This document shows positions 1 to 64,000 of a DNA stretch of 64,000 nucleotides, in pieces. The notes beneath the pieces were generated by a model. That model did no database searches. It worked only from the letters and a program-made list of their open reading frames with translations, and had not been told where the DNA came from. The DNA is from Lachnospiraceae bacterium (GTDB lineage: Bacteria > Bacillota > Clostridia > Lachnospirales > Lachnospiraceae), in the NCBI GenBank assembly GCA_051880395.1, contig JBJENW010000108.1, forward strand, positions 3,677 to 67,676. Reading direction: 5' to 3'. Position 1 is the first letter of the stretch. Each line of letters opens with the position of its first letter. A program made the position numbers and the translations under genes.

Positions 1-100
1 TCCGCACCGGACCGACAACCCCAATGTAAATTTCTCCTCCGGTCCGTTTTTGAATATCCTGATAAATGGAAAAACCTTCCTGTCCCATCTGATTTTCCAT
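1..100 (-). CDS. spoIVA: stage IV sporulation protein A, N-terminal fragment (gene continues beyond window start)
   Basis: Minus-strand translation from the ATG at 98-100 gives MENQMGQEGFSIYQDIQKRTGGEIYIGVVGPVR. This matches my recollection of the conserved SpoIVA N-terminus that leads into its Walker A. A GGAGGAG RBS sits at 111-117. Confidence 0.7.
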   Translation of the reverse strand, partial: MENQMGQEGFSIYQDIQKRTGGEIYIGVVGPVR

Positions 101-196
101 GAAAAAAACTCCTCCCTGCCTATCCAAACTAGATGACACGAATCTACTCTGATCATCTAATAAGATATATGCAGAAAGGAGTCTGCTTATGCCTTT

Positions 197-1021
197 TTAT
201 CCGTGAAGCAATCCAAAATACAACAGTACCACTGCACCAAGTATAATGCGATACCAGCCAAACACTTTGAAATCGTGTTTTTTGATGTATCCCATGAAGA
301 AGCGGATCACGATAACGGATACTACGAACGACACGATACATCCGGTCGCTAAGATGGCTGCCTCCATACTGGTAAAATGGAACCCAAATTCCAAAACCTT
401 TATCAGACTGGCACCGAACATCACCGGAATTGCCAAAAAAAAGGTAAACTCTGCTGCCACACTTCGAGAAACGCCGATCAGCAATGCACCGATAATAGTC
501 GCACCGGAACGACTGGTTCCCGGGAAGACGGCTGCGATCAACTGAAACATTCCGATGATAAACGCCGCTTGGAATGTGATATCTGCCAGCGTATTGATTT
601 TTGCCGCTTTTCCTTTATGTACGCTTTCTACCACGATAAAAGCGATGCCGAATACGATCAAAGCCGACGCGATCACAACATAATTGTAGAACAGTTCCTC
701 AATCTGATCCCCACACAGCAATTCCACAACCACTGCAGGAATACAGGCAACTGCAATTTTGATCCACATCATAAAAATGTCTTGTTTCACACAATACTTT
801 TCTTTTGTAGAAAATGGCCAGATCTGCTTCCAAAACAAAAGCACCACTGCCATAATCGCTCCCAACTGAATCACTACCTCAAACATACTAAAGAATTCTT
901 TGCTGACATTAAATTTCATAAACTCATTCAGCAAGATCAAGTGCCCAGTACTGCTAATTGGAAGCCATTCTGTAATTCCCTCCACAATACCGAATAAAAT
1001 CGCTTTTAAAATTTCAATCAT
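197..1021 (-). CDS. uppP: undecaprenyl-diphosphate phosphatase (BacA/UppP)
   Basis: 274-aa polytopic ORF. The N-terminus MIEILKAILFGIVEGITEWLPISSTGHL and the later PGTSRSG motif are UppP signatures. Confidence 0.9.
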   Translation of the reverse strand: MIEILKAILFGIVEGITEWLPISSTGHLILLNEFMKFNVSKEFFSMFEVVIQLGAIMAVVLLFWKQIWPFSTKEKYCVKQDIFMMWIKIAVACIPAVVVELLCGDQIEELFYNYVVIASALIVFGIAFIVVESVHKGKAAKINTLADITFQAAFIIGMFQLIAAVFPGTSRSGATIIGALLIGVSRSVAAEFTFFLAIPVMFGASLIKVLEFGFHFTSMEAAILATGCIVSFVVSVIVIRFFMGYIKKHDFKVFGWYRIILGAVVLLYFGLLHG

Positions 1022-1163
1022 TCTGTCACATTTCCTCCGTTTTTTGTACTTTCAAAATTTTTCCGTCTTTAAAAGGAATAAAAAAACTTCGAAAGCCGAT
1101 TCTGCCAAAGCGATTATAGCATGATATTCGTTCGGTTGTAAACAAGGGCATTAGTACTTATCT

Positions 1164-2651
1164 CTATTTGTCTTGCGGAATTCGCCCATATAATTTTGTA
1201 TTTTTTCGAATTTTTTTCGCTAGTTTTTCTGTAAAATCTGATTCTTTTGCACGCCACATCCAGTTTTTTCCGAGTGTAGACGGCTCATTCATCCGTGCTT
1301 CACTGCCAAGTCCGATCAAATCCTGCATCGTCACGATCGCTGTATCTGCTACACTTGCCCAGGCAGCTTTCATCATGCCCCAATGATACCCCTCTTTTTT
1401 TGTTAAACGCAGATATTTTTTCGCAAATTTTACGGATGCTTTCGGTGCGGTTTCAAACCATCCCAAAATCGTATCATTGTCATGCGTTCCGGTGTAAACC
1501 ACGCAATTCACTGGATAGGTATGCGGCTGATAATCATTTTCTTCCCGCGAATCAAATGCAAACTGCAGTACTTTCATGCCGGGATATCCACTTCTTTTTA
1601 GCATTTTTCGAACAGAATCCGTCAAAAATCCGAGATCTTCGGCAATTAACGGCAATTTTCCCATTTTTTTCTCCATCGTCTGAAACAACTTGATTCCAGG
1701 TCCCTTTCGCCACTCCCCATTTTTCGCCGTTTCATCTCCATACGGAATTGCATAGTACGACTCAAATCCGCGAAAATGATCGATTCGTATCACATCAAAC
1801 AACCGTCGCATAGCCTCAACCCGTTTACACCACCAGGCGAAATCCTCTTTTTTCATGACATTCCAACGAAATAGCGGATTTCCCCACAACTGACCGTCCT
1901 CGCTGAACGCATCCGGCGGGCACCCCGCCACCTCGATGGGTTGTAAATTCTCATCCAGATAAAACTGCTTTGGATTCGCCCAAACATCCGCACTGTCTAA
2001 CGCCACATAAATCGGCATATCTCCGATCAGCTGAATGCCGTTTTCATTTGCATAGAGCTTTAGATCGCTCCACTGTTCAAAGAAAAAGAACTGTAGCATC
2101 TTGTAGAATTCAATTTCTTCACGATAGGTGCTCTTTGCTTTTTCCAACGCTTTCGGCTCACGCATTTTCCATTCATCTGGCCATTCCTGCCAAGAGACAC
2201 CGTTTTGCGATTCTTTCAATGCCATAAACAATGCATAATCTTCCAGCCAGTCTTTTTCTTTCTCACAAAATTTTGCATATTTCGGCAGTTCGTTTTGGAA
2301 GAGCCGTTTCTGCGCTTTTTTCAACAGAGGATACCGTTTCTGATAGAGCATTGCATAATCCACCCTTGTTTCTTCTTTTCCCCAGTTAACTGCTTCGCAC
2401 TCTTTCTTTTTCAGATATCCTTCTTTACAAAGGATATCAAGATCGATAAAATATGGATTCCCCGCAAACGCCGAAAACGACTGATATGGGGAATCTCCGT
2501 AACTGGTCGGACCTACCGGCAGCATCTGCCAATACGTCTGCCCGCTTTTTTTTAAAAAATCAACAAATTGATATGCCGTTTCTCCCAGCGTGCCGATTCC
2601 ATACGGAGACGGCAGGGAAGAAACGTGCATCAAAATTCCGCTCGCACGCAT
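1164..2651 (-). CDS. malQ: 4-alpha-glucanotransferase (amylomaltase, GH77)
   Basis: Motifs GILMHVSSLPSPYGIGTLG, YWQMLPVGPT and GDSPYQS are present. I moved the start to the internal ATG (MRASGILMH), which is preceded by GAGGG. The longer ORF start is less likely. Confidence 0.88.
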   Translation of the reverse strand: MRASGILMHVSSLPSPYGIGTLGETAYQFVDFLKKSGQTYWQMLPVGPTSYGDSPYQSFSAFAGNPYFIDLDILCKEGYLKKKECEAVNWGKEETRVDYAMLYQKRYPLLKKAQKRLFQNELPKYAKFCEKEKDWLEDYALFMALKESQNGVSWQEWPDEWKMREPKALEKAKSTYREEIEFYKMLQFFFFEQWSDLKLYANENGIQLIGDMPIYVALDSADVWANPKQFYLDENLQPIEVAGCPPDAFSEDGQLWGNPLFRWNVMKKEDFAWWCKRVEAMRRLFDVIRIDHFRGFESYYAIPYGDETAKNGEWRKGPGIKLFQTMEKKMGKLPLIAEDLGFLTDSVRKMLKRSGYPGMKVLQFAFDSREENDYQPHTYPVNCVVYTGTHDNDTILGWFETAPKASVKFAKKYLRLTKKEGYHWGMMKAAWASVADTAIVTMQDLIGLGSEARMNEPSTLGKNWMWRAKESDFTEKLAKKIRKNTKLYGRIPQDK

Positions 2652-2847
2652 TCGAATCCCTCTTTTCTTTTTTCTTTTTATTATACCGTATCTTGTCACA
2701 CTATGGCAGATTTTTTTCATCGTTTGACAGTTATTCTAAAACATTTGCGCAAAAAAGCTCGTTTTTTGTCTACATTCCAAGCAGATTCTATGATACACTT
2801 GTAATACGATATGAGAAATGTAGAACGAAGAAAGGAATTAAGAACGT

Positions 2848-4110
2848 ATGAAAGAAGAAACACGCCATCATCTCCGGCATGATCTGCGCCGGCTTATCGT
2901 TTCAATTAAATGGATTATTTATGCCGTTTTTTCCGGTGTAATTGTTGGTTTAGTCGGCACTTTATTTTTTTATTGTATGTCAGCCGCTACCGAACTGCGG
3001 AAAGAAAATCCCTGGCTGATTCTAATGCTTCCGGGCGCTGGTATTTTGATTGTCAGTATTTACAAAGTATTACACGATGAAAAAAGTACTGGCACAAATC
3101 TGGTATTATCTGCCATTCATTCCGGTGAAAATCTGCCGCTTCGAATGGCTCCCTCCATTTTCATTTCCACTGTGATCACGCATTTATTCGGAGGTTCCGC
3201 AGGTCGGGAAGGCGCTGCGCTTCAGCTAGGCGGCAGTATCGGCGCCGCACTCGGAAAGTGGTTTAAGTTCGACCAAAAGGATCAGCACGTCATGATCATG
3301 TGTGGGATGAGCGCTGCCTTTTCTGCACTGTTTGGCACTCCTATGGCCGCTGCTATTTTTTCTATGGAAGTTGTCAGCGTAGGGATTATGTATTATGTTG
3401 CACTGGTTCCCTGTGTCATTTCCGCTCTGGTCGCACATGCTGTAGCCTCAACCTTTCACATTATCCCAGAGATGTTTCCTCTAAAAAATCTGCCTCCGTT
3501 TTCTATCACAAATGCAATCCGTATTTCCTTTCTTGCGATTGCCTGTGCCGGTGTCAGTATTATATTTTGTATTCTTTTACATACCGTCACGGACCTATAT
3601 CACAAGTTTTTTGAAGATTCCTATCTTCGCATTTTTGTAGGCGGCTGTCTCGTTTTAATGCTGACGTTTCTCGTCGGCTCACAAGATTACAACGGTGCCG
3701 GCATGGAGATCATTGCTTCTAGTGTTGCGAAGGAACAGGCACATCCTCTGGCATTTTTATTAAAAATAATTTTTACAGCTCTGACCCTTGGTGCCGGATA
3801 TAAAGGCGGTGAAATCGTACCTTCCTTTTTTGTCGGCGCCACATTCGGCTGTGTTTTCGGAAAACTGATCGGATTATCTCCAGCCTTGTGTGCCGCCGTC
3901 GGTATGAGTTCCGTCTTCTGTGGTGTGACAAACTGCCCGATCACCTCCCTCTTGATCAGTTTTGAACTGTTTGGATATTCCGAAATGCCATTTTTCCTTC
4001 TCTCCATTGCACTGAGCTACATGCTTTCCGGCTATTACGGATTATATGCTTCCCAAAAGATCATATATTCCAAATACAAAACCGAATACATTAACCGAAA
4101 AACACATTAA
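2848..4110 (+). CDS. CLC-family anion channel/antiporter, short form without CBS domains (possibly CLC-F-like)
   Basis: 420-aa polytopic ORF with GREGAALQLGG (gating Glu motif), GTPMAAAIF and GGEIVPSFFVGA. GTNLVL replaces the canonical GSGIP. Confidence 0.8.
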   Translation: MKEETRHHLRHDLRRLIVSIKWIIYAVFSGVIVGLVGTLFFYCMSAATELRKENPWLILMLPGAGILIVSIYKVLHDEKSTGTNLVLSAIHSGENLPLRMAPSIFISTVITHLFGGSAGREGAALQLGGSIGAALGKWFKFDQKDQHVMIMCGMSAAFSALFGTPMAAAIFSMEVVSVGIMYYVALVPCVISALVAHAVASTFHIIPEMFPLKNLPPFSITNAIRISFLAIACAGVSIIFCILLHTVTDLYHKFFEDSYLRIFVGGCLVLMLTFLVGSQDYNGAGMEIIASSVAKEQAHPLAFLLKIIFTALTLGAGYKGGEIVPSFFVGATFGCVFGKLIGLSPALCAAVGMSSVFCGVTNCPITSLLISFELFGYSEMPFFLLSIALSYMLSGYYGLYASQKIIYSKYKTEYINRKTH

Positions 4111-4137
4111 ATTTCTATTTATACTACTAATTCCCAG

Positions 4138-4490
4138 GCGGACGTTTCCGGGATTTGGACAGACGCAGGTTACGGGACGGCAGCTTTCAGAGGGACCAGA
4201 CAAAAATGCAGTCAAGTTCGCGACGGGCCAATCTGCGATGCTTTATTTTTGCTGTTTTCCGAAGGTCGTACAGTCTGCACAAAGATGTACGCCAGAGCAA
4301 GACTCAAAGTCGGATTCTTTCTCTGGCGTACACCTTTGCACAGCCAGTCCGCCAATCGGCAAAACAGCAAAGGCATCGCAGATTGGCCCGTCGGAACTTA
4401 CTAGCATTTCTGTCAAGGTCCCTCTGAAAGCTGCCGTCCCGTAACCTGCGTCTGTCCAAATCCCGGAAACTGTGTATCGGAACCGAGAGG
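4138..4490. repeat. long hairpin-forming intergenic repeat, copy A
   Basis: The element starts with GCGGACGTTTCCGGGA and ends with TCCCGGAAACTGTGTATCGGAACCGAGAGG. The arm GGACAGACGCAGGTTACGGGACGGCAGCTTTCAGAGGGACC pairs perfectly with its reverse complement about 250 nt downstream. The core is shared with copies B and C. Confidence 0.85.
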
Positions 4491-4766
4491 TTATATTTTT
4501 TGAAAATGAAAAGTATAAATCTTACATGCAGAATATCGTTTCGATCACTTTTCATATACTGACAGATCTCAGCCGCATAACCGCAGGATTTATCTGTATA
4601 AAAAATATGCGAGACCTTATGCAGTTCGTAAAATTTGTGATGAATTTTGAATACATTACGTTTTCTTAAGAAACATATTTTAATCTTTTGCAACTGATTA
4701 TTGGAAACGAGAGGTTAAAATCTGTTTCGTTTGCACCAGAAAGTTGTGGCCATAGAAAATTCACTG

Positions 4767-5122
4767 TCTTTCGGTTCCAATACACAGTTTCCGGGATTCG
4801 GCGGGGAGATTCGCACTGGGGATGGCTGGTTCAAAAGTGGCTTTGACAGAAATGTTAGTGAGCTCGGGCGGGTAAAATTGCGATGCCTTTGCTGTCTTGC
4901 CGTAAGGCGGAAAGGCTGTGCGGATTTGTACGCCAGAGAAAGAATCCGCTTTTGAGTCTTACTCTGGCGTACAAATCCGTGCAGACTGTCCGACATACGG
5001 AAGACAGCAAAAATAAAGCATCGCAATTTTGCCCGTCCGAACTCGACTTCATTTCTGTCTAGCCACTTTTGAACCAGCCATCCCCAGTGCAAATCTCCCC
5101 GCCGAATCCCGGAAACGTCCGC
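4767..5122. repeat. long hairpin-forming intergenic repeat, copy B (inverted relative to A)
   Basis: The element starts with CTTTCGGTTCCAATACACAGTTTCCGGGA and ends with TCCCGGAAACGTCCGC. Its outer stem CGGCGGGGAGATTCGCACTGGGGATGGCTGGTTCAAAAGTGGC is self-complementary but unrelated in sequence to the stem of A. Confidence 0.85.
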
Positions 5123-5161
5123 ATAGAAACTAATAGGACAAACAGAAAGTTTGTGTTCAAT

Positions 5162-5202
5162 AAGAAAACCCCCCGCAAGCGGGTAAACCCGCTTGCAGGG
5201 GG
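5162..5202 (-). terminator. intrinsic terminator of the rnf operon
   Basis: A GC-rich hairpin CCCCCGCAAGCGGGT/ACCCGCTTGCAGGGGG is followed on the minus strand by TTTTCTT, 20 nt after the rnfB stop. Confidence 0.8.
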
Positions 5203-5222
5203 TATAAAAAGAAACACTCTGC

Positions 5223-6014
5223 TTATAAAATGATCTTTTTCGGACATTTTTCTGCGCAGACACCACATCCGGTACATTTGTCCTGATCGATGTAAGCCAC
5301 ATTGTCCACGACATGAACCGCATCGTGCTCACAGTTCTTTTCGCACAAATGACAGCCAATACAACCAACGGAACATGCTTTCATGACGTCTTTACCCTTG
5401 TCCTTCGAACTGCACTGTACCGCATGTTTTGCATCATATGGTACTAATTCGATCAAACCTTTTGGACAGGTTGCCACACATTTTCCGCAGGCTTTACAAG
5501 CCTCTTTGTCCACTTTTGCGATACCATCCACGATATGAATGGCATCAAACGGGCACGCTTTCACGCAGCTTCCCATTCCTAAACAGCCATAATTACAGGA
5601 TTTCGGACCACCGTTTGGCACAAATGCCATTGCAGAACACTCTTCCACTCCGGTATATGCATAGTCCTGGTTTGCTTTCTCGCAGTTTCCGGCACATTTT
5701 ACAAATGCAACCATCCGTTTGCTCTCACCGGCAGATACGCCCATGATCTCGCCAACTTTTTCTCCGACAGCAGCGCCACCGACCGGACACTGATTGACTG
5801 GCGCTTCGCCTTTCACGATTGCAGCAGCCAGACCGGAACATCCGGCATATCCGCAACCACCACAGTTATTTCCCGGGAGTACCTCTAATATTGCTTCTTC
5901 TCTCGGATCCACTTCTACTTTTAATTTTTCTCCGGCAATACCAAGGAAAAATCCGATCAGTATGCCTGTGCCACCTACGATGACGGCGGCAATGATAATA
6001 CTTGTAATATCCAT
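5223..6014 (-). CDS. rnfB: Rnf electron-transport complex subunit B (polyferredoxin)
   Basis: N-terminal TM helix, a CGGCGYAGC motif and several CxxCxxCxxxCP 4Fe-4S motifs. It is the last gene of the rnfCDGEAB order. Confidence 0.9.
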   Translation of the reverse strand: MDITSIIIAAVIVGGTGILIGFFLGIAGEKLKVEVDPREEAILEVLPGNNCGGCGYAGCSGLAAAIVKGEAPVNQCPVGGAAVGEKVGEIMGVSAGESKRMVAFVKCAGNCEKANQDYAYTGVEECSAMAFVPNGGPKSCNYGCLGMGSCVKACPFDAIHIVDGIAKVDKEACKACGKCVATCPKGLIELVPYDAKHAVQCSSKDKGKDVMKACSVGCIGCHLCEKNCEHDAVHVVDNVAYIDQDKCTGCGVCAEKCPKKIIL

Positions 6015-6026
6015 CTGCCTGCCCTC

Positions 6027-6602
6027 CTAAATGACGCCTGAGAATCCGAAAAATGCAATCGCCATCAAACCTGCTGTTACAAGCACGATCGGTGAACCTT
6101 TGAATGCACCCGGTACGTCGTTGTATTCAATCTTCTCTCTGATACCTGCCATAATGACAATCGCGATGGTAAAGCCGACTGCTGTCGCAAATCCGTTTAC
6201 CACGCTCTGTAAAATGTTATAATTTTTTGTCACATTCTTTAACGCAACACCAAGTACTGCACAGTTTGTCGTGATCAGCGGAAGATACACTCCCAAAGAC
6301 TGATACAGTGCCGGCATTGACTTTTTCAAAAACATTTCCACAAACTGCACCAATGCTGCAATAACCAAGATAAAGACGATGGTCTGCAGATATTCAAAGC
6401 CCGACGGTGCCAAAATAAATTTGTAAATCAATCCCGTTACAAAGGAGGACAATGTGATAACGAAAACAATCGCTCCTCCCATACCTGCCGCCGTCTCTAC
6501 TTTCTTAGAAACACCAAGAAACGGACATAAGCCTAAAAACTGGCTCAAAACGACATTATTTACAATAGCGGAACTTACTAAAATAATCAGTAATTCTTTC
6601 AT
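6027..6602 (-). CDS. rnfA: Rnf complex subunit A
   Basis: 191-aa polytopic protein with an RnfA/NqrE-like sequence (LGLCPFLGVS) in the expected operon position. Confidence 0.9.
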   Translation of the reverse strand: MKELLIILVSSAIVNNVVLSQFLGLCPFLGVSKKVETAAGMGGAIVFVITLSSFVTGLIYKFILAPSGFEYLQTIVFILVIAALVQFVEMFLKKSMPALYQSLGVYLPLITTNCAVLGVALKNVTKNYNILQSVVNGFATAVGFTIAIVIMAGIREKIEYNDVPGAFKGSPIVLVTAGLMAIAFFGFSGVI

Positions 6603-6616
6603 CTTGTCTCATCCCC

Positions 6617-7372
6617 CTATTCTTTCTTCGCAGCTTCTGTAGCTGCCGGTGCTTTTTCAGATGTGGAAACACGTCCTGTACACATGCTGTTCCCACAACT
6701 TAAGCAGTCTCCAGCCAGGCATCCTTGTGCTGCTGCCATCGGTTTGCCCTTTTTCTCTGCATTCTTTTTGATCTGATTCATAATTGCAACCAAAAAACCT
6801 AATACAAAGAACGCACCAGGTGCCAATACAAAAATCGTGATCGGTGTATATCCAGCTTTTCCAGTTGCTGCATCCGCTAATGGTAAAAGTTGGAATCCGA
6901 AAATCTGTCCGGCACCTAAAATCTCACGAACAATACCAATACAGGTCAGACCAAATGTAAATCCAAGTCCCATACCAATACCATCAAAGATAGATGGAAT
7001 TACCGGATTCTTAGACGCATAACTTTCTGCACGACCTAAGATGATACAGTTAACAACGATCAATGGAATATAAATACCCAGTGATGCATACAAAGCTGGC
7101 ACAAAACCCTGTACCAAGAACTGTACAATTGTTACAAACGATGCCACAATAACGATAAATGCCGGCATACGAACTCTATCCGGAATCACTTTCCGGAGCA
7201 TGGAAATGATCATATTCGACATAACCAAAACAACGGTTGTAGAAAGCCCCATACCAAGGCCGTTGATGGCAGAGGTTGTGACTGCCAGTGTCGGACACAT
7301 ACCAAGCATCAGCACAAAGGTAGGATTTTCTTTAATAAGACCGTTGTATAATCTCTCTACACATTTATTCAT
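6617..7372 (-). CDS. rnfE: Rnf complex subunit E, with a Cys-rich C-terminal tail
   Basis: MNKCVERLYNGLIKENPTFVLMLGMCPTLAV is RnfE/NqrD-like. I placed the start at the internal ATG directly after the rnfG stop. The extra C-terminal tail reads GCLAGDCLSCGNSMC. Confidence 0.88.
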   Translation of the reverse strand: MNKCVERLYNGLIKENPTFVLMLGMCPTLAVTTSAINGLGMGLSTTVVLVMSNMIISMLRKVIPDRVRMPAFIVIVASFVTIVQFLVQGFVPALYASLGIYIPLIVVNCIILGRAESYASKNPVIPSIFDGIGMGLGFTFGLTCIGIVREILGAGQIFGFQLLPLADAATGKAGYTPITIFVLAPGAFFVLGFLVAIMNQIKKNAEKKGKPMAAAQGCLAGDCLSCGNSMCTGRVSTSEKAPAATEAAKKE

Positions 7373-7373
7373 C

Positions 7374-7991
7374 TTAATTACCTCCTGCCAATACATTTCT
7401 GAAATAACACATACCAGCATCAACACCATAAGTCATCGCCTTCGATGTGATCGTAGCTCCACTGATCGCCTCGATCGGATCACTTGCAGAAGCGTCTACT
7501 TTGCTGACTTCTAAATAACTGTCCGGCGCAGAAAAGGTATGATCTTTAAACTGATCCATAAAAGCGGATTCTTTCGCTTTCATACCAAGTCCGGCTGTTT
7601 CACTGATATCTGTAATGGAATAACCATTTAACGTTCCGTCTTCTTTCACACCCATGGAGAAAGAAATGTCTCCGCCATATCCTGCATGACTCGTCACATT
7701 TAATACATACCCCAGGATCGTTCCACTGGAATCTTTTGCAGCTACCACACTTGTAATGTCATCATCTGCATAACCATTATCTGCTAAAACTTTTTCTGCT
7801 TCCTGTGTGTCAATGTCTACATCTTCAAATGTTTCCGCAGAATCAAAAACAGCTTTGTAAGCTTCTTGTGTCGCTTTTGCATTGGCATCTGCAATCGGCT
7901 GTTTTGTCACATTGTATACCAATCCTAATGCTGTACCGGCAACAAGTGTGATGAGCGTTAGAAGTAGTGCATCTTTTACGACTTTATTCAT
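7374..7991 (-). CDS. rnfG: Rnf complex subunit G (FMN-binding)
   Basis: N-terminal TM anchor plus an SGATITS flavin-attachment motif, in the expected operon position. Confidence 0.88.
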   Translation of the reverse strand: MNKVVKDALLLTLITLVAGTALGLVYNVTKQPIADANAKATQEAYKAVFDSAETFEDVDIDTQEAEKVLADNGYADDDITSVVAAKDSSGTILGYVLNVTSHAGYGGDISFSMGVKEDGTLNGYSITDISETAGLGMKAKESAFMDQFKDHTFSAPDSYLEVSKVDASASDPIEAISGATITSKAMTYGVDAGMCYFRNVLAGGN

Positions 7992-8934
7992 TCTTCTTTC
8001 CCTCCTTTACAACACCGAATGCCCTCGGTACCGTCCATCTTTCAATCAGCGGAACTAACAGGTTGCTGAAGATGATCGCATAGGAAACACCCTCTGCAGA
8101 AGCTCCGAAGATACGGAAAATACCGGTCAGCAAGCCTAAAATAATACCATAAACAATCTTTCCTGTCGGTGTAATTGGCGATGTCACATAATCCGTTGCC
8201 ATAAAGAATGCTCCAAGGAGCAGTCCACCACCACAGATTTCCTGCGTTACATAGGTCCAGTCAAATCCATGACCACCAAATAACAGAATGAAAATGACAA
8301 ATGTCACGATATATGTACCTGGGATTCTCAGATCAATGACTCCCATTATGATCAAAAAGATAGCTCCGATCAGTATTGCGATTGCTGATGTTTCACCAAT
8401 TGTTCCTGCCGTACGACCGATCAACATATCCATCGCATTGTAGGAACCGCCGCCCTTAATAACAGCCAGCGGCGTCGCCTCTGTGACACCATCGTATGTA
8501 AAGCTTGTCATCGTTCCGGTAAAGGAGATCAACAAAAAACAACGAGCAGCCAATGCCGGGTTCATAAAGTTCTGTCCCAATCCGCCAAACAACATTTTTA
8601 CAATGATGATCGCAAATACACTACCGATCATCGCCTGCCACCAAGGCAGTGTATGTGGTAAGTTTAAGGCCAAAAGCAAACCTGTGACAGCGGCACTTAA
8701 ATCGCCGATCGTACTCTTTTTATGCATCAATTTCTCATAAATCCATTCTGATGCAACACAGGTCGCCATACAGACCAAAATTAAAATCAGTGCTTTTACT
8801 CCAAAATTATACACTCCAAAACAGGTGGTCGGCAGTAAACCGATCAGAACATAAAGCATGATCCTGCTTGTGGAATCTTTCGCACGCACGTGTGGTGATG
8901 ATGATACATGAAACAAATCACTCACAATGTTCAC
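7984..8934 (-). CDS. rnfD: Rnf complex subunit D
   Basis: 316-aa polytopic RnfD/NqrB-like protein (SSSPH near the N-terminus, TDYVTSP motif). It overlaps rnfG by 8 nt. Confidence 0.9.
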   Translation of the reverse strand: MNIVSDLFHVSSSPHVRAKDSTSRIMLYVLIGLLPTTCFGVYNFGVKALILILVCMATCVASEWIYEKLMHKKSTIGDLSAAVTGLLLALNLPHTLPWWQAMIGSVFAIIIVKMLFGGLGQNFMNPALAARCFLLISFTGTMTSFTYDGVTEATPLAVIKGGGSYNAMDMLIGRTAGTIGETSAIAILIGAIFLIIMGVIDLRIPGTYIVTFVIFILLFGGHGFDWTYVTQEICGGGLLLGAFFMATDYVTSPITPTGKIVYGIILGLLTGIFRIFGASAEGVSYAIIFSNLLVPLIERWTVPRAFGVVKEGKKNE

Positions 8935-8965
8935 CTCTTTCTACTGTTCTTTCTACAAGTCTTTT

Positions 8966-10288
8966 TTAATTTTTCTTTCTCTTTTCTGCCAAGATCAGTT
9001 TCTTTTCCGTCTTGATCGACTGTGCTAACTGCCGTCTTGCCGGACAAATAAAGCTGCAGCTTCCGCATTCAATACATTCTAGGCCATGCCATTTTTCAAA
9101 CTGATCCGCCTGTTTATTTTCAGAAAAATCAGCCAAACGAGAAGGCACAAGCTGCTCCGGACATGCTTCCACACAGCGTCCACAGTTGATACAAGCCGTT
9201 GTCTCATATGCTGCTACCTCATCTTTTGTCATGGCAAGTAGTGCAGACGTTGTCTTTGTTGTTGGGACTTCTAAACCAAACATCGAAAATCCCATCATCG
9301 GGCCTCCGGCAATAATTTTTTCCGGCTGCTCCTTAAACCCACCGGCAGCGTCTAATAACTCCTGAAAACTGGTTCCGATATTAAAATAAAAGTTTCCTGG
9401 ATTTTCTACCGCATTTCCTGTTACGGTAAAGATTCGGTGCATCACCGGCTGCCCTAACATAACCGCATTGTAAATAGAGATCATCGTCTCCACATTATCA
9501 ACGATACAGCCCGCATCTGCCGGCAGCATTTTCGAATTGATCGAACGTTTTGTTGTCGCATAGATTAACTGACGTTCTCCACCCTGCGGATATTTTGTCC
9601 GAAGCGGTACCACTTCAATGCGTGGCTCATCTTTTGTCAATTCTGTCAGCTTCTCGATACAATCTTTTTTGTTGTCCTCGATACCAAGAAGACCTTTTGC
9701 ATGATCAAACAGTTTCAGAACAATTTTCATACCTGCAATCAATTTTTCCGGATTTTCAATCATACGACGATAATCGGATGTCAGATATGGCTCACATTCT
9801 GCGCAGTTTGCAATAATGTAATCAATTTTTTCCGGTTCTTTTGGTGAGAGTTTCACATGTGTCGGGAATCCGGCACCTCCCATTCCGACGACACCGGCTT
9901 CTTTGATTCGGTTAACAATTTCTTCTTTGGATAATGCATCCAGATTTTCTGCCGGATGATACTCCACTTCGTTAAATTCTCCATCGCTTTCGATCACGAT
10001 AGATGTTACCATGTCGCCTACTGCAACACGTCTCGGTTCAATCGCCTTTACTGTTCCCGATACGGAAGAATAAATCGGCGCGGATACAAATCCACCGGCT
10101 TCGGCAATTTTCTGTCCTTTTAAAACCGTGTCTCCTACTGCCACAATCGGCTTTGCCGGCGCACCTATGTGCTGTGAAACCGGATAAACAAGTTCGCCTT
10201 TGGGCAATACTTCCTGGACAGGTTTATCTTTGGATAAATCTTTACCGTCATAGGGATGGACTCCACCTTTAAAAGTACTTAAACCCAT
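8966..10288 (-). CDS. rnfC: Rnf complex subunit C (NADH-binding, 2x[4Fe-4S])
   Basis: 440 aa with MGGAGFPTHVK and CINCGRCVEACP / CIECGSCSFICP motifs. It is the first gene of the operon. Confidence 0.9.
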   Translation of the reverse strand: MGLSTFKGGVHPYDGKDLSKDKPVQEVLPKGELVYPVSQHIGAPAKPIVAVGDTVLKGQKIAEAGGFVSAPIYSSVSGTVKAIEPRRVAVGDMVTSIVIESDGEFNEVEYHPAENLDALSKEEIVNRIKEAGVVGMGGAGFPTHVKLSPKEPEKIDYIIANCAECEPYLTSDYRRMIENPEKLIAGMKIVLKLFDHAKGLLGIEDNKKDCIEKLTELTKDEPRIEVVPLRTKYPQGGERQLIYATTKRSINSKMLPADAGCIVDNVETMISIYNAVMLGQPVMHRIFTVTGNAVENPGNFYFNIGTSFQELLDAAGGFKEQPEKIIAGGPMMGFSMFGLEVPTTKTTSALLAMTKDEVAAYETTACINCGRCVEACPEQLVPSRLADFSENKQADQFEKWHGLECIECGSCSFICPARRQLAQSIKTEKKLILAEKRKKN

Positions 10289-10490
10289 ATTCTGTGCCCC
10301 ACTTTCTGTAATAAAATTATAGTTCTCTGCATATGTATATCGGTTATTATGCGAAAACCTTTACGCCTGAATTCTCCAATATTGTTTTCTTCCAAGCGCT
10401 CAAACTGTGCGTTTGATATAGCTATTATAACACAAAAAGCCATAAAATCAGTACTTTTTTCTTATCACATTGTTTTTTTTTTAATACTTT

Positions 10491-10520
10491 TTGACAAAAA
10501 ATATCTTAACCTGCTAAGAT
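10491..10520 (+). promoter_or_regulatory. candidate sigma-A promoter for the exonuclease leader
   Basis: TTGACA (10491-10496), an 18-nt spacer, then TAAGAT (10515-10520). A second TGnTATACT extended -10 lies at 10549-10557. Confidence 0.35.
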
Positions 10521-10575
10521 ACATTGCTTGTTTTCTAAAAAGATTTTGTGGTATACTAGAGTACAGCAAGATGCA

Positions 10576-10776
10576 CTCTCAAAGCTCTTTATCCTTGATT
10601 TTGAGAGTTCATACATAATGTTTTCTCGGAATCTCTTTGTGCTTGATTTTGTGAGATGATTTTTTGTCAGATGTGCACAAATTTATGAGGCGTACGTGGA
10701 GCGTACGTTGATTAAATTTGTGTGCATCTGACGGAAAATCATCCGCAAAAGCGGGCGCAAGGGAGATTCCGAGAGA
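10576..10776 (+). promoter_or_regulatory. structured 5' leader: a small hairpin (10576-10607) plus a ~154-nt hairpin (10623-10776)
   Basis: I paired arms 10623-10696 and 10702-10776 by hand. The result is about 70 paired positions, about 13 of them G.U on the plus strand and none A.C. The hairpin ends 25 nt before the ATG at 10802. Confidence 0.55.
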
Positions 10777-10801
10777 ACATCAAAAAAGGAGGAGGCTTTT
10801 T

Positions 10802-11947
10802 ATGCAAATCTGGCAAACAGAAACAAAATTGACAACGAAAGATTTGGAATATCTCACTTTTTTCCCAGAAAATGCGACTTTTTTTGACATCGAAACCACT
10901 GGTTTTTCTGCCGGACATGCCATCTGTTATCTGATCGGATGCGCATCCCGAAAAGAAAATCGTCTATTGATCACGCAGTTTTTTGCGGATCAGATAATTG
11001 ATGAGCAGAATGTTTTAGAAGCATTTCTGGCATATATCGCTGATTTCCAAATATTGATCTCTTTTAATGGAACCGGATTTGATCTCCCGTTTTTACAAAA
11101 ACGCTGTGAAATGCTATCGCTCCCGGTGGATTTTACAAATTTCCAGCAGACGGATATTTTTAAAGAAGTATCCGCGCTCAAAGAAGTCTTTTGTCTTCCA
11201 AATTACAAACAAAAAGCCATTGAAGCATTTCTTGGAATCATGCGCGAAGATCAATATAACGGCGGAGAACTGATCAACCAATATTTTTCCTATGAGAAAA
11301 CACAAGATTCCAAACTGCTTTCCCTTTTAAAACTGCACAATTACGAGGATGTTCTTGGAATGACCAAGCTGCTTCCCATTTTTTCTTATATTTCCTTTTT
11401 TCAGGGGAATTTTCACATTGCATCGCTTGAAAAGAACACGTTTACGGATTATGCAGGCGAGAAAAAGGAAGAAATGCTGTTTTCACTCACCTGTGATCTG
11501 ACCTTTCCAAAACGCCTCACCTGTCGTAAAGATGGAATTCATATGGTTTTTTCCAAAAATATTGTACAATTCTCTGTCCCAATTTATTCAGGAGAATTGA
11601 AATTTTTCTATCAGAATTACAAAGACTACTATTATCTTCCAAAGGAAGATATGGCCATTCACAAGAGTGTTGCGTTTTATGTCGATAAAAATTATCGAAC
11701 ACAAGCGAAGGCTGCCACTTGCTACAGCAAAAAGACCGGTTGTTTTTTGCCACAGTTTGATGACGTGATCTCGCCCTATTTTAAACTTGAATATAATGAC
11801 ACACACTCTTATTTTGAATGCACGCGTGAATTCTATGAATCGGATGACGATGTCAAACGCTATTGCATGCATATTCTCCATCATTTTCTCGAAAAAAAGA
11901 AGCAATCAAAAACCTCAAAAAAGACAAAAAAGCCGATTGTCGGATAA
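10802..11947 (+). CDS. RNase H-like / DnaQ-type 3'-5' exonuclease domain protein (YprB-like)
   Basis: FFDIETTGFS (ExoI DxE motif) lies near the N-terminus. I set the start at MQIWQTE, behind the AAGGAGGAGG RBS. The longer ORF start lies inside the leader hairpin. Confidence 0.6.
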   Translation: MQIWQTETKLTTKDLEYLTFFPENATFFDIETTGFSAGHAICYLIGCASRKENRLLITQFFADQIIDEQNVLEAFLAYIADFQILISFNGTGFDLPFLQKRCEMLSLPVDFTNFQQTDIFKEVSALKEVFCLPNYKQKAIEAFLGIMREDQYNGGELINQYFSYEKTQDSKLLSLLKLHNYEDVLGMTKLLPIFSYISFFQGNFHIASLEKNTFTDYAGEKKEEMLFSLTCDLTFPKRLTCRKDGIHMVFSKNIVQFSVPIYSGELKFFYQNYKDYYYLPKEDMAIHKSVAFYVDKNYRTQAKAATCYSKKTGCFLPQFDDVISPYFKLEYNDTHSYFECTREFYESDDDVKRYCMHILHHFLEKKKQSKTSKKTKKPIVG

Positions 11948-11970
11948 CTTTCCGACAATCGGCTTTTTTT
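11926..11970. terminator. bidirectional intrinsic terminator (exonuclease gene / cheR)
   Basis: The hairpin AGCCGATTGTCGG...CCGACAATCGGCT is flanked by an A-run and a T-run, between convergent genes. Confidence 0.8.
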
Positions 11971-12745
11971 ATATTTTTTCAAAAAAGAAAGACTGTTTCC
12001 TTGCATAATTCAACTCTTTATAATTTATGATCTGCTCTGTGCTACCGATGAAAAGAATTCCTCCCGGTTTCAAAGCTTCATTGAATTTGCGATAAATCTC
12101 TTCTTTTGCTTCTTCTGTAAAGTAAATCAATACATTCCGGCATACAATCAGATTGCAGCCTTGCGGGTACGGATCTTTTAACAAATTATGTTCTTTAAAA
12201 TCCACACGCGACTTAATCTCATTTGAAATTTGATAAGAAGGTCCTACTTTTGTAAAATACTTCTTTTTCAAATCCTCTGGCACAGCTGCGATACTTTTCT
12301 CATTGTACAGACCTACACGTGCTTTTTCCAGCACTTGCTTATCAATATCCGTTGCAGTGATTCGAATCTGATTCAACGGCATAAACCGTGATAATGCCAT
12401 CACCAGTGAATATGGTTCATCTCCTGTTGAACAGGCAGCACTCCAAATCTTCAGGTTTTTGCCAAATTTCTGAATCAGTTCCGGGAATACCTGCTGTTCC
12501 AAAAGTTTCCATTGTTCCGGATTTCGATAAAACTCCGAAACATTGATCGTAAGAAAATTGACAAACTGATCAAACTTTTGTTTGTCTTTTTTGATCATCT
12601 GCACATACGCATCGTAAGAATTTGCACCATTTTTTGTAAGCAGCGTATCAATTCGCCGACGCATCTGTTTCTCCTTATAAGAATTCAGATCAATTTTCGT
12701 CAATGCGAATACATCTTTTTTGAATTTTTCATACCCTTCAAACAT
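11969..12745 (-). CDS. cheR: chemotaxis protein methyltransferase CheR
   Basis: 258 aa with EFYRNPEQW (the CheR TxFFR-type motif) and the SAM-binding segment IWSAACSTGDEPYS. Confidence 0.88.
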   Translation of the reverse strand: MFEGYEKFKKDVFALTKIDLNSYKEKQMRRRIDTLLTKNGANSYDAYVQMIKKDKQKFDQFVNFLTINVSEFYRNPEQWKLLEQQVFPELIQKFGKNLKIWSAACSTGDEPYSLVMALSRFMPLNQIRITATDIDKQVLEKARVGLYNEKSIAAVPEDLKKKYFTKVGPSYQISNEIKSRVDFKEHNLLKDPYPQGCNLIVCRNVLIYFTEEAKEEIYRKFNEALKPGGILFIGSTEQIINYKELNYARKQSFFFEKI

Positions 12746-12766
12746 ATTGATCCCCTCACAGACTTT

Positions 12767-14686
12767 TTATTCTTCTGATTCGGTCTCGTCTTTGTCGTCC
12801 GTTAAAAGTGCTTTCATACTTAAGCTGATCTTCTTTTCTTCCTCGTTAAAATCTACGATTTTTGCTTCGATTTCCTGTCCGACTTTTAATACATCCGCCG
12901 GTTTTTCTACGTGCTCTTTTGCAATCTGGGATACATGTAACAATGCATCTACGCCCGGAGCCAGTTCTATGAATGCACCGAAATCTGTCATTCTTGCAAC
13001 TTTTCCGTTTACAATGTTTCCAACTGCAAATTTTTCAGCAGCATTATTCCAAGGATTTTCATCTTCAAATTTCATGCTGAGTGCAATCTTTGTACCGTTG
13101 ATATCCTTGATGAATACTTTTACAACATCACCTACTTTAAATACTTTCTTCGGGTTTTCTACTCTTCCCCAAGACATTTCAGAGATGTGCAGTAATCCGT
13201 CTGCTCCGCCAAGATCGATAAATGCACCGAAATCTGTAACGTTTTTCACGGTTCCTTCGATCACATCGCCAACATTGATTTTTGCAAATAATTCTTTCTG
13301 TAATTCTTCTTTTTTTGCAACCAGTAACTGTTTTCTGTCACCGATGATTCTTCTTCTTCTCGGGTTAAACTCGCTGATTACGAATTCGATATCCTGATCT
13401 TTATATTTGCTCAGGTCTTTTTCGTATGTATCAGAAACGAGACTTGCCGGAATAAAGACTCTTGTTTCGTCAACAACAACACTCAAGCCACCATCGAGTA
13501 CCTGTGCCACTTTTGCTGTCAGCACTTCTTTGTTCTCGAATGCTTCCTCTAACCGTTTGCTTCCTTTTTCTGCTGCAAGACGTTTGTAAGTCAGTAATAC
13601 CTGTCCTTCACCGTCATTTACTTTCAATACCTTTGCTTCCATGGTATCACCAACGGAAACCTGTGTGGTTAAGTCAACATTCGGTTCGTTTGTGTACTCG
13701 TTACGGGTAATAATTCCGTCAGATTTGTAACCAATATTTAAAATAATCTCGTCCGGTTTCACATCAATAACGGTACCTTCGACTACCTCTCCATTTCTTA
13801 TTGTTTTTAATGATTCTTCTAACATTTGTTCAAAAGTCTGCTCTGACATTCTTTTTTGAACCTCCTCAATAATATTATTTGGGGTAGAAGCCCCTGCGGT
13901 AATACCTACGCTATCAACGGATCCAAACTGAGTTAAATCCAAGTCATCGAGTGTCTGTATATAGTAAGTATTTTCACATTCCTTTTTGCATATTTCAAAT
14001 AACTTCTGTGTGTTTGAGCTATGCTTTCCACCAATGACAATCATGGCATCAACGCACCCTGCAATGTCGTAACTTTCTCGCTGCCGTTTTTCGGTCGCAT
14101 TGCAGATAGTATTTAAAACACTTATATCATACCCTTTTTTCGAGATAATTTCAACTAAATCTTGAAATTTCTTGTAATTAAATGTCGTTTGTGATACAAT
14201 ACACACCTTTTTGTGTGGATCAAGTTTCAATTTTTCAGCTTCCTGGGCCGAATTTACTACAAATGTGTACTCCGGATCGCTCCACCCACGAATGCCTTCT
14301 ACCTCCGGATGGGTCGGATTCCCGATGATCACGATCTGTTCTCCCAACGAACTATGTTCTTCCACAATACGATGGATTTTCAGAACAAACGGACATGTCG
14401 CATCTACAATGCGGAATCCATTTTTTTCCAATTTCTCATACACCTGTTTCGATACTCCGTGGGAACGGATCACGATAGTGGCAGCATTTAGTTTTTCTAA
14501 CTCTTTTAAATCTTCAATGACCTCCACACCTTTTTTTTTCAGATCATTGACCACCTCTTCATTGTGAATGATAGGACCAAACGTATACAAGGGTTTATTC
14601 CCTTTTTCCGCCTGTTCATACACCTGTTCCACCGCACGTTTTACACCAAAACAAAACCCTGCGCTTTCTGCTACCCGAACCTGCAT
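12767..14686 (-). CDS. ispH: bifunctional 4-hydroxy-3-methylbut-2-enyl diphosphate reductase / ribosomal protein S1-domain fusion
   Basis: The N-terminal ~280 aa are LytB/IspH-like (AGFCFGVKRAV, ATCPFV). The C-terminal half carries four S1 domains (e.g. GTVKNVTDFGAFIDLGGADGLLHISE). Confidence 0.9.
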   Translation of the reverse strand: MQVRVAESAGFCFGVKRAVEQVYEQAEKGNKPLYTFGPIIHNEEVVNDLKKKGVEVIEDLKELEKLNAATIVIRSHGVSKQVYEKLEKNGFRIVDATCPFVLKIHRIVEEHSSLGEQIVIIGNPTHPEVEGIRGWSDPEYTFVVNSAQEAEKLKLDPHKKVCIVSQTTFNYKKFQDLVEIISKKGYDISVLNTICNATEKRQRESYDIAGCVDAMIVIGGKHSSNTQKLFEICKKECENTYYIQTLDDLDLTQFGSVDSVGITAGASTPNNIIEEVQKRMSEQTFEQMLEESLKTIRNGEVVEGTVIDVKPDEIILNIGYKSDGIITRNEYTNEPNVDLTTQVSVGDTMEAKVLKVNDGEGQVLLTYKRLAAEKGSKRLEEAFENKEVLTAKVAQVLDGGLSVVVDETRVFIPASLVSDTYEKDLSKYKDQDIEFVISEFNPRRRRIIGDRKQLLVAKKEELQKELFAKINVGDVIEGTVKNVTDFGAFIDLGGADGLLHISEMSWGRVENPKKVFKVGDVVKVFIKDINGTKIALSMKFEDENPWNNAAEKFAVGNIVNGKVARMTDFGAFIELAPGVDALLHVSQIAKEHVEKPADVLKVGQEIEAKIVDFNEEEKKISLSMKALLTDDKDETESEE

Positions 14687-15354
14687 TATTTTTTCTTTTC
14701 CTTTACAATGTTTAAGATTTTTGTCACTACTTCGTCAATCGTAAGATCAGAGGAATCCACCAGAATCGCATCCTCTGCCTGTTTCAGCGGCGACACATCC
14801 CGATGCATATCCCGATAATCGCGATCTTCGATATCTTTCTCGATTTCTTTTAAATCACAGGCCTCTCCTTTGGCTTTTAATTCCTCATAACGACGCATCG
14901 CTCTTGTTTCCACGCTCGCCGTCAGATAGATTTTTACCGGTGCATCCGGAAGTACGCAGGTACCGATATCACGACCGTCCATAATGACGTCAGTTTCTTT
15001 TGCCAGCTGTTGCTGTAATTCCACTAATTTTTTTCGAACCGCCGGGTAAGCACTTGTCACAGAAGCTGTATTGCTGACCTGTTCGGTCCGGATTCGTCCG
15101 TTGACATTTTCGCCATTTAACAATACCTGCTGTTCTCCATCCTCGTATGCGATCTTTATTGAAATCTCATTACATATATCGGATACAATCGCCTCATTCT
15201 TTACATCCAGCCCTTTTTCCAGAAAATAAAGTGCCATCGCACGATACATCGCACCTGTATCAACGTAAATATAAGACAATGCACTTGCCACGCGCTTTGC
15301 GATCGTGCTTTTCCCTGCTCCTGCCGGTCCGTCAATTGCAATATTAAATCCCAT
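14686..15354 (-). CDS. cmk: cytidylate kinase
   Basis: IAIDGPAGAGKSTIAK P-loop, 222 aa, with the usual cmk-S1 synteny. Confidence 0.92.
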   Translation of the reverse strand: MGFNIAIDGPAGAGKSTIAKRVASALSYIYVDTGAMYRAMALYFLEKGLDVKNEAIVSDICNEISIKIAYEDGEQQVLLNGENVNGRIRTEQVSNTASVTSAYPAVRKKLVELQQQLAKETDVIMDGRDIGTCVLPDAPVKIYLTASVETRAMRRYEELKAKGEACDLKEIEKDIEDRDYRDMHRDVSPLKQAEDAILVDSSDLTIDEVVTKILNIVKEKKK

Positions 15355-15383
15355 GTTTCATTACTCCTTTGTCACTGCTATTT

Positions 15384-16613
15384 TTATTCTATGCTCATTC
15401 CAGCCAAATGGCCGCTAGACCATGCGATCTGTAAATTAAACCCACCTGTCATTGCATCCACATCCAGTACCTCACCTGCAAAAAACAGGCCTTTTATTTT
15501 TTTGGATTCCATCGTATGAGGATCGATCTCTTTCAAGGAGACTCCTCCTTTTGTGATAATGGCTTCCGTAAAATCCCTTGTTCCCGTCAATGTCAGCGGA
15601 AATCTACGTATTTTTTCCATCAGTTTCTGCCGTTCTTCTTTTGTAACCGCATTCACTTTTTTTTCCGGATCGATTCCACTGATTTCGATCATGACCGGAA
15701 TCAGTTTCGCCGGGAAAAGTTTTGCGATCGCATTTTTAAACTGTCGATTCTGATTTTGATCGAATTGGCGTAATATCCGCTTGTCCAGCTGTTCGTCATC
15801 TAATGCCGGCTTTAAATCGATTTCCATGGAAAGTGTCTGTTTTTGCAGCACATCCGTAATCTTTGAACTCGCACTTAAAATCAGCGGTCCGCTGACTCCA
15901 AAATGTGTAAACAGCATTTCCCCGAAATCCTCATACAAACATTTCTTTCCATTATAAATGTGTATTTCTACATTTTTTAATGATAACCCTTGTAATTCTT
16001 TTACATATTCTTCTGCCGTAGTAAGCGGGACAAGTGCCGGTAAACATGGTTTGACTGCCATCCCTGCCTCCTTAGCAAAACGATATCCATCTCCCGTTGA
16101 ACCGGTCGCCGGATAGGAACAACCTCCCGTGGCAACGATTACCGCTTCTGCTTCTATTATGTCACCATTTTTTAATTTTAAACCAGTCACCCGATCTTTT
16201 TCCATGCACAATTGCAAAACCTCTGTCTGCAAACAAACATTTACGTGCAATTCCCTCATTTTTCGATTGAGTGCCGCAATTACATCCGACGCGTGATCCG
16301 ACTCCGGAAACACACGATTTCCACGTTCCGTTTTTAATTTCAATCCAGTTTCTTCAAAAAACTGCATGACCTGAAAGTTATCATACCCGTAGATCGCACT
16401 GTATAAGAATTTCGCATTACCGTTGATATTTCGAAAAAGATCCTGTGTATCACAGGCATTTGTCAGATTGCACCTGCCCTTGCCGGTAATATATAATTTT
16501 TTGCCGGTTTTTTCATTTTTTTCTAAAACCGTAACGGTATGACCGTTCTCTGCGGCCGCGATCGCAGCTGCCATTCCGGCCGGTCCTGCACCTACCACTA
16601 CTACTTTACTCAT
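15384..16613 (-). CDS. NAD(P)/FAD-dependent oxidoreductase, HI0933/YhiN/BaiN family
   Basis: VVVVGAGPAGMAAAIAAAENG dinucleotide fold, 409 aa, and a C-terminal GEVLDVDAMTGGFNLQIAWSSG segment typical of the family. Confidence 0.8.
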   Translation of the reverse strand: MSKVVVVGAGPAGMAAAIAAAENGHTVTVLEKNEKTGKKLYITGKGRCNLTNACDTQDLFRNINGNAKFLYSAIYGYDNFQVMQFFEETGLKLKTERGNRVFPESDHASDVIAALNRKMRELHVNVCLQTEVLQLCMEKDRVTGLKLKNGDIIEAEAVIVATGGCSYPATGSTGDGYRFAKEAGMAVKPCLPALVPLTTAEEYVKELQGLSLKNVEIHIYNGKKCLYEDFGEMLFTHFGVSGPLILSASSKITDVLQKQTLSMEIDLKPALDDEQLDKRILRQFDQNQNRQFKNAIAKLFPAKLIPVMIEISGIDPEKKVNAVTKEERQKLMEKIRRFPLTLTGTRDFTEAIITKGGVSLKEIDPHTMESKKIKGLFFAGEVLDVDAMTGGFNLQIAWSSGHLAGMSIE

Positions 16614-16819
16614 TCTTTCTCTCCTAAAAATTTTCGAACCTAATTTAGAAGTATAACAGAAAAATTTAAAAAAAACTAGTATAATTCCTTAAAATTGTAT
16701 TAATTTCCACCCATTTCCCTTGTTTTACTTTTCTCATATATGGTATGATAAATGTAAATGAGTGCCTGGCTTTACAAAATAAAGTCTGCCTCAAATATTA
16801 TTTTCATGGAGGTAAACCA

Positions 16820-18190
16820 ATGATTACAAACACTCTAAGCGAAATTACACCGGAAATTCTGCAGCTTGCAAAGTTGTGCCAGGAAAATGCGTCCATTGAT
16901 CCTGCACTGTATGCAGAATATGATGTAAAACGCGGATTGCGTGACTTAAACGGAAAAGGTGTCTTGGTCGGTCTGACAGAAATTTCCGATGTCTGTGCCA
17001 CAAAAGTCGTGGATGGCGACGTTGTTCCTGCTGACGGTAATCTGTATTATCGTGGATACAATGTCAAAGACCTTGTGCAGGGACTCGATAAAAATGCTCA
17101 CACCGGTTTTGAAGAAACCACCTATTTATTGCTTTTTGGCGAGCTTCCGACGCAAAAACAGTTGGCGGATTTCTGTAAGCTGCTTTCGAATTACCGAACA
17201 CTCCCGACCAGTTTTGTACGTGACATCATCATGAAAGCGCCAAGCCACGACATGATGAACACACTGGCTCGAAGCGTTCTGACTCTGTATTCCTATGACG
17301 ACCGTGCAGATGACATCTCACTCCCGAACGTTCTGCGCCAGTGTCTGCAGCTGATCAGCTTATTTCCTCTTTTATCTGTCTATGGATATCAGGCTTACAA
17401 ACACTATCATGACGGTGCCAGTCTTTATATCCACCCACCAAAACCGGAATATTCCACTGCAGAAAACATTCTGCATATTTTACGTGCAGACAGTCAGTTC
17501 ACACCATTAGAAGCAAAACTTCTGGATATTGCGCTGATTTTGCACATGGAGCACGGCGGTGGAAATAACTCCACCTTTACCACGCATCTCGTTTCTTCGT
17601 CCGGTACTGATACTTACTCTGTGATCGCCGCCTCTCTTGGTTCCCTCAAAGGTCCAAAACACGGCGGTGCCAACATAAAAGTCGTGCAGATGTTTGCTGA
17701 CATGAAGCAGCATGTAAAAGACTGGACCAGTGAAGCAGAAGTGGGCGACTACCTGCGTGCACTTTTACACAAAGAGGCATTCGATCACGCGGGCTTGATC
17801 TATGGTATGGGACATGCGGTTTATTCGCTGTCGGATCCTCGTGCACAGATTTTCCGTTCCTTTGTCGAACAACTTTCCAAAGAAAAAGGTCGGGAAGAAG
17901 AATTTGCGCTTTATACGCTAGTAGAACGTCTGGCTCCACAGATCATCACCGAGGAGCGCAAAATCTACAAAGGTGTCAGCCCGAATGTCGATTTTTTCAG
18001 TGGTTTTGCTTACAGCATGCTGGATCTGCCATTGGAATTATATACCCCGATTTTTGCGATCGCCCGTATTTCCGGCTGGAGTGCGCACCGATTAGAAGAA
18101 TTGTCCTACAGCGGAAAGATCATGCGTCCGGCTTATAAAAATGTACAGCCGCACCGCGCGTATGTTCCGATGAGTGAACGCCACGAATAA
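16820..18190 (+). CDS. citrate synthase
   Basis: LILHMEHGGGNNSTF and GMGHAVY motifs. The start is at MITNTLSE behind a GGAGG RBS. The longer ORF start lacks an RBS. Confidence 0.88.
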   Translation: MITNTLSEITPEILQLAKLCQENASIDPALYAEYDVKRGLRDLNGKGVLVGLTEISDVCATKVVDGDVVPADGNLYYRGYNVKDLVQGLDKNAHTGFEETTYLLLFGELPTQKQLADFCKLLSNYRTLPTSFVRDIIMKAPSHDMMNTLARSVLTLYSYDDRADDISLPNVLRQCLQLISLFPLLSVYGYQAYKHYHDGASLYIHPPKPEYSTAENILHILRADSQFTPLEAKLLDIALILHMEHGGGNNSTFTTHLVSSSGTDTYSVIAASLGSLKGPKHGGANIKVVQMFADMKQHVKDWTSEAEVGDYLRALLHKEAFDHAGLIYGMGHAVYSLSDPRAQIFRSFVEQLSKEKGREEEFALYTLVERLAPQIITEERKIYKGVSPNVDFFSGFAYSMLDLPLELYTPIFAIARISGWSAHRLEELSYSGKIMRPAYKNVQPHRAYVPMSERHE

Positions 18191-18227
18191 AAAAGAAAAG
18201 GCTGGTTTTTCCAGTCTTTTCTTTTTT
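18189..18227. terminator. bidirectional terminator after citrate synthase
   Basis: The hairpin AAAAGAAAAGGCTGG-TTTTT-CCAGTCTTTTCTTTT has a T-run and lies between convergent genes. Confidence 0.7.
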
Positions 18228-18591
18228 AGTGAAGTTTATATTTCAAAAATTCCTGTCTCCACTTTTGAAGACAAGCACAGTAAACGATTGCATAAAGTAA
18301 AAATACGATCAATAAAATTTTGACTGCTAAGCCAATCGGCGTCAATAATGTATCCACAATTCCTGTGATTCCTGTCAAAATCGCACAGCCTCCGAATAAA
18401 ATCGTCGGCACAGATGCCGCTTTAACGAAACTGTTTTCGTCCGACTGTTTCTTATTTAACTCTTTTTCGTCAGCCAGCCAGGAACTCACTTTCCCTGTTC
18501 TTTTCATCTGAGCCCCTGCAAAGCATATATAACCGCCGAACAAAAGCAACGGCAAATAGAGTACAATACATAAAAACAACGTTGTTTTCAT
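18226..18591 (-). CDS. small membrane protein, function unknown
   Basis: 121 aa with hydrophobic segments at both ends and a charged central loop. I see no recognisable motif. Confidence 0.5.
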   Translation of the reverse strand: MKTTLFLCIVLYLPLLLFGGYICFAGAQMKRTGKVSSWLADEKELNKKQSDENSFVKAASVPTILFGGCAILTGITGIVDTLLTPIGLAVKILLIVFLLYAIVYCACLQKWRQEFLKYKLH

Positions 18592-18801
18592 ATGGATTCT
18601 CCTTTTTAAAATTTTTTATATTTAAATTATACTCAACCATTACATTTTTTTCAACATCTACCGATACATATAGTAAGATTATAAATATACTAGAATGCGT
18701 ATACATTTTATCAAAGATTTGTTTTTTTATTGAAAACTGTCGCATTTTGGTGTACTATGTATATATATTATGGAATTTTCTATGAGTGGAGGAGAGGCTA
18801 C

Positions 18802-19179
18802 ATGAATCTTGAAAATATTTCAATTTTAATTGGTGATGATTCGATTCTTGCACGCAAACAATTAAAGGATGTACTAACTTCTTTTGGTGCAACACATTTT
18901 CTAGAAGGAGCGAACGGTGAGGAGGTTATTGAACTTTACAAGGCCAACAAACCGAATCTGGTTTTTCTTGATATTGTTATGCCTGTGAAAGACGGAATTA
19001 ATGCTGTCCGCGAAATCATCAACGTAAACCCGGATGCCGATATTGTTATGGTATCTTCTGTCGGAACGCAGGATCAATTGAAAGCTGCTATTAATGCCGG
19101 TGCGCATGATTTTATTCAGAAACCTTTAGATGCTGATCAGGTGCACGCAATCTTAAAAGTTCGATACGAAGGGAGATAG
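18802..19179 (+). CDS. cheY: CheY-like single-domain response regulator
   Basis: 125 aa from MNLENISILIGDDS, behind a GGAGGAGAGG RBS. The receiver residues are present: DD, FLDIVMP (phospho-Asp), SSVG and QKP. Confidence 0.85.
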   Translation: MNLENISILIGDDSILARKQLKDVLTSFGATHFLEGANGEEVIELYKANKPNLVFLDIVMPVKDGINAVREIINVNPDADIVMVSSVGTQDQLKAAINAGAHDFIQKPLDADQVHAILKVRYEGR

Positions 19180-19182
19180 AAT

Positions 19183-20064
19183 ATGTATACACAATTTTTT
19201 GGTAATTATCTCTTGCACCGTGGAGCGATCACACCAGAGCAGCTGATGGATGCAATGAAAGAAGAATCTTCTTCCCACATCAAGCTCGGTACTTTAGCGA
19301 TTCATTCCGGCTACATGACTGCAAGTGAAGTGGAAAACATTATTATTATGCAGACTCATCAGGATAAACGCTTTGGTGATCTTGCTGTGGAACAAGGATA
19401 TCTGACAAACGATCAGGTACGCGAATTGATTGAAACGCAGAATCCAAATTATTTATTACTTGGACAGATTTTAATCGAAAAGGGCTATCTGACACATTCT
19501 GAATTTGAAACCTTACTTTTGGATTATCAGTCAGAAAATGAAATTACTGAGCAGGATATTTCATCGAATGAGTTGGAACACATCCATACGCTGTTACGCA
19601 ACTTCTTGAAAACATTAGATTTTCAGGATCAGGATTATATCATTCAATATTTATCCCTGCTGTTTAATAATCTTATCCGATTTATCGGAGACGATTTTTC
19701 ACCGCTTGATCCGATTCCTTGCGAAGAGATTCCGATAACATACTGTATTTCTCAGCGAATCGGTGGTTCCATCCAGCTTCTCTCCGGATTAGAATTGGAC
19801 GAACCAACCGTCATCGCGTTCGCATCTCGCTATGTTGGTGACACCTTCACAGAATTCGATGAGTATGTAAAGGCTTCTGTTGAAGATTTCTTAAATTTAC
19901 ATAACGGACTGTTCAATGTCAATATGTCCAACAACAACTCGATCGAATTGTCTTTAGATCCACCGATGCGGATTGAAGATCCGATTTTCTCCTTAGAGGG
20001 AAAATCCTATCTCATTCCAATTGCTTATCCGTTTGGTATTCTTAATTTCATTTTGGCATTTTAA
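19183..20064 (+). CDS. protein with four tandem MshEN-type 24-residue motifs and a CheX-like C-terminal domain
   Basis: Residues 5-115 are four repeats of about 24 aa separated by 5-aa spacers. The pattern is xxGxx(L/A)(L/I/V)xxG(Y/A)(I/L/M)xxxx(L/V/F)xxx(I/L/M)xxQ. The C-terminal ASVEDFLNLHNG resembles the CheC/CheX E/D-x2-N-x3-G active-site helix. The gene starts 4 nt after cheY. Confidence 0.55.
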   Translation: MYTQFFGNYLLHRGAITPEQLMDAMKEESSSHIKLGTLAIHSGYMTASEVENIIIMQTHQDKRFGDLAVEQGYLTNDQVRELIETQNPNYLLLGQILIEKGYLTHSEFETLLLDYQSENEITEQDISSNELEHIHTLLRNFLKTLDFQDQDYIIQYLSLLFNNLIRFIGDDFSPLDPIPCEEIPITYCISQRIGGSIQLLSGLELDEPTVIAFASRYVGDTFTEFDEYVKASVEDFLNLHNGLFNVNMSNNNSIELSLDPPMRIEDPIFSLEGKSYLIPIAYPFGILNFILAF

Positions 20065-20105
20065 AAATCCAGGGTTTCCACTTTTTCGGAAACCCTGGAT
20101 TTTTA
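20064..20105. terminator. bidirectional terminator (cheY operon / thrC)
   Basis: AAAAATCCAGGGTTTCC-ACTTTTTC-GGAAACCCTGGATTTTT. Confidence 0.85.
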
Positions 20106-20116
20106 TTTCTTCATTT

Positions 20117-21607
20117 TTAAATTCCCAAGAATTTTTTTACAACTTCTGGCATTTCTTCTACTTCGCAAACGGTTTTATGGCGAATATCCGCATTCCGAAT
20201 TTCTTCGATCGCATTTGGAACTTTTACATTTCCAATTCTGCTCAGTTCGTCAACTAACTCGAAATCTCCCATTGCATCATATTTTTCTTTATCAATCGCA
20301 TCCATAACGCTTCTGGTAAATTTAAACGGACTTGCTGTTGAAGCAATAACGGTTTTTGTAGTATCCCCCGTATCTTTGCAATATTTTTTGTAAACACCTG
20401 CCGCAACAGATGTATGCGTATCAATGATATATCCTGTCTTTTCATACAAATTCTTGATGGTTGCCGCACACTCTGCTTCTGTCTCATAATTTCCATAGAA
20501 ATCCTTCAACTCTGCCTGCATCGCATCGGTGATCGTATAAACACCTTCTGTTGTCAGCTGTTTCATCAACTCCGCATTCTTTTTCGCATCATTTCCGGCA
20601 ATTCGATAGATCAGACGTTCCAGATTGCTGGAGATCAGAATATCCATCGACGGTGACGTTGTAAGAATGAAATCACGATTTTTATCATATGTACCTGTTG
20701 TAAAGAAATCATACAGTACTTTATTGTCATTTGACGCACAGATCAGTTTATTGATCGGAAGTCCCATATTTTTTGCATAATAAGCAGCTAAGATATTTCC
20801 AAAGTTTCCCGTTGGAACAACAACATTGATCTTTTCTCCTTCTTTGATGGAACCCTTCTTCAACAATTGACCATATGCATATACATAATAAACGATCTGC
20901 GGAACCAAACGTCCAATATTAATGGAATTAGCTGATGAGAACTGGAATCCGGCTGCATCCATCTCTTTTGCAAGCTGTGGATCAGAAAACATTTTCTTGA
21001 CACCTGTCTGAGCCTGGTCGAAGTTTCCATGGATTCCTACTACAAAGGTATTTTCTCCTTTTTGTGTTACCATCTGTTTTTCCTGAATCGGGCTGACGCC
21101 GTTCTTCGGATAAAATACTACGATTTTTGTTCCTTCTACATCCGCAAATCCAGCCAACGCTGCTTTTCCGGTATCTCCGGATGTGGCCGTCAAAATAACG
21201 ATCTCATTTTTTACCTGATTTTTCTTTGCGGAAGTAATCATAAGATGTGGCAAAATGGATAATGCCATATCCTTAAACGCAATTGTAGAACCGTGGAACA
21301 GCTCTAAGAAATATGCGCCGTCTGCTTCTTTCAACGGTGCGATTTCTTCTGTATCGAATTTACTGTCATAAGCACTACGAATACAGTGTTTCAGTTCTTC
21401 CTCCGTGAAATCGGTAAGAAACTGTTTCATAACAGCGTATGCCGTCTCCTGATAATTCATCTGAGCCAGATCCTTCAATGAAACATCCAATGCCGGAATC
21501 GAATCCGGTACAAATAAACCGCCATCATTTGCAAGTCCTTTCAAAATTGCCTGAGATGCTGTTACTTTTTCATCTGGGTTTCTTGTGCTTGAAAATAACA
21601 AATCCAT
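20117..21607 (-). CDS. thrC: threonine synthase
   Basis: 496 aa with the PLP-lysine motif TIAFKDMALS and the overall long-form ThrC layout. Confidence 0.9.
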   Translation of the reverse strand: MDLLFSSTRNPDEKVTASQAILKGLANDGGLFVPDSIPALDVSLKDLAQMNYQETAYAVMKQFLTDFTEEELKHCIRSAYDSKFDTEEIAPLKEADGAYFLELFHGSTIAFKDMALSILPHLMITSAKKNQVKNEIVILTATSGDTGKAALAGFADVEGTKIVVFYPKNGVSPIQEKQMVTQKGENTFVVGIHGNFDQAQTGVKKMFSDPQLAKEMDAAGFQFSSANSINIGRLVPQIVYYVYAYGQLLKKGSIKEGEKINVVVPTGNFGNILAAYYAKNMGLPINKLICASNDNKVLYDFFTTGTYDKNRDFILTTSPSMDILISSNLERLIYRIAGNDAKKNAELMKQLTTEGVYTITDAMQAELKDFYGNYETEAECAATIKNLYEKTGYIIDTHTSVAAGVYKKYCKDTGDTTKTVIASTASPFKFTRSVMDAIDKEKYDAMGDFELVDELSRIGNVKVPNAIEEIRNADIRHKTVCEVEEMPEVVKKFLGI

Positions 21608-21749
21608 TTATCCATCCATCCTTCTTATTTCAAAAATTTTTCTACTATGTAAAACTACACCATCTCATTATACGCGATAAAATCGCTCCCTGTCAATCAC
21701 ATTTCCCGGATTCCTCTAAAAATATCTCAACCATCGTTGGTATCCCCAC

Positions 21750-21947
21750 GCGGACGTTTCGCAACACGCCGGGCATCTCTGCGAAAAACACGGCTCCTGT
21801 TCAGGTAAGCTAACTCTTAAGATTCTCTAAGACACTCAGGATCGCCTTCGTGCCTAAGAGAATCTAAAGAGTGGATCTCACCTGCACCCGCCGAAACGTT
21901 TTTTCGCAGAGATGCCCGGCGTGTTGCGAAACTGTGTACTGGAAACG
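21750..21947. repeat. hairpin repeat, copy D (same ends as A, different interior)
   Basis: Ends GCGGACGTTTC...GAAACTGTGTACTGGAAACG. The 33-bp outer stem GTTTCGCAACACGCCGGGCATCTCTGCGAAAAA pairs perfectly with TTTTTCGCAGAGATGCCCGGCGTGTTGCGAAAC. Confidence 0.8.
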
Positions 21948-21975
21948 GAAAAGATCTCAACCAATCGGTTTCATT

Positions 21976-22062
21976 ACACAGTTTTCGGTATCCGGCAGGA
22001 GGCAAGGACCGGAAACTGTGTATTGGAAACGCTAGGTTGAAATATCTTAACCTCCCGTTTCC
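21976..22062. repeat. minimal copies of the same repeat ends (two short hairpins)
   Basis: First hairpin: ACACAGTTTTCGGT...ACCGGAAACTGTGTATTGGAAACG. Second hairpin: GGAAACGCTAGGTT...AACCTCCCGTTTCC. Confidence 0.6.
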
Positions 22063-22066
22063 GATA

Positions 22067-22402
22067 GACAGTTTCCGAAATTTGGCTGGGTGGGCAAGGC
22101 GGGGCGGCTGCTTTCAGAAGGGCTTTGACAGAAATGTTAGTGAGTTTGGGTGGACAAATCTGCGATGCCTTTGCTGTTTTGCCGAGAGGCGTACAAGCTG
22201 TGCGTAGGTGTATGCGGGAGAAAGAGTCCGCTTCTGAGTCTTTCTCCCACATACACCTGCGTGCAGCTTGTACGACATTCGGAAAACTGCAAAAATAAAG
22301 CATCGCAGATTTGCCCGCCCAAACTCGACTTCATTTCTGTCTAGCCCTTCTGAAAGCAGCCGCCCCGCCTTGCCCATCCAGCCAAATTTCGGAAACGTCC
22401 GC
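22067..22402. repeat. long hairpin-forming intergenic repeat, copy C (same orientation and core as B)
   Basis: GACAGTTTCCGAAATTTGGCTGGGTGGGCAAGGCGGGGCGGCTGCTTTCAGAAGGGC pairs with its complement and ends GGAAACGTCCGC. The core TTTGACAGAAATGTTAGTGAG...TGCGATGCCTTTGCTGT is shared with B. Confidence 0.85.
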
Positions 22403-22413
22403 ATAGAAAACAC

Positions 22414-23613
22414 TCAAATCCCCTGACAAAGCTGATTCATGGATAATACGATTCCCATGATGTCGGCCGAACATTTTTCCATGTTTTGGGACAGATAATT
22501 CACTTGAGAACGTGCTTTTTGAATCAAGGACTGGTTATAGTCCAAATGCTCCTGCAATTTATGCTGACGGTTGATGAGATTCTGCCGCTCTTTTTCTATC
22601 TCTTCGTCATCTAACAAAATATCGATCTGATCAAACCACAGTTTCTCATCTGTCAGATTCAACTCATGTAAAATCCTGCTTAATTTTTCCTCATAATATT
22701 CTAAATCATCGCTGGTTTCCATATACTTTTTACGCTGTTTCACACTGTCCATATACTGTTCCCATTCGTAAAGCAGCTCCTGACCACTTTTTACATGATA
22801 TTTTGCACAGGCATAATCAACCGCATTTGTTACATTCACATACTTCACTTTCATCTTATTTTCGCGCTCAATCGCATAATTCCGGTTGACGTTGATTTTA
22901 TGCAGTTCGGTAATATTGTACTGACGTTTCATAAAAATGCCAAATGTTAACATTGCGACAACAAAGATCAGAAGGAAAAATGCATTTTCACAATGCAGAC
23001 GAAATCCCTCCTTCAAAACAAATAGAAGCACGATCCCTACTCCACAGACACCACACAGACAATACAATAATTGCTGCAGCGTGGTCTGTTCTTCTGTCAG
23101 CTGTTCTTGTCGTATTGCCAACTGCTCTTTTTCGCTCGACAAATATTGCATATCTCGTTTCACGGCTGCCTGATATTTCTCGTTTGCCTGTAGGCGACGA
23201 ATCTCATCCGGCATTTCCTCTTCCTTCTGCTGCATCTGAAGAAAAATCGCATCTTCCATCCGATGGCCTGCTTTTCGGTAATTTTCTCTTGCATTTGTCA
23301 GTTTGCGCACATTTTGAACCGTCTCTTTGAGTTCCGCACTTTTTTCTTCCGGAAGTGCTTTCAGCTTTTCAATATCAGCCAGATAATCGCAAACCTCATG
23401 ATATTCTTTTCGACCTTCCTCTAACTCTTTTGTATTTTCCATGATCGTTTCACACTGAGAAACGATATAGTGTTCAATTTCCTCTCGATTACTTTTCGGT
23501 TTTGACACCCGCTCCACTGGCGGTAATTCCGGTTCTTCCTCCTCGCCAACCGAATATTGCTGAATCGGCTTTGACTGCTTTTCATTCTTTTTTTTCCAAT
23601 GAAACCACTTCAT
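22414..23613 (-). CDS. coiled-coil membrane protein, unknown function (4th gene of orphan operon)
   Basis: 399 aa. It has a charged, heptad-like N-terminal half, two hydrophobic helices (LLYCLCGVCGVGIVLLFVL and FFLLIFVVAMLTFGIFM) and a second coiled-coil-like half. A GGGGGAG RBS precedes it. Confidence 0.6.
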   Translation of the reverse strand: MKWFHWKKKNEKQSKPIQQYSVGEEEEPELPPVERVSKPKSNREEIEHYIVSQCETIMENTKELEEGRKEYHEVCDYLADIEKLKALPEEKSAELKETVQNVRKLTNARENYRKAGHRMEDAIFLQMQQKEEEMPDEIRRLQANEKYQAAVKRDMQYLSSEKEQLAIRQEQLTEEQTTLQQLLYCLCGVCGVGIVLLFVLKEGFRLHCENAFFLLIFVVAMLTFGIFMKRQYNITELHKINVNRNYAIERENKMKVKYVNVTNAVDYACAKYHVKSGQELLYEWEQYMDSVKQRKKYMETSDDLEYYEEKLSRILHELNLTDEKLWFDQIDILLDDEEIEKERQNLINRQHKLQEHLDYNQSLIQKARSQVNYLSQNMEKCSADIMGIVLSMNQLCQGI

Positions 23614-23637
23614 AAAAACTCCCCCTTATTTTCTTCA

Positions 23638-24462
23638 TCAGAAGACACATTTTTGCATATATTCATTTTTCCAGGCCGCCATGATCGTGTCCGCCTGTTC
23701 ATAAAACGCATTGATCTCTCCTTTTTCACGCAGTTCATACAACTGCTGCATCTGTGCATCTTCGACTAGTTGTTCCCTACTATTCTGATCCTTCAAAAAC
23801 GCTTCGATCTGATCCGAGGCATACTTTGCTTCTTCCATAAGACTTCGTGTCTTTTCTTCCCCATATGCCAAAAAACAGGATGCCCAGTACTCCTGCCCGA
23901 TCTGACTTGTATCTTGATAAGTGGAAGCCATTTCAAAACAATGCATCGCATCCTCAAATAAAAATATTCCGGCATAAGCAGTGCCGAGATTATTCCAAAC
24001 CTGACTTTGAAACACTGGTTTTTCCTCTTTTGTTTCAGAAAGCAGCAGTATTTTCCGATATTCCTGAATGGCAGCCACATATAAGTGTTTTTTTAGCATA
24101 CGGTCCGCACGCATTTTTTTTCGTTCTACCGGATTTTTCTTTTGAAACTCCTCAATCGTACTACATATCATAGAAATTTCCGAAGGTGTATGATATCCGC
24201 TCGCCTGTAAAAGACTTTCCATAAACAGCGCCACGTTTTTTCTTCGCCAATACAATTCCATTCGCTGCGCCAGGGAAGGCATTGCCAGCTCTTTTGTCAC
24301 CCATTCCAGAAATGACTGCCGCATAAAGGACGGCTGCGCCAGATCAATATTTTCCTGAATAAAATAGCTGATCTCCTCCAGGTTATAAAGATGCAATGAC
24401 AGTTCTTCTAACTCATACGGTGTTTGTGCCTGATTACGCCGGCATAAAATCACACTGCTCAT
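23638..24462 (-). CDS. helical / TPR-like protein, unknown function (3rd gene)
   Basis: 274 aa. The segment WNNLGTAYAGIFLFEDAMHCFEMAS is TPR-like. A strong AAGGGGGG RBS precedes it, with a 17-nt gap to the upstream gene. Confidence 0.55.
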   Translation of the reverse strand: MSSVILCRRNQAQTPYELEELSLHLYNLEEISYFIQENIDLAQPSFMRQSFLEWVTKELAMPSLAQRMELYWRRKNVALFMESLLQASGYHTPSEISMICSTIEEFQKKNPVERKKMRADRMLKKHLYVAAIQEYRKILLLSETKEEKPVFQSQVWNNLGTAYAGIFLFEDAMHCFEMASTYQDTSQIGQEYWASCFLAYGEEKTRSLMEEAKYASDQIEAFLKDQNSREQLVEDAQMQQLYELREKGEINAFYEQADTIMAAWKNEYMQKCVF

Positions 24463-24479
24463 TTCACATTCCCCCCTTT

Positions 24480-25712
24480 TTATAAACGAATCACATATTC
24501 CCAGGTTTGCCCGGTTGCAGCAAAAAATTCTCCGAATCCCTGATCTGTTAAAGACACCTTCACTTCCCGATCAGAAAGAGGTTCTGCTTTCACATGGAGC
24601 CGCGTCGTCCTTGGAGGCCGTTCGGGGAGTTCCGTTAACTGCAATGTCTGAATCTGTGCATTTCGACTTTGTGGCAATTGCAGATAAAAATCAATTGCTG
24701 ATGATTTATCAAGGATAATATCACATTCCCCTTTTGTCTCATACCAGTTTTCGCCGGCTGAGATCAGCGTAAACATACCATCCCCCTGTGCCCCCCGCAC
24801 TTTCATACTGACATTGACCTTCATCTCATTTTCGCCCATGTAGACAAACGGCCATTGCTGATTTGAATCCCGAATTGCTGCAAAATAACAGGCTCCTATG
24901 GAAAACAGATTTTTTCCCATAAAGGCTTTTCGATTCTTACACAAAATCTGCAGTGATTGCCGCATCCATCCTCCTTCAAACAAATCTCCTGTCAGATAGA
25001 CTGCTGAAACGATTCGCCCGGAAAGCTGTTGATTTGCCATTTCTGCAAATGCAGAATCTTTTTGTTCCCCAAGCGCTCCGAGTTTTTCTTCCGTAACCGT
25101 CACAAGCTGTGGACTGGTTTTCTGACTTCGTTCCAGACACCATGCAAAGATTTGATTCTCTTTTTCCCGAAACATCAAAACATCATGCAGCCACAGTTCC
25201 CGCTTCTGATTCAGCGTATATACATAAAAACTTTCTTTATAATTTTGAATATGCCAGTTTGCTGAGGAGATTCCTGCTTTTTTCAACGCCCATCCCAGTT
25301 TGCGCACCAGTTCTTTATTGACTTCCTCCATTGTAAGAACCAGCCGATCTACGCGAAACGGTGTTCCATTTTTTTCCGGAAGTGCCAGAACTTTCCGAAA
25401 AAACAACGCCAGAAGTTCAAACGCTTCGTAGCTTTCTTTGTCCCAGACGATTTTTTCTTCAGACATTGTTTTTTGTATTAAGTGATCTGCAAAACAAGGT
25501 TCGTTGAGCTGCATCTGCTTTTTTGCTTCATCCCCGTATAACCAATAGCTGGAATTTTTCTTATGTCCGATCACCAGAGGGATCTGATAGACATTTCTTC
25601 CTGCGACAGCACTCACCGTTTCCGGTTTTTCACTGTCTGCACGCATGAAACTGAGCATCACGCTTGTGTCACTGATATCCATGCCCGCATAACATCTTAT
25701 ACCTTCTATCAT
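24480..25712 (-). CDS. Hsp70/actin-fold ATPase-like protein without a substrate-binding domain (2nd gene)
   Basis: 410 aa. GMDISDTSVMLSF resembles Hsp70 phosphate-1 (GIDLGTTNS). RLVLTMEEVNKELVRKLGWALKKAGIS resembles the VITVPAYF...AG segment. VYLTGDLFEGGWMRQSL resembles the VLLVGGxTRxP adenosine motif. These are weak motif-level matches only. Confidence 0.5.
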   Translation of the reverse strand: MIEGIRCYAGMDISDTSVMLSFMRADSEKPETVSAVAGRNVYQIPLVIGHKKNSSYWLYGDEAKKQMQLNEPCFADHLIQKTMSEEKIVWDKESYEAFELLALFFRKVLALPEKNGTPFRVDRLVLTMEEVNKELVRKLGWALKKAGISSANWHIQNYKESFYVYTLNQKRELWLHDVLMFREKENQIFAWCLERSQKTSPQLVTVTEEKLGALGEQKDSAFAEMANQQLSGRIVSAVYLTGDLFEGGWMRQSLQILCKNRKAFMGKNLFSIGACYFAAIRDSNQQWPFVYMGENEMKVNVSMKVRGAQGDGMFTLISAGENWYETKGECDIILDKSSAIDFYLQLPQSRNAQIQTLQLTELPERPPRTTRLHVKAEPLSDREVKVSLTDQGFGEFFAATGQTWEYVIRL

Positions 25713-25729
25713 ATACTTCTCCCCCTTTT

Positions 25730-28700
25730 CTACAATATCAGGAACTGGTTGTTCACATTTTTCTCTCGACTTTTGTATTTTTCCATCAGACCAAGCATTG
25801 TTTCACTGTCTTCGAGTGCTCTCGATACTGCCATTCCGTTTAAAAGATCATATCGACTGTCATCATTTTCATTATAACCATCCGCATTCTGAATCACATT
25901 GCTTCCAGTAATATCCCATATACCATCGATTTTTTCCTGTACATAGTATTGAATTTTTTCCCCAAAGAACAACACAAAACTTTTGACATAAATCCCTTCA
26001 TACATTTCCTGCATTCGCTCTTTCTTGAAATCAACTTGCAGATCATATTCGGGTTGATAGCAGAGCATCACTTCTTTTCCCGGATCTGTGCGATACTCAA
26101 TAAATATTTTATCATAAAGATAAAATTCCTGCTGAATTTCATGAGGAAACTGTTTATAAAAACGGAAATACAAACCTTTCTGTATGCATTGTCCCAACAA
26201 GTCTTCGACAATTTCGCGTTCCGCCTGTGACAGACTCTGCTTCTGCGACAGCCATTGCAGTAATGCCAGCTCTCCCATTTGATTGATTGTATGTTCCTGA
26301 TACTGATGTAATAATTCTTCAAAAACAGACTCCGAAACAACCATCTTTTTCACAAAACTGCAATATGAATAGTAAGAAACATATGCTGCACAGATTTCAC
26401 TGCGACCACCGCTTTTGCAATAACTCTCATAAATCTCATCCGTATTTTCCACAAATACCGCCGTGGAAAGCATCTGAACCAGGAGACGTTCTTCCAGCTC
26501 TGCGGTATCCACCAGGAAATTCTTCGCCGTGCGAAAGAGTGCCGCCATTTTTGCGGTCGGTCCCTCATAATATTTGACCAGATAGTTCAGCAAAACATCA
26601 TTATATTTTCCTGCACGATACGCCGCCTCACTCAGATACAGTAGATTTTTTTCCCACTCATATGCGTGCTCTATGATCAAATAACTGCACAAAGAAAGAA
26701 GTCGTCCACTCTGCAATTGATCTACACTTCCACACGGAATCTGTTCGTATGCAGCTTCATACTCATGCAGTTCCACTAAAATCTCCACTGCCATCCTGTG
26801 TGCATCTCCATCGAGCAGTGAAAGATTTTCCTTTTTCAGATAAGGTGCTACCCGCTCAAAATCCCCCGCCTCATAACAATACCGAACTAACTCACAAATA
26901 AGCGTTTTTCGATATTCTTCGCGGATTTCTTTTGCTTTGATCAGATGCATCAGTAAATCCATTTTATCATTTTGCATCGCTTTTTCGACCGGACTACTCG
27001 AAAAATAATGCAGCAGATACGGAATCTTTTCCGGTGCCCATGAAATACATTTGCGTATATAATGTGATGGATGCATCAGTTTTTCCAGCTCGCAATCCTC
27101 TAAACCTGTCAAAAGATTTCCATATATATCTTCTAAAAGGATCACATAATTCGCAGAATAAACCTGCACATAAGCGATATGATTTACAAGTGGTACAACC
27201 TGCACTTTTTTCCACTCCTGCTGCGCTACTATGACGTAACGAATATCTGGTCGTTTGCAGACAAACTGACAAGTATAAAACAGTTCCGATAATTTCTTTG
27301 TAATTTCCGGATTAACCATTCCCGCTTCTAAAGCAGTATCATAAATCAGTGCCAGATTTGCATCCATATGATGTTGTTCCATCTGGCGCAATGCAAAATC
27401 TTCTATATTCTGCATATAATGTTCCAGCACATCCGGCTGCCTGTTACGATTTTTAATGATATTTACATACAATATCGCTTTTCGCGCTACCGGAAGCGTA
27501 TTTGTATTATATTGGAAATAAATCTGCACCTCTTTCGGCAATGGGTCCGTTCGCTGACTATCAATGGAAAGCAGATAGGATTCATATAGATTCGTGATAC
27601 GAAAATCTTTTTCGATTCCCATCGCATACCAATGCTGATACTGTACTCCGTATTTCGAAAAGCGAGTCAGATAACGGCAGATTATCTCTGCTAACTCCTC
27701 TGTCTGATATTGTTCATAACAACCGCACAAAATCTGATAGTTTTTTTCATCAAACGAACGCTCCATGGACAGTAATTTCAAAAAACGCTCCATCATCGCA
27801 TGTGTGAGCCCCTTTCTCTGAAGCCCCCACAATAAAATCCGTTTCTCATATGTTCCCAGTTTTTTCATCAGATTCGGTTCTTCCTGATAAAGATAAAATG
27901 CCTCCATATAGAAAAATGGACTGGCATGTCCGCTGCAAATGTGTTTTTCCAGTGCCTGTTGGCGTACCTTGTGATCGGTGAAATAATCTTCTCGTAAAAA
28001 CAAGAGCACCCAGAATAAAATCTCCGGTTTTCCTCTCTTTTGATAGATGACCTCTATCTCTTCTGTAAGCTTATTTACATAAGATGCTTCTCGCTCTATC
28101 AATGTCAAAAGATACAGATAATACGCCCATTCTGTCGTATCTGTCTCTTTAAAATGTTCGCGCTTAAATGCATCTAAAATCCATTCTGCTTCCTGTCGCT
28201 GTTTATTCAAAAGATACGCCTGTGCTTTCATCAAGCGATAAATATCCTGTTTTGTCAATCGAAACAATTGATCTAATAATTCATTTGACTTCTGACACCA
28301 TTCTCCCGTCACGATTTTCTGAAATCGATAATCCATATACAGTTTTGTTAATTCTGCCTGATATTTTTGTTTTTCCCAAATCAGCTTTTTCTGTTGAGGA
28401 TGTCGACTCGTCTGCTCCACCAAAAGTTCCACCTGCTCAATTTGATTCGTTCCTGCAATCGTAATGCGAATGAAATTTTTTCCATGATGCAGCTTTTGGG
28501 GATCGATCACATAAGGAATCTGCAGTACATCTCCCACAAAATCCTCTGTTTCAAACAATTGTTTACTAAAACAGATTCCCGCAGAATCTGCAGTGACCGA
28601 AAGACTGAGATACCCCCAGCTGTCTTTTTCAACCTGTAAAAGCTCCTGACTCGGTTCCTTGATATCTTGAAAATTACGCGTAGAATCCAATACACGAAAT

Positions 28701-29275
28701 GCGATCCGCTTTTTCTTTTTCAAACCACACAGATACTCTTCTACCGCCTGGCTGCCATTTGAATCCCGACAAATTTCCCGATATAATAATTTTGCCCGGT
28801 CATCTTCATTATGTAACAACTCCCGAAATGCCGATGAATGAAAAAACTGTTCGGCTTCTTTTGGCGCTGTCTGCGCCAGCCGTACAAAATCATGCATATG
28901 GCGCATCAACCCTGTACTTGTCTGTTGATAATTTCTTGTCACATATGCAACAAAAGAAAGGCTATATTCCCCACCGTTGCAAATAATTGAAAAAACACCT
29001 TTTTGAATATTTCCTTCCTCTAATCCTTCGCTATGAAATTTATATTTTACTCTGACCTGTGTACCGCTAAAACGGGCGATCTTACATTCCATTCTCCCAT
29101 TTGAAGAAAAAATCTGTCCCTCAATCGGAACACGATTCAGGCTATTGATCTGAAATTCTCCCGTGCAGCACTGTCCCAATGGAACATTCAATTCTATTTT
29201 TTCCACTGATAACTCTACAACCGGTCTGTCATAATTAAATTGTCCTCTTGCTAGTTCCTCTATCCGTCTCTGCAA
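25730..29275 (-). CDS. 1181-aa protein of unknown function (1st gene): N-terminal beta-rich module, long helical-repeat body, beta-rich C-terminus
   Basis: A single uninterrupted ORF with a TTG start at 29273-29275 behind a GGTGG RBS. I saw no catalytic motif, signal peptide or TM segment. From memory, homologues may be annotated as DUF5717 with a neighbouring DUF5716. I could not verify this here. Confidence 0.6.
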   Translation of the reverse strand: MQRRIEELARGQFNYDRPVVELSVEKIELNVPLGQCCTGEFQINSLNRVPIEGQIFSSNGRMECKIARFSGTQVRVKYKFHSEGLEEGNIQKGVFSIICNGGEYSLSFVAYVTRNYQQTSTGLMRHMHDFVRLAQTAPKEAEQFFHSSAFRELLHNEDDRAKLLYREICRDSNGSQAVEEYLCGLKKKKRIAFRVLDSTRNFQDIKEPSQELLQVEKDSWGYLSLSVTADSAGICFSKQLFETEDFVGDVLQIPYVIDPQKLHHGKNFIRITIAGTNQIEQVELLVEQTSRHPQQKKLIWEKQKYQAELTKLYMDYRFQKIVTGEWCQKSNELLDQLFRLTKQDIYRLMKAQAYLLNKQRQEAEWILDAFKREHFKETDTTEWAYYLYLLTLIEREASYVNKLTEEIEVIYQKRGKPEILFWVLLFLREDYFTDHKVRQQALEKHICSGHASPFFYMEAFYLYQEEPNLMKKLGTYEKRILLWGLQRKGLTHAMMERFLKLLSMERSFDEKNYQILCGCYEQYQTEELAEIICRYLTRFSKYGVQYQHWYAMGIEKDFRITNLYESYLLSIDSQRTDPLPKEVQIYFQYNTNTLPVARKAILYVNIIKNRNRQPDVLEHYMQNIEDFALRQMEQHHMDANLALIYDTALEAGMVNPEITKKLSELFYTCQFVCKRPDIRYVIVAQQEWKKVQVVPLVNHIAYVQVYSANYVILLEDIYGNLLTGLEDCELEKLMHPSHYIRKCISWAPEKIPYLLHYFSSSPVEKAMQNDKMDLLMHLIKAKEIREEYRKTLICELVRYCYEAGDFERVAPYLKKENLSLLDGDAHRMAVEILVELHEYEAAYEQIPCGSVDQLQSGRLLSLCSYLIIEHAYEWEKNLLYLSEAAYRAGKYNDVLLNYLVKYYEGPTAKMAALFRTAKNFLVDTAELEERLLVQMLSTAVFVENTDEIYESYCKSGGRSEICAAYVSYYSYCSFVKKMVVSESVFEELLHQYQEHTINQMGELALLQWLSQKQSLSQAEREIVEDLLGQCIQKGLYFRFYKQFPHEIQQEFYLYDKIFIEYRTDPGKEVMLCYQPEYDLQVDFKKERMQEMYEGIYVKSFVLFFGEKIQYYVQEKIDGIWDITGSNVIQNADGYNENDDSRYDLLNGMAVSRALEDSETMLGLMEKYKSREKNVNNQFLIL

Positions 29276-29412
29276 GTCGCCACCTGCTTTATCATTTATT
29301 ATATAGCGATTCAGCTCGTTTCTGAATCGCTATATGAATCGGTTTCATTATACCCTATTTTCAGCCACTATGCAACAAGTGAAACCTTTTCTCGTGCAGG
29401 TTCTCTCTTTTT

Positions 29413-31992
<2,580 letters not shown>

Positions 31993-32041
31993 TTACATAA
32001 CTTCTTTTATTTTACCACTTCAAAAAAAAGAACGCAACTAC

Positions 32042-32926
32042 TTATACGGCAAACTGGTGCAAAAGTTCACGCGCCGCAGCGGATAACGGTGTATTCGCAT
32101 CAGTTACAATGGCAATCTGACGTTTCGGAATCGGCTGCTCAAACTGAAGCCGAAACAGACTTTTGTCCGCAATTTTTTCTTTTGCGAAATCCGCCATGAC
32201 ACAGGCTACTCCGAGCCCACGCTGCGCAAACTGAATCAGCATATCACTGGTAGCAAGTTCAAATTCCGGCAAAAGCGTAATACGCTGCTTCGCCAAAAAT
32301 GCATCAACGGAACTGCGCGTTGACGTATTTGGCTCCAGACAGATGATCGGATATTCCTGCAGCATCTGATACGTCAGCAGTTTTCCTTTTAACTGTTCGA
32401 ACTTTCTGCCCGCCACAAAAATATCCTCCACTTCCCGAACAGGCTGAATCTTAAAATGATGCTTCTCTTGAACCGGCGTACTGATCACACCGAAATCAAT
32501 CCTCCCCTGCTGTAGATGATGCAGCGTTTCCGGTGTCGGTGCATTTGTCACCTTGATTTTAATATTCGGATGCTCCTCATGGAACCGCTCTAAATATTCT
32601 AACAAATAAAACCGCAGTGTCATATCACTGGCACCGATGCAGATTTCCCCCTCTTCTAGATCACGCATTTCCCGCAACTTTTTCTCGCCTGACAAAATAT
32701 ACTCATACCCACGCTGCACATATGTGTAAAACATTTCTCCTTCCGCAGTAAAGCGAACCCCCTTGGAAGTACGCACAAACAATGTCACCTGCAGTGCCTC
32801 CTCCAAATGACGAATCGCCTGACTTACGGCAGGCTGGGAAATCGATAATGCTTCCGCCGCCAGTGTAATACTCTTTTTTTGCCCTACATAATAAAAAATT
32901 TTGTAATATTCTAAATTGATATCCAT
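32042..32926 (-). CDS. LysR-family transcriptional regulator
   Basis: HTH segment SITLAAEALSISQPAVSQAIRHLEE, 294 aa, typical LysR substrate-binding half. Confidence 0.88.
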   Translation of the reverse strand: MDINLEYYKIFYYVGQKKSITLAAEALSISQPAVSQAIRHLEEALQVTLFVRTSKGVRFTAEGEMFYTYVQRGYEYILSGEKKLREMRDLEEGEICIGASDMTLRFYLLEYLERFHEEHPNIKIKVTNAPTPETLHHLQQGRIDFGVISTPVQEKHHFKIQPVREVEDIFVAGRKFEQLKGKLLTYQMLQEYPIICLEPNTSTRSSVDAFLAKQRITLLPEFELATSDMLIQFAQRGLGVACVMADFAKEKIADKSLFRLQFEQPIPKRQIAIVTDANTPLSAAARELLHQFAV

Positions 32927-32935
32927 CTCTGTTTC

Positions 32936-33361
32936 CTATTTCAGAAAAAAATAGGTAAGCGTTGCCGTTGCGATCAAAGTTCCTTTTTGGTTTGTGATCG
33001 AGACATCGTAAACGCTGATCGTCGCTCCCACTTTTCGCTCAACTGCCTCTGCAGTCAACAGATCCCCCTCAAATGCCGGTTTCAGGTAATTGATATTGGA
33101 ATTGATCGTCGTCACAACACGTCCGCGACTTTCTCCAGCTACCCCCGCGATCGTATCTGCCAGTGTAAACAGCATTCCTCCATGCACGCTTCCGTTTGGA
33201 TTCGTATGCCTTTTTTCTGCGCGAAAAATCCCTTCTGCATATCCGGGTGTCACTTTCAAAATCCGTATCCCTGTTTCCTTTACAAATCCTTCGATCGTGC
33301 CCTCTTTTGTGATGGTCTCCTGAATGGTATCTGCTGCGCTTTCTATTTTTTTCTCTATCAT
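32936..33361 (-). CDS. PaaI-family hotdog-fold thioesterase
   Basis: 141 aa with NPNGSVHGGMLFTLADT. Confidence 0.8.
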   Translation of the reverse strand: MIEKKIESAADTIQETITKEGTIEGFVKETGIRILKVTPGYAEGIFRAEKRHTNPNGSVHGGMLFTLADTIAGVAGESRGRVVTTINSNINYLKPAFEGDLLTAEAVERKVGATISVYDVSITNQKGTLIATATLTYFFLK

Positions 33362-33378
33362 TTTGTTCCTTCTTTCCT

Positions 33379-34272
33379 TTACTTCACTACTTTTGAACAG
33401 GCAAGTGCCAGAGAACCCGGTCCGATATGGCAGGCAATACTGAGCGATAACGGAGCTGCCACAATCTCACTACCTGCAAATACCTGTTTCAATTCTTCCA
33501 CATATTGCAATGCCGGTTCTACATCCTTACTGTATGCTACAGACAGATGCACCGTCGATGCATCTATGCTTCCATCTTCCTTTTGCGTACCGCCGAAACG
33601 TTTTACAATATCCTGCTTCATTGCCTCGATCATAATTGATTTTGCCTGCTTTACCGTTCTCGCCTTTGCAAAAGCATCTAGTTTTTCCCCCTGAATCGTG
33701 AGAACCGGTTTTAATTTCAGCAGTGTTCCGAGTGCCGCCGCTGCCGGAGTGATACGGCCACCTTTTTTTAGATACGTCAGCGTATCCACCATAATGTAAA
33801 TACTGGATTCGAATTTCACTTTTTCCAAAATTTCCCGAATCTCTGCTGCAGTTTTTCCTTGTTTTGCCAATTCTACCGCATCCAAAACAGATTGTCGCTG
33901 TGTCACGGAAATACGCTGATTATTGACTACCTCTATACGTCCTTCATAATCTTGTGCCAAAGAAACAGCCACCTCGCAGGAACTGCTGAGTCCGCTCGAC
34001 ATCGGAATATAGACAAGTTCTTCATACTCGTTCAATAATCTTTCCCAAAACTCCGTCAGATTACCAACCATTGGCATTGATGTCGAAATATCCGCACCTG
34101 TTTCCAATTTCTCATAAAATGCTTCCTGTGTCAGATTCACATCTTCATAAAACGTTTCTTCGTTCATATAAAAAGGCATCGGTACAACAAAAACCCCGTA
34201 TGTTTCTGCCTCCGCTTGTGTCATTCCGCTGTTACTGTCTGTTACAATCGCAATCTTTTTCATTGCATTCAC
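33379..34272 (-). CDS. DegV-family fatty-acid-binding protein
   Basis: 297 aa with KIAIVTDSNSGMTQ at the N-terminus and the overall DegV layout. Confidence 0.85.
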   Translation of the reverse strand: MNAMKKIAIVTDSNSGMTQAEAETYGVFVVPMPFYMNEETFYEDVNLTQEAFYEKLETGADISTSMPMVGNLTEFWERLLNEYEELVYIPMSSGLSSSCEVAVSLAQDYEGRIEVVNNQRISVTQRQSVLDAVELAKQGKTAAEIREILEKVKFESSIYIMVDTLTYLKKGGRITPAAAALGTLLKLKPVLTIQGEKLDAFAKARTVKQAKSIMIEAMKQDIVKRFGGTQKEDGSIDASTVHLSVAYSKDVEPALQYVEELKQVFAGSEIVAAPLSLSIACHIGPGSLALACSKVVK

Positions 34273-34424
34273 TCCCTTCTTTTTTTATGTTCTCTCGGAG
34301 TCTCCTCTGATTCTGCTTTTGATCTCCTATTGAATACACACAAATTCCATCGCAATCTTTTGAAATGAAAATCCGTGTTTCAGTATACCGTATCCGGTCA
34401 AAGAACGCAAGTCATGTTTTTTTC

Positions 34425-34468
34425 AAAAAATGCCTCTGCGACATTCTTCGTTCACAGAGGCATTTTTT
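34425..34468. terminator. bidirectional-looking terminator after cysN
   Basis: AAAAAATGCCTCTG...CAGAGGCATTTTTT lies directly downstream of the cysN stop. Confidence 0.8.
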
Positions 34469-34479
34469 ATAGAAAGCGT

Positions 34480-36171
34480 TTAGATGACCCAGAAATTATC
34501 ATGGAAAATGATTTCCCGATATGTTTCAAATTTCAGCCATTTGTCAAATAAAGCGGCATCCGGATTTTCACCTGCAGCTTTATAATCGGAGCGGAATGCA
34601 TCGAATTCTTCCTGTGACTCGACTTGAATCGCAAATCCACGACCGTTGACCAGCGGATATCCACTGTATTCATAAGAATCAAACGGAACCACTGCTGTCA
34701 CTTTTTCTTTTCGGATGGAAACAGCAACCTTGTCACGCAGTACAAGAATATCGAAGTCATCCGGATAATGGTAGCTTTGTCCTTTGACCGGAATCGTGTC
34801 ACCGATCGTATAAGTATCTTTGACTGCACGAGTTTTTGCGATGTTCGTGCTCTCCAGATTATAATAGAATTCGTCAAAGATTTCTCCTCTGGTCTTCACA
34901 TCACCGGATACAAACGTATATCCGCCCTCATCATGCTTCGTATCTTCTACAACACCGCAGGCAGATGTCATATGGCTGACACGGTCGATCAAGATCAACT
35001 CGCCGAGCGTCTTATGATTTTTGAAACGGTCTACCACGATATTTTCTTGGAATAACAGTTCGCAGACCGCGATCTCATTTTTCTCCAAATGCTCGGCACT
35101 CTCATGTTCGCCTGTATTGACATTGATCTTATACTGCACCTTTGTCAAAACCGCCGGAATTTCTTTCGTTCCAAGTTTTACGATATAATCTTTTCCAATG
35201 ACCAGTTCCTCATCATCCATCCACAATAACGTCGCTGTCACCTTATTGCTGACTACCAGATCTGTATCTTTTGTCAACACACATCCACGGGAGACATCGA
35301 CCTCTTTATCCAACTGAATCGTCACAGGTCTTCCTTTTTCGGCACTGCTGCTTTCTTTATCACCGATCAGAATGCTCTTTACGTTTGCCTCCTCACGGCT
35401 TGGCAATGTGATGATCGTGTCCCCAACAGCAACACTTCCGGACTCGATCTGTCCCTGGAATCCACGAAACGTATGATCCGGACGGCACACACGCTGTACC
35501 GGCATATAAAAGCCTTCTTCCTGTGTCTTTTCGGAAACATCCACCTGCTCTAAATACGGAAGCAGCGCTTCGCCTTCATACCAAGGCGTATTCTCGGATT
35601 TTTTTGTAACGTTATCGCCCTCTGTCGCGGAGACAGGAATGATCTGCACACTGGCGAGTCCCAATTCTTTTGCCAATTCCTCGATCTGTGCGGTGATCTC
35701 ATCAAACCGCTCTTTGCTGTATCCGACAAGGTCCATCTTATTGACAGCAAATACAAAGTAGCGAATTCCCATCAATGCACAGATTCTGGCGTGACGTCTG
35801 GTCTGTACCAGTACCCCCTGCTTTGCATCCACAAGGATCACCGCCAGATCTGCAAAAGAAGCTCCAACTGCCATGTTTCTGGTATATTCCTCGTGTCCCG
35901 GTGTATCTGCCACGATAAAGCTTCTGTAATCGGTCGTAAAATACCGATACGCCACATCGATCGTGATGCCCTGTTCCCTCTCTGCCATCAGACCATCAAG
36001 CAGCAAAGAATAATCGATCGCACCACCACGGCTTCCGACTTTACTGTCAAGTTCCAATGCTTTTTCCTGATCTGCGTAGATCAATTTCGAATCATATAAA
36101 ATATGTCCGATCAAGGTAGACTTTCCATCATCTACACTTCCACAAGTGATAAATTTTAATAATCCGCTCAT
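34480..36171 (-). CDS. cysN: sulfate adenylyltransferase subunit 1 (GTPase) with an unassigned ~130-aa C-terminal extension
   Basis: GSVDDGKSTLIG, DTPGHEEY and NKMD GTPase motifs. The start is at MSGLLKF, overlapping the cysD stop. The tail has no P-loop, so it is not an APS-kinase (CysC) fusion. Confidence 0.85.
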   Translation of the reverse strand: MSGLLKFITCGSVDDGKSTLIGHILYDSKLIYADQEKALELDSKVGSRGGAIDYSLLLDGLMAEREQGITIDVAYRYFTTDYRSFIVADTPGHEEYTRNMAVGASFADLAVILVDAKQGVLVQTRRHARICALMGIRYFVFAVNKMDLVGYSKERFDEITAQIEELAKELGLASVQIIPVSATEGDNVTKKSENTPWYEGEALLPYLEQVDVSEKTQEEGFYMPVQRVCRPDHTFRGFQGQIESGSVAVGDTIITLPSREEANVKSILIGDKESSSAEKGRPVTIQLDKEVDVSRGCVLTKDTDLVVSNKVTATLLWMDDEELVIGKDYIVKLGTKEIPAVLTKVQYKINVNTGEHESAEHLEKNEIAVCELLFQENIVVDRFKNHKTLGELILIDRVSHMTSACGVVEDTKHDEGGYTFVSGDVKTRGEIFDEFYYNLESTNIAKTRAVKDTYTIGDTIPVKGQSYHYPDDFDILVLRDKVAVSIRKEKVTAVVPFDSYEYSGYPLVNGRGFAIQVESQEEFDAFRSDYKAAGENPDAALFDKWLKFETYREIIFHDNFWVI

Positions 36172-36172
36172 C

Positions 36173-37072
36173 TTAGAAATAGCCCTCCCTTTTTCTTCTT
36201 TCCATGCTGCCGGCTGCCTCATTGTCAATCACTCGACTGGTACGCTCGGACTCTACTGCACTTAATGTTTCTTCGATAATTTCATCTAATGTGGTCGCAT
36301 TCGATTCGATCGCCCCGGTCAACGGATAGCATCCAAGCGTACGGAAACGTACTTTTTTCTGCGTAACTTCTTCCCCCGGATTCAGTTTCATACGATCGTC
36401 ATCTACCATGATCAGGTTTCCGTCACGCTCCACAACCGGACGTTCTGCCGCAAAATATAACGGCACGATATCGATGTTTTCACGCTTGATATACTGCCAG
36501 ATATCTTTTTCTGTCCAGTTTGAAATTGGAAAGACACGCATGCTCTCGCCCTTGTTGATCTTTGTATTATACAATTTCCACATTTCCGGTCTCTGATTCT
36601 TTGGATCCCATGCCTGCGCTTCGTTTCTAAATGAAAAAATACGCTCTTTTGCACGCGATTTTTCCTCGTCACGTCTGCCTCCGCCAAATGCTGCCGTGAA
36701 CCCATATTTATTCAGCGCCTGTTTCAATGCCTGTGTTTTCATAATATCCGTATAAGCAGAACCGTGATCAAACGGATTGATTCCTTTGTTCACACCGTCC
36801 TGATTGATGTACTCGATCATTTCAATTCCTTTTTCCTTTGCCACGCGGTCACGGAATTCGATCATTTCCTTGAATTTCCAAGTCGTATTGACATGCAAAA
36901 ATGGAAATGGTGGTTTTTCCGGGTAAAATGCTTTCATTGCCAGGTGAAGCATAACCGAACTGTCCTTTCCGATGGAATATAACATAACTGGTTTTTCGCA
37001 TTCCGCAGCCACTTCTCTGATGATATAGATGGCTTCTGCTTCTAATGCGTCAAGATGTGATAATGTACTCAT
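36173..37072 (-). CDS. cysD: sulfate adenylyltransferase subunit 2
   Basis: 299 aa with the PP-loop segment [15 protein letters not shown]. The sequence is CysD-like throughout. Confidence 0.92.
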
Positions 37073-37116
37073 ATCGTTTCTCCTTTATTCTTTCTATGTA
37101 AAAAAGTAACTACCCG

Positions 37117-37431
37117 TTAATATTTATTGGCTTCTTTTCGGTTGATTTCAATGGTGCACTCGCTTTTGTCTTTTCGTGTCAGTTTCCAAAGCAGCACATC
37201 GCCTTTTTCTTCTGTATGCATAAGGCTTCCTTTTCCACCGATGTCCTCTCCGAGATAAAAATCAATCGCATTTTGATGACATTCTTTCAGGCAGGATGCA
37301 CAGCCCCAGCAGTCACGCGGGTACTTTATATATGCTTTTCCAGCCTCATCGCGTGCAAGCAGACTGCCCGGACAAACTGTAAGACAGCTGCCACAGCCCA
37401 CACATTTTGCTTTATTGATCGCTATGCTCAT
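37117..37431 (-). CDS. small 2x[4Fe-4S] ferredoxin, AprB-like partner of the upstream flavoprotein
   Basis: CVGCGSCLTVCP and CWGCASCLKEC motifs. It overlaps the upstream gene by 20 nt. Confidence 0.65.
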   Translation of the reverse strand: MSIAINKAKCVGCGSCLTVCPGSLLARDEAGKAYIKYPRDCWGCASCLKECHQNAIDFYLGEDIGGKGSLMHTEEKGDVLLWKLTRKDKSECTIEINRKEANKY

Positions 37432-39112
37432 ATGTGCTGCCTCCTTTCACCAGATCCCGATAGATGATCTGTATCTTCCCATCTTCCATTCTGGAATTTA
37501 CATACTTCAACCATTCATCGCTTTTTTGCGGATGATCCAAATTTTCTGCAAAACAATGCCAACGTGTTTCTTTTCTGGCTTTCAGATGGGCGATCAGCGT
37601 TTTACAGACCGTCAGACGATCCTTCAGTTCATAAATAAACAAAAGTTCATGTGCATCCGATGCAGCAAGCAGCTCTGTTTTCTGTTCAATCTCTGCAATC
37701 TTTTCGGCTGCAATATCCAGATCTTTTTCATGAAACTGATAATGTGTACCGATTCCGCCTGCGTACTGATCCATAACTTCCTGCATTTCTTCTTCCAGCT
37801 GTTCCACCGTATACGGAGCATCTTTTCTTTCTAAATATTGCTGATATTCGGCTGCCTTTTCTTTCAGCTTTCTCTTCTGCTCTGTGTTTGCCTCTGACGA
37901 ACCAGTTTTTTGCACGTTTTTCTGTTTTTGCGCAGCAATTGCTTCTGCTGCGATCGCACCCTCAACCAGTGCACCAGAAACATACTTCTGCGGACAGCCG
38001 CCGGCCACATCACCGGCCGCATGCAAGCCCTTGATCGTTGTCTCCCGTTTTGTATCCACCCAGTAACCGCTGGCAGTATGCCCACCAACTACATACGGCT
38101 CGGTTCCTTCAATCTCGACATTCTGTTCACTCGGCATTTTCCCAGATTCCAACCATTTCAACGTCTGGCTCGGAGCCATGTTCAGATATGCTTTTAGCAG
38201 TTCCTCATCCTGCTTTGGCGTAATACCTTCGGTCTTTAAAAAACAAGGTCCGCGCCCTTCGAGGTTTTCTTTTACCGTTCCATACAAACGCTGTGAGGTC
38301 GTCAAGCCATATTTATCCTCGTAAATTTCCCCTTCGGAATTGACCTGTTTCGCACCAACCCCCTGCGCGATCGTTCCGACCGGTGCGATCGTGTCTTTAC
38401 AGCGTAGTGCGATAAAACGCATTTCAAACGTTGTCATTTCTGCACCGGCGCGAATCCCCATCGCATAACCGGCACCCGTGTTAAATGGAGAGTACCACAT
38501 CTTATGGCGGGAAAACCCCGGATTGTTCGGCTTGTATAAACCTGCTGCGCCACCGGTCGCACAAATGACATTGTCCGCTAAGATCTCATAAACCTCACCG
38601 GTTTCCATATGAAATCCGATTGCGCCCTGAATCTGATTGCCTTCTACAATATAATCTGTGATATTAATATGTTCTAATACTGTTACATTTGAAAGGGCAG
38701 TCACTGCATCCGCGAGAATCGGTTTGATATTCTCTCCGTTGATCTTGATATTTCGATTTCCTCTTGCTACATATTCCCCGTTTTCATCTTTTAAGATCAC
38801 AAGTCCCAGTTTTTCCAGTTCTGCAGTCACCTCGTTGACACGTTCCGACATCGTTAAAAGCAAATCCTCCCGCACTATGCCATCCGCATCCTTCTTGGCA
38901 TACTCCACATAATCCTGTGGCACATGGCCTTTTGTAATATAAGCGTTGATCGCATTCACACCTGCTGCAAGGCAGCCGCTTCGTTTGATATTTGCTTTTT
39001 CGGCGATCACAATGTTACACTGCATTTTTTTCTGCAAAGCCAGAGCTGCGTAGCAGCCTGCCGTACCGCCGCCAATAATCAGCACATCTGCATTTAAAAT
39101 CGTCTGTTTCAT
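37412..39112 (-). CDS. FAD-dependent oxidoreductase of the fumarate-reductase/AprA superfamily (putative adenylylsulfate reductase alpha subunit)
   Basis: VLIIGGGTAGCYAAL dinucleotide fold, 566 aa. It is embedded between cysA and cysD in a sulfate-assimilation operon. Confidence 0.6.
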   Translation of the reverse strand: MKQTILNADVLIIGGGTAGCYAALALQKKMQCNIVIAEKANIKRSGCLAAGVNAINAYITKGHVPQDYVEYAKKDADGIVREDLLLTMSERVNEVTAELEKLGLVILKDENGEYVARGNRNIKINGENIKPILADAVTALSNVTVLEHINITDYIVEGNQIQGAIGFHMETGEVYEILADNVICATGGAAGLYKPNNPGFSRHKMWYSPFNTGAGYAMGIRAGAEMTTFEMRFIALRCKDTIAPVGTIAQGVGAKQVNSEGEIYEDKYGLTTSQRLYGTVKENLEGRGPCFLKTEGITPKQDEELLKAYLNMAPSQTLKWLESGKMPSEQNVEIEGTEPYVVGGHTASGYWVDTKRETTIKGLHAAGDVAGGCPQKYVSGALVEGAIAAEAIAAQKQKNVQKTGSSEANTEQKRKLKEKAAEYQQYLERKDAPYTVEQLEEEMQEVMDQYAGGIGTHYQFHEKDLDIAAEKIAEIEQKTELLAASDAHELLFIYELKDRLTVCKTLIAHLKARKETRWHCFAENLDHPQKSDEWLKYVNSRMEDGKIQIIYRDLVKGGSTYEHSDQ

Positions 39113-39135
39113 GCCAATTAATTTCCTTTCTTCTG

Positions 39136-40197
39136 CTAAATATAGAATACGTCATTCTCCTGCATCGCTGTATTCTCCATCAAATATGTCTTTTTATCAT
39201 CAAATACATACAAACGATAGATCAACACCTGCACTTTTTCTCCCACAGAAACCGGATCTTTTTCCAGTGACCGTTCTGCTTTGATGTGAATTCCTTTTAC
39301 ATTGATGGTCAATTCCAGATAATTTCCACGGAAAATGATATCTTCGATCACACCCTCTTCTGCAGCACTGATATATTGATCCAAATGTCCATAACGAGTC
39401 ACTTTTACAAACTCCGGTCGAATGACTGCCTGACTCGCCCCCGGTACTTTATCAAACCCGGTTAGCTTTTCATAATCCGATACGACAACGGATCGACCAA
39501 TAAATTGTGCCACAAATGGTGTGTCCGGTGCTTTATAAATCTCCATTGGCGTTCCGACCTGCTCTATTTTTCCATGATTTGTGATAATGATCTCATCTGC
39601 GACCTCCACCGCTTCGTCTTGGTCATGTGTGACAAAGATACTCGTAATGCCGACTTTGTGGATCATATCCTTTAACCAGTTTCGCAATTCAAACCGCACT
39701 TTCGCATCAATTGCCGCAAATGGTTCATCTAATAACAGTACCTGCGGATTCGGCGCCAACGCTCTGGCAAATGCCACTCTCTGACGCTGCCCGCCGGACA
39801 GCTGATTCGGATAGCGCTTTTCCATGCCGCTGAGGCCGATTAAATCAATCAGTTCCATCACACGCTTTTTGATCTGCGCTTTCGGCACTTTCTGAATTTC
39901 CAGTCCAAACGCAATATTGTCATACACTGTCATATACCGAAACAACGCATAATTTTGAAATACAAACCCGATACCACGCTTCGCTGCCGGAATCTCATTC
40001 ATACGTTTCCCATCGATAAAAATGTCTCCGGAATCCGGATTTTCCAAACCTGCCAGCATACGCAGAATGGTTGTCTTTCCGCTTCCACTCGGTCCGAGCA
40101 ATGCAACCAATTTTCCTTTTTCTATGCCGAAACTCACATTGTCTGATGCCTTAAAGTCACCAAAATTTTTTTGAATATTTTTCATTTCCACATACAT
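39136..40197 (-). CDS. cysA: sulfate/thiosulfate ABC transporter ATP-binding protein
   Basis: Walker A GPSGSGKTT, signature LSGGQRQRVAFARAL, Walker B LLLDEPF and a C-terminal TOBE-like domain. Confidence 0.9.
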   Translation of the reverse strand: MYVEMKNIQKNFGDFKASDNVSFGIEKGKLVALLGPSGSGKTTILRMLAGLENPDSGDIFIDGKRMNEIPAAKRGIGFVFQNYALFRYMTVYDNIAFGLEIQKVPKAQIKKRVMELIDLIGLSGMEKRYPNQLSGGQRQRVAFARALAPNPQVLLLDEPFAAIDAKVRFELRNWLKDMIHKVGITSIFVTHDQDEAVEVADEIIITNHGKIEQVGTPMEIYKAPDTPFVAQFIGRSVVVSDYEKLTGFDKVPGASQAVIRPEFVKVTRYGHLDQYISAAEEGVIEDIIFRGNYLELTINVKGIHIKAERSLEKDPVSVGEKVQVLIYRLYVFDDKKTYLMENTAMQENDVFYI

Positions 40198-40285
40198 TGT
40201 TATTTCCTCATTTCTGCTTCACTTACCGTTCACAATTTTTACAGAATTTTTCTTCTAAGTAAAAGCTGTGCGAACCATATGTTTT

Positions 40286-41149
40286 TTATCCTTCCTCTTC
40301 CTGCTCCTTTTTTGCAGACTTATATTCCACAAAATTGCGCAGAATCAGCACTGCTACCGCGATCAAAACCAATAACGATGAAACCGCAAACGCCGCTGTG
40401 ATCGATTCAGCTGAGCCCGACATATAAAGGGCATCAATTTCCAATGGCAGGGTAAATGTACCGCCACGCGTTTTTGAGATTGCATTTACCGCACCGAATT
40501 CTCCAAGCGCACGCGCTGTACAAAGAATAATTCCATATACAAGCGCCCATCGAATATGTGGCAATGTGACTTTTCGAAAAATCTTAAATCCTCCTGCCCC
40601 CATCAGCGCAGCTGCCTCTTCTTCCTCTTTCCCCTGTGCATTTAAAACAGGAATGATCTCTCTTGATACAAAGGGAAATGTCACGAAAATCGTTGCTAAA
40701 ACAACACCTGGAATTGCAAACGCAATTTTTATACGCGTATCAAATTGCATATTGAACGCCATGATAAATTTGTTCGCCCAGCCCAATCGCCCAAATGTCA
40801 TCAAAAACGCAAGACCCGCGATCACCGGTGAAATAGAAAACGGAATATCGATCAATGTTGCCAGCACATGTTTTCCTTTAAACGAGAATTTCGTTAAAAG
40901 CCAGGCAGAGATCAATCCAAAGAACGTATTTACCATGACAGCAATCACTGTTGCAAGTAAAGTAACACCCAGTGCAGAAATAACATATTCTGTCGAGATC
41001 GCTTTCAAATAAAATTTCCATCCTTCCCGTAAGGAACTCACAATCACAGATAAAAGTGGCAATACCAGCATCGTTAAAATAAACAGAACGCCCAGTAAAA
41101 TCAAAACAACCTCTGTTATACTTCGTTTTTGCTTTTTCTCTTTCTGCAT
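40286..41149 (-). CDS. cysW: sulfate ABC transporter permease CysW
   Basis: Polytopic protein with an EAA-type loop (EEEAAALMGAGGFKIFRKVTLP). It is the second permease in sbp-T-W-A order. Confidence 0.85.
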   Translation of the reverse strand: MQKEKKQKRSITEVVLILLGVLFILTMLVLPLLSVIVSSLREGWKFYLKAISTEYVISALGVTLLATVIAVMVNTFFGLISAWLLTKFSFKGKHVLATLIDIPFSISPVIAGLAFLMTFGRLGWANKFIMAFNMQFDTRIKIAFAIPGVVLATIFVTFPFVSREIIPVLNAQGKEEEEAAALMGAGGFKIFRKVTLPHIRWALVYGIILCTARALGEFGAVNAISKTRGGTFTLPLEIDALYMSGSAESITAAFAVSSLLVLIAVAVLILRNFVEYKSAKKEQEEEG

Positions 41150-41159
41150 GATATTCCTC

Positions 41160-42008
41160 CTAACTGGTATGTTTTACCTGATACGCCTGCACCAAATTTA
41201 CCAAAAATAAAATCACAAACGATAAAATCAGCATGACAAGTGCGATCGTTGTCGCGCTGGCATAATCAATATAATTTAACTTCTGCATGATCACATAGGA
41301 AATAACCTGTGTTTTATCCTTTGCACTGTTTCCGGAAATATAGATCACACTTCCATATTCTCCCACACCTCTGGCGAAAGCTAATCCGAATCCGGTCAGT
41401 AATGCCGGACAAAGCTCTGGCATAATGATCTTAAAAAATATCCGTACGCGGTTTGCTCCGAGCATGCTTCCAGCCTCCTCATACGACGGATCGAGTTTTT
41501 CTAAAACCGGCTGAATCGCCCGCACCACAAACGGAATTCCGACAAAGATCAACGCGATAATGATTCCCAACTTTGTATAGGAAACCTGTATTCCAAGTTT
41601 TGCAAGATACTTTCCTGGAAAACCGGTGTCGGAATACATTTTCGACAACGTAATTCCGGCTACGGCGGTCGGCAGAGCAAACGGAAGCTCGATCAGTCCA
41701 TCCAAAATCCGTTTCCCCGGAAAATCGTACCGTACCAGAATCCATGCCAAAATCACACCGAAAATACAATTGATCACAGCTGCGATCAACGAACAGCTAA
41801 TGCTTGTCCACAAAGCATTTTTTACACTACTTTTCATCAATAGCTCAAACATTTCCGGAATCGACAGCCTCATTGAATACACTAAAATTGATACCAAGGG
41901 AATCAACACCAATAGTGATAACATTGTAACTGTAATACCCAGACTTAATCCAAATCCCGGTATGACTCTACCAGAACCTTTTTGTTTTTTCTTTCCAAAT
42001 CCGCTCAT
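41160..42008 (-). CDS. cysT: sulfate ABC transporter permease CysT
   Basis: Polytopic protein with an EAA-type loop (YEEAGSMLGANRVRIFFKIIMP). It is the first permease after the binding protein. Confidence 0.85.
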   Translation of the reverse strand: MSGFGKKKQKGSGRVIPGFGLSLGITVTMLSLLVLIPLVSILVYSMRLSIPEMFELLMKSSVKNALWTSISCSLIAAVINCIFGVILAWILVRYDFPGKRILDGLIELPFALPTAVAGITLSKMYSDTGFPGKYLAKLGIQVSYTKLGIIIALIFVGIPFVVRAIQPVLEKLDPSYEEAGSMLGANRVRIFFKIIMPELCPALLTGFGLAFARGVGEYGSVIYISGNSAKDKTQVISYVIMQKLNYIDYASATTIALVMLILSFVILFLVNLVQAYQVKHTS

Positions 42009-42043
42009 GTTTTACCTCATTTCTCCCAGATTTTTCGCACCAT

Positions 42044-43063
42044 TTACGGATTGTAAATTTCATCAAAAATTCCATCATCATCAAAAAATTTTTCATAAGC
42101 AGCATCCCAGCCGCCAAAATCCTGGATATTGCAAAGCTCCATATCCAGAGGGAAACAATCTGCAAATTCTTCTAAAATATCCGGATTTGTCGGACGATAC
42201 CCATTTTCTCCGATCAAGCGCTGCGCCTCATCGGTATACAGCCCGTCCAAATATTCCTTTGCCACTTCCTGTGTGTGATACATATCCGCATTCTCATCCA
42301 CGATCGCCACACTCGGCTGTGCTAAAATACTGTACTTCGGATAGACAATCTCATATTGATCGGGATATTCCTGCAGCGTATTGATTGCTTCATTTTCCCA
42401 ATCAAGCAGCACATCACCCTGACCGTTTTCTACAAACGTTGTCGTAGAACCTCGTGCACCGGAGTCCATTACTGTCACATTGTGATACATCGCTTTTACA
42501 TATTCTTTTGCCTTCGCCTCATTATTTTGATAGGTCTTTAACGCATAATTCCACGCTGCCAGAAAATTCCAGCACGCAGCACCGCTGCTCTTCGGATCTG
42601 GTGTGATCACCGCAACATTCTCTTTGATCAGATCATCCCAATCCTGTATATTCTTCGGATTCCCTTTTCTCACCAGAAAGACGATCGTAGATGTATACGG
42701 AGAAGAATCATATGGAAATTCTTTTTTCCACCCCTTTTCGATCAATCCGGTTCGCTCTATTAAAGTGATATCATGTTCCAAAGCCAGTGTGACAACATCT
42801 GCATCGCTTCCCTCTACAACGGAACGTGCCTGTGCACCAGAACCTCCGTGCGACTGAACGACTTCAATTTTCTTTCCTGTTTTTTCCTGATACTGATTTT
42901 CAAAAATTTGATTATATTTTTCGTACAATTCTCTGGTCGGATCATAAGATACATTTGTAATGGTAAGTACATCTGTTTTTTTCGTTCCACACCCAGAGAC
43001 GCTCGAAAGCAGCACTGTTGTCAAAAGCATCCATACTGTCGCTTTCTGCCATCTTTTTTTCAT
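42044..43063 (-). CDS. sbp: sulfate ABC transporter substrate-binding lipoprotein
   Basis: Lipobox LLSSVSGC, 339 aa, with an Sbp/CysP-like sequence (HGGSGAQARSV). Confidence 0.85.
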   Translation of the reverse strand: MKKRWQKATVWMLLTTVLLSSVSGCGTKKTDVLTITNVSYDPTRELYEKYNQIFENQYQEKTGKKIEVVQSHGGSGAQARSVVEGSDADVVTLALEHDITLIERTGLIEKGWKKEFPYDSSPYTSTIVFLVRKGNPKNIQDWDDLIKENVAVITPDPKSSGAACWNFLAAWNYALKTYQNNEAKAKEYVKAMYHNVTVMDSGARGSTTTFVENGQGDVLLDWENEAINTLQEYPDQYEIVYPKYSILAQPSVAIVDENADMYHTQEVAKEYLDGLYTDEAQRLIGENGYRPTNPDILEEFADCFPLDMELCNIQDFGGWDAAYEKFFDDDGIFDEIYNP

Positions 43064-43077
43064 GGTATCCTCCTCTT

Positions 43078-44019
43078 TTACTCCGTCTGTAAGGAGAAAA
43101 GTTCTGTCGATAAATAACGCTCTCCGGAATCCGGCAAAAGAACTACAATGTTCTTCCCTTTATTTTCTGGTCGTTTTGCCAGTTGTTCTGCTGCACAAAG
43201 TGCACTTCCAGAAGAAATACCTATCAAAAGTCCGTCCGTTTTTGCCACTTTTCTGGCACTAGAAAATGCCGCTTCGTCAGAAACAGTTATCACTTCGTCG
43301 ATCAGATTCATATCCAGCACTTTCGGAATAAATCCTGCACCGATTCCCTGAATTTTATGCGGGCCCGGCTTTCCACCTGACAACACCGGTGAATTTTCCG
43401 GCTCAACCGCAATGATTTTCACATCCGGATATTTTTCTTTCAGTCCTTGCGCTGTTCCTGTGATCGTACCACCTGTTCCGACCGCCGAGACAAAAAAGTC
43501 AACCGGTTCATCCATATCTTCTAAAATTTCTTTTGCCGTTGTCTCCTTGTGTACTCCTGGATTTGCCGGATTTTCAAACTGCTGTGGAATCACCGCATTT
43601 CCATAGTACTCTTTCAATTCTTTCGCTTTTTCGATTGCGCCTCGCATCCCAAGTCTTCCCGGTGTCAATACCACTTCCGTCCCAAGTGCTGTCACAATTT
43701 TTCTTCGTTCCACACTCATTGTGTCCGGCATTGTTAGAATAAGATGCAACCCCATAGATGCCGCAACAAACGCAAGACCAATTCCCGTATTTCCACTCGT
43801 CGGCTCAATTAAAATCGTTTTATCATTGATCAGACCCTCTTTCACTCCCTGCGCGATCATTGCATATGCCACACGGTCCTTCACACTGCCAAGTGGATTG
43901 AAATATTCGAGTTTTCCGATCAGATGTGCCTGCAGATGCTCCTCCTTTTCCAGATTTGTCAACTCTAACAGCGGAGTATTTCCGATCAGTTCTGTTAAAT
44001 GTTTTGCAATTTTACTCAT
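43078..44019 (-). CDS. cysK: cysteine synthase A (O-acetylserine sulfhydrylase)
   Basis: PLP-lysine motif NPLGSVKDR and the TSGNTGIGLA loop. Confidence 0.92.
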   Translation of the reverse strand: MSKIAKHLTELIGNTPLLELTNLEKEEHLQAHLIGKLEYFNPLGSVKDRVAYAMIAQGVKEGLINDKTILIEPTSGNTGIGLAFVAASMGLHLILTMPDTMSVERRKIVTALGTEVVLTPGRLGMRGAIEKAKELKEYYGNAVIPQQFENPANPGVHKETTAKEILEDMDEPVDFFVSAVGTGGTITGTAQGLKEKYPDVKIIAVEPENSPVLSGGKPGPHKIQGIGAGFIPKVLDMNLIDEVITVSDEAAFSSARKVAKTDGLLIGISSGSALCAAEQLAKRPENKGKNIVVLLPDSGERYLSTELFSLQTE

Positions 44020-44043
44020 TTCTTTCTCCTTCGCTTCGATATA

Positions 44044-44448
44044 TTAGATACAGTAGATAAAATCATTCTCCCGTTTCCATGATACCAGCTCTTCCAATGT
44101 CACCGCATCAGTCACACTGCTGACTGCATCATCAATCTTATTCCAGAGAAGAACCAATGCTTCTTCATCATTTTCCGAATTTACTTTCAAGCTGCCCTCT
44201 GTCACTTGCAGAATATCACCAACCTTATATTCTTCCGGTTTTTTTGACAGGTGATATCCACCCTGCGGTCCCCTGATACTCTTTACCAGCCCCGCTTTAT
44301 TTAACATTGAAACAACCTGTTCTAAATACTTCTCTGATATATTTTCTCTTCCGGCAATATCTTTCAAACTCACTGGTCCTCCAGCATCATGTCCTGCCAG
44401 ATCCATCATTAATAATAATGCATATTTTCCCTTCATTGATATTTTCAT
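44044..44448 (-). CDS. Rrf2-family transcriptional regulator (CymR-like position)
   Basis: 134 aa with the winged-helix segment SLKDIAGRENISEKYLEQVVSMLNKAGLVKSIRGPQGGY. It lies 24 nt upstream of cysK. Confidence 0.85.
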   Translation of the reverse strand: MKISMKGKYALLLMMDLAGHDAGGPVSLKDIAGRENISEKYLEQVVSMLNKAGLVKSIRGPQGGYHLSKKPEEYKVGDILQVTEGSLKVNSENDEEALVLLWNKIDDAVSSVTDAVTLEELVSWKRENDFIYCI

Positions 44449-44502
44449 ATGATTCCATGTGCCTCCTTTTTTCGAGTTCTATGTCTGTTCACAGGCTTTT
44501 TC

Positions 44503-44554
44503 TCTTATCATTTTCCCTATGATAAGTTATAACATGTATTCCCTAGTTTGTCAA
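44503..44554 (-). promoter_or_regulatory. candidate promoter plus operator of the Rrf2-cys operon
   Basis: On the minus strand: TTGACA (44554-44549), a 17-nt spacer, then TATAAC (44531-44526). Immediately after comes the perfect palindrome CTTATCAT-N7-ATGATAAG (44503-44525). Confidence 0.5.
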
Positions 44555-44589
44555 TGTGTAAAATATGCTTTATTATTTTTCTTAAAGAA

Positions 44590-44796
44590 TCAGCTCTTTT
44601 TTTGCGCATCCAGAAGTGCCCTCAATGCCTCTTCATCCTCACTGATCCAGGCATCTTCCTCCTCGGCATTTAGTCCGAGATATGCACGCAATGTCAGCTC
44701 CGTGTCACTCATCCCCCACTCGAAACTATATCGATCAATTTCTTCAAAAGGGATTTCTCCTGCCAGATAACGCTCTTTGAATGTTTTATTTCCCAT
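44590..44796 (-). CDS. small acidic hypothetical protein (68 aa)
   Basis: MGNKTFKERYLAGEIPFEEIDRYSFEWGMSD... sits behind an AGGAGGG RBS. The longer 92-aa version would run into the gltD terminator hairpin. Confidence 0.45.
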   Translation of the reverse strand: MGNKTFKERYLAGEIPFEEIDRYSFEWGMSDTELTLRAYLGLNAEEEDAWISEDEEALRALLDAQKKS

Positions 44797-44834
44797 AAGC
44801 ATGACCCTCCTATTATTTCTGATAAAAATGAAAA

Positions 44835-44874
44835 TAACATGAAAAGGCGGCTTGCCGTGGCAAACCACCTTTTC
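44835..44874 (-). terminator. intrinsic terminator of gltBD
   Basis: Hairpin GAAAAGGCGGCTTGCC-GT-GGCAAACCACCTTTTC, followed by a T-rich tract on the minus strand, 45 nt after the gltD stop. Confidence 0.65.
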
Positions 44875-44918
44875 TCTATATACGCTGCTTTTTCATGCTC
44901 CCTTTGAAAAGCAACTGT

Positions 44919-46412
44919 TTACTGAACAGACAGATAAGAATATCCCATCAGACTTTCATCAACTGCACGTGCTGCCTCACGCCCTTCACGAATTGCCCAG
45001 ACAACCAAGGACTGTCCACGATGCATATCACCTGCTGTAAAGACATTCTCTACATTTGTCTTATAAGAATCAGCCTCTGTCGCAACATTTGTACGTTCAT
45101 TTAATTTTACGCCGAACGCATCTGCTACATATTTATCACAGCCCAGGAAACCGGCTGCAATCAGCACTAAATCCGCATCCATCTTTGTCTCGCTTCCAGG
45201 AACTTCTACCATATTGATACGTCCTGTCTTTTCGTCTTTTTCCGGTGTCAGTTTTACAACTTTTAAGCCACAGACATTTCCGTTTTTATCTTTTAAGAAT
45301 TCTTTCACGGTTGTCTGATAGATTCGCGGATCGTGTCCAAACACTGCGATGGCTTCTTCCTGACCGTAATCTGTCTTGCAGACCTTTGGCCACTGTGGCC
45401 ATGGATTGTCCTCTGCGCGCTGATCCGGTGCCTTTGGCATCATCTCTAACTGTGTTACAGATGCTGCGCCATGACGGATACTGGTTCCGACACAATCGTT
45501 ACCGGTATCACCACCACCTATGATGACCACTTTCTTTCCTTTTGCAGAAATATAAGCATTATCCTTTAAATCCGAATTCAACAAACTCTTTGTTGTAGAT
45601 GTAAGGAAATCCACTGCAAAATAAATACCTTTTGCATCTCTGCCAGGAACTTTGATATCACGCGGATTTTTTGCACCACATGCAAGTACAACCCTGTCGT
45701 ATTCTTTTAACAGTTTTGCTGCTTTGACATCTTTTCCGACATTTGCGTTCGTAATAAATTCTACGCCTTCTTCTTTCATGATATTGACTTTCCGATCAAT
45801 GACCTGTTTTTCCAGTTTCATATTCGGAATACCATACATCAGAAGTCCACCAATGCGATCATCTCGCTCAAATACTGTAACAGAATGACCACGACGGTTT
45901 AACTGATCCGCAACGGCAAGACCAGCAGGACCGGAACCGATAACTGCTACTTTTTTACCTGTTCTAACTTTTGGTGGTTTTGCAGCTGCATAACCTTTTT
46001 CATACGCATTTTCGATAATGCTGTGCTCGTTTTCCTTACAGGACACCGAGTCACCCCAATGTCCGCAAGTGCAGGCTGCCTCGCATAAAGCCGGGCAGAC
46101 ACGAGACGTAAATTCCGGGAAGTTGTTCGTTTTTTTCAAACGATTGTATGCCTGTTCCCAGTTTCCTGTAAATACTAAATCATTCCATTCCGGAACCAGG
46201 TTGTGCAGCGGACATCCGGAGGTCATTCCCATAATGGTCATACCTGACTGACAAAACGGGACTCCACAGTCCATACAACGCGCACCCTGTTTCCGTTGTT
46301 CTTCGAGAGAGAGCGGCACATGGAACTCATTAAAGTTCTTGATACGAGTTTTCGGATCGATTGCCTGACTCGTCTCTCTGTCATAATCCATAAATCCGGT
46401 TGGTTTTCCCAT
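44919..46412 (-). CDS. gltD: glutamate synthase (NADPH) small subunit
   Basis: 497 aa with N-terminal Fe-S cysteines (CMDCGVPFC) and [17 protein letters not shown]. Confidence 0.92.
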
Positions 46413-46426
46413 GTTGTTGCCTCCTC

Positions 46427-49400
46427 TTACTTCCTTGTATTTGCATAGAATGCTTCAATCTGTGCCTGTTCCGCATTCAAACCTTTTTCTTCCATCTGTA
46501 CAATGGTCATCAACATACGGTTGTAATCGTACGGAACGATCTTCTTGAATTTCGGCAAATATTCGCTGAAATGATCAAGAATCATTTTTCCTTTTTCAGA
46601 ATTGGTCAATGCAACATGTTCTTTGATCATTTCCTTTAACTCTAATACGTCATATTTCGATGTTACTTCCTCGCAGAATACCATCTCTTTATTCAGACGC
46701 ATGTAGAGATCTCGATTTTCATCCAGAACATACGCAATACCACCGCTCATACCAGCTGCAAAGTTCTTACCGGTCGGTCCAAGAATCACAACACGTCCTC
46801 CTGTCATGTATTCGCATCCATGATCACCGACACCCTCTACAACCGCGATCGCACCAGAGTTACGTACACAGAAACGCTCACCTGCAACACCGTTGATAAA
46901 GGCTTTTCCACTTGTTGCACCATACAATGCTACGTTTCCGACAATGATATTTTCATCTTTCTTAAACGACACACCTGCTGGCGGATACACAACCAGTTTA
47001 CCACCGGAGAGACCTTTTCCGAAGTAGTCGTTACTATCACCGACAAGCTCTAATGTCAAACCATTCGGAATGAATGCACCAAAACTCTGTCCACCGGAAC
47101 CGTTACACTTGATAATAAAGGTATCCTCTTCTAATGTATTGTAATAGCGTTTTGTGATTTCAGAACCGAAGATCGTACCAAAGGAACGGTCTGTATTGGT
47201 AACTTCCACATCCAGACTGCGTTTCTGCTTATTATCCAAAGCACTCTTTAACTGTTTCATCAGAATCCGCTCGTCCTTTGTCTTCTCTAATTCGAAGTTG
47301 TATACCTGTTTCGGATCAAAGATCACTTTCTGTTTCGATCCTGCATATGGATTGTACAGGATTCTGGAAAGATCGATCTTCTTTTCACGCTCACTTAAAC
47401 CATCACGCACACGTAACAGATCCGTTCTTCCGACCAACTCGTCTACCGTACGAACGCCTAATTTTGCCATATATTCACGCAGGTCTTCCGCGATAAATTT
47501 CATGAAGTTTACAACATACTCCGGTTTTGCTGCAAAACGTTTTCTCAGTTCCGGATTCTGTGTTGCGATACCAGCCGGACATGTATCCAGATTGCAGACA
47601 CGCATCATAACGCAACCCATAACTACCAATGGTGCTGTAGCAAAACCAAATTCTTCGGCTCCGAGCATTGCTGCGATTGCAACATCACGACCACTCATCA
47701 ACTTACCGTCTGTCTCCACACGAACTTTGTTTCTCAGACCATTCATGATCAATGTCTGATGTGTCTCGGAAAGTCCAAGCTCCCATGGAAGTCCTGCATT
47801 ATGAATGGAGTTTCTCGGTGCAGCACCGGTACCACCATCGTATCCGGAAATCAGAATAACCTGTGCTCCGGCTTTTGCAACTCCGGCTGCGACTGTACCA
47901 ACGCCAGCCTCAGATACCAGTTTTACAGAAATTCTGGCATCTGTATTTGCATTCTTCAAATCGTAAATCAACTGTTCCAAATCCTCGATGGAATAGATGT
48001 CGTGGTGTGGTGGCGGGGAAATTAAGCCTACACCCGGGGTGGAATGTCTGGTTTTTGCAATCCACGGATATACTTTTTTACCTGGCAGATGTCCACCTTC
48101 ACCCGGTTTTGCTCCCTGTGCCATCTTAATCTGGATTTCCTGTGCACTGGTCAGATATTTACTCGTTACACCAAATCGACCGGACGCAACCTGCTTGATC
48201 GCGGAGCAGCGATTTAAGCCGTCTTTTCCGATGGTCAGACGTTCTAAATCTTCTCCACCTTCACCGGTATTTGATTTACCATGAATCATATTCATAGCGA
48301 TCGCCAATGTCTCGTGTGCTTCTTTTGAAATGGAACCATAAGACATCGCACCTGTCTTAAATCTGGTCACAATGGAATCCACACTTTCTACTTCCTCGAT
48401 CGGAATTCCTTTCTTCGGATAGTTGAAGTCCATCAAACCACGAATCGTCATGTCTGCTTCTTCTGCATCCACTAACTCGGTATACTGTTTAAACATCTGA
48501 TAATCGCCACGTTTTGTAGATTCCTGTAACAGATGAATCGTCTGCGGATTATACAAATGCTTATTTGCACCGCTTCTCATCTTATGACGTCCACAGCTGT
48601 TCAATGTCAGGTCATTTTCTAATCCTAACGGATCGTATGCCGTAGAATGTAATGTGTCTACATCATTTGCAATATCATCGATTGTGATACCACCGATTCT
48701 GCTGACCGTACCGGTAAAGTATTTGTCAATGACACTCGAATCAATACCGATTGCCTCAAAGATCTTGGATCCCTGATAAGACTGGATCGTAGAAATACCC
48801 ATCTTAGATGCAATCTTAACAATTCCGGATAAAACAGCCTGATCGTAATCTTCGATTGCTGCATAACAGTCTTTCTCTAACATATTGTTATCGATGAGCT
48901 GTTTTACGGTATCCTGTGCTAAATATGGATTGATCGCACAGGCACCAAATCCTAACAATGTTGCAAAGTGATGTACTTCACGCGGTTCACCACTCTCTAA
49001 GATCATGGCAACTGCAGTACGTTTCTTTGTCTGGATCAAGTGCTGCTGTAATGCAGATACTGCGAGCAGAGAAGGAATCGGCACATGGTTTTCATCCACA
49101 CCTCTATCGGAAAGGATCAGGATATTTGCGCCATCCTTATAAGCACGGTCTGCCTCTACATACAGACGATCGATGGCTTTCTCCAAGCTTGTATTTTTAT
49201 AGTAGATGATCGGAATGACTGCGACTTTAAAGCCATCTACCTTCATATTTTTAATTTTCATTAAATCCGTATTGGTCAAAATCGGATTGTTTACTTTCAA
49301 TACTTTACAGTTTTCTGCAGTTTCTTCCAGCAGGTTTCCGTCTTCACCAATGTATACCGTCGTGGATGTCACTACCTTCTCACGGATGGAATCGATTGGT

Positions 49401-50980
49401 GGGTTTGTAACCTGTGCAAATAACTGTTTAAAGTAATTAAACAATGGCTGATGATCTTCTGCAAGAACCGGAAGTGGCGCATCGACACCCATTGCAGCGA
49501 TTGCTTCGGAACCGTTTTGTGCCATCGGCAAAATCGCATTGCGCATAGACTCGTACGTATAACCGAATGCTTTCTGCATTTTTAAAAGTTCATCCTTATC
49601 ATACTGCGGTACGCGCTCGTTCGGGATCTTTAAATTCTGCAGATCGATCAGATTGCTGTCAAGCCATTCACCATACGGCTGGCTGTTCGCATACTTTTCT
49701 TTTAATTCTTCGTCATCGATCACACGTCCCTGAACAGTATCTACTAACAGCATTTTACCAGGATGTAATCTTTCTTTGACAACGATCTTCGTCGGATCTA
49801 CATCAAGAACACCAACTTCTGAAGATAAGATCAGTTGATCATCATCTGTGATATAATAACGGCTTGGTCTTAATCCGTTACGGTCAAGGACCGCACCCAT
49901 AACATCTCCATCACTAAACAAGATTGAAGCCGGTCCATCCCATGGCTCCATCATTGTTGCATAGTACTGATAGAAATCTTTTTTCTTCTGATTCATGATC
50001 TTATTGTTATCCCAAGGTTCTGGAATTGTGATCATGACAGCAAGCGGCAGATCCATACCACTCATTACTAAGAATTCCAAGGTGTTATCTAACATTGCAG
50101 AGTCAGATCCTGCTGTGTTTACAACTGGAAGCACCTTCTGCAATTCACCTTTTAGCTGTTCTGACTCCATCGTCTCCTCACGAGCCAGCATCTTATCCGC
50201 ATTACCGCGAATGGTATTGATCTCACCATTGTGTACAATAAAACGGTTTGGATGTGCACGCTCCCAGCTCGGCTGTGTATTCGTCGAGAAACGGGAATGT
50301 ACCATAGCGATCGCGGATTCATAATCCGGGTCCTGTAAATCTGCAAAGAACAGTCTCAACTGATCTACTAAGAACATACCTTTATATACGATCGTACGGC
50401 TGGAAAGAGAAACGACATATGTATCATCGTTACTCTGCTCATATACACGACGTGCAACATATAATTTTCGATCGAAATCAATTCCTTTTTTGACATTTGC
50501 AGGACGTTTTACAAATCCCTGCATGATACATGGCATGCAGTCCACTGCTTTCTGTCCCAGTTTCTTTGGATCCGTCGGCACTTCACGCCAACCCAAAAAT
50601 TCCATGCCTTCTTTTTCAATGATGACTTCAAACATCTTTTTCGCCTGATTACGTTTGAATTCATCTTGTGGAAAGAAGAACATACCAATACCGTAATCAC
50701 GCTCGTCTCCGATTTCAATTCCAAGTTCTTTTGCTGCTTTTGCAAAAAACTTGTGGGAGATCTGTAACAAGATACCTACACCGTCACCGGTTTTTCCTTC
50801 TGCATCTTTTCCTGCCCGGTGTTTCAGATTTTCTACGATCTTCAACGCATTTTCTACGGTTGCATGGGTTTTTTTACCTTTAATGTTTACAACCGCACCG
50901 ATACCACAGTTATCATGTTCGAACCGTGGATCATACATACCCTGGGCAACTGCATTGCTTTCATTCTGTTGTTTCTCCAT
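46427..50980 (-). CDS. gltB: glutamate synthase large subunit
   Basis: 1517 aa. It has the Ntn-amidotransferase start FEHDNCGIGAV, a central FMN/Fe-S domain and a C-terminal GXGXG beta-helix domain. Confidence 0.95.
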   Translation of the reverse strand: MEKQQNESNAVAQGMYDPRFEHDNCGIGAVVNIKGKKTHATVENALKIVENLKHRAGKDAEGKTGDGVGILLQISHKFFAKAAKELGIEIGDERDYGIGMFFFPQDEFKRNQAKKMFEVIIEKEGMEFLGWREVPTDPKKLGQKAVDCMPCIMQGFVKRPANVKKGIDFDRKLYVARRVYEQSNDDTYVVSLSSRTIVYKGMFLVDQLRLFFADLQDPDYESAIAMVHSRFSTNTQPSWERAHPNRFIVHNGEINTIRGNADKMLAREETMESEQLKGELQKVLPVVNTAGSDSAMLDNTLEFLVMSGMDLPLAVMITIPEPWDNNKIMNQKKKDFYQYYATMMEPWDGPASILFSDGDVMGAVLDRNGLRPSRYYITDDDQLILSSEVGVLDVDPTKIVVKERLHPGKMLLVDTVQGRVIDDEELKEKYANSQPYGEWLDSNLIDLQNLKIPNERVPQYDKDELLKMQKAFGYTYESMRNAILPMAQNGSEAIAAMGVDAPLPVLAEDHQPLFNYFKQLFAQVTNPPIDSIREKVVTSTTVYIGEDGNLLEETAENCKVLKVNNPILTNTDLMKIKNMKVDGFKVAVIPIIYYKNTSLEKAIDRLYVEADRAYKDGANILILSDRGVDENHVPIPSLLAVSALQQHLIQTKKRTAVAMILESGEPREVHHFATLLGFGACAINPYLAQDTVKQLIDNNMLEKDCYAAIEDYDQAVLSGIVKIASKMGISTIQSYQGSKIFEAIGIDSSVIDKYFTGTVSRIGGITIDDIANDVDTLHSTAYDPLGLENDLTLNSCGRHKMRSGANKHLYNPQTIHLLQESTKRGDYQMFKQYTELVDAEEADMTIRGLMDFNYPKKGIPIEEVESVDSIVTRFKTGAMSYGSISKEAHETLAIAMNMIHGKSNTGEGGEDLERLTIGKDGLNRCSAIKQVASGRFGVTSKYLTSAQEIQIKMAQGAKPGEGGHLPGKKVYPWIAKTRHSTPGVGLISPPPHHDIYSIEDLEQLIYDLKNANTDARISVKLVSEAGVGTVAAGVAKAGAQVILISGYDGGTGAAPRNSIHNAGLPWELGLSETHQTLIMNGLRNKVRVETDGKLMSGRDVAIAAMLGAEEFGFATAPLVVMGCVMMRVCNLDTCPAGIATQNPELRKRFAAKPEYVVNFMKFIAEDLREYMAKLGVRTVDELVGRTDLLRVRDGLSEREKKIDLSRILYNPYAGSKQKVIFDPKQVYNFELEKTKDERILMKQLKSALDNKQKRSLDVEVTNTDRSFGTIFGSEITKRYYNTLEEDTFIIKCNGSGGQSFGAFIPNGLTLELVGDSNDYFGKGLSGGKLVVYPPAGVSFKKDENIIVGNVALYGATSGKAFINGVAGERFCVRNSGAIAVVEGVGDHGCEYMTGGRVVILGPTGKNFAAGMSGGIAYVLDENRDLYMRLNKEMVFCEEVTSKYDVLELKEMIKEHVALTNSEKGKMILDHFSEYLPKFKKIVPYDYNRMLMTIVQMEEKGLNAEQAQIEAFYANTRK

Positions 50981-51216
50981 ACTCAGTTCCTTTCTTTCTG
51001 TATCGACTCAGAGTTCAAGCACAGACAGGCAACGTCTGTCCTCTCCTCTCTATCTACAAACAGTTTAAATTAATCATACACTCATTTTTCTCATTTGTAA
51101 ACTTCTTTTTTTTTATTATTTTCAGATAATTTGTATTTTGCGTATTTTTCTTTAAATTATCTGATAATAAACTTTATTATCTTAATTACATGCGTTTTTT
51201 TGCGTACAACTCATCC

Positions 51217-51263
51217 CAAAAAAGGCGTCCGCTTTGGAAACTTTTTTCTCCTCCGTCGGACGC
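51217..51263 (-). terminator. possible terminator of the parE-parC-HAD-CPBP transcription unit
   Basis: A 7-bp GC stem GCGTCCG/CGGACGC is followed by a T6 run on the minus strand, but the loop is long (25 nt). Confidence 0.35.
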
Positions 51264-51353
51264 TTTTCTGTCATTATTTTAAAATTGTTTTTGAATTGTT
51301 TCGAAAAATAGTGGTCAAATTCTTTCCCTTTTTATAGAAAAAAAGAATTCCTT

Positions 51354-52148
51354 TCATAATTTCTTTTTATGGAATGTTTCTAAAATGCCGATGCATGCAG
51401 CAGCAACCAACGCCATTCCCAAAAGGAATCCCACATGTTGCACCGTATTCTGCTCGATTGCACGCAGACAGTCCGTTTCTGTCCGAAGCACAGAGAACAG
51501 ATTGGCCGCCATATGTCCAAGCAGCGCTCCATACAAGTGTCCGGTCTGCTCCATAAAATATGCCAAAAACAGTCCAAACAGGAACGCATACAAAAATTGT
51601 ACAAAATTCATATGCATGATTCCGAAGATCAAAGCAGACACGATTGCCGCCACGATTCTCCCGTACCAGCTCTTTAACCGCTGATAGACGATACCACGGT
51701 ACAATAGTTCCTCCGCAAGCGGCGCCAGCACACAGGTTCCCGTCACTTCCCAGAAAAGGGTTCCACCGTAAAATTTATCTGCCGTCTGCTGGTATGAACG
51801 CGACTTCTCCAAAAGACCGCTCATAGCGATCACATCATTCCAGACAATCGAAAGACAGACAGCAGCCACAATGATCAATGCCGCCCGCAAAAGTCCTTGT
51901 GCGCAAAACAGCTCACGCACCTTTTCATTTCGGATTTCCGGCAACTGACTGCACACAATATCCTGCCGATAAATGCCATATAAGATCGGCAGAGTCAGGC
52001 ATGTCGCGATCGACTGCAGGATCATATAATTTTTGTCCGTATAAGGGATAAATGTCGCCAGCGCCAGCATCCACAGATTGCTCGCCAGAAAATATACGGC
52101 AACCGGAAAAACAATGTTCCAGACTTTCCACCCTCTAATCCGCCGCAA
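51354..52148 (-). CDS. CPBP-family intramembrane glutamic endopeptidase
   Basis: Polytopic protein with EELLYRG and FGIMH motifs. Confidence 0.85.
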   Translation of the reverse strand: MRRIRGWKVWNIVFPVAVYFLASNLWMLALATFIPYTDKNYMILQSIATCLTLPILYGIYRQDIVCSQLPEIRNEKVRELFCAQGLLRAALIIVAAVCLSIVWNDVIAMSGLLEKSRSYQQTADKFYGGTLFWEVTGTCVLAPLAEELLYRGIVYQRLKSWYGRIVAAIVSALIFGIMHMNFVQFLYAFLFGLFLAYFMEQTGHLYGALLGHMAANLFSVLRTETDCLRAIEQNTVQHVGFLLGMALVAAACIGILETFHKKKL

Positions 52149-52785
52149 GATACGCCTCCACTTCTTTTAAAGAATCAAATACTTTATCCGCGCCGGCAGA
52201 AAGCATCTCTTCTCTGGTTCCAAAACCATAGGTAATGCCGATACAGGATACACCTGCTTCCTTTGCCCCCTCAGCATCAAACCTGGTATCTCCGATCAAT
52301 ACCGCTTCCTCTTTTTTTGCAGAAAATCGATGCAGGGATTCGATCAAAACCTTCGCTTTCGTGTTGCGCCCTCCTTCAAAATCCGAACCCGTGATCACAG
52401 AAAACAGGTCCGTGATCTGATGGTAATCCAAAATCTTTTTGCAGAAAACCTCCGGTTTCGAAGATGCCAGGCCGATTGCATATCCAGCCTGTTTCAGACG
52501 CGTCAGAGACTCTTTCACCTCCGGATACAACTTACATTCAAATGCACCGATCGGGTTGTAGCGTTCCCGGTATTTTTTCACCAGAAAATCAATCGTCTCC
52601 TCATCGAATCCATAAAATTCACGGAACGAATAGTCCAGTGGTGGTCCGATAAACCGGCGCAGTTTTGCGTCATCCGGCTCCTCTTTTCCGATTGCTTCCA
52701 GCGCATAACGGATACAATTCATGATTCCTTCCTGCGAGTCGATAATGGTTCCATCGAGATCAAATAAGATCACACGTTTTTTCAT
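52135..52785 (-). CDS. HAD-superfamily phosphatase (phosphoglycolate-phosphatase-like)
   Basis: The sequence MKKRVILFDLDGTIIDS contains the FDLDGT motif, and GDTRFD lies further along. I set the start at this internal ATG. Confidence 0.8.
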   Translation of the reverse strand: MKKRVILFDLDGTIIDSQEGIMNCIRYALEAIGKEEPDDAKLRRFIGPPLDYSFREFYGFDEETIDFLVKKYRERYNPIGAFECKLYPEVKESLTRLKQAGYAIGLASSKPEVFCKKILDYHQITDLFSVITGSDFEGGRNTKAKVLIESLHRFSAKKEEAVLIGDTRFDAEGAKEAGVSCIGITYGFGTREEMLSAGADKVFDSLKEVEAYLAAD

Positions 52786-52810
52786 TTTACTTCCTTTCCA
52801 GGCGCAAACA

Positions 52811-55066
52811 TCACCGCTTGACGCCCTGTCCTGCACGTTTATTTACTTTCAGTCGATGCAATGCGATTTCGTTTTCCTCTCCGATCAATACAGTCTTCTC
52901 TTCATCCTCTGCCAAAAGATAAACCGCTTTCACCAGATCCTTTGTCTTTAATGTGATGCCCTTTACGCCGACGGCACCCTTTTTCTTTTCCGGTACTTCT
53001 TCCACTTCAAATCGTAAAAACATGGCTTTCTCTGTCTGAAGGACAACGGTCTTCGTCTCCTCCTGTATCGGCTCCACGGACAAAAGCATATCCCCTTCTG
53101 CCAGTTTCGTCGCGGCGACTGTCCGCTTTGATACATCAAACTCACTACCGTCCACCTGTTTCATCATACCCGATGCTGTGGTAAAAAGCAATTTTTTTCC
53201 GCAAATTTCCCGCAGACCGGAGAGAAAGACGATCGTCTCCTCACTGCTGTCGTACTTTCCAAAATTGTCGATCGGCTGGCCTTTATCGCGGAAACGCCCA
53301 TACGGAAGATCGAGTACTTTCACCAGATGCAGCTGCCCGGTATTCGTAAAAATACAGAGTTTATCCGTATTCATCAGATGCACGATATGTTTATTTTCCG
53401 CATCTGCGGCTTCCTGATTCCGCTCATATACCGCTTTGTCCACCGTCTTTACATAGCCGAAACGGTCCATCAAAAGCACAACCTCTGCCTCTTTGACCGT
53501 CTCTTCCTCGTAGACTGCCTCGGATGCGTTTTCTAATGCTGTTTTCCGCTCGGTCGCAAATTCCTTTTTCAGTTTATCCAGCTCTTTTATAATGACTTTT
53601 GCCATACTTGAACGATGCGCCAAAATATCCTGATACTGCTCGATATTTTTCAATGTCGTATCATGTTCTTTCTGCAAAGCCTCGATTTCTAACCCGATCA
53701 GTTTATATAACCGCATTTCTAAAATCGCAGTTGCCTGACGTTCCGTAAAATCAAGCATTGACGCCTGCTTTTCTGACGCTTTGGAGCGAAACTTGACCTT
53801 GCTTGTATCGCCGTGGATCAGACAGGCCTTCGCATCCTTGATATTTTTACTTCCACGCAAAATCTCAATGATCAGATCGATTACATCACAAGCCCGAATG
53901 AGACCCTCCTGAATCTCTTTTTTCTCCAGCTCTTTCTCTAACAGTGTCTGATATTTTCTAGTGGCAAGCTCATACTGAAAATTCACATGATGCCGAATGA
54001 TCGGTACCAGTCCCATCGTCTCCGGTTTTCCATCCGCAACTGCGAGCATATTGACACCGAACGTATCCTCCAAGCGTGTCTTTTTATATAATAAATTGAT
54101 GATATTTTGTGCATTTGCGCCTTTTTTCAACTCAATGACGATTCGAATCCCCTCTTTGGAAGACTGATTCGAAATATCCACAATGTCATTCGTTTTTTTC
54201 GTCTCCACCAGACTGTAAATATCGTTCAAGAATTTTCCAATATTTGCACCGATCATCGTATATGGAATCTCTGTGATCACAATCTGCTCTTTTCCGCCTT
54301 TTAACGGCTCTACCTCTACTTTTCCGCGCAGCTTGATCTTCCCAGTTCCCGTCGAATAAATCTGCAAAAGATCATCCTTATTTGCCACAATGCCTCCGGT
54401 CGGGAAATCTGGTCCTGGAATATACTGCATCATCTGCTCCGTATTGATATCCGGATTTTTCATGTACGCCTTAACACCCTCGATGACTTCCCCTAAATTG
54501 TGTGTCGGGATACTCGTCGCCATACCGACCGCGATTCCCTCCGCACCGTTTACCAAAAGATTCGGCACCTTGACCGGCAGCACCTCCGGTTCTTTCTCTG
54601 TCTCATCAAAATTTGGCACAAAATTGACCACATTTTTATCGAGGTCCGCAAGGTATGCCTCCTGCGTGATTTTCTGCAGCCGCGCTTCGGTATAACGCAT
54701 TGCAGCCGCGCCGTCCCCTTCTATCGAGCCGAAATTTCCATGTCCGTCTACAAGCGGCATCCCTTTTTTGAAGTCCTGTGCCATCACGACAAGTGCCTCA
54801 TAGATGGAACTGTCCCCATGTGGATGATACTTACCCATCGTATCTCCGACAATACGCGCACATTTTCGATACGGTCTGTCATAGCGGATTCCAAGTTCAT
54901 ACATATCATACAGCGTTCGCCGCTGTACCGGTTTCAGACCGTCCCGCACATCCGGAAGCGCACGCGATACAATGACACTCATCGCATAGTCGATATACGA
55001 TTTCTGCATCACTTCGGAGTATTCGGTCTGAATGATCTGTTCTCTTTCTTTACTTTCTGTACTCAT
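52811..55066 (-). CDS. parC: type IIA topoisomerase subunit A, topo IV ParC-like
   Basis: The catalytic-Tyr region AAAMRYTEARL is present. The protein is only 751 aa, and I saw no GyrA-box (QRRGGKG-like) at the start of the C-terminal domain. Confidence 0.7.
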   Translation of the reverse strand: MSTESKEREQIIQTEYSEVMQKSYIDYAMSVIVSRALPDVRDGLKPVQRRTLYDMYELGIRYDRPYRKCARIVGDTMGKYHPHGDSSIYEALVVMAQDFKKGMPLVDGHGNFGSIEGDGAAAMRYTEARLQKITQEAYLADLDKNVVNFVPNFDETEKEPEVLPVKVPNLLVNGAEGIAVGMATSIPTHNLGEVIEGVKAYMKNPDINTEQMMQYIPGPDFPTGGIVANKDDLLQIYSTGTGKIKLRGKVEVEPLKGGKEQIVITEIPYTMIGANIGKFLNDIYSLVETKKTNDIVDISNQSSKEGIRIVIELKKGANAQNIINLLYKKTRLEDTFGVNMLAVADGKPETMGLVPIIRHHVNFQYELATRKYQTLLEKELEKKEIQEGLIRACDVIDLIIEILRGSKNIKDAKACLIHGDTSKVKFRSKASEKQASMLDFTERQATAILEMRLYKLIGLEIEALQKEHDTTLKNIEQYQDILAHRSSMAKVIIKELDKLKKEFATERKTALENASEAVYEEETVKEAEVVLLMDRFGYVKTVDKAVYERNQEAADAENKHIVHLMNTDKLCIFTNTGQLHLVKVLDLPYGRFRDKGQPIDNFGKYDSSEETIVFLSGLREICGKKLLFTTASGMMKQVDGSEFDVSKRTVAATKLAEGDMLLSVEPIQEETKTVVLQTEKAMFLRFEVEEVPEKKKGAVGVKGITLKTKDLVKAVYLLAEDEEKTVLIGEENEIALHRLKVNKRAGQGVKR

Positions 55067-55095
55067 TTTTTATGATAAACGTCCTTTCTTTGCGT

Positions 55096-57018
55096 CTAAA
55101 TATCCAGTTCTGCATCCTGCGCATGCTGATAGATATATTGTTTTCGGGGCGGTACATCGTTTCCCATCAAAAGTTCTGTAATCTCCGATGCCTGAATGCC
55201 ATCCTCGATCTCCACCCGCTTCAAAATCCGTGTCTTTGGATCGAGTGTTGTCTCCCAGAGCTGCTCGGCATCCATCTCGCCCAAACCTTTATAGCGCTGC
55301 AGCGTAAAATTCCCGGTGTGGGTCTTTCGGTATTTTGCCAGTGCCTCATCATCGTAAAGATATTCCTCTTTCCCCTTTGACGGGATCGCTTTATACAAAG
55401 GCGGCATCGCGATATACACATGTCCCGCATAGATCAGCTCCGGCATAAATCGATAAAACAACGTCAGCAAAAGTGTTGAGATATGGGCACCATCGACATC
55501 GGCATCCGCCATGATGATGATCTTATCGTACCGGAGTTTGGAAATATCGAAATCATTTCCGTACCCCTCTGAAAAGCCACAGCCAAACGCGTTGATCATC
55601 GTCTTAATCTCGGCATTTGCCAGCACCTTATCAATACTTGCCTTTTCCACGTTTAATATTTTTCCGCGGATTGGCAAAATTGCCTGGAAATTTCGATCCC
55701 GCGCCGTCTTTGCCGAGCCTCCCGCGGAATCTCCCTCGACGATAAAAATCTCACAGATCGACGGATCACGGCTTTCACAATTTGCCAGTTTTCCGTTTGA
55801 ATCAAATGAGAATTTCTGTTTCGTCAAAAGATTTGTCTTCGCTTTTTCCTCTGTCTTTCGAATTTTCGCCGCTTTTTCCGCGCAGGAAATGACGGTTTTT
55901 AATGTTTCCAGATTTTTGTCAAAAAACAACTGTATCTCGTCTCCGGTCACCTTTCCGGTCGCGCGGGCCGCATCCTGATTGTCCAGTTTTGTCTTCGTCT
56001 GACCCTCAAAGCGTGGGTCCGGATGTTTTACAGAAATGACCGCTGTCATCCCGTTTCGCACATCGGCTCCAGTGAAATTTGTATCCTTTTCTTTTAAAAT
56101 TCCAAGTTCTCGCGCATACGAATTGATCACGGTAGTAAATGTCGTCTTAAACCCGGTCAGATGCGTTCCTCCCTCAGAATTATAGATATTGTTACAAAAT
56201 CCTAAAATATTTTCATGAAACTCGTTTGTATACTGAAATGCTGCCTCGACCGTTATACCTTCACTTTCCCCGGAAAAATAGATCACATCATGCAATGTCT
56301 CTGCATTCTTATTTAATTCACGCACAAACCCTTTGATGCCATCCTCCTCATGAAACGTGATCTCCTCCTTTTCCTCTCCGCGAAGATCCGTGTAATAGAT
56401 CGTAAGCCCCGGATTCAGATACGTGGTCTCGTGCAGACGACTTTTCACCTCGTCTTCTTTAAATCGTGTTTTTTCAAAAATCGTCGGGTCCGGCAAAAAA
56501 TTTATTTTGGTTCCCGTTTTTTTCGTCTTTCCGATGATCGGAAGCAACCCGTTTTCCAGTTCGACGACAGGTCTGCCCTGCTCATAGCGATCGTGATGAA
56601 CGGACCCGTCCTGACTGATCTGCACATCCATATAGCTGGAAAGCGCATTCACGACCGAAGAACCGACACCGTGCAATCCACCGCTCGTCTTATAAACGGA
56701 ATCATCGAATTTTCCTCCGGCATGCAGTGTAGAAAAGACCACGCGTGCCGCCGAAACGCCTTTCTGATGCATTCCGACCGGAATCCCTCGTCCGTTATCC
56801 TCCACGGTACAGGAACCATCCGCCTCCAGCGTCACCCAGATGGAATCGCAGGCACCCGCCAGATGCTCATCCACTGCATTGTCTACAATCTCATAAATTA
56901 AATGATTTAATCCTTTTCTCGATACACTGCCGATATACATGCCCGGGCGTTTCCGCACGGCCTCTAAGCCTTCGAGCACAGAGATACTGCTTGCATCGTA
57001 AGTCACTTGTTCTGCCAT
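55096..57018 (-). CDS. parE: type IIA topoisomerase subunit B, topo IV ParE-like
   Basis: LEGLEAVRKRPGMYIG, the Toprim motif EIFIVEGDSAGGSA, and PIRGKILNVEKA. It is paired with the ParC-like gene. Confidence 0.7.
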   Translation of the reverse strand: MAEQVTYDASSISVLEGLEAVRKRPGMYIGSVSRKGLNHLIYEIVDNAVDEHLAGACDSIWVTLEADGSCTVEDNGRGIPVGMHQKGVSAARVVFSTLHAGGKFDDSVYKTSGGLHGVGSSVVNALSSYMDVQISQDGSVHHDRYEQGRPVVELENGLLPIIGKTKKTGTKINFLPDPTIFEKTRFKEDEVKSRLHETTYLNPGLTIYYTDLRGEEKEEITFHEEDGIKGFVRELNKNAETLHDVIYFSGESEGITVEAAFQYTNEFHENILGFCNNIYNSEGGTHLTGFKTTFTTVINSYARELGILKEKDTNFTGADVRNGMTAVISVKHPDPRFEGQTKTKLDNQDAARATGKVTGDEIQLFFDKNLETLKTVISCAEKAAKIRKTEEKAKTNLLTKQKFSFDSNGKLANCESRDPSICEIFIVEGDSAGGSAKTARDRNFQAILPIRGKILNVEKASIDKVLANAEIKTMINAFGCGFSEGYGNDFDISKLRYDKIIIMADADVDGAHISTLLLTLFYRFMPELIYAGHVYIAMPPLYKAIPSKGKEEYLYDDEALAKYRKTHTGNFTLQRYKGLGEMDAEQLWETTLDPKTRILKRVEIEDGIQASEITELLMGNDVPPRKQYIYQHAQDAELDI

Positions 57019-57112
57019 TTTTATACCTGTTCACCGCTCTTTTTGTCTGCGGTTTTTCCTTTCTTTTCTCAAACATTACTCAGTATAGCATATTTCATTT
57101 GGAATTTCACGT

Positions 57113-57145
57113 AAAAAAACCAGCACACGAAATTTCGTGTGCCGG
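57113..57145 (-). terminator. intrinsic terminator of surface-protein gene 1
   Basis: Hairpin CCAGCACACGAAATTTCGTGTGCCGG, followed by T7 on the minus strand. Confidence 0.8.
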
Positions 57146-57167
57146 TCCATTGTTTTACCTCTGTAAA

Positions 57168-60100
57168 TTATTTTACTTTTACAGTCATTGTAACGGTTTT
57201 CTTTGTTCCGTTCTTCAAAGTTACTGTTGCCTTGATCTTTGCTGTTCCTGCTTTCTTTGCTTTGATCTTACCGGTTTTTGTAACGGTTGCAACAGTTGTT
57301 TTTGTAGATTTGTATGCAATCTTCTTAACATTTGCTTTGTCGAATTTCGAACCAAATGTCATCTGGATCGTCTTGTTTTTCTTTATACTTGCAGAAGTCT
57401 TCTTCAATGTAACCGTCTTTAAGACAGCTTTTTCCATTGCCTTGGTATCTGCTGCATTTAAGAGCTGGTACGTACCTTTGCCCTTTACAGTTGCGCTGAC
57501 ATTTCCGCTTGTAGATACTTTGTAGGATTTGTCATTGACCAGTGTTTTCTTTCCAGTCTTCGAATCTACTTTGACAATTGTCAGTTTTTTGCCTTTTTTC
57601 AGATCAGCAACATTTGCTTTCAATGTATATGCGGTCTTGCCATTTTTATCTGTGACCGTCTGGCTGATCTGTACGCTCTTTGTTCCAGCTGCTTCCTGCA
57701 CTTGTTTTGCTACCGTTGCAGAGATGGTTCCCTTTGTACCTTCTTTTGTGGTACTTCCCTGTTTCTTGATCGTTGCAGTTGCCGTTACTTTTCCTTTGGA
57801 ATCCGTCTTTACGCTGACAGTTGCAGTCGCATTCTTCTCTACATTCTTGATGACGGAGGTTTTCACTTTGGAAGTAACTTTTCCTTTGGTATTGGTATTT
57901 GTCACTGTCGTAACTGCTACCTGTTTTCCAGACTTATTCGTCGTGGTCGTCTTTGTTGTTTCCTTTGCAGAACCATTCGCCGCTGTTTCTACTTTTTTAG
58001 TAGAACCGTCTGCTTTCTTTTCTGTCACGATTGAAGAACCGTCTGCTTTTTCCTCTTTCTTTTCATAGGAGCCGTCCGGTTTCTCTACGGTTGCGATCGT
58101 GGTTCCATCTACCTTGGTTTCTATTTTTTTTGTCGTTCCATCTTTCTCAATTTCCGTATGGAGTGTGGAACCATCCAGATTTGTCTGATCCGTGACCGTT
58201 GTTCCGTCTTTTTCTGTCGATACCGTTCTGCTGCCATCCCCATTCGTTACGGTCTCGATCACCGTTCCGTCTACGTCGATTTCAGACTCGATTACCGTTC
58301 CATCTGTTCTGGTTTCCGTCTTATTGATGGAGCCGTCTAAGTAGGTGATTGTCTTGATGACTGTTCCATCCGTTTTTTCTTCCGTTACAACTTCTGTACC
58401 GTCTGCTCGTTTCTCCGTCGTTACGATCGTACCGTCTTCTTTTACCTCTGTCTTTTTATCCTCGCTCGGTGCCTGACTTGGTGCGGTACTCGGATTTGTA
58501 CTTGGCTGCGTGCTTGGTTCTACACTCGGTGTCGTACTCGGCTCGGTGCTTGGTTCAACACTTGGTGCGGTACTCGGCTCAGTGCTTGGTACGACACTTG
58601 GTTCCGTGCTTGGCTCGGTACTCGGTGCAACACTTGGTTCTACACTCGGTGTACTTGGGCCGGTGCTTGGTACGACACTTGGTTCCGTGCTTGGCTCGGT
58701 ACTTGGTGCAACACTTGGTTCTACACTCGGTGTACTTGGCTCGGTACTCGGTGCAACACTTGGTTCTACACTCGGTGTCGTACTTGGCTCAGTGCTCGGT
58801 GTTGAAGGTGTAACCGTTCCGCCACCACCGCCAGTTCCTGTACCACCGCCGGTACTTGGTCTCTGTTCCGGTACTACAGACACTTTACAAAAGACTCTCT
58901 TTGTTGTTCCGTCTTCTGCTTTATACTGTGCCTCAACAGCAGTTGTTCCTACCACTCTTGCTGTTACTGTTGCAGTATTTGCATCGCCCTTTGTCACGGT
59001 TGCAATCGACGGATTCAGTGAAATCCATGTGATCTCGCCTGTTGCTCCAGTTGCTCTAAGCACTGCTGTTCTATTCGGATTCAAGGAAACGTTTGTCCGA
59101 TTCAGTGTGAATACCTCGTTATTGCTTACAATAACTCGATAGCTATATGATGCATTTCCACATTCTGCAGTAATCGTTACTGTTCCAGGTGTAATACCCT
59201 CAATTTCTGCTGTTTTTCCCTGATTACTTACATTTGCAATGAATGGGTCTGCGGTTGTCCATTCGATCTTATCCGTTGCATTTTCCGGTGTTACAGTTGC
59301 TGTCAATGTAATCTTATCATCCACTGTAACTGCGGTTGGTCCAGAAATCGTAATGCCTGTCGATGCTTCTGACGGAACCGTCACTGTGCAGGTTGCTGTG
59401 TAGAAACCGGACTGTACCGTGATCTCTGCGGTTCCCGGTTCTACGCCTGTAACCGTTCCATCTTGATCTACTGTTGCAACATCTTCGTTGGATGAGAACC
59501 ATCTGACAGCATCTGGTGAACCTGCCGGATTTACCACTGCTACTAGTGGGGCTGTTGCTCCAATTTTCACCTCAGCTGTTTCCCTGTTCAGTGATACGCT
59601 TGTTGTAGAAGTACCTTCCGGTGCCGCTGTAGCAGATTTAAATTCATCCGAAATTGTTTCAATACCCGAAACCGTTGTAGCCGGATCCACATAAATTTTC
59701 GGACCGTTTGTTCCTCCTGTTACATGAAAAATATTCAGTGCATCTTCTTTTGCTGTTACCGTACCAAAAATATTGACAAATACGTTTTCAGATACTAAAA
59801 GATCCTCATCTGTATTTTCATTAAAATCATCTGTATCATAAACCACAATTCCGTAGGTTTCCTGTGCAACTACGGTTGCGTCTTTTTTAACATTCAACTG
59901 TGTTTTTTCTGTTGTGCCTTCTTTTCCACCCATGATGTCGATCATACCATTTGCATAGTCTGTCGTACTGGTGAAATATCCTGCCTGCAAAGTTACCGTT
60001 CCACCTTTTTCGATGTGGAACAGCTGATGTTTTCCACTTGCATCAATCGTTGGATGTGCAACGCTATCTTCTGCTGCTCCAATAATTTCAAGATCACTGT

Positions 60101-60404
60101 TACGAACCGTAAATGTGATATCACCAGAAATCGTCTTTCCATTCGTGATCAATTTTTTTGCACCAACCACAGTGATATCATCTGTTGCTGCGATATCAGC
60201 AGTCAGCTCTACCTCTGTGATCTTCGGATTCGTCAGTGCCGCCTGTAACTCTGCAAAATTCCCCACTTTCGTCGATGTTTCTGCCTGTGTACTGATTGTT
60301 GTCTCTTCTGCCCAGACTGGCAACGCACTGCCCGGCACGCTCCCCACTGCAATTGCCGATGCCATCATCAAGGCAAACAGTTTACAAATCTTTTTGTTCT
60401 TCAT
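57168..60404 (-). CDS. large secreted surface protein: unassigned N-terminal domain, Big_2-type Ig domains, Pro/Ser/Thr linker, DGT-repeat module, basic Ig-like C-terminus
   Basis: Signal peptide [25 protein letters not shown]. Several Big_2-like units are present (e.g. [21 protein letters not shown]). There is a [12 protein letters not shown] tandem array and about 16 repeats of roughly 11 aa containing DGT. I saw no LPXTG motif. Confidence 0.8.
58461..58815 (-). repeat. in-frame tandem DNA repeat encoding the (P-S-T/V-E-P-S) linker
   Basis: Near-identical blocks of about 90 nt recur (GGTACGACACTTGGTTCCGTGCTTGGCTCGGTACT(C/T)GGTGCAACACTTGGTTCTACACTCGGTGTACTTGG). They translate as [26 protein letters not shown]. 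Confidence 0.85.
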
Positions 60405-60555
60405 AATTACATTCCCCTTTCATTCTGCTAGGACTAAGCTGGTTTACTAGTAGGTAAAATTTTCCTCTGTATATAACATCGAGCTTTTTTGCGAAAACCT
60501 TATAGTTATTTTTAATTTTTTTCAAAAAAAAAGCATATTTATAATTATGACAACT

Positions 60556-60592
60556 AAAAACAGGTAGGCAAGCGAATTTTCGCATGTCTACC
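60556..60592 (-). terminator. terminator after the RloB-like gene
   Basis: On the minus strand, GGTAGACATGCGAA-AA-TTCGCTTGCCTACC is followed by TGTTTTT, directly after the stop at 60599. Confidence 0.6.
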
Positions 60593-60598
60593 CATTCA

Positions 60599-61280
60599 CT
60601 AATCTAAATTTTTTTTTAATTCTTCCACTAATTTGTAAACCGTAGTGCCCGGATCATACTGTGAAGGTTTATATCCCCCTTTTTCAAACTGAGCCATTCT
60701 TCGTTTTGCATGCTTAATCGCTGTATCTACACCATCATACATATTTACCAAATCATATATATTCTCGTAGTTTTTTTTGGTATCTTCCATTGCCCAAATT
60801 AAATTTTTGAAATTCTGTATCCAATCTTTGATTCCACTGTGATCGATGTAATGCAACGTCGCTGTAATTAAAATGTAAATACAACCAATATTCAAACGCC
60901 TGATTACTCCATGCCACATGATACCCTTTCGCCTCAGCTGCTTGAATCGCCTGATCAAAATCGTCAAAATCATCTTTATCAAATACAAGCCATACATTTT
61001 GATAAATAATTTTCGCATCTTTTACAATCTGATCTGTTACCTCAAGTAATTTACTTGTGGAACATCCATGCCCTTGTATTTGAATCATCGGTTTTTCCAC
61101 AACATCCACGATTCCTCCTACTTTTTCAAGTATGAGTTTTTGCAATCCTTTAAAATACAAAGGTTCTGTACATGTTCCTTCTGTTACGATCAAAAATGAA
61201 TTGGCCTTCGGTGTTTTATATTCATATTTTCTTTGTTTTCTCGCTTGACGACGTTTTTTAAATAAATCATCTGTCCCCAT
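60599..61280 (-). pseudogene. RloB-like (AbiLii-like) gene interrupted by a 1-nt frameshift in an A8 tract
   Basis: One frame carries the N-terminal RloB motifs (FLIVTEGTCTEPLYF, VWLVFDKDDF, AWSNQAFEYWLYLHF). The C-terminal part (NYENIYDLV...DTAIKHAKRR...PGTTVYKLVEEL) continues in another frame. The switch is at CCAAAAAAAACTAC (60771-60778). Confidence 0.75.
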
Positions 61281-62474
61281 CTAATCGCCCTCTTTCATAT
61301 CAAAATCTTTCAGCCATGGTATTCCACCATATACTCCTGCCAAATAATCTTTTTCAAATGAGGAATCTGATCTTACTTTAAAATCCGATAGAGCAGACAA
61401 TTTTGAATATCCAAATTCATCCTTTTGAACAAACCAAATCTGGTCTCGTCGAAAAAACTTTTTATCCATCAATGTAGTATCATGCGTTGTATAGATCAAC
61501 TGTGCCTTGGATTTTTGATCATAAAACAAATCTATAATAAATTTCAATAACAGTGGGTGCAATTTTGCATTTAATTCATCTACAAAAATCGTACGATTAT
61601 TCAATATAGCCGTCTGGGAATAAATAAAAAATAGTATACTTTTTATCGTTCCCTCTGATTCATAAAACAAATCCAACGAATACGACTTTCCATCTTTCCC
61701 TTTATGAAATGTTGTAAATTTGATATTTTTCTCACTATCATCGTATTCAATATCCTTAATCCCTGTATCAGTCGCAGACAAAAAGCAAAGTAACTTTTTC
61801 TTATCAAAATCAATCACTTGAGGAAGAAGTGCTTTTAACAATCTTGGATTCTCACAAAAATCTGTTGGGATAACCAAAATATCCATAATTCCTTTATAAA
61901 CTTCATTAAAAATGTTTGTCTTCAGTTTTAACTTTTTAAAGAAGGATAACACTAACGTTTCAATTGGAATCTGCTCTCCATATAATTCACATTCTTTTCG
62001 AACAGTAGGACCAAACCGTACTTCTTTTGTAGTTCGTTCAAATATCGTTGTAGTCCGATTTGTTTGCAGATTTTTTCGATATAACCATTCCGTCACAATG
62101 CATTCTTCGTTATATTCGAACCCATACTTATATTCAAAATCTCCTAAAATCTGCACGATTTCAAACTCTGAATTTTCTTTACAACCATCAAGTGAAAACG
62201 GTTCGTAATATTTTTCAATTGCAGTTGTCTCATCCTCCGCCACATTATTTAAAGATTCCCGAATAATTCTTTGAAAATAGTTCATCGCCATATATAAATT
62301 CGATTTACCACTTGCATTAGCTCCATAAATCGCAGAAACCTTAAGATATTTTTCTTTCGTTCCGTTCTCAATCAAATTACATTCATGTTCCTTATATGCA
62401 CGAATCGCTGTCATATCTAAAATGGTTTCCTCTTTAAAAGATAAAACGTTCTTTAACATAAACTGTACCAACAT
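61281..62474 (-). CDS. ABC-type AAA ATPase (AAA_15/AAA_21-like; AbiLi/RloA-like partner of RloB)
   Basis: Walker A GANASGKSN, Walker B TIFVDELNAKLHP, and TTHD. Its stop codon abuts the RloB start codon. Confidence 0.8.
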   Translation of the reverse strand: MLVQFMLKNVLSFKEETILDMTAIRAYKEHECNLIENGTKEKYLKVSAIYGANASGKSNLYMAMNYFQRIIRESLNNVAEDETTAIEKYYEPFSLDGCKENSEFEIVQILGDFEYKYGFEYNEECIVTEWLYRKNLQTNRTTTIFERTTKEVRFGPTVRKECELYGEQIPIETLVLSFFKKLKLKTNIFNEVYKGIMDILVIPTDFCENPRLLKALLPQVIDFDKKKLLCFLSATDTGIKDIEYDDSEKNIKFTTFHKGKDGKSYSLDLFYESEGTIKSILFFIYSQTAILNNRTIFVDELNAKLHPLLLKFIIDLFYDQKSKAQLIYTTHDTTLMDKKFFRRDQIWFVQKDEFGYSKLSALSDFKVRSDSSFEKDYLAGVYGGIPWLKDFDMKEGD

Positions 62475-62500
62475 GTCAAACCGCCTCCTTTATATTATAT

Positions 62501-62529
62501 AATATAATGTTTTTCTAATTCTATGTCAA
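62501..62529 (-). promoter_or_regulatory. candidate sigma-A promoter of the ATPase/RloB pair
   Basis: On the minus strand: TTGACA (62529-62524), a 17-nt spacer, then TATATT (62506-62501). An AAGGAGG RBS follows before the ATG at 62474. Confidence 0.5.
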
Positions 62530-62695
62530 TATTTTTGTGATTTTTTCACATTTATATCATTATAGTTTTCTATTTTTAATTATTTATTCACATTCTCCCA
62601 TTATTTTCTTCCTTCTACCATTATTGGCGCGTACATTCCATTGTTTGATGATCTCAAAAATACCGTATCCTCTTGATTGCCGCACCTAAGGCAAT

Positions 62696-62760
62696 CTCTT
62701 CTCATAAAAGAAAAACCGACACGTATGCGTTCGCGTGCCGGTTTTCTTTTATGAGAAGAG
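62696..62760 (-). terminator. long hairpin terminator of surface-protein gene 2
   Basis: CTCTTCTCATAAAAGAAAAACCGACACG...CGTGCCGGTTTTCTTTTATGAGAAGAG lies 15 nt downstream of the stop. Confidence 0.7.
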
Positions 62761-62777
62761 ATACCCGTATGAGCTAT

Positions 62778-64000
62778 TTAATTTTTACCGTCATGGTAAC
62801 AGTCTTCTTCTTTCCGTTCTTTAATGTGACAGTTGCCTGAATCTTTACACTTGATCTTACCATTCTTTGATACAGTTGCAACACTAGATTTTCCTGACTT
62901 GTATGTGATTGTTTTTACATTTGCCATATCCAGTTTACTGCTAAATGTCATCTTCGTCTCTTTATTCTTCTTCAGTGTGGTACTTGTTTTCTTTGATGCA
63001 ACGGTCTTTAAGACTGCTTTTTCCACTTTCTTGGTATCTGAGGCATTTAAGAACTGATAGGTTCCTTTTGTCTTAAATGTCGCGCTGACGTTTCCACCTG
63101 CAGATACTTTATAATTCGTCGCATTGACCAGTGTCTGTTTGCCGGTCTTTGGATCTACTTTGACAACGGTCAGCGTTTTTCCTTTCTTTAAGTCCGCAGC
63201 GTTGGCTTTTAATGTATAAGCAGTCTTTCCCTTCTTATCCGTCACCGCCTGGCTAATCTGGACTTTCTTGCTTCCGGCTGCCTCCTGTACCTGTGTGACA
63301 ACAGCTGCACTGATCGTGCCTTTCGTTCCCGACTTCGATGTGCTGCCCGGTTTCTTGACGGATGCCGTTGCAGTCACCTTACCCTTCGAATCCGTCTTTA
63401 CGGTAATGGTTGCGGTCGCATTTTTCTCTATTTTTTCGATGACAGAGGTCTCAACTTTGGAAGTCACTTTGCCCTTCTTATCTGTCTTTGTCACTTCCGT
63501 GACAGCTACTTTCTTGCCGGATTTGTTGGTCTCTGTGGCTTTTACGGTCTCCGTTGCGGCACCACTTGCGGTTGTCACCCGTTTCACGGTCGTACCGTCG
63601 GCTTTCTTCTCGTTCATCACAGAAGAACCGTCGGTCTTTGTCTCCGTCTTCTTGTAGGAGCCGTCCGGACGCTCTTCGCTGATCTCTTTGGAACCGTCCG
63701 GGTTCTCATTTGTTTCGATGGTGGTTCCATCGGCTTTGTTCTCAACTTTGTTCATGGTTCCGTCTGCGGAAATCTCTGTCTTTGTGGTGCTTCCATCCGG
63801 TTTTTCTTCGGTAATGACTTTGGAACCGTCGTCCTTGGTCTCTGTGGTAACGGTAGTTCCGTCTTCTTTTGTTTCTGTGGTTGTATCGATCGTGCTTGGT
63901 CCGCTCGGTTTTGTGCTCGGTGCCTCACTCGGAGCATCGCTTGGTTCTTCGCTCGGAGCAGTACTTGGTTCTTTGCTTGGCTCTTCACTTGGAGCGGTGC
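62778..64000 (-). CDS. paralogous surface protein, C-terminal part only (continues beyond window end); C-terminus frameshifted relative to paralogue 1
   Basis: The frame stays open through 64000 (TAPSEEPSKEPSTAPSEEPS...DGT repeats...). From the DGT repeats onward it aligns with the C-terminal ~330 aa of the 57168-60404 product. The last ~20 aa diverge because of a 17-nt length difference. Confidence 0.8.
   Translation of the reverse strand, partial: TAPSEEPSKEPSTAPSEEPSDAPSEAPSTKPSGPSTIDTTTETKEDGTTVTTETKDDGSKVITEEKPDGSTTKTEISADGTMNKVENKADGTTIETNENPDGSKEISEERPDGSYKKTETKTDGSSVMNEKKADGTTVKRVTTASGAATETVKATETNKSGKKVAVTEVTKTDKKGKVTSKVETSVIEKIEKNATATITVKTDSKGKVTATASVKKPGSTSKSGTKGTISAAVVTQVQEAAGSKKVQISQAVTDKKGKTAYTLKANAADLKKGKTLTVVKVDPKTGKQTLVNATNYKVSAGGNVSATFKTKGTYQFLNASDTKKVEKAVLKTVASKKTSTTLKKNKETKMTFSSKLDMANVKTITYKSGKSSVATVSKNGKIKCKDSGNCHIKERKEEDCYHDGKN

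Follow-up and report, generated by a model that had tools for sequence, protein, structure and literature searches.

The CLC/rnfB locus

The window analyzed here is a stretch of 64,000 nucleotides (64 kb) on one contig of a Lachnospiraceae MAG. A CLC channel gene (2848-4110, + strand) and an RnfB gene (5223-6014, − strand) converge on an intergenic region in this window, as stated in the first-pass annotation, which had been made from the sequence without database searches. Between the two genes lie two modules, copy A (4138-4490, + strand) and copy B (4767-5122, − strand), each of which contains an interrupted helix of approximately 138 bp. The coordinates of all features are listed in Table 1.

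The annotation had described each copy as one long imperfect palindrome, and the predicted folds bear this out. The minimum free energy as RNA was −255 kcal/mol for copy A and −264 kcal/mol for copy B, each sequence forming one hairpin, as compared to −111 ± 6 kcal/mol for shuffled controls (z = −25 and −26, respectively). The outer stem is indeed paired within its own copy, with 54-nt arms in copy A (4144-4197 and 4417-4470) that are 100% complementary and 56-nt arms in copy B (4787-4842 and 5061-5116) that are 98% complementary. The complementarity of the inner arms of the two copies is 76-96%.

Both copies carry the two mutually different ends that had been reported. The sequence GCGGACGTTTCCGGGA was located as an exact match at position 4138 on the + strand and at 5107-5122 on the − strand (0.03 matches expected by chance), and TCCCGGAAACTGTGTATYGGAA at 4461 (+) and 4775 (−) (0.00 expected by chance). 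The L end, GCGGAC, has an exact match in the copies A, B, C and D and is kept in nine of the 10 aligned copies. Copy A on the + strand aligns with copy B on the − strand with a mean column identity of 86%, in line with the inverted orientation proposed for the pair; the core, which had been called conserved, is 83% identical between A and B, as compared to 48% for the variable part of the outer stem. The asymmetric bulge said to occur in every copy was recovered as GCGATGCTTTATTTTTGCTG versus CAGCAAAGGCATCGC in copies A, B and C, and its TTATT is unpaired and invariant in 10 of 10 aligned copies. The columns of the apical loop (171-177) are mostly conserved among the aligned copies.

The solo end motif noted earlier in the 276-bp segment between the modules was found at 4692-4717, with 85% identity to the right end of copy A. 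The region 4690-4750 shows 78-84% identity in BLAST searches to the R+beta region of L013, L014, L015 and L016, and these matches suggest that the solo R motif with its beta-type end is probably what remains of a module that has been lost. The 276-bp segment is a decayed form of the composite spacer described below. Outside the modules, the arms 4104-4158 and 5102-5156 are 78% complementary, and the left flank of copy A (4104-4137) gives a weak alignment to the L-flank conserved among the metagenome copies.

Table 1. Features of the repeat family at the two loci of the 64-kb window.
Feature	Position	Strand	Remarks
Decayed left flank of copy A	4104-4137	+	Inverted copy of B flank 5123-5156
L end motif GCGGAC of copy A	4138-4143	+	Unpaired at hairpin foot
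Copy A hairpin	4144-4470	+	~138 bp interrupted helix; closing pairs GTTTCC/GGAAAC
Bulge TTATT (5 nt), L-side arm of copy A	4243-4247	+	Alignment columns 108-112
Apical loop AAAGTCG (7 nt) of copy A	4306-4312	+	Gap between inverted-repeat arms
R end motif GAAACTGTGTATCGGAACCGAGAGGTTA of copy A	4466-4493	+	
AT-rich inter-module spacer	4494-4689	.	Homology to metagenome-composite spacers undetectable
Solo R motif + beta-type spacer end (GCAACTGATTATTGGAAACGAGAGGTTAAAATCTGTTTCG...)	4690-4750	+	Identity to R+beta regions elsewhere
Copy B module	4767-5122	−	R end 4768-4796, hairpin 4787-5116, L end 5117-5122
Decayed left flank of copy B	5123-5156	−	Inverted-repeat counterpart of A flank
"ext" motif AAAAATATCTCAAC + linker upstream of the L end of D	21718-21749	+	Conserved outer flank of the family
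Copy D, short-type module	21750-21947	+	Hairpin 21756-21932; L/R ends shared, interior different
Solo R motif R2 + ext extension	21949-21987	−	Inverted repeats
Solo R motif R3 + ext extension	22008-22048	+	Inverted repeat with R end of C
Copy C module	22051-22402	−	R end 22056-22080, hairpin 22071-22396, L end 22397-22402

A second locus and dispersed copies

The pair is not isolated. A second locus of the same window, 21718-22402, had been overlooked in the first-pass annotation. This locus contains a long copy, C, a shorter hairpin, D, with the same ends, and two solo end motifs. Copy C shares 90% identity with the metagenome copies F and Q. The homolog of D, copy J (L015:238-435), shows compensated stem changes. 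The solo motif R3 forms a palindrome in perfect register with the R end of copy C. In total, the window holds three long modules, one short module and three solo R ends (4690, 21966 and 22012) at two unrelated loci. A CRISPR array was dismissed, the R motifs being alternating in orientation and irregularly spaced.

One reading frame is open or nearly open in the copies (0-2 stops per copy), and the spurious ORF calls to which this gives rise were used to locate further copies. At least 13 more copies were found on other contigs of the same MAG, where 13 spurious "hypothetical protein" ORFs overlie modules on 13 contigs; seven of these ORFs are "partial" and located at contig ends. The long modules of the MAG number 16 or more and are spread over 14 or more contigs. 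Relatives were also identified on seven short gut-metagenome contigs from other assemblies, with different gene contexts. The genes beside the loci vary and include CLC/rnfB, thrC, dnaN and others. A protein-coding function was rejected, since the variable columns are spread equally over the three codon positions (56, 63 and 58) and indels shift the frames.

No Rfam family was assigned to the modules in the search that the annotation had recommended. Scanning the whole window at the gathering score gave no match, a scan of 3500-6000 at E ≤ 1 gave only a chance match to AdoCbl-II inside rnfB, and the same threshold applied to L012-L018 gave only sub-threshold matches to eukaryotic miRNA precursors, which fall on both strands and reflect the generic hairpin shape. 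Membership in any Rfam 15 family was discarded on the basis that the gathering threshold was not reached in the window. In exact scans, GAAACTGTGTAYYGGAAMCG had one chance match among the GTDB species representatives (Terracidiphilus), seven matches among JGI/ENA metagenome contigs, all in unrelated coding sequence, and none in IMG/VR; such an exact pattern would miss about half of the known family members, so that these absences are not absolute. Also in IMG/VR, the bulge 18-mer and the core 20-mer had no matches and the flank 18-mer had five chance matches. A blastn search in distant mode with 4100-5160 against phage and plasmid records yielded no match. The nearest homolog of the CLC protein is 77% identical and is encoded in a different gene context, in which the motif is absent; the comparison yielded no empty site.

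A domain check of all large ORFs in the 64-kb window found no transposase or recombinase, as the annotation had observed for the neighborhood of the pair, and genes for an HUH enzyme, intI, RAYT or an IS200-like element were likewise absent from the window. No direct repeat indicative of a target-site duplication was recognizable at the window loci, where the boundaries are decayed; the metagenome contigs show one composite end at most. The family is an undescribed, unusually large, multi-copy palindromic repeat.

Module and composite architecture

Each module consists of the L end (GCGGAC), the helix of approximately 138 bp closed by GTTTCC...GGAAAC, with its invariant 5-nt bulge on the L-side arm and its 7-nt apical loop, and the R end (TGTGTATYGGAAACG-N2-AGGTTGAGATATTTTT). 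Modules measure 200-350 nt and composites 0.65-1.2 kb. At all six metagenome loci with two modules, these are arranged tail-to-tail, with their R ends toward each other and, in between, a spacer that has homologous ends. The module flanks are imperfect inverted repeats (AAAAATATCTCAAC ... GTTGAGATATTTTT), and in the better-preserved metagenome copies the module pairs are flanked by inverted outer arms of approximately 135 nt, conserved up to TTTACGCTTTATATG, which gives a nested palindrome of approximately 1.2 kb. The fold of the entire L013 sequence comprises a closing stem and three hairpins. The modules are parts of a nested-palindrome composite, seen again at each locus with both modules and larger as a unit than the pair first described.

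Several states of decay were observed: R ends occur alone, one arm has been replaced in modules I and P, and the outer arms are absent from the window copies. In L013 and L018, which are likely orthologous, the modules are 95% identical and the intervening spacer 80%. In copy K, both ends are of the R type. The bulge lies on the L-side arm in nine of nine aligned copies with differing ends, and the idea that the core is inverted with respect to the ends was rejected on this basis.

Covariation and divergence of the stems

The outer stems had been described as unrelated between copies, which does not hold across the family: A and the metagenome copy H are 74% identical in this part, and C and copy Q 81%. 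These graded identities show the outer stems to be fast-diverging homologs. The idea that the variable stem is a guide or spacer was dropped for the same reason, as it predicts acquired foreign sequence.

Among the 10 intact copies, 58 of 138 base pairs show compensated double changes and 97.2% of the alignment cells are paired. None of 500 shuffles reached the observed values, and slid registers gave only 2-16 such pairs. When copies are compared two by two, the number of one-sided differences is 3-14, while the compensated changes climb from 0-2 to 23-36 with divergence. The double changes are often of the transversion type, with up to four pair types per position and few wobble intermediates. 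Strict Watson-Crick pairs make up 94.8% of the lettered cells, and G.U pairs 2.4% of the cells. Stem columns diverge at about the same rate as unpaired columns. The variation of the stems does not extend to the bulge, the apical loop or the asymmetric ends, which are kept constant. Loops and bulges that are conserved while the stems covary are also what classically marks a functional RNA, an observation that speaks against a DNA repeat.

These data support the conclusion that the pairing is actively maintained and that the A/B pair is no trivial duplication. The first-pass annotation had gone further and taken the paired changes as selection on the fold. That step does not follow from covariation alone, since template switching or arm-to-arm conversion can fix both sides at once (PMC8794818). 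As to the nature of the folded molecule, for which RNA and single-stranded or cruciform DNA had both been proposed, the fold itself is kept, but RNA from one strand is disfavored: columns of the G.U type (12) and of the A.C type (14) show no strand bias, albeit in small numbers and from related sequences, and the opposite strands fold within approximately 10 kcal/mol of each other, the reverse strand equally well or slightly better. The evidence leans to DNA rather than one-strand RNA. The 58 compensated pairs, the near-zero wobble and the lack of strand bias favor arm-to-arm correction at the DNA level, and the conservation of the asymmetric bulge indicates that something still tells the two arms apart.

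The only intrinsic terminator detected is that of rnfB itself (5203-5168), located upstream of B. No U-tract follows the helix (TGTGTATTGG on one strand and GTCCGCATAG on the other), and a role of the modules as Rho-independent terminators was rejected because a U-tract directly after the GC-rich stem is missing. Matches in consensus scans for a dedicated promoter or terminator did not exceed the expectation from shuffled sequences and no site was conserved, and this candidate was not retained.

Explanations for the repeat family

With modest confidence, we favor the interpretation that A and B are two modules of a non-coding DNA repeat that is dispersed and nested-palindromic, MITE/REPIN-like and non-autonomous, and carried by an uncultured gut Lachnospiraceae lineage. 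Such an element would multiply as DNA, its hairpin forming in single-stranded DNA, either while the DNA is replicated or in an intermediate of transposition. A putative trans-acting enzyme would read the asymmetric features (L versus R end, bulge and loop), and the same features would tell it which strand it has bound. Complementarity could be kept by restricting propagation to copies that still fold, and also by arm-to-arm copying (template switching or conversion), which would turn a single-arm mutation into a compensated pair. After insertion in 3′ intergenic DNA, the hairpin would be at most a passive barrier to transcription or exonucleases. A near-perfect palindrome of approximately 330 bp with a 7-nt loop is expected to be unstable in double-stranded DNA, and its persistence thus calls for an explanation. 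A bolder and rather doubtful proposal is that the hairpin is the strand-specific substrate of a new ssDNA-enzyme system in the Lachnospiraceae, a "giant REPIN" or an attC-like site. The freely varying, obligatorily paired stem of approximately 140 bp would then act as a spacer rod that presents three fixed single-stranded signatures, namely the L/R foot, the TTATT bulge and the apical loop.

It is unlikely that the modules are instead a structured non-coding RNA family, in which the hairpin would be transcribed, for example as part of a 3′ UTR made by read-through from the gene upstream, and would function as RNA in mRNA 3′-end protection, as a platform for proteins or RNase III, or as a processed small RNA. 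Stems that covary, in combination with a bulge, an apical loop and single-stranded flanks that are invariant, would fit such a function, as would the U.G pair (columns 107/238) next to the bulge, which is invariant in 10 of 10 copies, and the start of copy A 28 nt past the stop codon of the CLC gene, where no other terminator is present. The genes also read the modules from L to R (CLC into A, rnfB into B, and the ORF at 22414-23613 into C), but this rule is a trivial consequence of the symmetric composite. A G.U content of 2.4% is however very low for 138 RNA pairs, and neither the wobble pattern nor the folding energy singles out one strand; the rnfB terminator precedes B, a conserved promoter, a trailing U-tract and an Rfam match were not found, and the copies are mosaic and decaying, as in mobile DNA. 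Rated as quite improbable is the view that the repeats are functionless palindromic junk, with arms kept complementary by template switching or intramolecular gene conversion alone, without selection on the fold and without an enzyme. It would account for the similar divergence of stem and unpaired columns, for compensated changes that roughly track divergence, and for the common transversion-type double changes with few wobble intermediates, and template switching is known to homogenize the arms of inverted repeats and to repair stems in a single event (PMC8794818); a further report documents the homogenization as well (PMC8604942). Arm-to-arm copying should nevertheless erase asymmetry, and yet the bulge is kept in all 10 copies and always on the L side where the ends are unlike, the difference between L and R has likewise been retained, together with several internal mismatches, and both apex types show a conserved apical loop sequence. 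Moreover, at least 16 dispersed copies require a copying mechanism, and the modules of L013 and L018 are more alike than their spacers.

Only a slim chance is given to a recombination site that is used as a folded single strand, like the integron attC or the CTX-phage attP, with a recombinase that would bind the hairpin and select the strand from the extrahelical bases. The combination of a conserved foot, a variable paired stem and symmetry-breaking extrahelical bases follows the attC logic, and the paired GTTTCC/GGAAAC together with a second GGAAAC 8 nt further into R resemble multiple binding sites. Against this, the attC consensus (RYYYAAC/GTTRRRY) is absent, GTTTCC does not fit GTTRRRY, a module of approximately 350 nt is longer than attC, the 64-kb window holds no intI, cassette array or recombinase gene, and the copies occur singly or as inverted pairs in intergenic DNA among housekeeping genes. 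Scarcely credible is an assembly artifact, that is, fold-back chimeras from library preparation or assembly. The MAG and Logan contigs do break at the elements, and seven of the 13 spurious ORFs are truncated at contig ends. But fold-back chimeras are expected to be perfect palindromes of unique sequence, which disfavors this explanation: the family was recovered from different samples and assemblers (MEGAHIT k141, SPAdes NODE, MUNK18 scaffolds and Logan), and the copies share the asymmetric bulge and ends and show graded divergence with compensated changes.

Implications

Even if it is only MITE-like, the repeat extends the short list of such families in gut Firmicutes by a new one of unusual size. 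It accounts for the recurrent contig breaks in such MAGs and the presence of at least 13 spurious "hypothetical proteins" in the MAG annotation, and it provides a clean natural dataset on how pairing is kept up in long stems. A stable, near-perfect chromosomal palindrome of 350 nt also bears on hairpin-processing nucleases such as SbcCD. A protein that reads the arm asymmetry, once found, would reveal a new hairpin-recognizing DNA enzyme. Should the giant-REPIN proposal be true, the family would represent a new class of mobile or recombining DNA, defined by its structure and served by a dedicated protein, rather than a by-product of a known IS.

Comparison with known systems

The attC sites of integrons have a conserved foot, a variable but paired stem and extrahelical bases that distinguish the strands; they act as folded single strands and are 57-141 nt long. 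The modules share this logic of foot, stem and extrahelical bases, but they lack the core-site consensus, are 3-6 times longer, have no integrase or cassettes and are dispersed rather than arrayed. Membership among the integron attC sites was rejected on the basis of the foot (GTTTCC/GGAAAC), the length of approximately 350 nt and the absence of an integrase from the window. The palindrome-associated elements derived from IS200/IS605 (PATEs) likewise differ between their left and right ends, lack classical terminal inverted repeats where they are cleaved and are recognized through hairpins in ssDNA. Their hairpins are subterminal stems of approximately 20 nt, one per end, whereas here one helix spans the whole element, with no TnpA/TnpB gene nearby and no Rfam match of the omega-RNA type. 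The large non-coding RNAs in Rfam (6S, OLE, ROOL, GOLLD, HEARO and others) are of the same size class and have helices supported by covariation, but none is matched at the gathering threshold in the window.

REPIN-RAYT systems have been described mostly from proteobacteria. A REPIN is an inverted doublet with a spacer, for which a hairpin is predicted in ssDNA and of which singlets are decaying remnants, and clusters alternate in orientation (PMC3116915). The inverted-doublet plan matches the tail-to-tail pairs, the solo R ends and the alternating R motifs of the family described here, in which inverted doublets with a spacer and singlet remnants were both found. The difference is in size: REPs are palindromes of 20-40 nt and REPINs measure approximately 100 nt, whereas the unit here is 200-350 nt and each half of a long doublet is a 350-nt hairpin.

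MITEs fold into long stem-loops, and bcr1 is reported to keep its structure through compensatory changes (PMC3184786). The MITEs bcr1 of the Bacillus cereus group, Correia of Neisseria and ERIC/IRU of enterobacteria are likewise non-coding and occur as multiple copies in intergenic DNA; they have imperfect inverted repeats at their boundaries and can fold in their entirety into one stable hairpin. In agreement with a MITE, the family has terminal inverted repeats, is small, non-coding and transposase-free, and occurs as dispersed copies in differing contexts. It departs from bcr1, Correia and ERIC in its asymmetric L and R ends and in the tail-to-tail pairs inside a nested palindrome of approximately 1.2 kb; the MITEs are approximately 105-170 nt in total, and the modules, with a helix of approximately 138 bp, are two to three times larger. 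The family has no known parent IS, and it is set apart from bcr1, Correia and ERIC by their descriptions, not by sequence. The strictly paired mutation of its stems identifies it as a giant relative of MITE/REPIN repeats rather than a cataloged RNA.

Hairpin modules in the window

Copies A and B, described in the first-pass annotation as long imperfect palindromes, each form a single interrupted hairpin, with minimum free energies of -255 and -264 kcal/mol as compared to -111 ± 6 kcal/mol for dinucleotide shuffles (z of about -25). An inverted-repeat search recovered outer arms of 54 nt (100% complementarity) in A and 56 nt (98%) in B, and inner arms with 76–96% complementarity in both. The inverted arrangement with a conserved core was also recovered, as A(+) can be aligned with B(-) at 83% identity in the core and only 48% over the variable stretch of the outer stem. 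The end motifs were located exactly where they had been reported (chance expectation ≤0.03), the asymmetry that forms the internal bulge was found as GCGATGCTTTATTTTTGCTG on one arm vs. CAGCAAAGGCATCGC on the other, and gene annotation placed the locus between the convergent genes for a CLC channel and rnfB. The R end was correctly positioned but too short in the earlier description, the complete motif being GGAAACTGTGTATTGGAAACG-N2-AGGTTGAGATATTTTT. Its distal part, AAAAATATCTCAAC, is present in inverted orientation about 15–20 nt outside the L end in copy D and in the metagenome copies, so that every hairpin is nested in a longer imperfect palindrome. With a terminator of its own located upstream of B, rnfB does not depend on the repeat for termination.

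Motif searches of the window revealed a second locus that had escaped the first-pass annotation, with modules C and D. Insertion of C may have altered the final codons of the adjacent ORF. The L-end hexamer recurs 3' of the apical loop in C and in the metagenome modules E, F and Q, but not in A, B, G, H, K or M of the alignment; it could be an extra single-stranded copy of the recognition motif, or a coincidence.

Features of the window and of the metagenome contigs (L014, L015, L017; positions without a contig name refer to the window)
Feature	Position	Strand	Description
Copy A	4138-4490	+	Outer arms 4144-4197 / 4417-4470
Solo R motif and start of beta	4690-4750		In the A/B spacer
Copy B	4767-5122	-	Outer arms 4787-4842 / 5061-5116
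rnfB intrinsic terminator	5168-5203	-	Strong; 16-bp stem and T-run, between rnfB and copy B
Unrelated inverted repeat	10655-10743		42-nt arms, 79% complementary, 5-nt loop; overlaps start of next ORF
ORF	10718-11947		RNase_H_2 and PolB-exonuclease-like domains
Promoter	21667-21696	-	Perfect sigma-70 consensus, TTGACA-18-TATAAT; upstream of threonine synthase gene, directly beside outer flank of D
Second locus	21718-22402		
Two solo R motifs	within 21718-22402	alternating	Motif search
Copy D	21750-21947	+	Shorter hairpin (~190 nt), unrelated interior; L end GCGGACGTTTC and R end GAAACTGTGTAYTGGAAACG as in the others
Copy C	22051-22402	-	Core family of A/B, third outer stem
Second GCGGAC	22225-22235		In copy C, AAGCGGACTC
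Stop codon of ORF 22414-23613	22403-22416		Inside L flank of copy C, GGGGATTTGA
Four co-directional ORFs	22414-29275	-	
ORF	22414-23613	-	No Pfam match
ORF	23638-24462	-	No Pfam match
ORF	24480-25712	-	DUF5716_C
ORF	25730-29275	-	1181 aa, DUF5717 N+C
RloB-like protein adjoining AAA_21 ATPase	60753-62474	-	
Module I	L014:743-1100		Replaced 3' outer arm, GCCTTTTT.CCCGCAG...CCTGCACGCACGGATA
Module P	L017:500-853		Same replaced arm, different sample
DnaN-domain ORF	L014:1099-1683		194 aa only, DNA_pol3_beta, about half normal length; abutted by module
Module J	L015:238-435		Short type
Module K	L015:622-982		R-type ends on both sides, not L and R

Elsewhere in the window, the unrelated inverted repeat may be regulatory or operator-like, the four co-directional ORFs look like a conserved operon of undefined function, and the RloB-like protein with its ATPase resembles OLD or abortive-infection-type defence genes.

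Dispersal and composite architecture

When GTDB representatives, JGI/ENA metagenomes and IMG/VR were scanned for DNA patterns, only chance matches were obtained; blastn against phages and plasmids gave no match, and the nearest CLC homolog was just 77% identical, with no synteny in its gene neighbourhood. Relatives were recovered by using one nearly open frame over the core as a pseudo-protein, which retrieved spurious ORF calls. At least 13 such ORFs cover repeats, annotated as “hypothetical proteins” on 13 other contigs of the same MAG (ACI4HI_00535, 03185, 03745, 05795, 06685, 08335, 10275, 13545, 14910, 15295, 16280, 16510, 18270), which brings the genome to at least 16 long modules. Seven of the 13 are “partial” at contig ends, indicating that the repeat fragments the assembly. 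Likewise, Logan contigs of run SRR30616823 are identical to window positions 1476-4165 and 5109-6977 and both end within hairpin feet, as expected of a repeat; the MAG may derive from these reads. Short ENA metagenome contigs with such ORFs were also recovered, of which seven were fetched (L012-L018); MUNK18 in some of the sample names presumably refers to the pig and poultry faecal survey of Munk et al. 2018.

All metagenome loci that show both modules have the same order, “ext” motif, L end, hairpin, R end, spacer and inverted second module, with the R ends facing each other across a spacer of 116–300 nt. Alpha and beta, the two ends of the spacer, show homology across loci and are inverted variants of one another, so the spacer itself is able to fold. 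About 135 nt outside the L ends are conserved as far as TTTACGCTTTATATG, past which the flanks are unique. Folded as DNA, the entire 1238 nt of contig L013 adopt a structure of one closing stem and three hairpins (-420 kcal/mol). The window loci are decayed forms of this composite plan: the flanks kept by A and B are mutually similar over only ~34 nt, homology of their 276-bp spacer to the metagenome spacers is limited to a solo R motif and the start of beta, and the spacer of the second locus is nearly all lost. The ends of module K indicate that L and R are interchangeable alleles of one flank position. In modules I and P, the replaced 3' outer arm does not pair with the 5' arm, suggesting either another type of module or a rearrangement junction that both have in common. 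The short DnaN ORF may reflect insertion into or beside dnaN, or a frameshifted contig.

Compensatory evolution of the stems

An alignment of ten long, intact modules (A, B, C, E, F, G, H, K, M, Q) gave a consensus structure of 138 pairs in which 97.2% of the cells are paired and 58 of the 138 pairs have changed on both sides. None of 500 column shuffles matched the observed covariation values, and sliding the 3' partner by 1–3 columns reduced the both-sided pairs to 2–16. Independent variation of the arms, which the first-pass annotation had named as refuting selection on structure, was thus not observed. In pairwise comparisons, copies with 93–97% identity differ by 4–11 one-sided and 0–2 compensated pair changes, as compared to 3–14 and 23–36 in copies with 66–78% identity; the flat one-sided count indicates that single-arm changes are transient. 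The short modules D and J behave in the same compensated manner. The outer stems had been considered unrelated, and identity between A and B is indeed low (48%), but the stems are graded homologs (A-H 74%, C-Q 81%). Stem and core types occur in mosaic combinations; as the inner hairpin is an uninterrupted stretch of DNA, its replacement in one step could yield such mosaics with pairing intact.

Competing explanations

These results show a dispersed, multi-copy, non-coding repeat of nested palindromes with maintained pairing, fixed asymmetric features and variously decayed copies. Variable columns are evenly spread by codon position (56/63/58), with no coding signal. Selection on a folded RNA or on single-stranded or cruciform DNA had been proposed, of which the maintained pairing stands, whereas a role as RNA is unlikely. 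A function as RNA would fit the fixed TTATT bulge, the fixed U.G pair beside it and the fixed apical loop, yet we consider it unlikely. Of 1375 cells, only 33 are G.U, 20 A.C and 19 other mismatches, and wobble-type columns number 12 for G.U vs. 14 for A.C; as A.C on one strand is G.U on the other, the wobble tolerance that a functional RNA should have is seen on neither. For an RNA, strict Watson-Crick pairing of 94.8% across 138 pairs is unusual. In addition, both strands fold about equally well, consensus scans of the modules identified no conserved promoter, no U-tract follows the helix, and rnfB is terminated before B is reached. The repeat is outside known RNA families and probably no RNA gene at all.

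That the palindromes are functionless and merely self-correcting is quite unlikely, because pure arm-to-arm homogenisation would erase asymmetries that have survived: the bulge in 10 of 10 copies, its position on the L-side arm in all nine copies with differing ends, the adjacent U.G pair, the loop and the L/R difference. Something seems to read them. A recombination site of the attC type is very unlikely, and creation of the copies by misassembly is scarcely conceivable. We lean towards a DNA repeat that would propagate as DNA, the folded single strand being the substrate of a putative trans-acting enzyme, with pairing upheld by selection at propagation and by template switching or conversion, a route to paired stems described in PMC8794818 and PMC8604942. 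Once inserted, the repeat would do no more than passively obstruct transcription or exonucleases.

Comparison with known systems

The repeat lacks the defining features of attC sites, Rfam families, intrinsic terminators and CRISPR arrays. In the way it works, the repeat is closest to REPINs and to MITEs forming long stem-loops. Compensatory changes are present in bcr1 (PMC3184786), while REPINs consist of inverted doublets with a spacer, of which singlets decay (PMC3116915). As in MITEs, the repeat is non-coding, is bounded by inverted ends and occurs in multiple copies at scattered sites. At the inferred boundaries of the two window loci, which are decayed, no direct repeat indicative of a target-site duplication could be recognised, and none of the metagenome contigs covers both ends of a composite. 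The unit size differs from that of REPINs, and no RAYT gene is present in the 64-kb window. The original observation is genuine and richer than first noted: size, architecture, extreme covariation almost without wobble intermediates and a conserved strand-marking bulge are unusual, and point to a putative hairpin-reading enzyme. The type of repeat is familiar in principle, whereas its very large, nested and asymmetric-ended palindromic form is new.

What the first reader, a model, noticed from the sequence alone, without database searches (positions are those of the whole stretch)
10576..10776. Leader hairpin with a ~70-bp stem and strictly one-sided G.U wobble pairing upstream of the DnaQ-like exonuclease gene
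Arms 10623-10696 and 10702-10776 pair almost end to end around a CGTACG-TGGAG-CGTACG tip.

When I paired them by hand, almost every deviation from Watson-Crick pairing was a G.U pair read on the plus strand. There are about 13 of these. Examples are left-arm TT against right-arm GG at 10664-65/10733-34, 10643-44/10753-54 and 10636-37/10761-62, plus the swapped TG/TG at 10674-75/10723-24.

I found no A.C pairs, which is what G.U pairs would look like on the other strand. The remaining exceptions are one 3x3 internal loop, one A.G mismatch and two single-nucleotide bulges.

A DNA-level palindrome would give no reason for this strand asymmetry. It is what an RNA hairpin transcribed in the plus direction would show. 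That is the direction of the downstream gene, and candidate promoters lie at 10491-10557.

A smaller hairpin at 10576-10607 shares the CTCTTT-TGATTTTGAGAG motif. The structure ends 25 nt before the start codon and leaves the RBS free. A very long perfect-plus-wobble duplex could be an RNase III substrate, a stabiliser or a regulatory element. I do not recognise it as a known riboswitch.
Basis: seen in the sequence. Interest (0 to 1): 0.6.

Follow-up and report, generated by a model that had tools for sequence, protein, structure and literature searches.

The report
Mobile hairpin repeat beside ribosome-binding site
The long "leader hairpin" is one copy of an undescribed 163-bp mobile repeat (a MITE) of gut Lachnospiraceae that, like its parent insertion sequence, lands about 11 bases upstream of ribosome-binding sites, so it is not a control element special to this gene.

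Summary
The hairpin is real. It has a 75-pair stem at 10618-10780 with 13 G.U pairs and no A.C pairs. As RNA the plus strand folds to -125 kcal/mol and the minus strand to -89.

It is not a gene-specific leader. The closest syntenic orthologues lack it. Its 20-nt core recurs in 90 stretches of at least 20 Lachnospiraceae assemblies.

The 92 full copies have 18-bp terminal inverted repeats. Sixty-three of them have 4-5-bp target duplications. Their ends match those of a 1.8-kb insertion sequence whose transposase is distantly IS1182-like.

Both elements sit 10-12 nt from a GGAGG motif: 70/92 MITE copies and 51/59 IS copies. The small hairpin at 10571-10612 is an internally deleted copy.

The one-sided wobble belongs to the whole family (916 G.U against 115 A.C cells). 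It does not depend on orientation to the neighbouring gene (32 sense, 38 antisense). Its match with the gene's direction here is therefore chance.

The element probably lies in the 5' UTR and is a plausible RNase III substrate. This is untested.

The family, its targeting of ribosome-binding sites and the strand-specific wobble appear undescribed.

The parts
10491..10520 (+). Promoter-like site upstream of both repeat copies (TTGACA, 18 nt, TAAGAT, preceded by TG). It is the likely promoter of the RNase_H_2 gene.
   Evidence: Consensus scan, 10 of 12 matches. Not verified by transcript data.
10571..10612 (+). Mini copy of the same MITE (ATGCACTCTC...GAGAGTTCAT).
   Evidence: 81% direct repeat with 10630-10660. 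The same 42-60-nt deletion forms occur in L016, L076, L075 (two), L066 and others.
10614..10617 (.). Left copy of the presumed 4-bp target-site duplication (CATA).
   Evidence: Matches the right copy CAAA at 3 of 4 positions. Family-wide, 63 of 92 copies have exact 4-5-bp duplications.
10618..10780 (+). Full 163-bp MITE copy, which is the long hairpin. Left arm 10618-10696, loop 10697-10701, right arm 10702-10780. Terminal inverted repeats at 10618-10635 and 10763-10780.
   Evidence: Fold. TIR 18 nt, 94% complementary (I2). Full-length nhmmer hit to the family model, at most 92.6% identical to sampled copies.
10781..10784 (.). Right copy of the presumed target-site duplication (CAAA).
10788..10795 (+). 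Host Shine-Dalgarno sequence GGAGGAGG. Its two GGAGG registers start 7 and 10 nt after the element end. The family's preferred spacing is 10-12 nt.
   Evidence: Sequence. Spacing statistics.
10802..11947 (+). RNase_H_2 (YprB-like, DnaQ-fold) exonuclease gene, 381 aa. The gene next to the insertion target.
   Evidence: Pfam PF13482, E 4.1e-33. Orthologues at 58-62% identity in conserved synteny.

Best explanation
The hairpin is a copy of a non-autonomous transposable element (a MITE, about 163 bp). The element is mobilised by a 1.8-kb insertion sequence of Lachnospiraceae whose roughly 496-aa DDE transposase is distantly IS1182-like.

Shown:
- The family has 18-bp terminal inverted repeats, 4-5-bp A/T-rich target duplications and many dispersed copies.
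- Its ends match those of the IS.
- Both the IS and the MITE sit 10-12 bp (mode 11) upstream of a GGAGG ribosome-binding motif.

At this locus the element landed in front of the RBS of the RNase_H_2 gene, downstream of its promoter-like site and next to an older, internally deleted copy.

The whole element is a hairpin whose non-Watson-Crick positions are G.U on one strand only. That is a conserved family trait. Stem positions evolve U-A <-> U.G <-> C-G and hardly ever pass through A.C.

Inferred:
- The lineages that give rise to new copies are selected for folding of the plus-sense single strand, most likely RNA. The wobble pairs would also keep the DNA from being a perfect, unstable palindrome.
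- Here the element is co-transcribed in the 5' UTR in the G.U-competent orientation and folds back on itself, leaving the RBS free. The insertion is therefore tolerated.
- A 75-bp duplex is an expected RNase III substrate, so it may alter leader processing or mRNA stability. That would be a by-product, not an evolved control of this gene.
For: Multi-copy and dispersed:
- The 20-nt core occurs in 90 stretches of at least 20 Lachnospiraceae assemblies, with at least 27 in Otoolea muris DSM 111138 and 8 in Hungatella effluvii.
- The whole 163 bp aligns across copies.

Transposition signatures:
- Exact 4-bp duplications in 47 and 5-bp in 15 of 92 copies, against about 3 in shuffled controls.
- TIRs.

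Parent IS:
- L025 142-1970 has TIRs ATAATCTCTCGGAATC...GATTCCGAGAGTTCAT and one ORF. The ORF matches the IS1182 model at E 4.4e-16 and DDE_Tnp_1(_6) weakly.
- 161 relatives were found, and 71 of the 80 kept have both TIRs about 1.8 kb apart.
- MITE and IS ends agree at 13-14 of the first 16 nt. Two IS copies end ...GAGAGTACAT exactly like the MITE.

Targeting:
- An SD core lies 8-13 nt from one end in 70/92 MITE copies, at exactly 11 nt in 45.
- It lies 10-12 nt outside IRL in 51/59 IS copies and beside IRR in almost none.
- Start codons lie 20-27 nt away.

Not gene-specific:
- Absent from syntenic orthologues.

Family-wide asymmetry:
- WC 5105, G.U 916, A.C 115 cells.
- 85 of 87 copies are more stable as + RNA (median -96 against -68 kcal/mol).

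Covariation:
- 28 pairs have double changes, and 0 of 500 shuffles reach this.

Transcription:
- Family members occur in mouse-gut metatranscriptome assemblies.
Against: - No transcript data exist for this locus. The RNA runs found hold only other family members, as unstranded contigs that may include DNA.
- The window copy's target duplication is imperfect (CATA/CAAA). Its spacing to the first GGAGG is 7 nt, and 10 nt only to the second register.
Only one full and one mini copy lie in the 64-kb window.
- The transposase assignment rests on sub-threshold HMM hits plus TIR and duplication evidence. RefSeq calls a member 'hypothetical protein'.
- The cause of the G.U asymmetry is inferred. The asymmetry also holds with DNA parameters, so a single-stranded DNA step is not excluded.
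- Recent within-subfamily changes are only mildly biased (43 to G.U against 26 to A.C).
Confidence: 0.87

Rival explanations
1. This is a gene-specific regulatory leader RNA. On this view the hairpin evolved, or was domesticated, to control the DnaQ-like/YprB-like exonuclease gene, for example as an RNase III-dependent stability switch.
For: - It lies between a promoter-like site and the RBS in the G.U-competent orientation.
- The window copy is among the more stable family members (rank 10 of 87, -106.6 kcal/mol) and has no A.C pair.
Against: - Absent from all syntenic orthologues examined.
- The sequence is a dispersed transposon copy.
- Sense and antisense copies are equally common and have equal G.U/A.C content, so there is no sign of selection at the insertion site.
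- No Rfam family matches.
Confidence: 0.07
2. The one-sided G.T/G.U pattern reflects a strand-specific single-stranded DNA step, not RNA. Such a step could be a hairpin on one strand during transposition or replication.
For: - The + strand is also the more stable strand with DNA parameters (-57.9 against -46.5 kcal/mol).
- The asymmetry does not depend on the direction of host transcription.
- One copy (L100) shows arm-to-arm conversion at the DNA level.
Against: - The element has TIRs and variable target duplications, which are typical of double-stranded DDE transposition. Single-strand transposons of the IS200/IS605 type have neither.
- G.T pairs add little stability in DNA.
- Insertion orientation shows no bias relative to genes. 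In Firmicutes gene direction tracks replication direction, so no link to replication is visible.
Confidence: 0.2
3. The asymmetry is a mutational artefact, for example C-to-T deamination of one strand in an ancestral perfect palindrome, and has no selective meaning.
For: - Recent within-subfamily single changes are only modestly biased (43 against 26).
- Individual insertions show no effect of orientation.
Against: - The family consensus has 11 G.U and 0 A.C pairs (two-sided p about 0.001 under symmetry).
- The same wobble positions are kept across diverged subfamilies in different genera.
- Covarying pairs run U-A/U.G/C-G with almost no C.A, for example columns 36:131 with UA 24, UG 21, CG 17, CA 2.
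- A constant strand bias across many genomes, loci and orientations is unlikely.
Confidence: 0.1

Closest known systems
bcr1 repeats of the Bacillus cereus group (Okstad 2004; Klevan 2007; reviewed in PMC3184786)
   Same: A Firmicute element of about 155 bp that is dispersed, non-coding and flanked by 5-bp direct repeats. It is transcribed, and compensatory base changes maintain an RNA-level structure.
   Different: No sequence relation was tested or is evident. bcr1 folds as a two-hairpin cruciform-like shape, not one 75-bp stem. Its review entry names no parent IS and no RBS-proximal targeting.
Correia/NEMIS elements of Neisseria and ERIC/IRU elements of enterobacteria
   Same: MITE-type repeats that fold into long RNA hairpins when co-transcribed. 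Correia hairpins are cut by RNase III. ERIC effects on mRNA stability depend on orientation.
   Different: They occur in Proteobacteria and have different sequences and targets. Correia uses TA, by my own knowledge. The sources read do not report a fixed spacing to the Shine-Dalgarno motif or strictly one-sided wobble pairing.
IS1182-family insertion sequences (DDE_Tnp_1 type transposases)
   Same: The parent IS encodes a single ORF that matches the IS1182 model over residues 244-479 (E 4.4e-16). It has TIRs and short target duplications.
   Different: The score of 58.8 bits is far below the family cut-off of 270. RefSeq annotates a member as a hypothetical protein. Orientation-specific insertion 11 bp upstream of GGAGG was not found described.
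Neisseria REP2 and Borrelia IR repeats (PMC3184786)
   Same: Repeats found immediately upstream of many unrelated genes.
   Different: Those repeats carry the promoter, RBS and ATG themselves and lack TIRs. Here the RBS is host sequence outside the target duplication.
IS200/IS605-derived palindromic elements and REP/RAYT systems
   Same: Hairpin-forming repeats in which one strand matters.
   Different: By established knowledge those make no target duplication and have no TIRs. Here 63 of 92 copies have 4-5-bp duplications.

Membership tests
MITE (non-autonomous derivative of a DDE insertion sequence) | Small and non-coding | tested here: met
   163 bp, entirely stem-loop. No ORF beyond a 13-codon artefact of the palindromic ATG...CAT ends.
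MITE (non-autonomous derivative of a DDE insertion sequence) | Terminal inverted repeats | tested here: met
   10618-10635 and 10763-10780, 18 nt, 94% complementary. Conserved in the family.
MITE (non-autonomous derivative of a DDE insertion sequence) | Target-site duplication | tested here: met
   Family: 63 of 92 copies have exact duplications of at least 4 bp, against about 3 in the shuffled control. This copy matches at only 3 of 4 positions (CATA/CAAA).
MITE (non-autonomous derivative of a DDE insertion sequence) | Many dispersed copies at unrelated loci | tested here: met
   90 stretches in at least 20 assemblies, with at least 27 in one isolate genome.
MITE (non-autonomous derivative of a DDE insertion sequence) | Ends shared with an autonomous IS | tested here: met
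   13-14 of the first 16 nt are identical to the IS ends. There is the same 4-5-bp duplication and the same 10-12-nt spacing to GGAGG. IS and MITE occur on one contig (L025).
Gene-specific cis-regulatory leader RNA (riboswitch, attenuator or RNase III autoregulatory hairpin) | Conserved upstream of orthologous genes | tested here: not met
   Four orthologous syntenic loci have no hairpin and no model hit.
Gene-specific cis-regulatory leader RNA (riboswitch, attenuator or RNase III autoregulatory hairpin) | Match to a curated RNA family | tested here: not met
   Only sub-threshold hits to plant miRNA precursors, reflecting a generic long hairpin. Nothing reaches gathering score in the whole window.
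Gene-specific cis-regulatory leader RNA (riboswitch, attenuator or RNase III autoregulatory hairpin) | Transcribed and processed on the + strand at this locus | not testable with these tools
   No run holds this locus. Only unstranded contigs of other family members were found.
IS200/IS605-type palindromic elements or REP | No target duplication and no TIR; insertion next to a fixed tetra- or pentanucleotide | tested here: not met
   Variable 4-5-bp duplications flank the TIRs.
The roughly 330-bp palindromic repeat family of this same window (4144-5116, 21750-22400) | Shared end motifs (GGACGTTTCC...GGAAACTGTGT) or sequence similarity | tested here: not met
   The MITE model hits only 10618-10780 in the window. 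Those palindromes fold equally well on both strands, unlike this element.
IS1182 family (for the parent IS) | Transposase reaches the curated family score | tested here: not met
   58.8 bits against a cut-off of 270. The Pfam DDE domains are below gathering score. It works like a DDE IS, but membership in IS1182 proper is not shown.

The most novel reading that the evidence does not exclude
A widespread transposase family of gut Lachnospiraceae, so far unannotated (RefSeq: 'hypothetical protein'), reads the Shine-Dalgarno DNA motif itself. It integrates exactly about 11 bp upstream of it, and the full IS does so in one orientation. In addition, the success of its MITE depends on a plus-sense single-stranded form, probably RNA, which is why wobble pairs are kept on one strand only. 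If so, this would be a transposon that homes to ribosome-binding sites, and its non-autonomous form would be shaped by selection at the RNA level.
Probability: 0.3. Interest if true: 0.75.

Novelty: new variant of a known kind. Interest (0 to 1): 0.55.

Why it matters
At this locus the result removes a false lead. The hairpin is a transposon copy, not a new riboregulator of a DNA-repair exonuclease.

The family is of wider interest for three reasons:
- It places very stable 75-bp hairpins directly in front of the ribosome-binding sites of many unrelated genes in abundant gut bacteria. This can confuse RNA-motif discovery and may alter mRNA processing on a genomic scale.
- The sharp 11-bp spacing to GGAGG, shared by the MITE and its parent IS, points to sequence-directed target choice by a DDE-type transposase that current annotation misses. 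This can be tested and could be useful for targeted insertion.
- The strictly one-sided wobble pairing gives a clean case for asking whether bacterial MITEs are selected at the RNA level.

Tried and rejected
- **The 330-bp palindromes in the same window.** I considered whether the hairpin is a decayed member of that family. I rejected this because there is no model cross-hit, the ends differ, and those palindromes fold equally on both strands.
- **The apical loop UGGAG as a guide for the GGAGG target.** Rejected because the loop varies (GGAG, GGAA, GGAT, GGCG, GACA) and the parent IS, which has the same targeting, has no such hairpin.
- **Both MITE ends derived from IRL, to explain random orientation.** The consensus comparison is inconclusive at 13 against 14 of 16.
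- **Selection at the insertion site.** Sense and antisense copies have the same G.U/A.C counts.
- **RNA runs.** They hold only unstranded assemblies of other family members.
- **Literature.** Searches for MITEs in Lachnospiraceae, for SD-targeted insertion sequences and for IS1182 target choice found nothing relevant.
- **Transposase.** It has no relative among solved structures by sequence. Exact-sequence look-up worked only after I moved the start codon to the ATG behind its own GGAGG.

Full report
**1.

The region 10560-10810 folds as RNA to -125.4 kcal/mol on the + strand (z = -14.9 against dinucleotide shuffles). On the - strand it folds to -88.8 kcal/mol.

The stem has 75 pairs and runs from 10618 to 10780 around a 5-nt loop. 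It has 13 G.U pairs, 10 with U on the left arm and 3 with U on the right arm. It has no A.C pair.

The difference between strands also appears with DNA parameters, at -57.9 against -46.5.

Rfam has no family for it. The only hits are sub-threshold matches to plant miRNA precursors, which any long hairpin attracts. Nothing in the whole 64-kb window reaches a gathering score.

**2. Context.**

The hairpin lies in the 513-nt spacer between divergent rnfC (8966-10288, minus strand) and a 381-aa RNase_H_2 (YprB-like, DnaQ-fold) gene (10802-11947). Next come convergent cheR and ispH-rpsA.

A promoter-like site lies upstream at 10491-10520: TTGACA, 18 nt, TAAGAT, preceded by TG. The Shine-Dalgarno sequence GGAGGAGG (10788-10795) lies 7 nt after the stem.

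**3. It is not a conserved leader of this gene.**

The nearest homologues are 58-62% identical. They sit in the same synteny, with rnfD and rnfC on one side and cheR and ispH-S1 on the other. Their spacers are only 233-332 nt long and contain no such hairpin. The family model built later gives no hit in them.

**4. It is a dispersed repeat.**

I therefore scanned the genome collection for the 20-nt core GTCAGATGYRCACAAATTTA.

The scan found 90 stretches, all in Lachnospiraceae. They come from at least 20 assemblies. At least 27 are in Otoolea muris DSM 111138 and 8 in Hungatella effluvii DSM 24995.

The whole roughly 163-bp hairpin is conserved in them, not only the core. An nhmmer model recovered 92 non-redundant full copies and 15 partial ones.

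**5. It is a MITE.**

- Copies begin and end with inverted repeats (ATGTACTCTCGGAATCTC...GAGATTCCGAGAGTACAT).
- Exact direct repeats flank them: 4 bp in 47 copies and 5 bp in 15. In all, 63 of 92 copies have at least 4 bp, against about 3 of 92 when the flanks are shuffled. The repeats are A/T-rich.
- The window copy has CATA/CAAA.

It is the same element with its interior deleted between GAGA(T) direct repeats in the two arms. The same 42-60-nt form occurs in several other genomes.

Tandem copies that share one target duplication also occur, for example L016 with TATTC. This fits repeated use of the same target site.

**6. The parent element.**

A solo pair of matching ends 1.8 kb apart in L025 encloses one ORF. 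The ORF matches the IS1182 transposase model at E 4.4e-16 over residues 244-479. That score is below the curated cut-off. It also matches DDE_Tnp_1_6 and DDE_Tnp_1 weakly.

The genome collection holds 161 relatives. Of the 80 kept, 71 have both ends 1.79-1.82 kb apart, with the form ATAATCTCTCGGAATC...GATTCCGAGAGAT(C/T)AT. Among 59 non-redundant copies with enough flank, 32 have 4-5-bp duplications.

MITE and IS ends agree at 13-14 of their first 16 nt. Two IS copies end in ...GAGAGTACAT like the MITE.

RefSeq names a member 'hypothetical protein' (WP_405121521.1). The two 90%-identity clusters examined hold 8,704 and 937 sequences. The IS is therefore abundant but unannotated.

**7. Both elements sit at a fixed distance from ribosome-binding sites.**

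- In 70 of 92 MITE copies a GGAG/GAGG core lies 8-13 nt beyond one end. It is at exactly 11 nt in 45 copies and at 12 nt in 16.
- A start codon lies 21-27 nt away in 50 copies.
- For the IS, 51 of 59 copies have the motif 10-12 nt outside IRL, 34 of them at 11 nt. Essentially none have it beside IRR. The IS is therefore orientation-specific, with the transposase gene pointing away from the targeted gene.
- In 39 of 53 IS cases a gene start follows 20-26 nt from the IS end.

The target is thus a 4-5-nt W-rich duplication, then about 7 A-rich nt, then GGAGG. Selection alone would not give so sharp a spacing, so I infer that the transposition machinery chooses the target.

In the window the second GGAGG register of GGAGGAGG is 10 nt from the element end.

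I found no description of such targeting in the library searched, including a 2024 review of prokaryotic MITEs. Other notes of this scan describe analogous elements that home to start codons but derive from other transposase families. I did not check those notes.

**8. The one-sided wobble is a family trait.**

I applied the window's 75 pairs to 87 full-length copies.
- Cells: 5105 Watson-Crick, 916 G.U, 115 A.C and 342 other.
- Consensus: 11 G.U and 0 A.C pairs.
- 85 of 87 copies are more stable as + RNA, with medians of -96.2 and -68.4 kcal/mol.

The stem covaries strongly. On 59 consensus pairs, 95.3% of cells are paired, 28 pairs have changes on both sides, and 0 of 500 shuffles reach this.

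Covarying positions run U-A, U.G, C-G with almost no C.A. Examples are columns 36:131 (UA 24, UG 21, CG 17, CA 2) and 24:143 (UG 44, UA 15, CG 7, CA 1).

The asymmetry does not depend on the neighbouring gene. Thirty-two copies are sense and 38 antisense, and the two groups have the same G.U and A.C counts.

Recent within-subfamily single changes are only mildly biased, with 43 to G.U against 26 to A.C.

The wobble pattern was therefore not shaped at this locus. It is maintained in the lineages that produce new copies.

My best inference is selection on a plus-sense single strand, most likely RNA. The wobble pairs would also keep the DNA from being a perfect palindrome. A single-stranded DNA step or a mutational bias are weaker rivals.

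One copy (L100) has its right arm converted to the exact complement of the left arm. Arm-to-arm conversion at the DNA level therefore also occurs.

**9. What it does here.**

Shown: the element lies between a promoter-like site and the RBS, and the RBS is outside the stem.

Inferred:
- It is co-transcribed in the 5' UTR, where it folds on itself and leaves translation initiation accessible.
- A 75-bp duplex is the kind of substrate RNase III cuts, as reported for Correia elements. Leader processing or stability may therefore be affected.

Family members are present at high depth in mouse-gut metatranscriptome assemblies. Those data are unstranded, may contain DNA, and do not include this locus.

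**10. Verdict.**

The feature is a copy of an apparently undescribed MITE, accompanied by an internally deleted copy. The closest described analogue is bcr1 of the Bacillus cereus group, which is about 155 bp, has 5-bp direct repeats, is transcribed and shows compensatory changes.

What sets this family apart is the fixed 11-bp spacing to the Shine-Dalgarno motif, shared with its parent IS, and the strictly one-sided wobble pairing.

Limits:
- The copies were collected with an exact 20-nt core, so conservation of that core is built in by the search.
- Gene starts were called with a simple ORF rule.

Noticed in passing
window 4144-4470, 4787-5116, 21756-21932, 22071-22396: Near-perfect palindromes of about 330 bp (and one of about 180 bp). 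Their ends are conserved, and their outer stems differ between copies but are self-complementary. They fold about equally on both strands (-247 to -270 kcal/mol). This is a different family from the MITE studied here and is already covered by earlier notes e1-2959017 and e1-2959018.
   Followed up: partly
L100:1535-1697: In this MITE copy part of the right arm (AAAATCATCTCACAAAATCAGGCGCAGCGAG) is the exact reverse complement of the left arm. All wobble pairs there have become Watson-Crick, and it is the most stable copy at -127.6 kcal/mol. This looks like arm-to-arm conversion.
   Followed up: partly
L155:1252-2739 (Sellimonas caecigallum JCM 35759; at least 9 copies, L155-L162 and L180): The transposase of the parent IS is annotated 'hypothetical protein' in RefSeq (WP_405121521.1). 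The two 90%-identity clusters examined hold 8,704 and 937 sequences. This is an abundant IS family that annotation pipelines miss.
   Followed up: partly
L016:894-937, L076:6946-6991, L075:1661-1705 and 7807-7850, L066:5962-6003: Recurrent 42-60-nt mini forms of the MITE. The left arm up to GTGAGA(T) is joined to the last 5-15 nt of the right arm. They arose either by repeated deletion between short direct repeats or as a separately mobile mini subfamily.
   Followed up: partly
L023:1642-1792, L017:3722-3871, L057:3224-3375, L026:7166-7314: Variants of 149-152 bp that lack the apical CGTACG stem.
   Followed up: no
L016:6880-7075: Two MITE copies lie in tandem, both flanked by the same 5-bp TATTC next to one RBS. 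This is expected if the duplicated target is hit a second time.
   Followed up: partly
window 11919-12031: An A-run, GC-rich hairpin and T-run between the convergent RNase_H_2 gene and cheR (AAAAAAAGCCGATTGTCGG...CCGACAATCGGCTTTTTT). It looks like a bidirectional intrinsic terminator and drew weak snoRNA-like Rfam hits on both strands.
   Followed up: no

Follow-up and report, generated by a model that had tools for sequence, protein, structure and literature searches.

An open reading frame of 293 aa lies directly behind a cheY-like gene in the 64,000-nucleotide stretch of DNA analysed here (the window), which comes from a flagellated Lachnospiraceae bacterium of the gut, and raises the question of whether c-di-GMP might be sensed by the same protein that dephosphorylates CheY-P. 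The initial annotation had described this protein as a candidate c-di-GMP-gated CheY-P phosphatase, and on sequence evidence this is still the best hypothesis. The gene and its surroundings have the following features.

18730–18758, forward strand: promoter-like site TTGAAA-17-TACTAT upstream of cheY2 (consensus scan, 9/12 matches, weak alone)
18802–19179, forward strand: cheY2, single-domain CheY-like receiver of 125 aa (Pfam Response_reg, 83.3 bits)
19170–19175, forward strand: Shine-Dalgarno sequence AGGGAG of the MshEN-CheX gene, within the 3' end of cheY2 (sequence reading)
19183–20064, forward strand: gene for a 293-aa protein with four MshEN units followed by a linker and CheX domain (ORF list)
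20062–20105, forward strand: intrinsic terminator with an 18-bp stem followed by a T-run, common to the convergent thrC (terminator scan)

The TAG stop codon of cheY2 ends at 19179 and the next ATG is at 19183, leaving a gap of 3 nt, and 7 nt separate the Shine-Dalgarno sequence from this ATG. The terminator scan detected no terminator-like site between the two genes, and no Rfam riboswitch (e.g. of the c-di-GMP type) was found in the intergenic region 18592–18801 upstream of them. In a public genome scan a receiver gene was located directly upstream in 80 of 80 related loci, with stop-to-start gaps of at most about 15 nt. Judged from this layout, the best explanation is that positions 18802–20064 form a bicistronic operon of cheY2 and the MshEN-CheX gene.

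The N-terminal part of the protein is divided as follows.

19195–19266, forward strand: MshEN unit 1, aa 5–28, degenerate (family alignment)
19282–19353, forward strand: MshEN unit 2, aa 34–57, canonical KLG...G...Q (family alignment)
19369–19440, forward strand: MshEN unit 3, aa 63–86, canonical RFG...G...Q (family alignment)
19456–19527, forward strand: MshEN unit 4, aa 92–115, degenerate (family alignment)
19528–19614, forward strand: helical linker, aa 116–144, low model confidence (AF2)

The four 24-residue units recur with a period of 29, and the spacers SSSHI, THQDK and NPNYL have exactly five residues each, as had been stated in the initial annotation, which only quoted the fourth unit one residue too long by taking in Q116. 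The 53-residue MshEN_N unit consists of a pair of 24-residue motifs with a 5-residue spacer between them (Wang et al. 2016, Nat Commun 7:12481, PMC5013675). The NCBIfam model NF053729 ('c-di-GMP_motif, MshE-related') matched the 293-aa protein with 81.9 bits (E=2e-23; cut-off 38), and in a six-frame genome scan it scored 45.2 bits on units 1+2, 42.6 on units 3+4 and 33.0 on units 2+3. Either half of the array (units 1+2 or 3+4) passes the cut-off by itself, which supports the presence of a c-di-GMP module. In phmmer and profile searches, moreover, the repeats were aligned with MshE (5htl) and with N-domains of PilF/PilB, unit 3 being aligned to motif I of MshE in 5htl. Pfam T2SSE_N, which the earlier reading had expected to match, gave no hit in the whole protein or in pieces scanned alone, and the Pfam matches to the whole protein were sub-threshold and unrelated (DUF4388, FumaraseC_C). 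By the curated profile, then, the N-terminus is of the MshEN type and a putative c-di-GMP sensor, in line with the first assignment.

The AF2 model of the N-terminus consists of eight helices arranged as four hairpins. Its only specific Foldseek matches were to c-di-GMP-bound MshE (5htl) and the PilF GSPII-B domain (50–56 columns, RMSD 0.8–1.1 Å, probability 0.82–1.00, E-values 0.3–3), and an adjacent pair of units superposes on these ligand-bound structures, a comparison that the initial annotation had proposed. Within the linker, the pLDDT was 54 at aa 121–130, and helices were predicted at 123–128 and 131–141. Both Vibrio cholerae MshE and Thermus thermophilus PilF GSPII-B (8pdk and others) are c-di-GMP receptors built of 24-residue motif pairs with a 5-residue spacer. 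In contrast to these, the protein of the window has four contiguous units, of which the outer ones are degenerate, lacks the MshEN_C subdomain and the ATPase, and shows covariation suggestive of a nested arrangement.

In MshEN, mutation of Gly 3 or of the hydrophobic positions 2, 17 and 21 costs more than 10-fold in affinity, and mutants of charged residues (the set of positions 1/24) change it less than 5-fold (PMC5013675). In units 1 to 4 of the protein studied here, position 2 is F6/L35/F64/L93, position 3 G7/G36/G65/G94, position 17 L21/V50/V79/F108 and position 21 M25/I54/I83/L112. Positions 1/24 are K34/Q57 and R63/Q86 in units 2 and 3, and F5/E28 and L92/Y115 in units 1 and 4. Across 156 representatives of the family, unit 2 has K/R in 138, G3 in 145, G10 in 130 and Q24 in 147, and unit 3 has R/K in 124, G3 in 143, G10 in 134 and Q24 in 145; position 21 of unit 2 is mostly His/Asn and not hydrophobic. 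Unit 1 has F/Y/L rather than R/K at position 1, Gly at position 10 in 63/156 and Q/E/K at position 24, while unit 4 has L/S/V at position 1, Gly at position 3 in 64/156 and Y/F at position 24. Unit 2 fits the relaxed MshEN pattern quoted in PMC5013675. In the family alignment, only the central two of the four units are canonical, which is new here.

These data make the two complete modules of the initial annotation doubtful. Covariation paired unit 2 with unit 3 and unit 1 with unit 4, not 1+2 and 3+4, with a modest effective number of sequences (Meff about 190–235). Within subfamilies (Meff 83 and 145) the 1–4 and 2–3 pairs also led the top 40 couplings, with a weaker signal. This suggests a nested pairing, likewise new, in which 2+3 would lie inside 1+4. 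In addition, G36, Q57, G65 and Q86 covaried as a set, which is expected of residues in one ligand site. The array therefore probably holds one canonical c-di-GMP site and not two tandem modules. In the full-length covariation, couplings of the sensor with the CheX domain were low, scattered and uninterpretable. Weak couplings of R166 with G65 and Q86 were seen and are regarded as a lead only.

The degenerate outer units and the unusual position 21 of unit 2 could also mean that the MshEN-like repeats have lost c-di-GMP binding and serve as a helical protein-interaction or dimerisation module, the protein then being simply a variant CheX extended at its N-terminus. Such a loss has precedents, as some MshEN-like domains, e.g. 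XpsE, do not bind c-di-GMP (PMC5013675). We nevertheless consider it very unlikely, given that G3, G10 and Q24 of units 2 and 3 are kept in 130–147 of the 156 representatives, that the four residues named above covary, that the NF053729 score is twice its cut-off, and that the host genome has 26 GGDEF matches.

The C-terminal part has the following features.

19615–20061, forward strand: CheX-fold domain, aa ~145–293 (AF2 and Foldseek)
19873–19908, forward strand: catalytic-helix motif ASVEDFLNLHNG, aa 231–242 (alignment to Borrelia CheX)
19885–19887 and 19894–19896, forward strand: codons of D235 and N238, within the catalytic-helix motif
19960–19965, forward strand: P260–P261, P261 being the Pro of the N-x22-P spacing of the CheC/CheX motif (alignment)

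The AF2 model has a pLDDT of 89–96 from residue 151 on. The top 13 Foldseek matches in the PDB were all CheX or CheX-like (including 3hm4, 1squ, 1xko, 6vpw and 3hzh), with E-values of 2e-8 to 3e-6 and target TM scores of 0.69–0.80, and the domain matched seven CheX-type PDB entries. A profile of relatives matched Borrelia CheX weakly (E=0.0055); in the alignment to 3hzh_B, the Glu and the Asn of 'TEVGNIIAG' are matched by D235 and N238, respectively, and 'PP' by P261. A single-sequence search of PDB sequences found MshE and PilF and did not find CheX. Pfam PF13690 (CheX) likewise gave no match on the whole protein, and the C-terminus alone scored 18.2 bits, below the gathering threshold of 27, so that this part of the check proposed earlier came out negative. 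Precomputed PF13690 matches exist for some close relatives and most type-2 relatives, and a stand-alone paralogue passes the gathering threshold with 40.6 bits.

The active-site consensus of the CheX family is D/S-x3-E-x2-N-x22-P. In the protein of the window the acid is Asp rather than Glu, and position -4 from D235 is Ala, not D/S, so phosphatase activity could be altered; deeper relatives have the full D-x3-E-x2-N. S232, D235, F236, N238–G242 and P261 do not vary among 40 relatives. Among 279 relatives, DxxN occurs in 157 and ExxN in 115, the Asn being kept in 275/279 and the acid in 276/279. The EXXN motif is the one cited for CheX (PMC12799141). Each chain of the MshEN-CheX protein has one (D/E)xxN helix, and CheC and FliY have two sites. 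From sequence and model, the C-terminus is of the CheX fold, with a predicted single active site in which Asp takes the place of Glu; the fold and the catalytic helix of the initial annotation thus stood. The likeness to stand-alone CheX (Borrelia burgdorferi 3hzh; Thermotoga maritima 1xko and 1squ) extends to the fold, with target TM scores of 0.72–0.80, and, residue for residue, to the one catalytic helix with acid-x2-Asn-x22-Pro. The protein studied here differs from them in about 145 additional N-terminal residues (four MshEN units and the linker) and in its Asp, at an identity of 14–17%.

Homologues of the 293-aa protein numbered 2085; about 303 clusters at 50% identity scored E<=1e-30. 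In 121 loci, a receiver (REC) was upstream in 90, downstream in 20 and fused at the C-terminus in 7; four could not be assigned by the distance window, two of which have a downstream receiver just outside it. The C-terminal fusions come from seven genera and have frames of about 435–460 aa, and in one of them Response_reg matched residues 319–429 with 107.6 bits. Reading these frames as N-terminal REC fusions was rejected, since REC is at the C-terminus. Attachment to a receiver, whether upstream, downstream or fused, was obligatory in every locus examined. In addition, one 422-aa REC-X protein (P0102) was found on a single short contig; it would stem from the loss of an in-frame stop and may be an error.

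The position of the receiver was associated with the active-site acid: REC upstream went with DxxN, and REC downstream or fused with ExxN, in the 117 loci (of 121) that could be assigned. A strict rule was rejected, as P0135 and P0143, outside the 121 loci, combine an upstream REC with ExxN. This bears on a further interpretation, in which the CheX-like domain would bind CheY-P without catalysis, as an adaptor that sequesters or localises CheY2 according to c-di-GMP, the change from Glu to Asp marking a loss of catalysis in the clade. The DxxN and the Ala at -4 of the window clade would fit this, as would the sub-gathering Pfam score. Against it, both acids occur among proteins with an upstream receiver, which suggests that they are interchangeable under the same selection, and D235, N238 and P261 are all among the residues invariant in the 40 relatives. 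CheZ also has Asp in the equivalent role (D143/Q147), which counts against an adaptor as well. The adaptor interpretation is held to be very unlikely.

The cheY partner of the initial annotation was confirmed as a receiver with phospho-site residues. In 120 partner receivers, the equivalents of D12, D13, D57 and K109 were present throughout, or throughout except for one gapped sequence. The equivalent of the aromatic switch Y106 was Phe in 119/120 and Tyr in 1/120, and the T87 equivalent was Ser in the CheY2 clade by visual inspection. The best NCBIfam match of CheY2 was CheY_Halo (99 bits, under its cut-off of 200), and the NCBIfam CheY model also scored under its cut-off. CheY2 is, from its sequence, a putative phosphorylatable CheY-like receiver. 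Its gene lies outside the host fla/che cluster, whose canonical CheY (contig C63) is 43% identical to CheY2. That cluster encodes CheA, CheY, CheC, CheD, FliY and a YcgR-like PilZ protein. The host CheC and FliY have two ExxN motifs each, and both match Pfam CheC. Phosphorylation of CheY2 by CheA and its binding to the flagellar switch are suggested on phyletic grounds only: the MshEN-CheX gene was found in 72 of 201 Lachnospiraceae genera, and CheA in 70 of these 72 (Fisher p=3e-26).

Jointly, these data are best read as a pair of CheY2 and a cytoplasmic protein in which a four-hairpin MshEN array senses c-di-GMP and a CheX domain dephosphorylates CheY-P, a reading that we hold with fair confidence. 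The pair probably wires c-di-GMP, the 'settle or swim' messenger, into chemotaxis. We infer that c-di-GMP would bind mainly at the site of the central units 2+3, with units 1+4 as a degenerate outer bundle around it, and that binding would make the CheX domain either more or less active as a phosphatase or change how it dimerises. CheY2-P would be the likeliest substrate: the CheX active-site helix binds the receiver in 3hzh, and the simplest assumption is thus that the enzyme acts on the conserved receiver closest to it. Several observations weigh against this reading. The host already has CheC and FliY, so the MshEN-CheX protein would be a third phosphatase. Units 1 and 4 are without Arg/Lys at position 1, and unit 1 is without Gln at position 24. 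The protein scores below the Pfam CheX gathering threshold and has Asp as its acid, and MshEN-like domains that do not bind c-di-GMP exist.

Alternatively, the receiver could be a regulatory input: once CheA had phosphorylated CheY2 or the fused REC, the CheX domain would be turned on and act on the canonical motor-binding CheY, and c-di-GMP would be the second input of a two-input gate. The C-terminal REC fusions of seven genera have a layout typical of REC-regulated enzymes like CheB, and the gene for canonical CheY adjoins fliM/fliY on C63. The fusions are, however, equally consistent with a substrate held in cis, and the active-site helix of CheX is itself the receiver-binding surface in 3hzh. 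This alternative is considered unlikely.

With CheY2-P as the preferred substrate, CheY2 and the phosphatase would form a branch that c-di-GMP can tune, in the simplest case a sink for phosphate whose drain is regulated. Drawing on the single CheA, this branch would raise or lower the amount of canonical CheY-P available at the motor. In its most specific form, the proposal would have the canonical bundle 2+3 set in the spacer of the degenerate 1+4, a single c-di-GMP gating the CheX phosphatase, and CheY2 acting as the phosphate sink of the single CheA. We offer it tentatively, as possible rather than probable, its ideas of nested pairing and of a phosphate sink drawing on covariation of modest Meff and on analogy. 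We know of no described mechanism in which c-di-GMP tunes the drain of a phosphate sink. If true, c-di-GMP would set chemotactic gain or bias through the drain rate of the sink, and such a mechanism would be widespread among the flagellated Lachnospiraceae of the gut, for example Roseburia. Nested repeats, if true, would also revise the counting of tandem MshEN motifs as sites in genome surveys.

Other routes from c-di-GMP to the flagellar motor or chemotaxis are the PilZ brakes YcgR/MotI, the CheY-like Cle proteins of Caulobacter, and MapZ-CheR1 of Pseudomonas. To our knowledge, none of these gates a CheY-P phosphatase through a fused receptor. The YcgR route has a parallel in the present host, whose fla/che cluster also encodes the YcgR-like PilZ protein. 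In Vibrio cholerae, the c-di-GMP receptor PlzC controls the CheX phosphatase and thereby the CheY-P level and swimming reversals (PNAS 2026, PMC12799141). PlzC is a separate PilZ protein with a c-di-GMP-independent effect on CheX (PMC12799141), whereas here the MshEN-type module is covalently fused to CheX. Contrary to the initial annotation, the architecture itself has been described: '(MshEN_N)2 - CheX' is listed for Deltaproteobacteria and Firmicutes, with Geobacter lovleyi Glov_2742 as the example, by Wang et al., who also proposed a link between c-di-GMP and chemotaxis (PMC5013675, Suppl. Table 4). The likeness, compared by listed order, is in the sequence of domains, MshEN-type repeats and then CheX; the entry is a catalogue one only and makes no mention of an obligatory CheY partner, of fusions to REC, of an Asp in the active site or of conservation that differs among the four units (PMC5013675). 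No experimental study of any MshEN-CheX member was found in the literature.

Should the prediction prove right, the receptor fused to the phosphatase would give c-di-GMP a direct influence on the turnover of CheY-P, by a shorter path than those known, among them PilZ motor brakes, MapZ-CheR and PlzC-CheX. For biochemical work, ready-made constructs exist in nature, as X-REC fusions and as active-site variants with Glu or Asp, and one characterised member would inform motility control across abundant human and animal gut bacteria. Roughly one in three Lachnospiraceae genera has the gene pair, and these are in essence the genera that possess chemotaxis genes; Roseburia, Agathobacter, Lachnospira and Eubacterium-like gut commensals are among them. 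Relatives already carry the NCBI name 'chemotaxis protein CheX'.

The MshEN-CheX gene forms a two-gene operon with cheY2, with the following features:

18730-18758, promoter-like site upstream of cheY2
18802-19179, cheY2, single-domain receiver of 125 aa (Pfam Response_reg, 83.3 bits)
19183-20064, + strand, MshEN-CheX fusion gene, ORF of 293 aa, confirmed from the sequence as initially annotated
20062-20105, strong terminator ending the cheY2/MshEN-CheX pair

Three bases separate the TAG stop of cheY2 from the ATG of the fusion gene, whose ribosome-binding site (AGGGAG) lies within the 3' end of cheY2. The terminator scan detected no terminator-like site between the two genes, and no riboswitch was found upstream of the pair. 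The operon is flanked by genes for citrate synthase (upstream) and threonine synthase (downstream, convergent).

The C-terminal domain is CheX-like, as the initial annotation had proposed. In the full-length AF2 model (mean pLDDT 85.7; 89-96 from residue 151 onward) the best 13 PDB matches were all CheX or CheX-like, including 3hm4, 1squ, 3iic, 1xko, 6vpw, 3h2d, 3h4y and 3hzh (E 2e-8 to 3e-6, target TM-score 0.69-0.80), and CheC, FliY and FliM structures ranked below them. With the Pfam CheX model the protein scored below gathering; most type-2 relatives have a precomputed match, and a stand-alone paralogue from another genome passed at 40.6 bits.

When a profile of this domain was aligned to Borrelia CheX from the CheX-CheY3 complex (3hzh_B), D235 fell on the Glu and N238 on the Asn of 'TEVGNIIAG', G242 on a Gly and P260-P261 on 'PP'. 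This Glu and Asn are presumably the published catalytic residues E96 and N99, the construct numbering being offset by ~11 residues. The catalytic signature is conserved: S232, D235, F236, N238-G242 and P261 did not vary among 40 relatives, and among 279 relatives the motif was DxxN in 157 and ExxN in 115, with five others deviating at one of both positions. The complete canonical D-x3-E-x2-N is present in divergent members, and Glu also occurs in some proteins with an upstream receiver (the relatives P0135 and P0143), which makes the Asp appear to be a conservative substitution specific to the clade, still under selection, and not a sign of decay. A non-catalytic adaptor is a rival, less likely explanation.

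The first 115 residues of the protein consist of four 24-residue units separated by the 5-residue spacers SSSHI, THQDK and NPNYL, giving a period of exactly 29. This arrangement had been recognized earlier, except that unit 4 had been given one residue too many. The units, with their conservation among 156 family representatives, are:

Unit 1, aa 5-28: position 1 F/Y/L; Gly3 142/156; Gly10 63/156; position 24 variable (Q/E/K)
Unit 2, aa 34-57: position 1 K/R 138/156; Gly3 145/156; Gly10 130/156; position 24 Q 147/156
Unit 3, aa 63-86: position 1 R/K 124/156; Gly3 143/156; Gly10 134/156; position 24 Q 145/156
Unit 4, aa 92-115: position 1 L/S/V; Gly3 64/156; Gly10 87/156; position 24 Y/F

The MshEN motif and its 5-residue spacer were defined by Wang et al. 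2016 (PMC5013675). The proposed MshEN identity was borne out by NCBIfam model NF053729 ('c-di-GMP_motif, MshE-related'; E=2e-23, 81.9 bits, cut-off 38). When the host genome was scanned in all six frames, the scores were 45.2 bits for units 1+2, 42.6 bits for units 3+4 and 33.0 bits for the 2+3 register; one further MshEN-type match was found, in a 586-aa open frame. The repeats align by HMMER to V. cholerae MshE (5htl) and to the Thermus PilF and PilB N-domains. When aa 1-125 were modelled with AF2 (mean pLDDT 82), the only specific PDB matches were c-di-GMP-bound MshE and PilF GSPII-B (RMSD 0.8-1.1 A over 50-56 columns).

In MshEN the Gly and hydrophobic positions are the most important, mutation causing a >10-fold loss, and Arg9 and Gln32 mutants shift affinity <5-fold (Wang et al. 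2016, PMC5013675). The window protein keeps these Gly and hydrophobic positions in each of its four units. Repeats that no longer bind the nucleotide are a rival, less likely explanation.

In a mean-field direct-coupling analysis based on 453 unique sequences (Meff 234) and covering aa 1-120, 15 of the top 60 couplings fell between units 2 and 3 and nine between units 1 and 4, compared with one for units 1-2 and two for units 3-4. Coupled positions recurred in both pairs: u2.20-u3.5/u3.2 (unit and position) parallels u1.20-u4.6 and u1.17-u4.2, and u2.11-u3.19 parallels u1.11-u4.20. They agree with the contact type of MshE, in which position 2 of a motif is packed against positions 17 and 21 of its partner (PMC5013675). 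The order of pairing was unchanged, with weaker signal, in separate analyses of two subfamilies. AF2 confidence, which peaks over the spacer between units 2 and 3 and is lower at the other two, points the same way. On balance, these data favour units 2+3 as the canonical c-di-GMP site, with units 1+4 as a degenerate second bundle closing round it, and thus probably one nested site in place of the two complete modules initially annotated.

A receiver is an obligatory partner of this protein. Its gene was directly upstream in all 80 loci from public genomes (gap estimated at no more than ~15 nt). Among 121 loci examined, it was upstream in 90, immediately downstream in 20, and fused at the C-terminus in seven genera, giving proteins of ~435 aa (in one, Response_reg 107.6 bits, residues 319-429). 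Four loci fell beyond the distance window, two of them with a receiver 127-190 nt past the stop. Of all the evidence that the CheX domain acts together with a CheY-like protein of its own, this Rosetta-stone pattern is the strongest. The phospho-acceptor Asp, acidic pair and Lys were retained by every one of 120 partner receivers, or by every one except a single gapped sequence, and the aromatic switch residue was Phe in 119 and Tyr in one. A rival, less likely explanation is that the receiver is a regulatory input.

The relative P0102 (422 aa, single metagenome contig of 1825 nt) has a receiver joined to the N-terminus of MshEN-CheX, its junction reading '...EGRSNMYAQFFG...'. The two genes of the window share a reading frame across their 3-nt gap, and losing the in-frame stop codon between such genes would yield a fusion of this kind; P0102 may be a genuine variant or may reflect a sequencing error. 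The stand-alone paralogue (L107:1178-1777, genome G007, contig C7; 199 aa, motif ExxN) lacks MshEN repeats and is also followed by a receiver gene; that genome carries a full-length copy too.

In one genome per genus from 201 Lachnospiraceae genera, the MshEN-CheX gene occurred in 72, and 70 of these had CheA; 32 genera had CheA without it and 97 had neither (Fisher p=3e-26), indicating dependence on chemotaxis genes. Full-length relatives were found in about nine further families of the phylum, and the public scan matched >524 species genomes. The host has one other CheY, 43% identical to CheY2, in a Bacillus-type fla/che cluster on another contig (C63) with FliM, FliY and CheY (Pfam confirming FliY and CheY, FliM following from ORF order), open frames matching CheB, CheA and CheW in length, a match to PF02895 (CheA dimerisation), and CheC, CheD and a YcgR-like PilZ protein (Pfam). 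Since the YcgR-like protein (258 aa; C63:11504-12280, - strand; PilZNR 52.4 bits, PilZ 33.7 bits), flanked by frames of FlhG and CheB size, lies in this cluster, c-di-GMP has at least two candidate routes to flagellar behaviour in the host. The genome also contains 26 GGDEF matches.

In the proposed mechanism, c-di-GMP would be bound by the MshEN array, mainly by units 2+3, and binding would alter the activity or dimerisation of the CheX domain, the predicted phosphatase of CheY2-P. CheY2 is probably phosphorylated by the single CheA as well. Together, CheY2 and the phosphatase could form a phosphate sink, drained at a pace that follows c-di-GMP, and the amount of motor-binding CheY-P would move up or down accordingly.

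The initial annotation knew of no described case, but the fusion is named in the text of Wang et al. 2016 (PMC5013675), and Supplementary Table 4 lists '(MshEN_N)2 - CheX' for Geobacter lovleyi Glov_2742, Deltaproteobacteria and Firmicutes. NCBI names relatives 'chemotaxis protein CheX', and full-text literature searches turned up no experimental study of the fusion; the architecture is catalogued and uncharacterised. In function, the closest parallel is PlzC of V. cholerae, a separate PilZ protein whose inhibition of CheX is c-di-GMP-independent (PMC12799141), whereas here the repeats are fused to CheX. The architecture first observed was confirmed and the c-di-GMP-gated phosphatase reading partly supported; added here are the universal receiver partner with its natural fusions, co-occurrence with CheA, the E/D active-site variants and evidence for a probable single canonical site in a nested arrangement.

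Elsewhere in the window, the intergenic region past thrC contains a nested palindromic element (22071-22396), with outer arms at 22071-22124/22343-22396 (54 nt, 98% complementary) and further arms at 22127-22171/22297-22341 and 22178-22228/22236-22286. Its core (22150-22310) has ~40 host-genome copies of 84-99% identity, often at contig ends, and it looks like an assembly-breaking, MITE-like repeat. The ORF-poor stretch 21608-22413 also holds a perfect 33-nt inverted repeat (21756-21788/21900-21932) and more imperfect palindromes; Rfam gave only spurious miRNA hairpin matches there. Downstream of the element, same-strand ORFs of 399, 274, 410 and 1181 aa (22414-29275, - strand) had no obvious function by eye. 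The ORF at 12767-14686 (- strand, 639 aa) appears by eye to combine an IspH/LytB-like N-terminal half with C-terminal S1-type repeats.

Follow-up and report, generated by a model that had tools for sequence, protein, structure and literature searches.

The segment 21719-22413 of a 64,000-nt stretch of DNA from a Lachnospiraceae bacterium (below, the window is that whole stretch) is probably, at roughly 65%, one three-unit composite copy of an undescribed, non-coding, dispersed DNA repeat built of nested palindromes. The reading as a dispersed DNA repeat is drawn from the many contexts in which the modules occur, from an orientation that is independent of the neighbouring genes, from units inverted relative to each other within a locus, and from searches in which no internal promoter-like site and no Rfam or Pfam family was found. 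The repeat is a curious large relative of the known bacterial palindromic repeats and not a new type of system; its architecture is unusual and undescribed, yet no new mechanism is required.

Anatomy of the array and of its sister locus

The 653 bases at 21750-22402 are flanked on one side by the stop codon (22414-22416, minus strand) of a 399-aa gene, the final gene of a DUF5716/DUF5717 operon, and on the other by a promoter-like site of thrC, the array being located upstream of thrC (20117-21607). This sigma-70-type site (21667-21696, minus strand) agrees with the consensus at 12/12 positions (TTGACA, 18 nt, TATAAT) and stands about 60 nt before the thrC start, just beyond the array edge.

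According to the inverted-repeat search and folding, five hairpins, designated D, h1, h2, h3, and C, tile the stretch fully with zero linker bases. The first-pass annotation had described four units arranged head-to-tail; its inverted repeats were recovered at the places given (33-nt arms of D, 54-nt arms of C, and an 11-nt closing pair), but a fifth hairpin, h1, had been missed, and the head-to-tail order did not hold, since the favoured folding strand is minus for D and plus for C, which makes their polarity opposite, and since unit A is inverted relative to unit B in the sister locus. All five hairpins are enclosed by the closing stem GCGGAC(GTTTC)/(GAAAC)GTCCGC, an 11-nt pair with 100% complementarity at 21750-21760/22392-22402, of which the left half consists of GCGGAC (21750-21755) and the shared GTTTC and the right half is GAAACGTCCGC, with GTCCGC at 22397-22402. 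Outside this stem the outer arms are mostly lost. On the left about 31 nt are retained (21719-21749, AAAAATATCTCAAC...CCCCAC), which align to GCGAAAAATATCTCAAC....ACGGAC of the metagenome contigs L032-L037 and also fall within a direct repeat family. On the right an 11-nt remnant (ATAGAAAACAC), which together with the right half of the closing stem occupies 22392-22413, stops at the stop codon of the 399-aa gene; GAAACGTCCGCATAGAAA is also present at the sister locus.

Hairpin D (21756-21932) is a 177-nt hairpin of type I and of its own D family, with a perfect 33-bp outer stem (21756-21788/21900-21932) and a folding energy of -104.6 kcal/mol on the plus and -118.1 kcal/mol on the minus strand. 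It is followed by h1 (21933-21980, or 21928-21985 and thus 58 nt with the shared 5 nt), a type II hairpin read below as a collapsed inner-arm pair, which retains about 19 nt of one inner arm and about 29 nt of the other. Hairpin h2 (21981-22016) is a type I mini hairpin of 36 nt, read as a collapsed large unit: it aligns to the 5' arms of A, B, and C, and in it the initial 27 nt of the 5' arm run directly into the final 9 nt of the 3' arm. A second type II hairpin read as a collapsed inner-arm pair, h3 (22017-22070), has its tip at GGTTGAAATATCTTAACC and a folding energy of -35.0 kcal/mol. The last member, C (22071-22396, plus as the better-folding strand), is a 326-nt type I hairpin of the A/B/C family, with 54-nt arms that are 98% complementary (22071-22124/22343-22396) and folding energies of -265.5 kcal/mol on the plus and -253.3 kcal/mol on the other strand.

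A type I hairpin opens with GTTTC and closes with GAAAC; in type II the corresponding ends are TGTGTA and TACACA. Neighbouring stems have the 5 nt of GTTTC/GAAAC in common. Because this motif is able to pair with either neighbour, every junction can shift by 5 bp; h1, h2, and h3 together also have an alternative fold as a single 138-nt hairpin. As single-stranded DNA the whole of 21750-22402 reaches -263.9 kcal/mol, compared with -94.4 +/- 6.0 kcal/mol for shuffles (z = -28). The 20-nt linker motif GAAACTGTGTAYYGGAAACG, with up to 3 mismatches allowed, is present six times in the window, where 0.01 is expected, in both orientations and always within the two loci.

At the sister locus (locus 1, 4138-5122) the closing stem is the same and the modules follow each other as A, M, B, where A (4144-4470) is inverted relative to B (4787-5116) and M (4466-4791) is a full inner-arm pair. 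The core of C resembles that of B in direct orientation (79%), as had been noted earlier, and that of A as reverse complement (82%). The similarity among A, B, and C, all from one genome, is only 77-82%. In the composite elements the units are opposite in polarity (A versus B in locus 1; the two units a and b of contig L034, which has the same unit-M-unit layout), and the arrays are therefore globally two-fold symmetric, not tandem. The fact that A is the reverse complement of B in one locus fits a DNA element better than a single transcript.

Both window loci directly follow genes without their own terminator: the four-gene operon upstream of the array described here has no other terminator before it, and likewise the CLC gene at locus 1 has none ahead of its array. 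The hairpin stack may act as a 3' end barrier of the four-gene operon, before the thrC promoter; such a terminator or insulator role is putative and purely conjectural, and the stretch has no U-tract. Both window arrays begin 12-28 nt past a stop codon, and in two metagenome contigs (L032:20-75 and L035:28-58) the element begins about 10-15 nt from a terminator-like hairpin of the preceding gene; a preference for gene 3' ends may be reflected in the starts of the arrays near gene ends. The exact ThrC protein has no database record, and the closest relatives of the 399-aa gene (58-59% identity) have neither the array nor thrC adjoining, so that no empty site was found.

Several other features of the window were recorded. 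At 60753-62474 (minus strand) the gene of an AAA_21 ATPase (397 aa) adjoins the gene of an RloB-like protein (175 aa), a pairing typical of OLD/AbiL-like anti-phage systems. Two large paralogous ORFs at 57168-60404 and 62778-63998 (minus strand), with segments that are 71% identical (57262-57561 and 62851-63150) and long arrays of 12-nt period (58450-58824 and 63877-63993), are probably repetitive surface proteins. A 47-nt pair that is 81% complementary over a separation of 23 kb (10746-10792 versus 34275-34321; CAAAAGCGGGCGCAAGGGAGATTCCGAGAGAACATC...) may be another small repeat or a common leader motif.

Dispersal, modules and decay of the repeat

Relatives of the array were found by using as protein query a spurious ORF that runs uninterrupted through the three large units: the ORF of unit C retrieved six repeat-derived "proteins" and that of unit A a seventh. 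The ENA metagenome contigs of these seven (L032-L037 and L055), with at least five different flanks and originating from several studies and assemblers, carry C-like units that are 88-92% identical, plus outer arms. The flanks comprise CLC/rnfB and the 399-aa gene/thrC for the window loci, two distinct terminators (L032, L035), and others in L034, L037, and L055; with at least seven flanking contexts that differ among copies, the family is dispersed.

Further, Logan contigs from four runs of pig-gut, dust, and wastewater metagenomes were compared with the region. Their summed depth over 22110-22405 is about 90-200 in all runs but X5, where it is about 10-47, as against about 0-14 over the adjacent unique flank 21592-21813; the contigs break at the repeat, and many variant stems are seen. 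A Logan contig of the same strain ends inside C, and an independent Logan contig is 100% identical to the window up to 22347. The earlier suggestion that the common ends define a family beyond local duplication is thus borne out by the two loci, the seven ENA contigs, and the excess of Logan depth.

The distribution of the family is narrow. A scan for the linker motif in a collection of species-representative genomes returned 22 single matches in unrelated phyla, all taken as chance since none has further similarity; a scan for the core 20-mer in the JGI metagenome collection returned 5 matches, all by chance; scans of viral contigs for the arm, core, and terminal-hairpin motifs gave chance matches or none, and blastn against phages and plasmids gave no match. 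Given these chance matches and blank searches, the repeat is found in a narrow group of pig-gut Lachnospiraceae.

The seven contigs show that the element extends beyond 21750-22402, with outer arms, each about 135-150 nt long and the inverted repeat of the other, that flank the closing stem (in the contigs ...ACGGAC|GTTTCC...GGAAAC|GTCCGT...). The outer-arm consensus is TTACGCTTTATATGAGYGTAAG, itself a small hairpin, followed by ...GTTGGCCACCCGAAACNGTATCGGCTCCAC...GCGAAAAATATCTCAAC...ACGGAC. Each type II hairpin consists of two paired inner arms (...GCGAAAAATATCTCAACCTNCCGTYTCCAATACACA|GTTTCC and complement) homologous to the outer arms, and in the arm alignment both kinds have GCGAAAAATATCTCAAC and GTATCGG in common. 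The order of the element is therefore an outer arm, a type I hairpin, an optional set (inner-arm pair, type I) repeated n times, and an outer arm; L035 and L037 are single-unit copies, locus 1, L034, L036, and L055 have two units, and the array at 21719-22413 (locus 2) has three. Since the modules always meet at GTTTC/GAAAC, each hairpin sits at the exact symmetry centre of the surrounding arms with zero unpaired bases.

At least two families of type I hairpins are distinguished, the A/B/C type of about 325 nt and the 177-nt D type. The latter is also multi-copy, with four other stem variants in Logan contigs between the conserved TTTTTCGC and GAAAC. Its stem matches the mid-stem of A/B/C at 15/18 positions, a similarity that is only suggestive, and the two may be distantly related. 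Among the recovered copies none is complete at both ends with a flank on each side, the outer arms in the window are truncated, and no target-site duplication was identified. No parent IS was identified either, blastn having covered phages and plasmids, and the units gave no sign of being pieces of a known IS. The single-unit copy L037 has, at 400-560, an insertion of about 160 nt at the core tip, which contains two direct repeats of about 70 nt (...GTGCAGGC.(G/A)CATCCTCTCGGA(A)GCA(T/C)TTCTT(T/A)ACTTCTCGGCTGCGATTATC...).

The nature of the small hairpins becomes clear from L055, in which the two outer arms enclose, in this order, a complete unit of 322 nt, a complete inner-arm pair of 346 nt, and D. 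The D of this contig (L055:949-1126) is about 96-97% identical to that of the window and has the same stem, and the 322-nt unit (L055:291-612) begins with 27 nt, GTTTTCGGTATCCGGCAGGAGGCAAGG, identical to h2. At the positions of these full modules the window has h2 (36 nt) and h1 (58 nt). In addition, the arm alignment places h1 and h3 on the proximal part (16-35 nt) of inner-arm pairs, and h3 on the proximal 24-30 nt of both inner arms. The Logan contigs agree: one from run X3 continues past 21950 as GGTTGAGATCTTTTTC..., a full-length arm; loose ends at 22040 and 22045 continue as two full inner-arm variants, TTTTCGCTGAGGAAAAGAGTTGCG... and GATCTGTTTCTTGGGG...; and in an X6 contig 22007 is joined to 22121 via 23 nt of stem, which gives a full unit with the arm of h2.

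As judged from these alignments, all three small hairpins arose by internal deletion, h1 and h3 each from a full arm pair and h2 from a full unit. The presence of full modules in L055 where the window has mini hairpins indicates that the latter are internally deleted and are not arbitrary self-complementary sequence. Two proposals of the first-pass annotation fall accordingly: that only the boundary is conserved, as the interiors are conserved families and the element continues past 21750-22402, and that the ends may enclose 20 to 330 nt of any self-complementary sequence, as the minimal versions are partial modules of which full-length versions exist. The D-side arm of L055 matches contigs of run X2, and these cover the flank upstream of thrC, too, at about 93-94% identity; the other flank of L055 is unrelated to the window. 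L055 may be a recent paralogue or may correspond, in a related strain, to the orthologous site. Decay could proceed by deletions across the hairpin tips that would leave mini hairpins behind. The comparison with L055 shows an array in decay, and its products could be mistaken for separate elements.

Stem conservation and alternative readings

Nine large units, 67-92% alike, were aligned on a common structure of 143 pairs. Standard pairs fill 97.3% of the 1284 pair cells, and 56/143 pairs have changed on both sides, as against 23.3 +/- 3.1 in shuffles and 4-16 in slid controls; many of these both-side changes are transversions (GC to CG, UA to AU). At alignment columns 134-135/195-196 every unit retains a tandem U.G/G.U, and the asymmetric AAATAA loop and fixed 1x1 mismatches are likewise present in all nine. 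All nine also fold better by 3-20 kcal/mol in the orientation of C plus than as the complement, an energy difference that comes mostly from conserved positions. In total 49 G.U and 12 A.C are counted, with most G.U at conserved positions; copy-specific transition mismatches comprise about 14 G.U and 8 A.C, and the bias is not significant. For these reasons the strand-specific excess of G.U was rejected as proof of an RNA. Stems of about 145 bp kept across copies with about 20% divergence, together with conserved mismatches, offer a clean case on the pairing of palindromes and pose the question of selection on a single-stranded intermediate versus copying between the arms.

A coding function finds no backing. 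Pfam gave no family for the ORF-track entries within the palindromes, and the only database relatives of these ORFs are translations of other repeat copies, which upholds their earlier description as artefacts of the palindromes. The frame that is open through all units was rejected as a real gene, as its starts and stops are not conserved, the mirror frames are open too, and no Pfam family was found. The public protein entries P0121-P0127 (77-181 aa) are translations of the palindromic repeat and thus spurious gene calls, P0127 being recorded only with TGA read as Trp. Searches of the whole window against Rfam gave no match at or above the gathering threshold, and below it only miRNA-precursor look-alikes, generic hairpins, were listed at 21600-22500. 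No promoter-like site was found within the arrays, and divergent promoters inside M or h1-h3 were accordingly rejected as a cause of the orientation asymmetry. No RNA run was found to contain the stretch, and four metatranscriptomes yielded no contigs over it, the presence of the organism in those samples not having been shown. The 29 window ORFs scanned, which are housekeeping genes, include no transposase, HUH protein, integrase, or recombinase.

The reading as a dispersed DNA repeat is opposed by several facts: no transposase, RAYT, or integrase could be tied to the element, the window ORFs scanned being housekeeping genes; no copy with both flanks was recovered complete; the divergence of A, B, and C is far above that of typical active MITE or REPIN populations, and non-Watson-Crick features are conserved together with a uniform strand preference in nine of nine units. 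The latter would also fit a functional single-stranded form, possibly RNA, and for this reason the units may, in the main rival reading, be considered as genes for long hairpin RNAs, structured or double-stranded and non-coding, in which selection on the RNA keeps the pairing; the RNA might mature into duplexes or serve as a stabiliser or terminator. The strong covariation, the non-canonical features and asymmetric internal loop in all nine units, the folding advantage of 3-20 kcal/mol in the same orientation with 49 G.U versus 12 A.C, and the position of both window loci directly after genes without a terminator would all suit such RNAs; nevertheless, we regard them as unlikely, since A and B are opposite in one locus and no single transcript has both in the favoured orientation, the arrays are without promoter-like sites, the copy-specific G.U and A.C mismatches do not differ significantly, no Rfam family was matched, and internal-deletion derivatives persist in place. 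It is very improbable that the hairpins are structure-defined recombination sites of the integron attC kind or invertible segments bounded by GTTTC/GAAAC. Although they are imperfect palindromes of variable length with common end motifs, and the 20-nt linker motif occurs in both orientations, the ends GTTTCCG/CGGAAAC do not fit GTTRRRY/RYYYAAC, neither cassettes nor unpaired bases lie between the hairpins, the interiors are conserved families or deletion products thereof, and the window ORFs scanned include neither integrase nor recombinase, while inversion of a near-palindrome would alter almost nothing. Hardly credible, finally, is a product of local duplication or an artefact of metagenome assembly in place of a family: palindromic repeats do break assemblies, the same-strain Logan contig does end inside C, and the motif is absent from the species-representative genome and JGI metagenome collections, but the same modules recur in other contexts and independent assemblies from several studies and assemblers, the four Logan runs show excess depth and variant stems, and an independent Logan contig reproduces the window without a difference up to 22347.

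For the preferred reading, a dispersed DNA repeat, spread or rearrangement would take place at the DNA level via single-stranded hairpin intermediates, and the hairpins might be handled by an enzyme that acts in trans and is encoded elsewhere, as for REPINs and MITEs; mobilisation of this kind, through a hairpin intermediate and a trans-acting enzyme, is suggested by analogy with these elements. A bolder version, which we hold to be quite doubtful, is that the GTTTC/GAAAC junction marks a hairpin-specific enzyme that inserts one module at the tip or symmetry centre of another palindrome. If this were true, the repeat would be a structure-targeted "hairpin-into-hairpin" mobile element, which would explain the linker-free joins, the interchange of D and A/B/C units within the same arms, and the two-fold symmetry, and the conserved non-canonical core pairs would be features recognised by the enzyme on single-stranded DNA or RNA.

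Comparison with known systems

The palindromic repeats of the REP, BIME, and REPIN kind occur in Proteobacteria in association with RAYT genes. In PMC3733652, REP sequences are defined as imperfect palindromes of 20-40 nt with a conserved GTAG or CGTC tetranucleotide at one end. The repeat described here shares with REPs and REPINs its non-coding, extragenic, and multi-copy character; however, the short tagged palindrome of REP, BIME, and REPIN has no counterpart in it, as the hairpins measure 36-330 nt, and their ends are GCGGACGTTTC, GTTTCCGG, and TGTGTA, with the GTAG/CGTC tag absent. REPINs replicate as a hairpin, commonly show compensatory stem changes, and form clusters in which the units alternate in orientation or insert adjoining existing copies (PMC3116915). 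The present repeat resembles them in its compensatory stem changes (97.3% paired, 56 changed on both sides) and in its clusters, with composite arrays at locus 1, locus 2, L034, L036, and L055, but its units are about 10 times larger (hairpins of 177-330 nt in elements of 0.6-1.3 kb), the hairpins are nested in arms of about 135-150 nt, the copies within a genome are only about 80% alike, and it resides in a Firmicute.

Bacterial MITEs that fold into long stem-loops, such as Correia/CREE, ERIC/IRU, RUP, and bcr1, are non-autonomous, non-coding, and intergenic, often located just after genes, and have long terminal inverted repeats; they are able to fold as hairpins in mRNA and thereby to affect its termination or stability. 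The repeat likewise is non-coding, has terminal inverted repeats (arms are seen in L034 and L037), and is multi-copy at unrelated sites, but it is larger than a typical MITE and has two interchangeable hairpin families joined without linkers at a common 5-nt motif.

The BOX elements of Streptococcus pneumoniae have the modular structure boxA-boxB(n)-boxC, are dispersed intergenically, and have strong predicted secondary structure, their modules being directly repeated and 45-59 nt in length. Terminal modules, a variable number of internal modules, and strong secondary structure are common to BOX and to the repeat; there is no sequence relationship, and the modules here, hairpins that reach 330 nt, sit at the symmetry centre of an arm palindrome. 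With attC sites the likeness consists of imperfect palindromes in arrays in which structure outweighs sequence, but RYYYAAC...GTTRRRY boxes are absent, the hairpin bases being GTTTCCG...CGGAAAC (type I) and CGGAAAC...GTTTCCG (type II), the hairpins abut without cassettes, no integrase is found among the window ORFs scanned, and the interiors are conserved families. Of the two likenesses drawn originally, that to REP/BIME clusters is therefore fair as a loose one, and that to attC does not survive the misfit of the motif and the lack of cassettes.

In summary, the repeat is best read as a modular dispersed DNA repeat resembling MITE, REPIN, or BOX elements. In practice short-read assemblies of pig-gut Lachnospiraceae are interrupted at these repeats, which also give rise to spurious protein entries (P0121-P0127). 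With it, the dispersed palindromic repeats as a class, known chiefly from Proteobacteria, gain an example from a Firmicute that is unusually large and modular.
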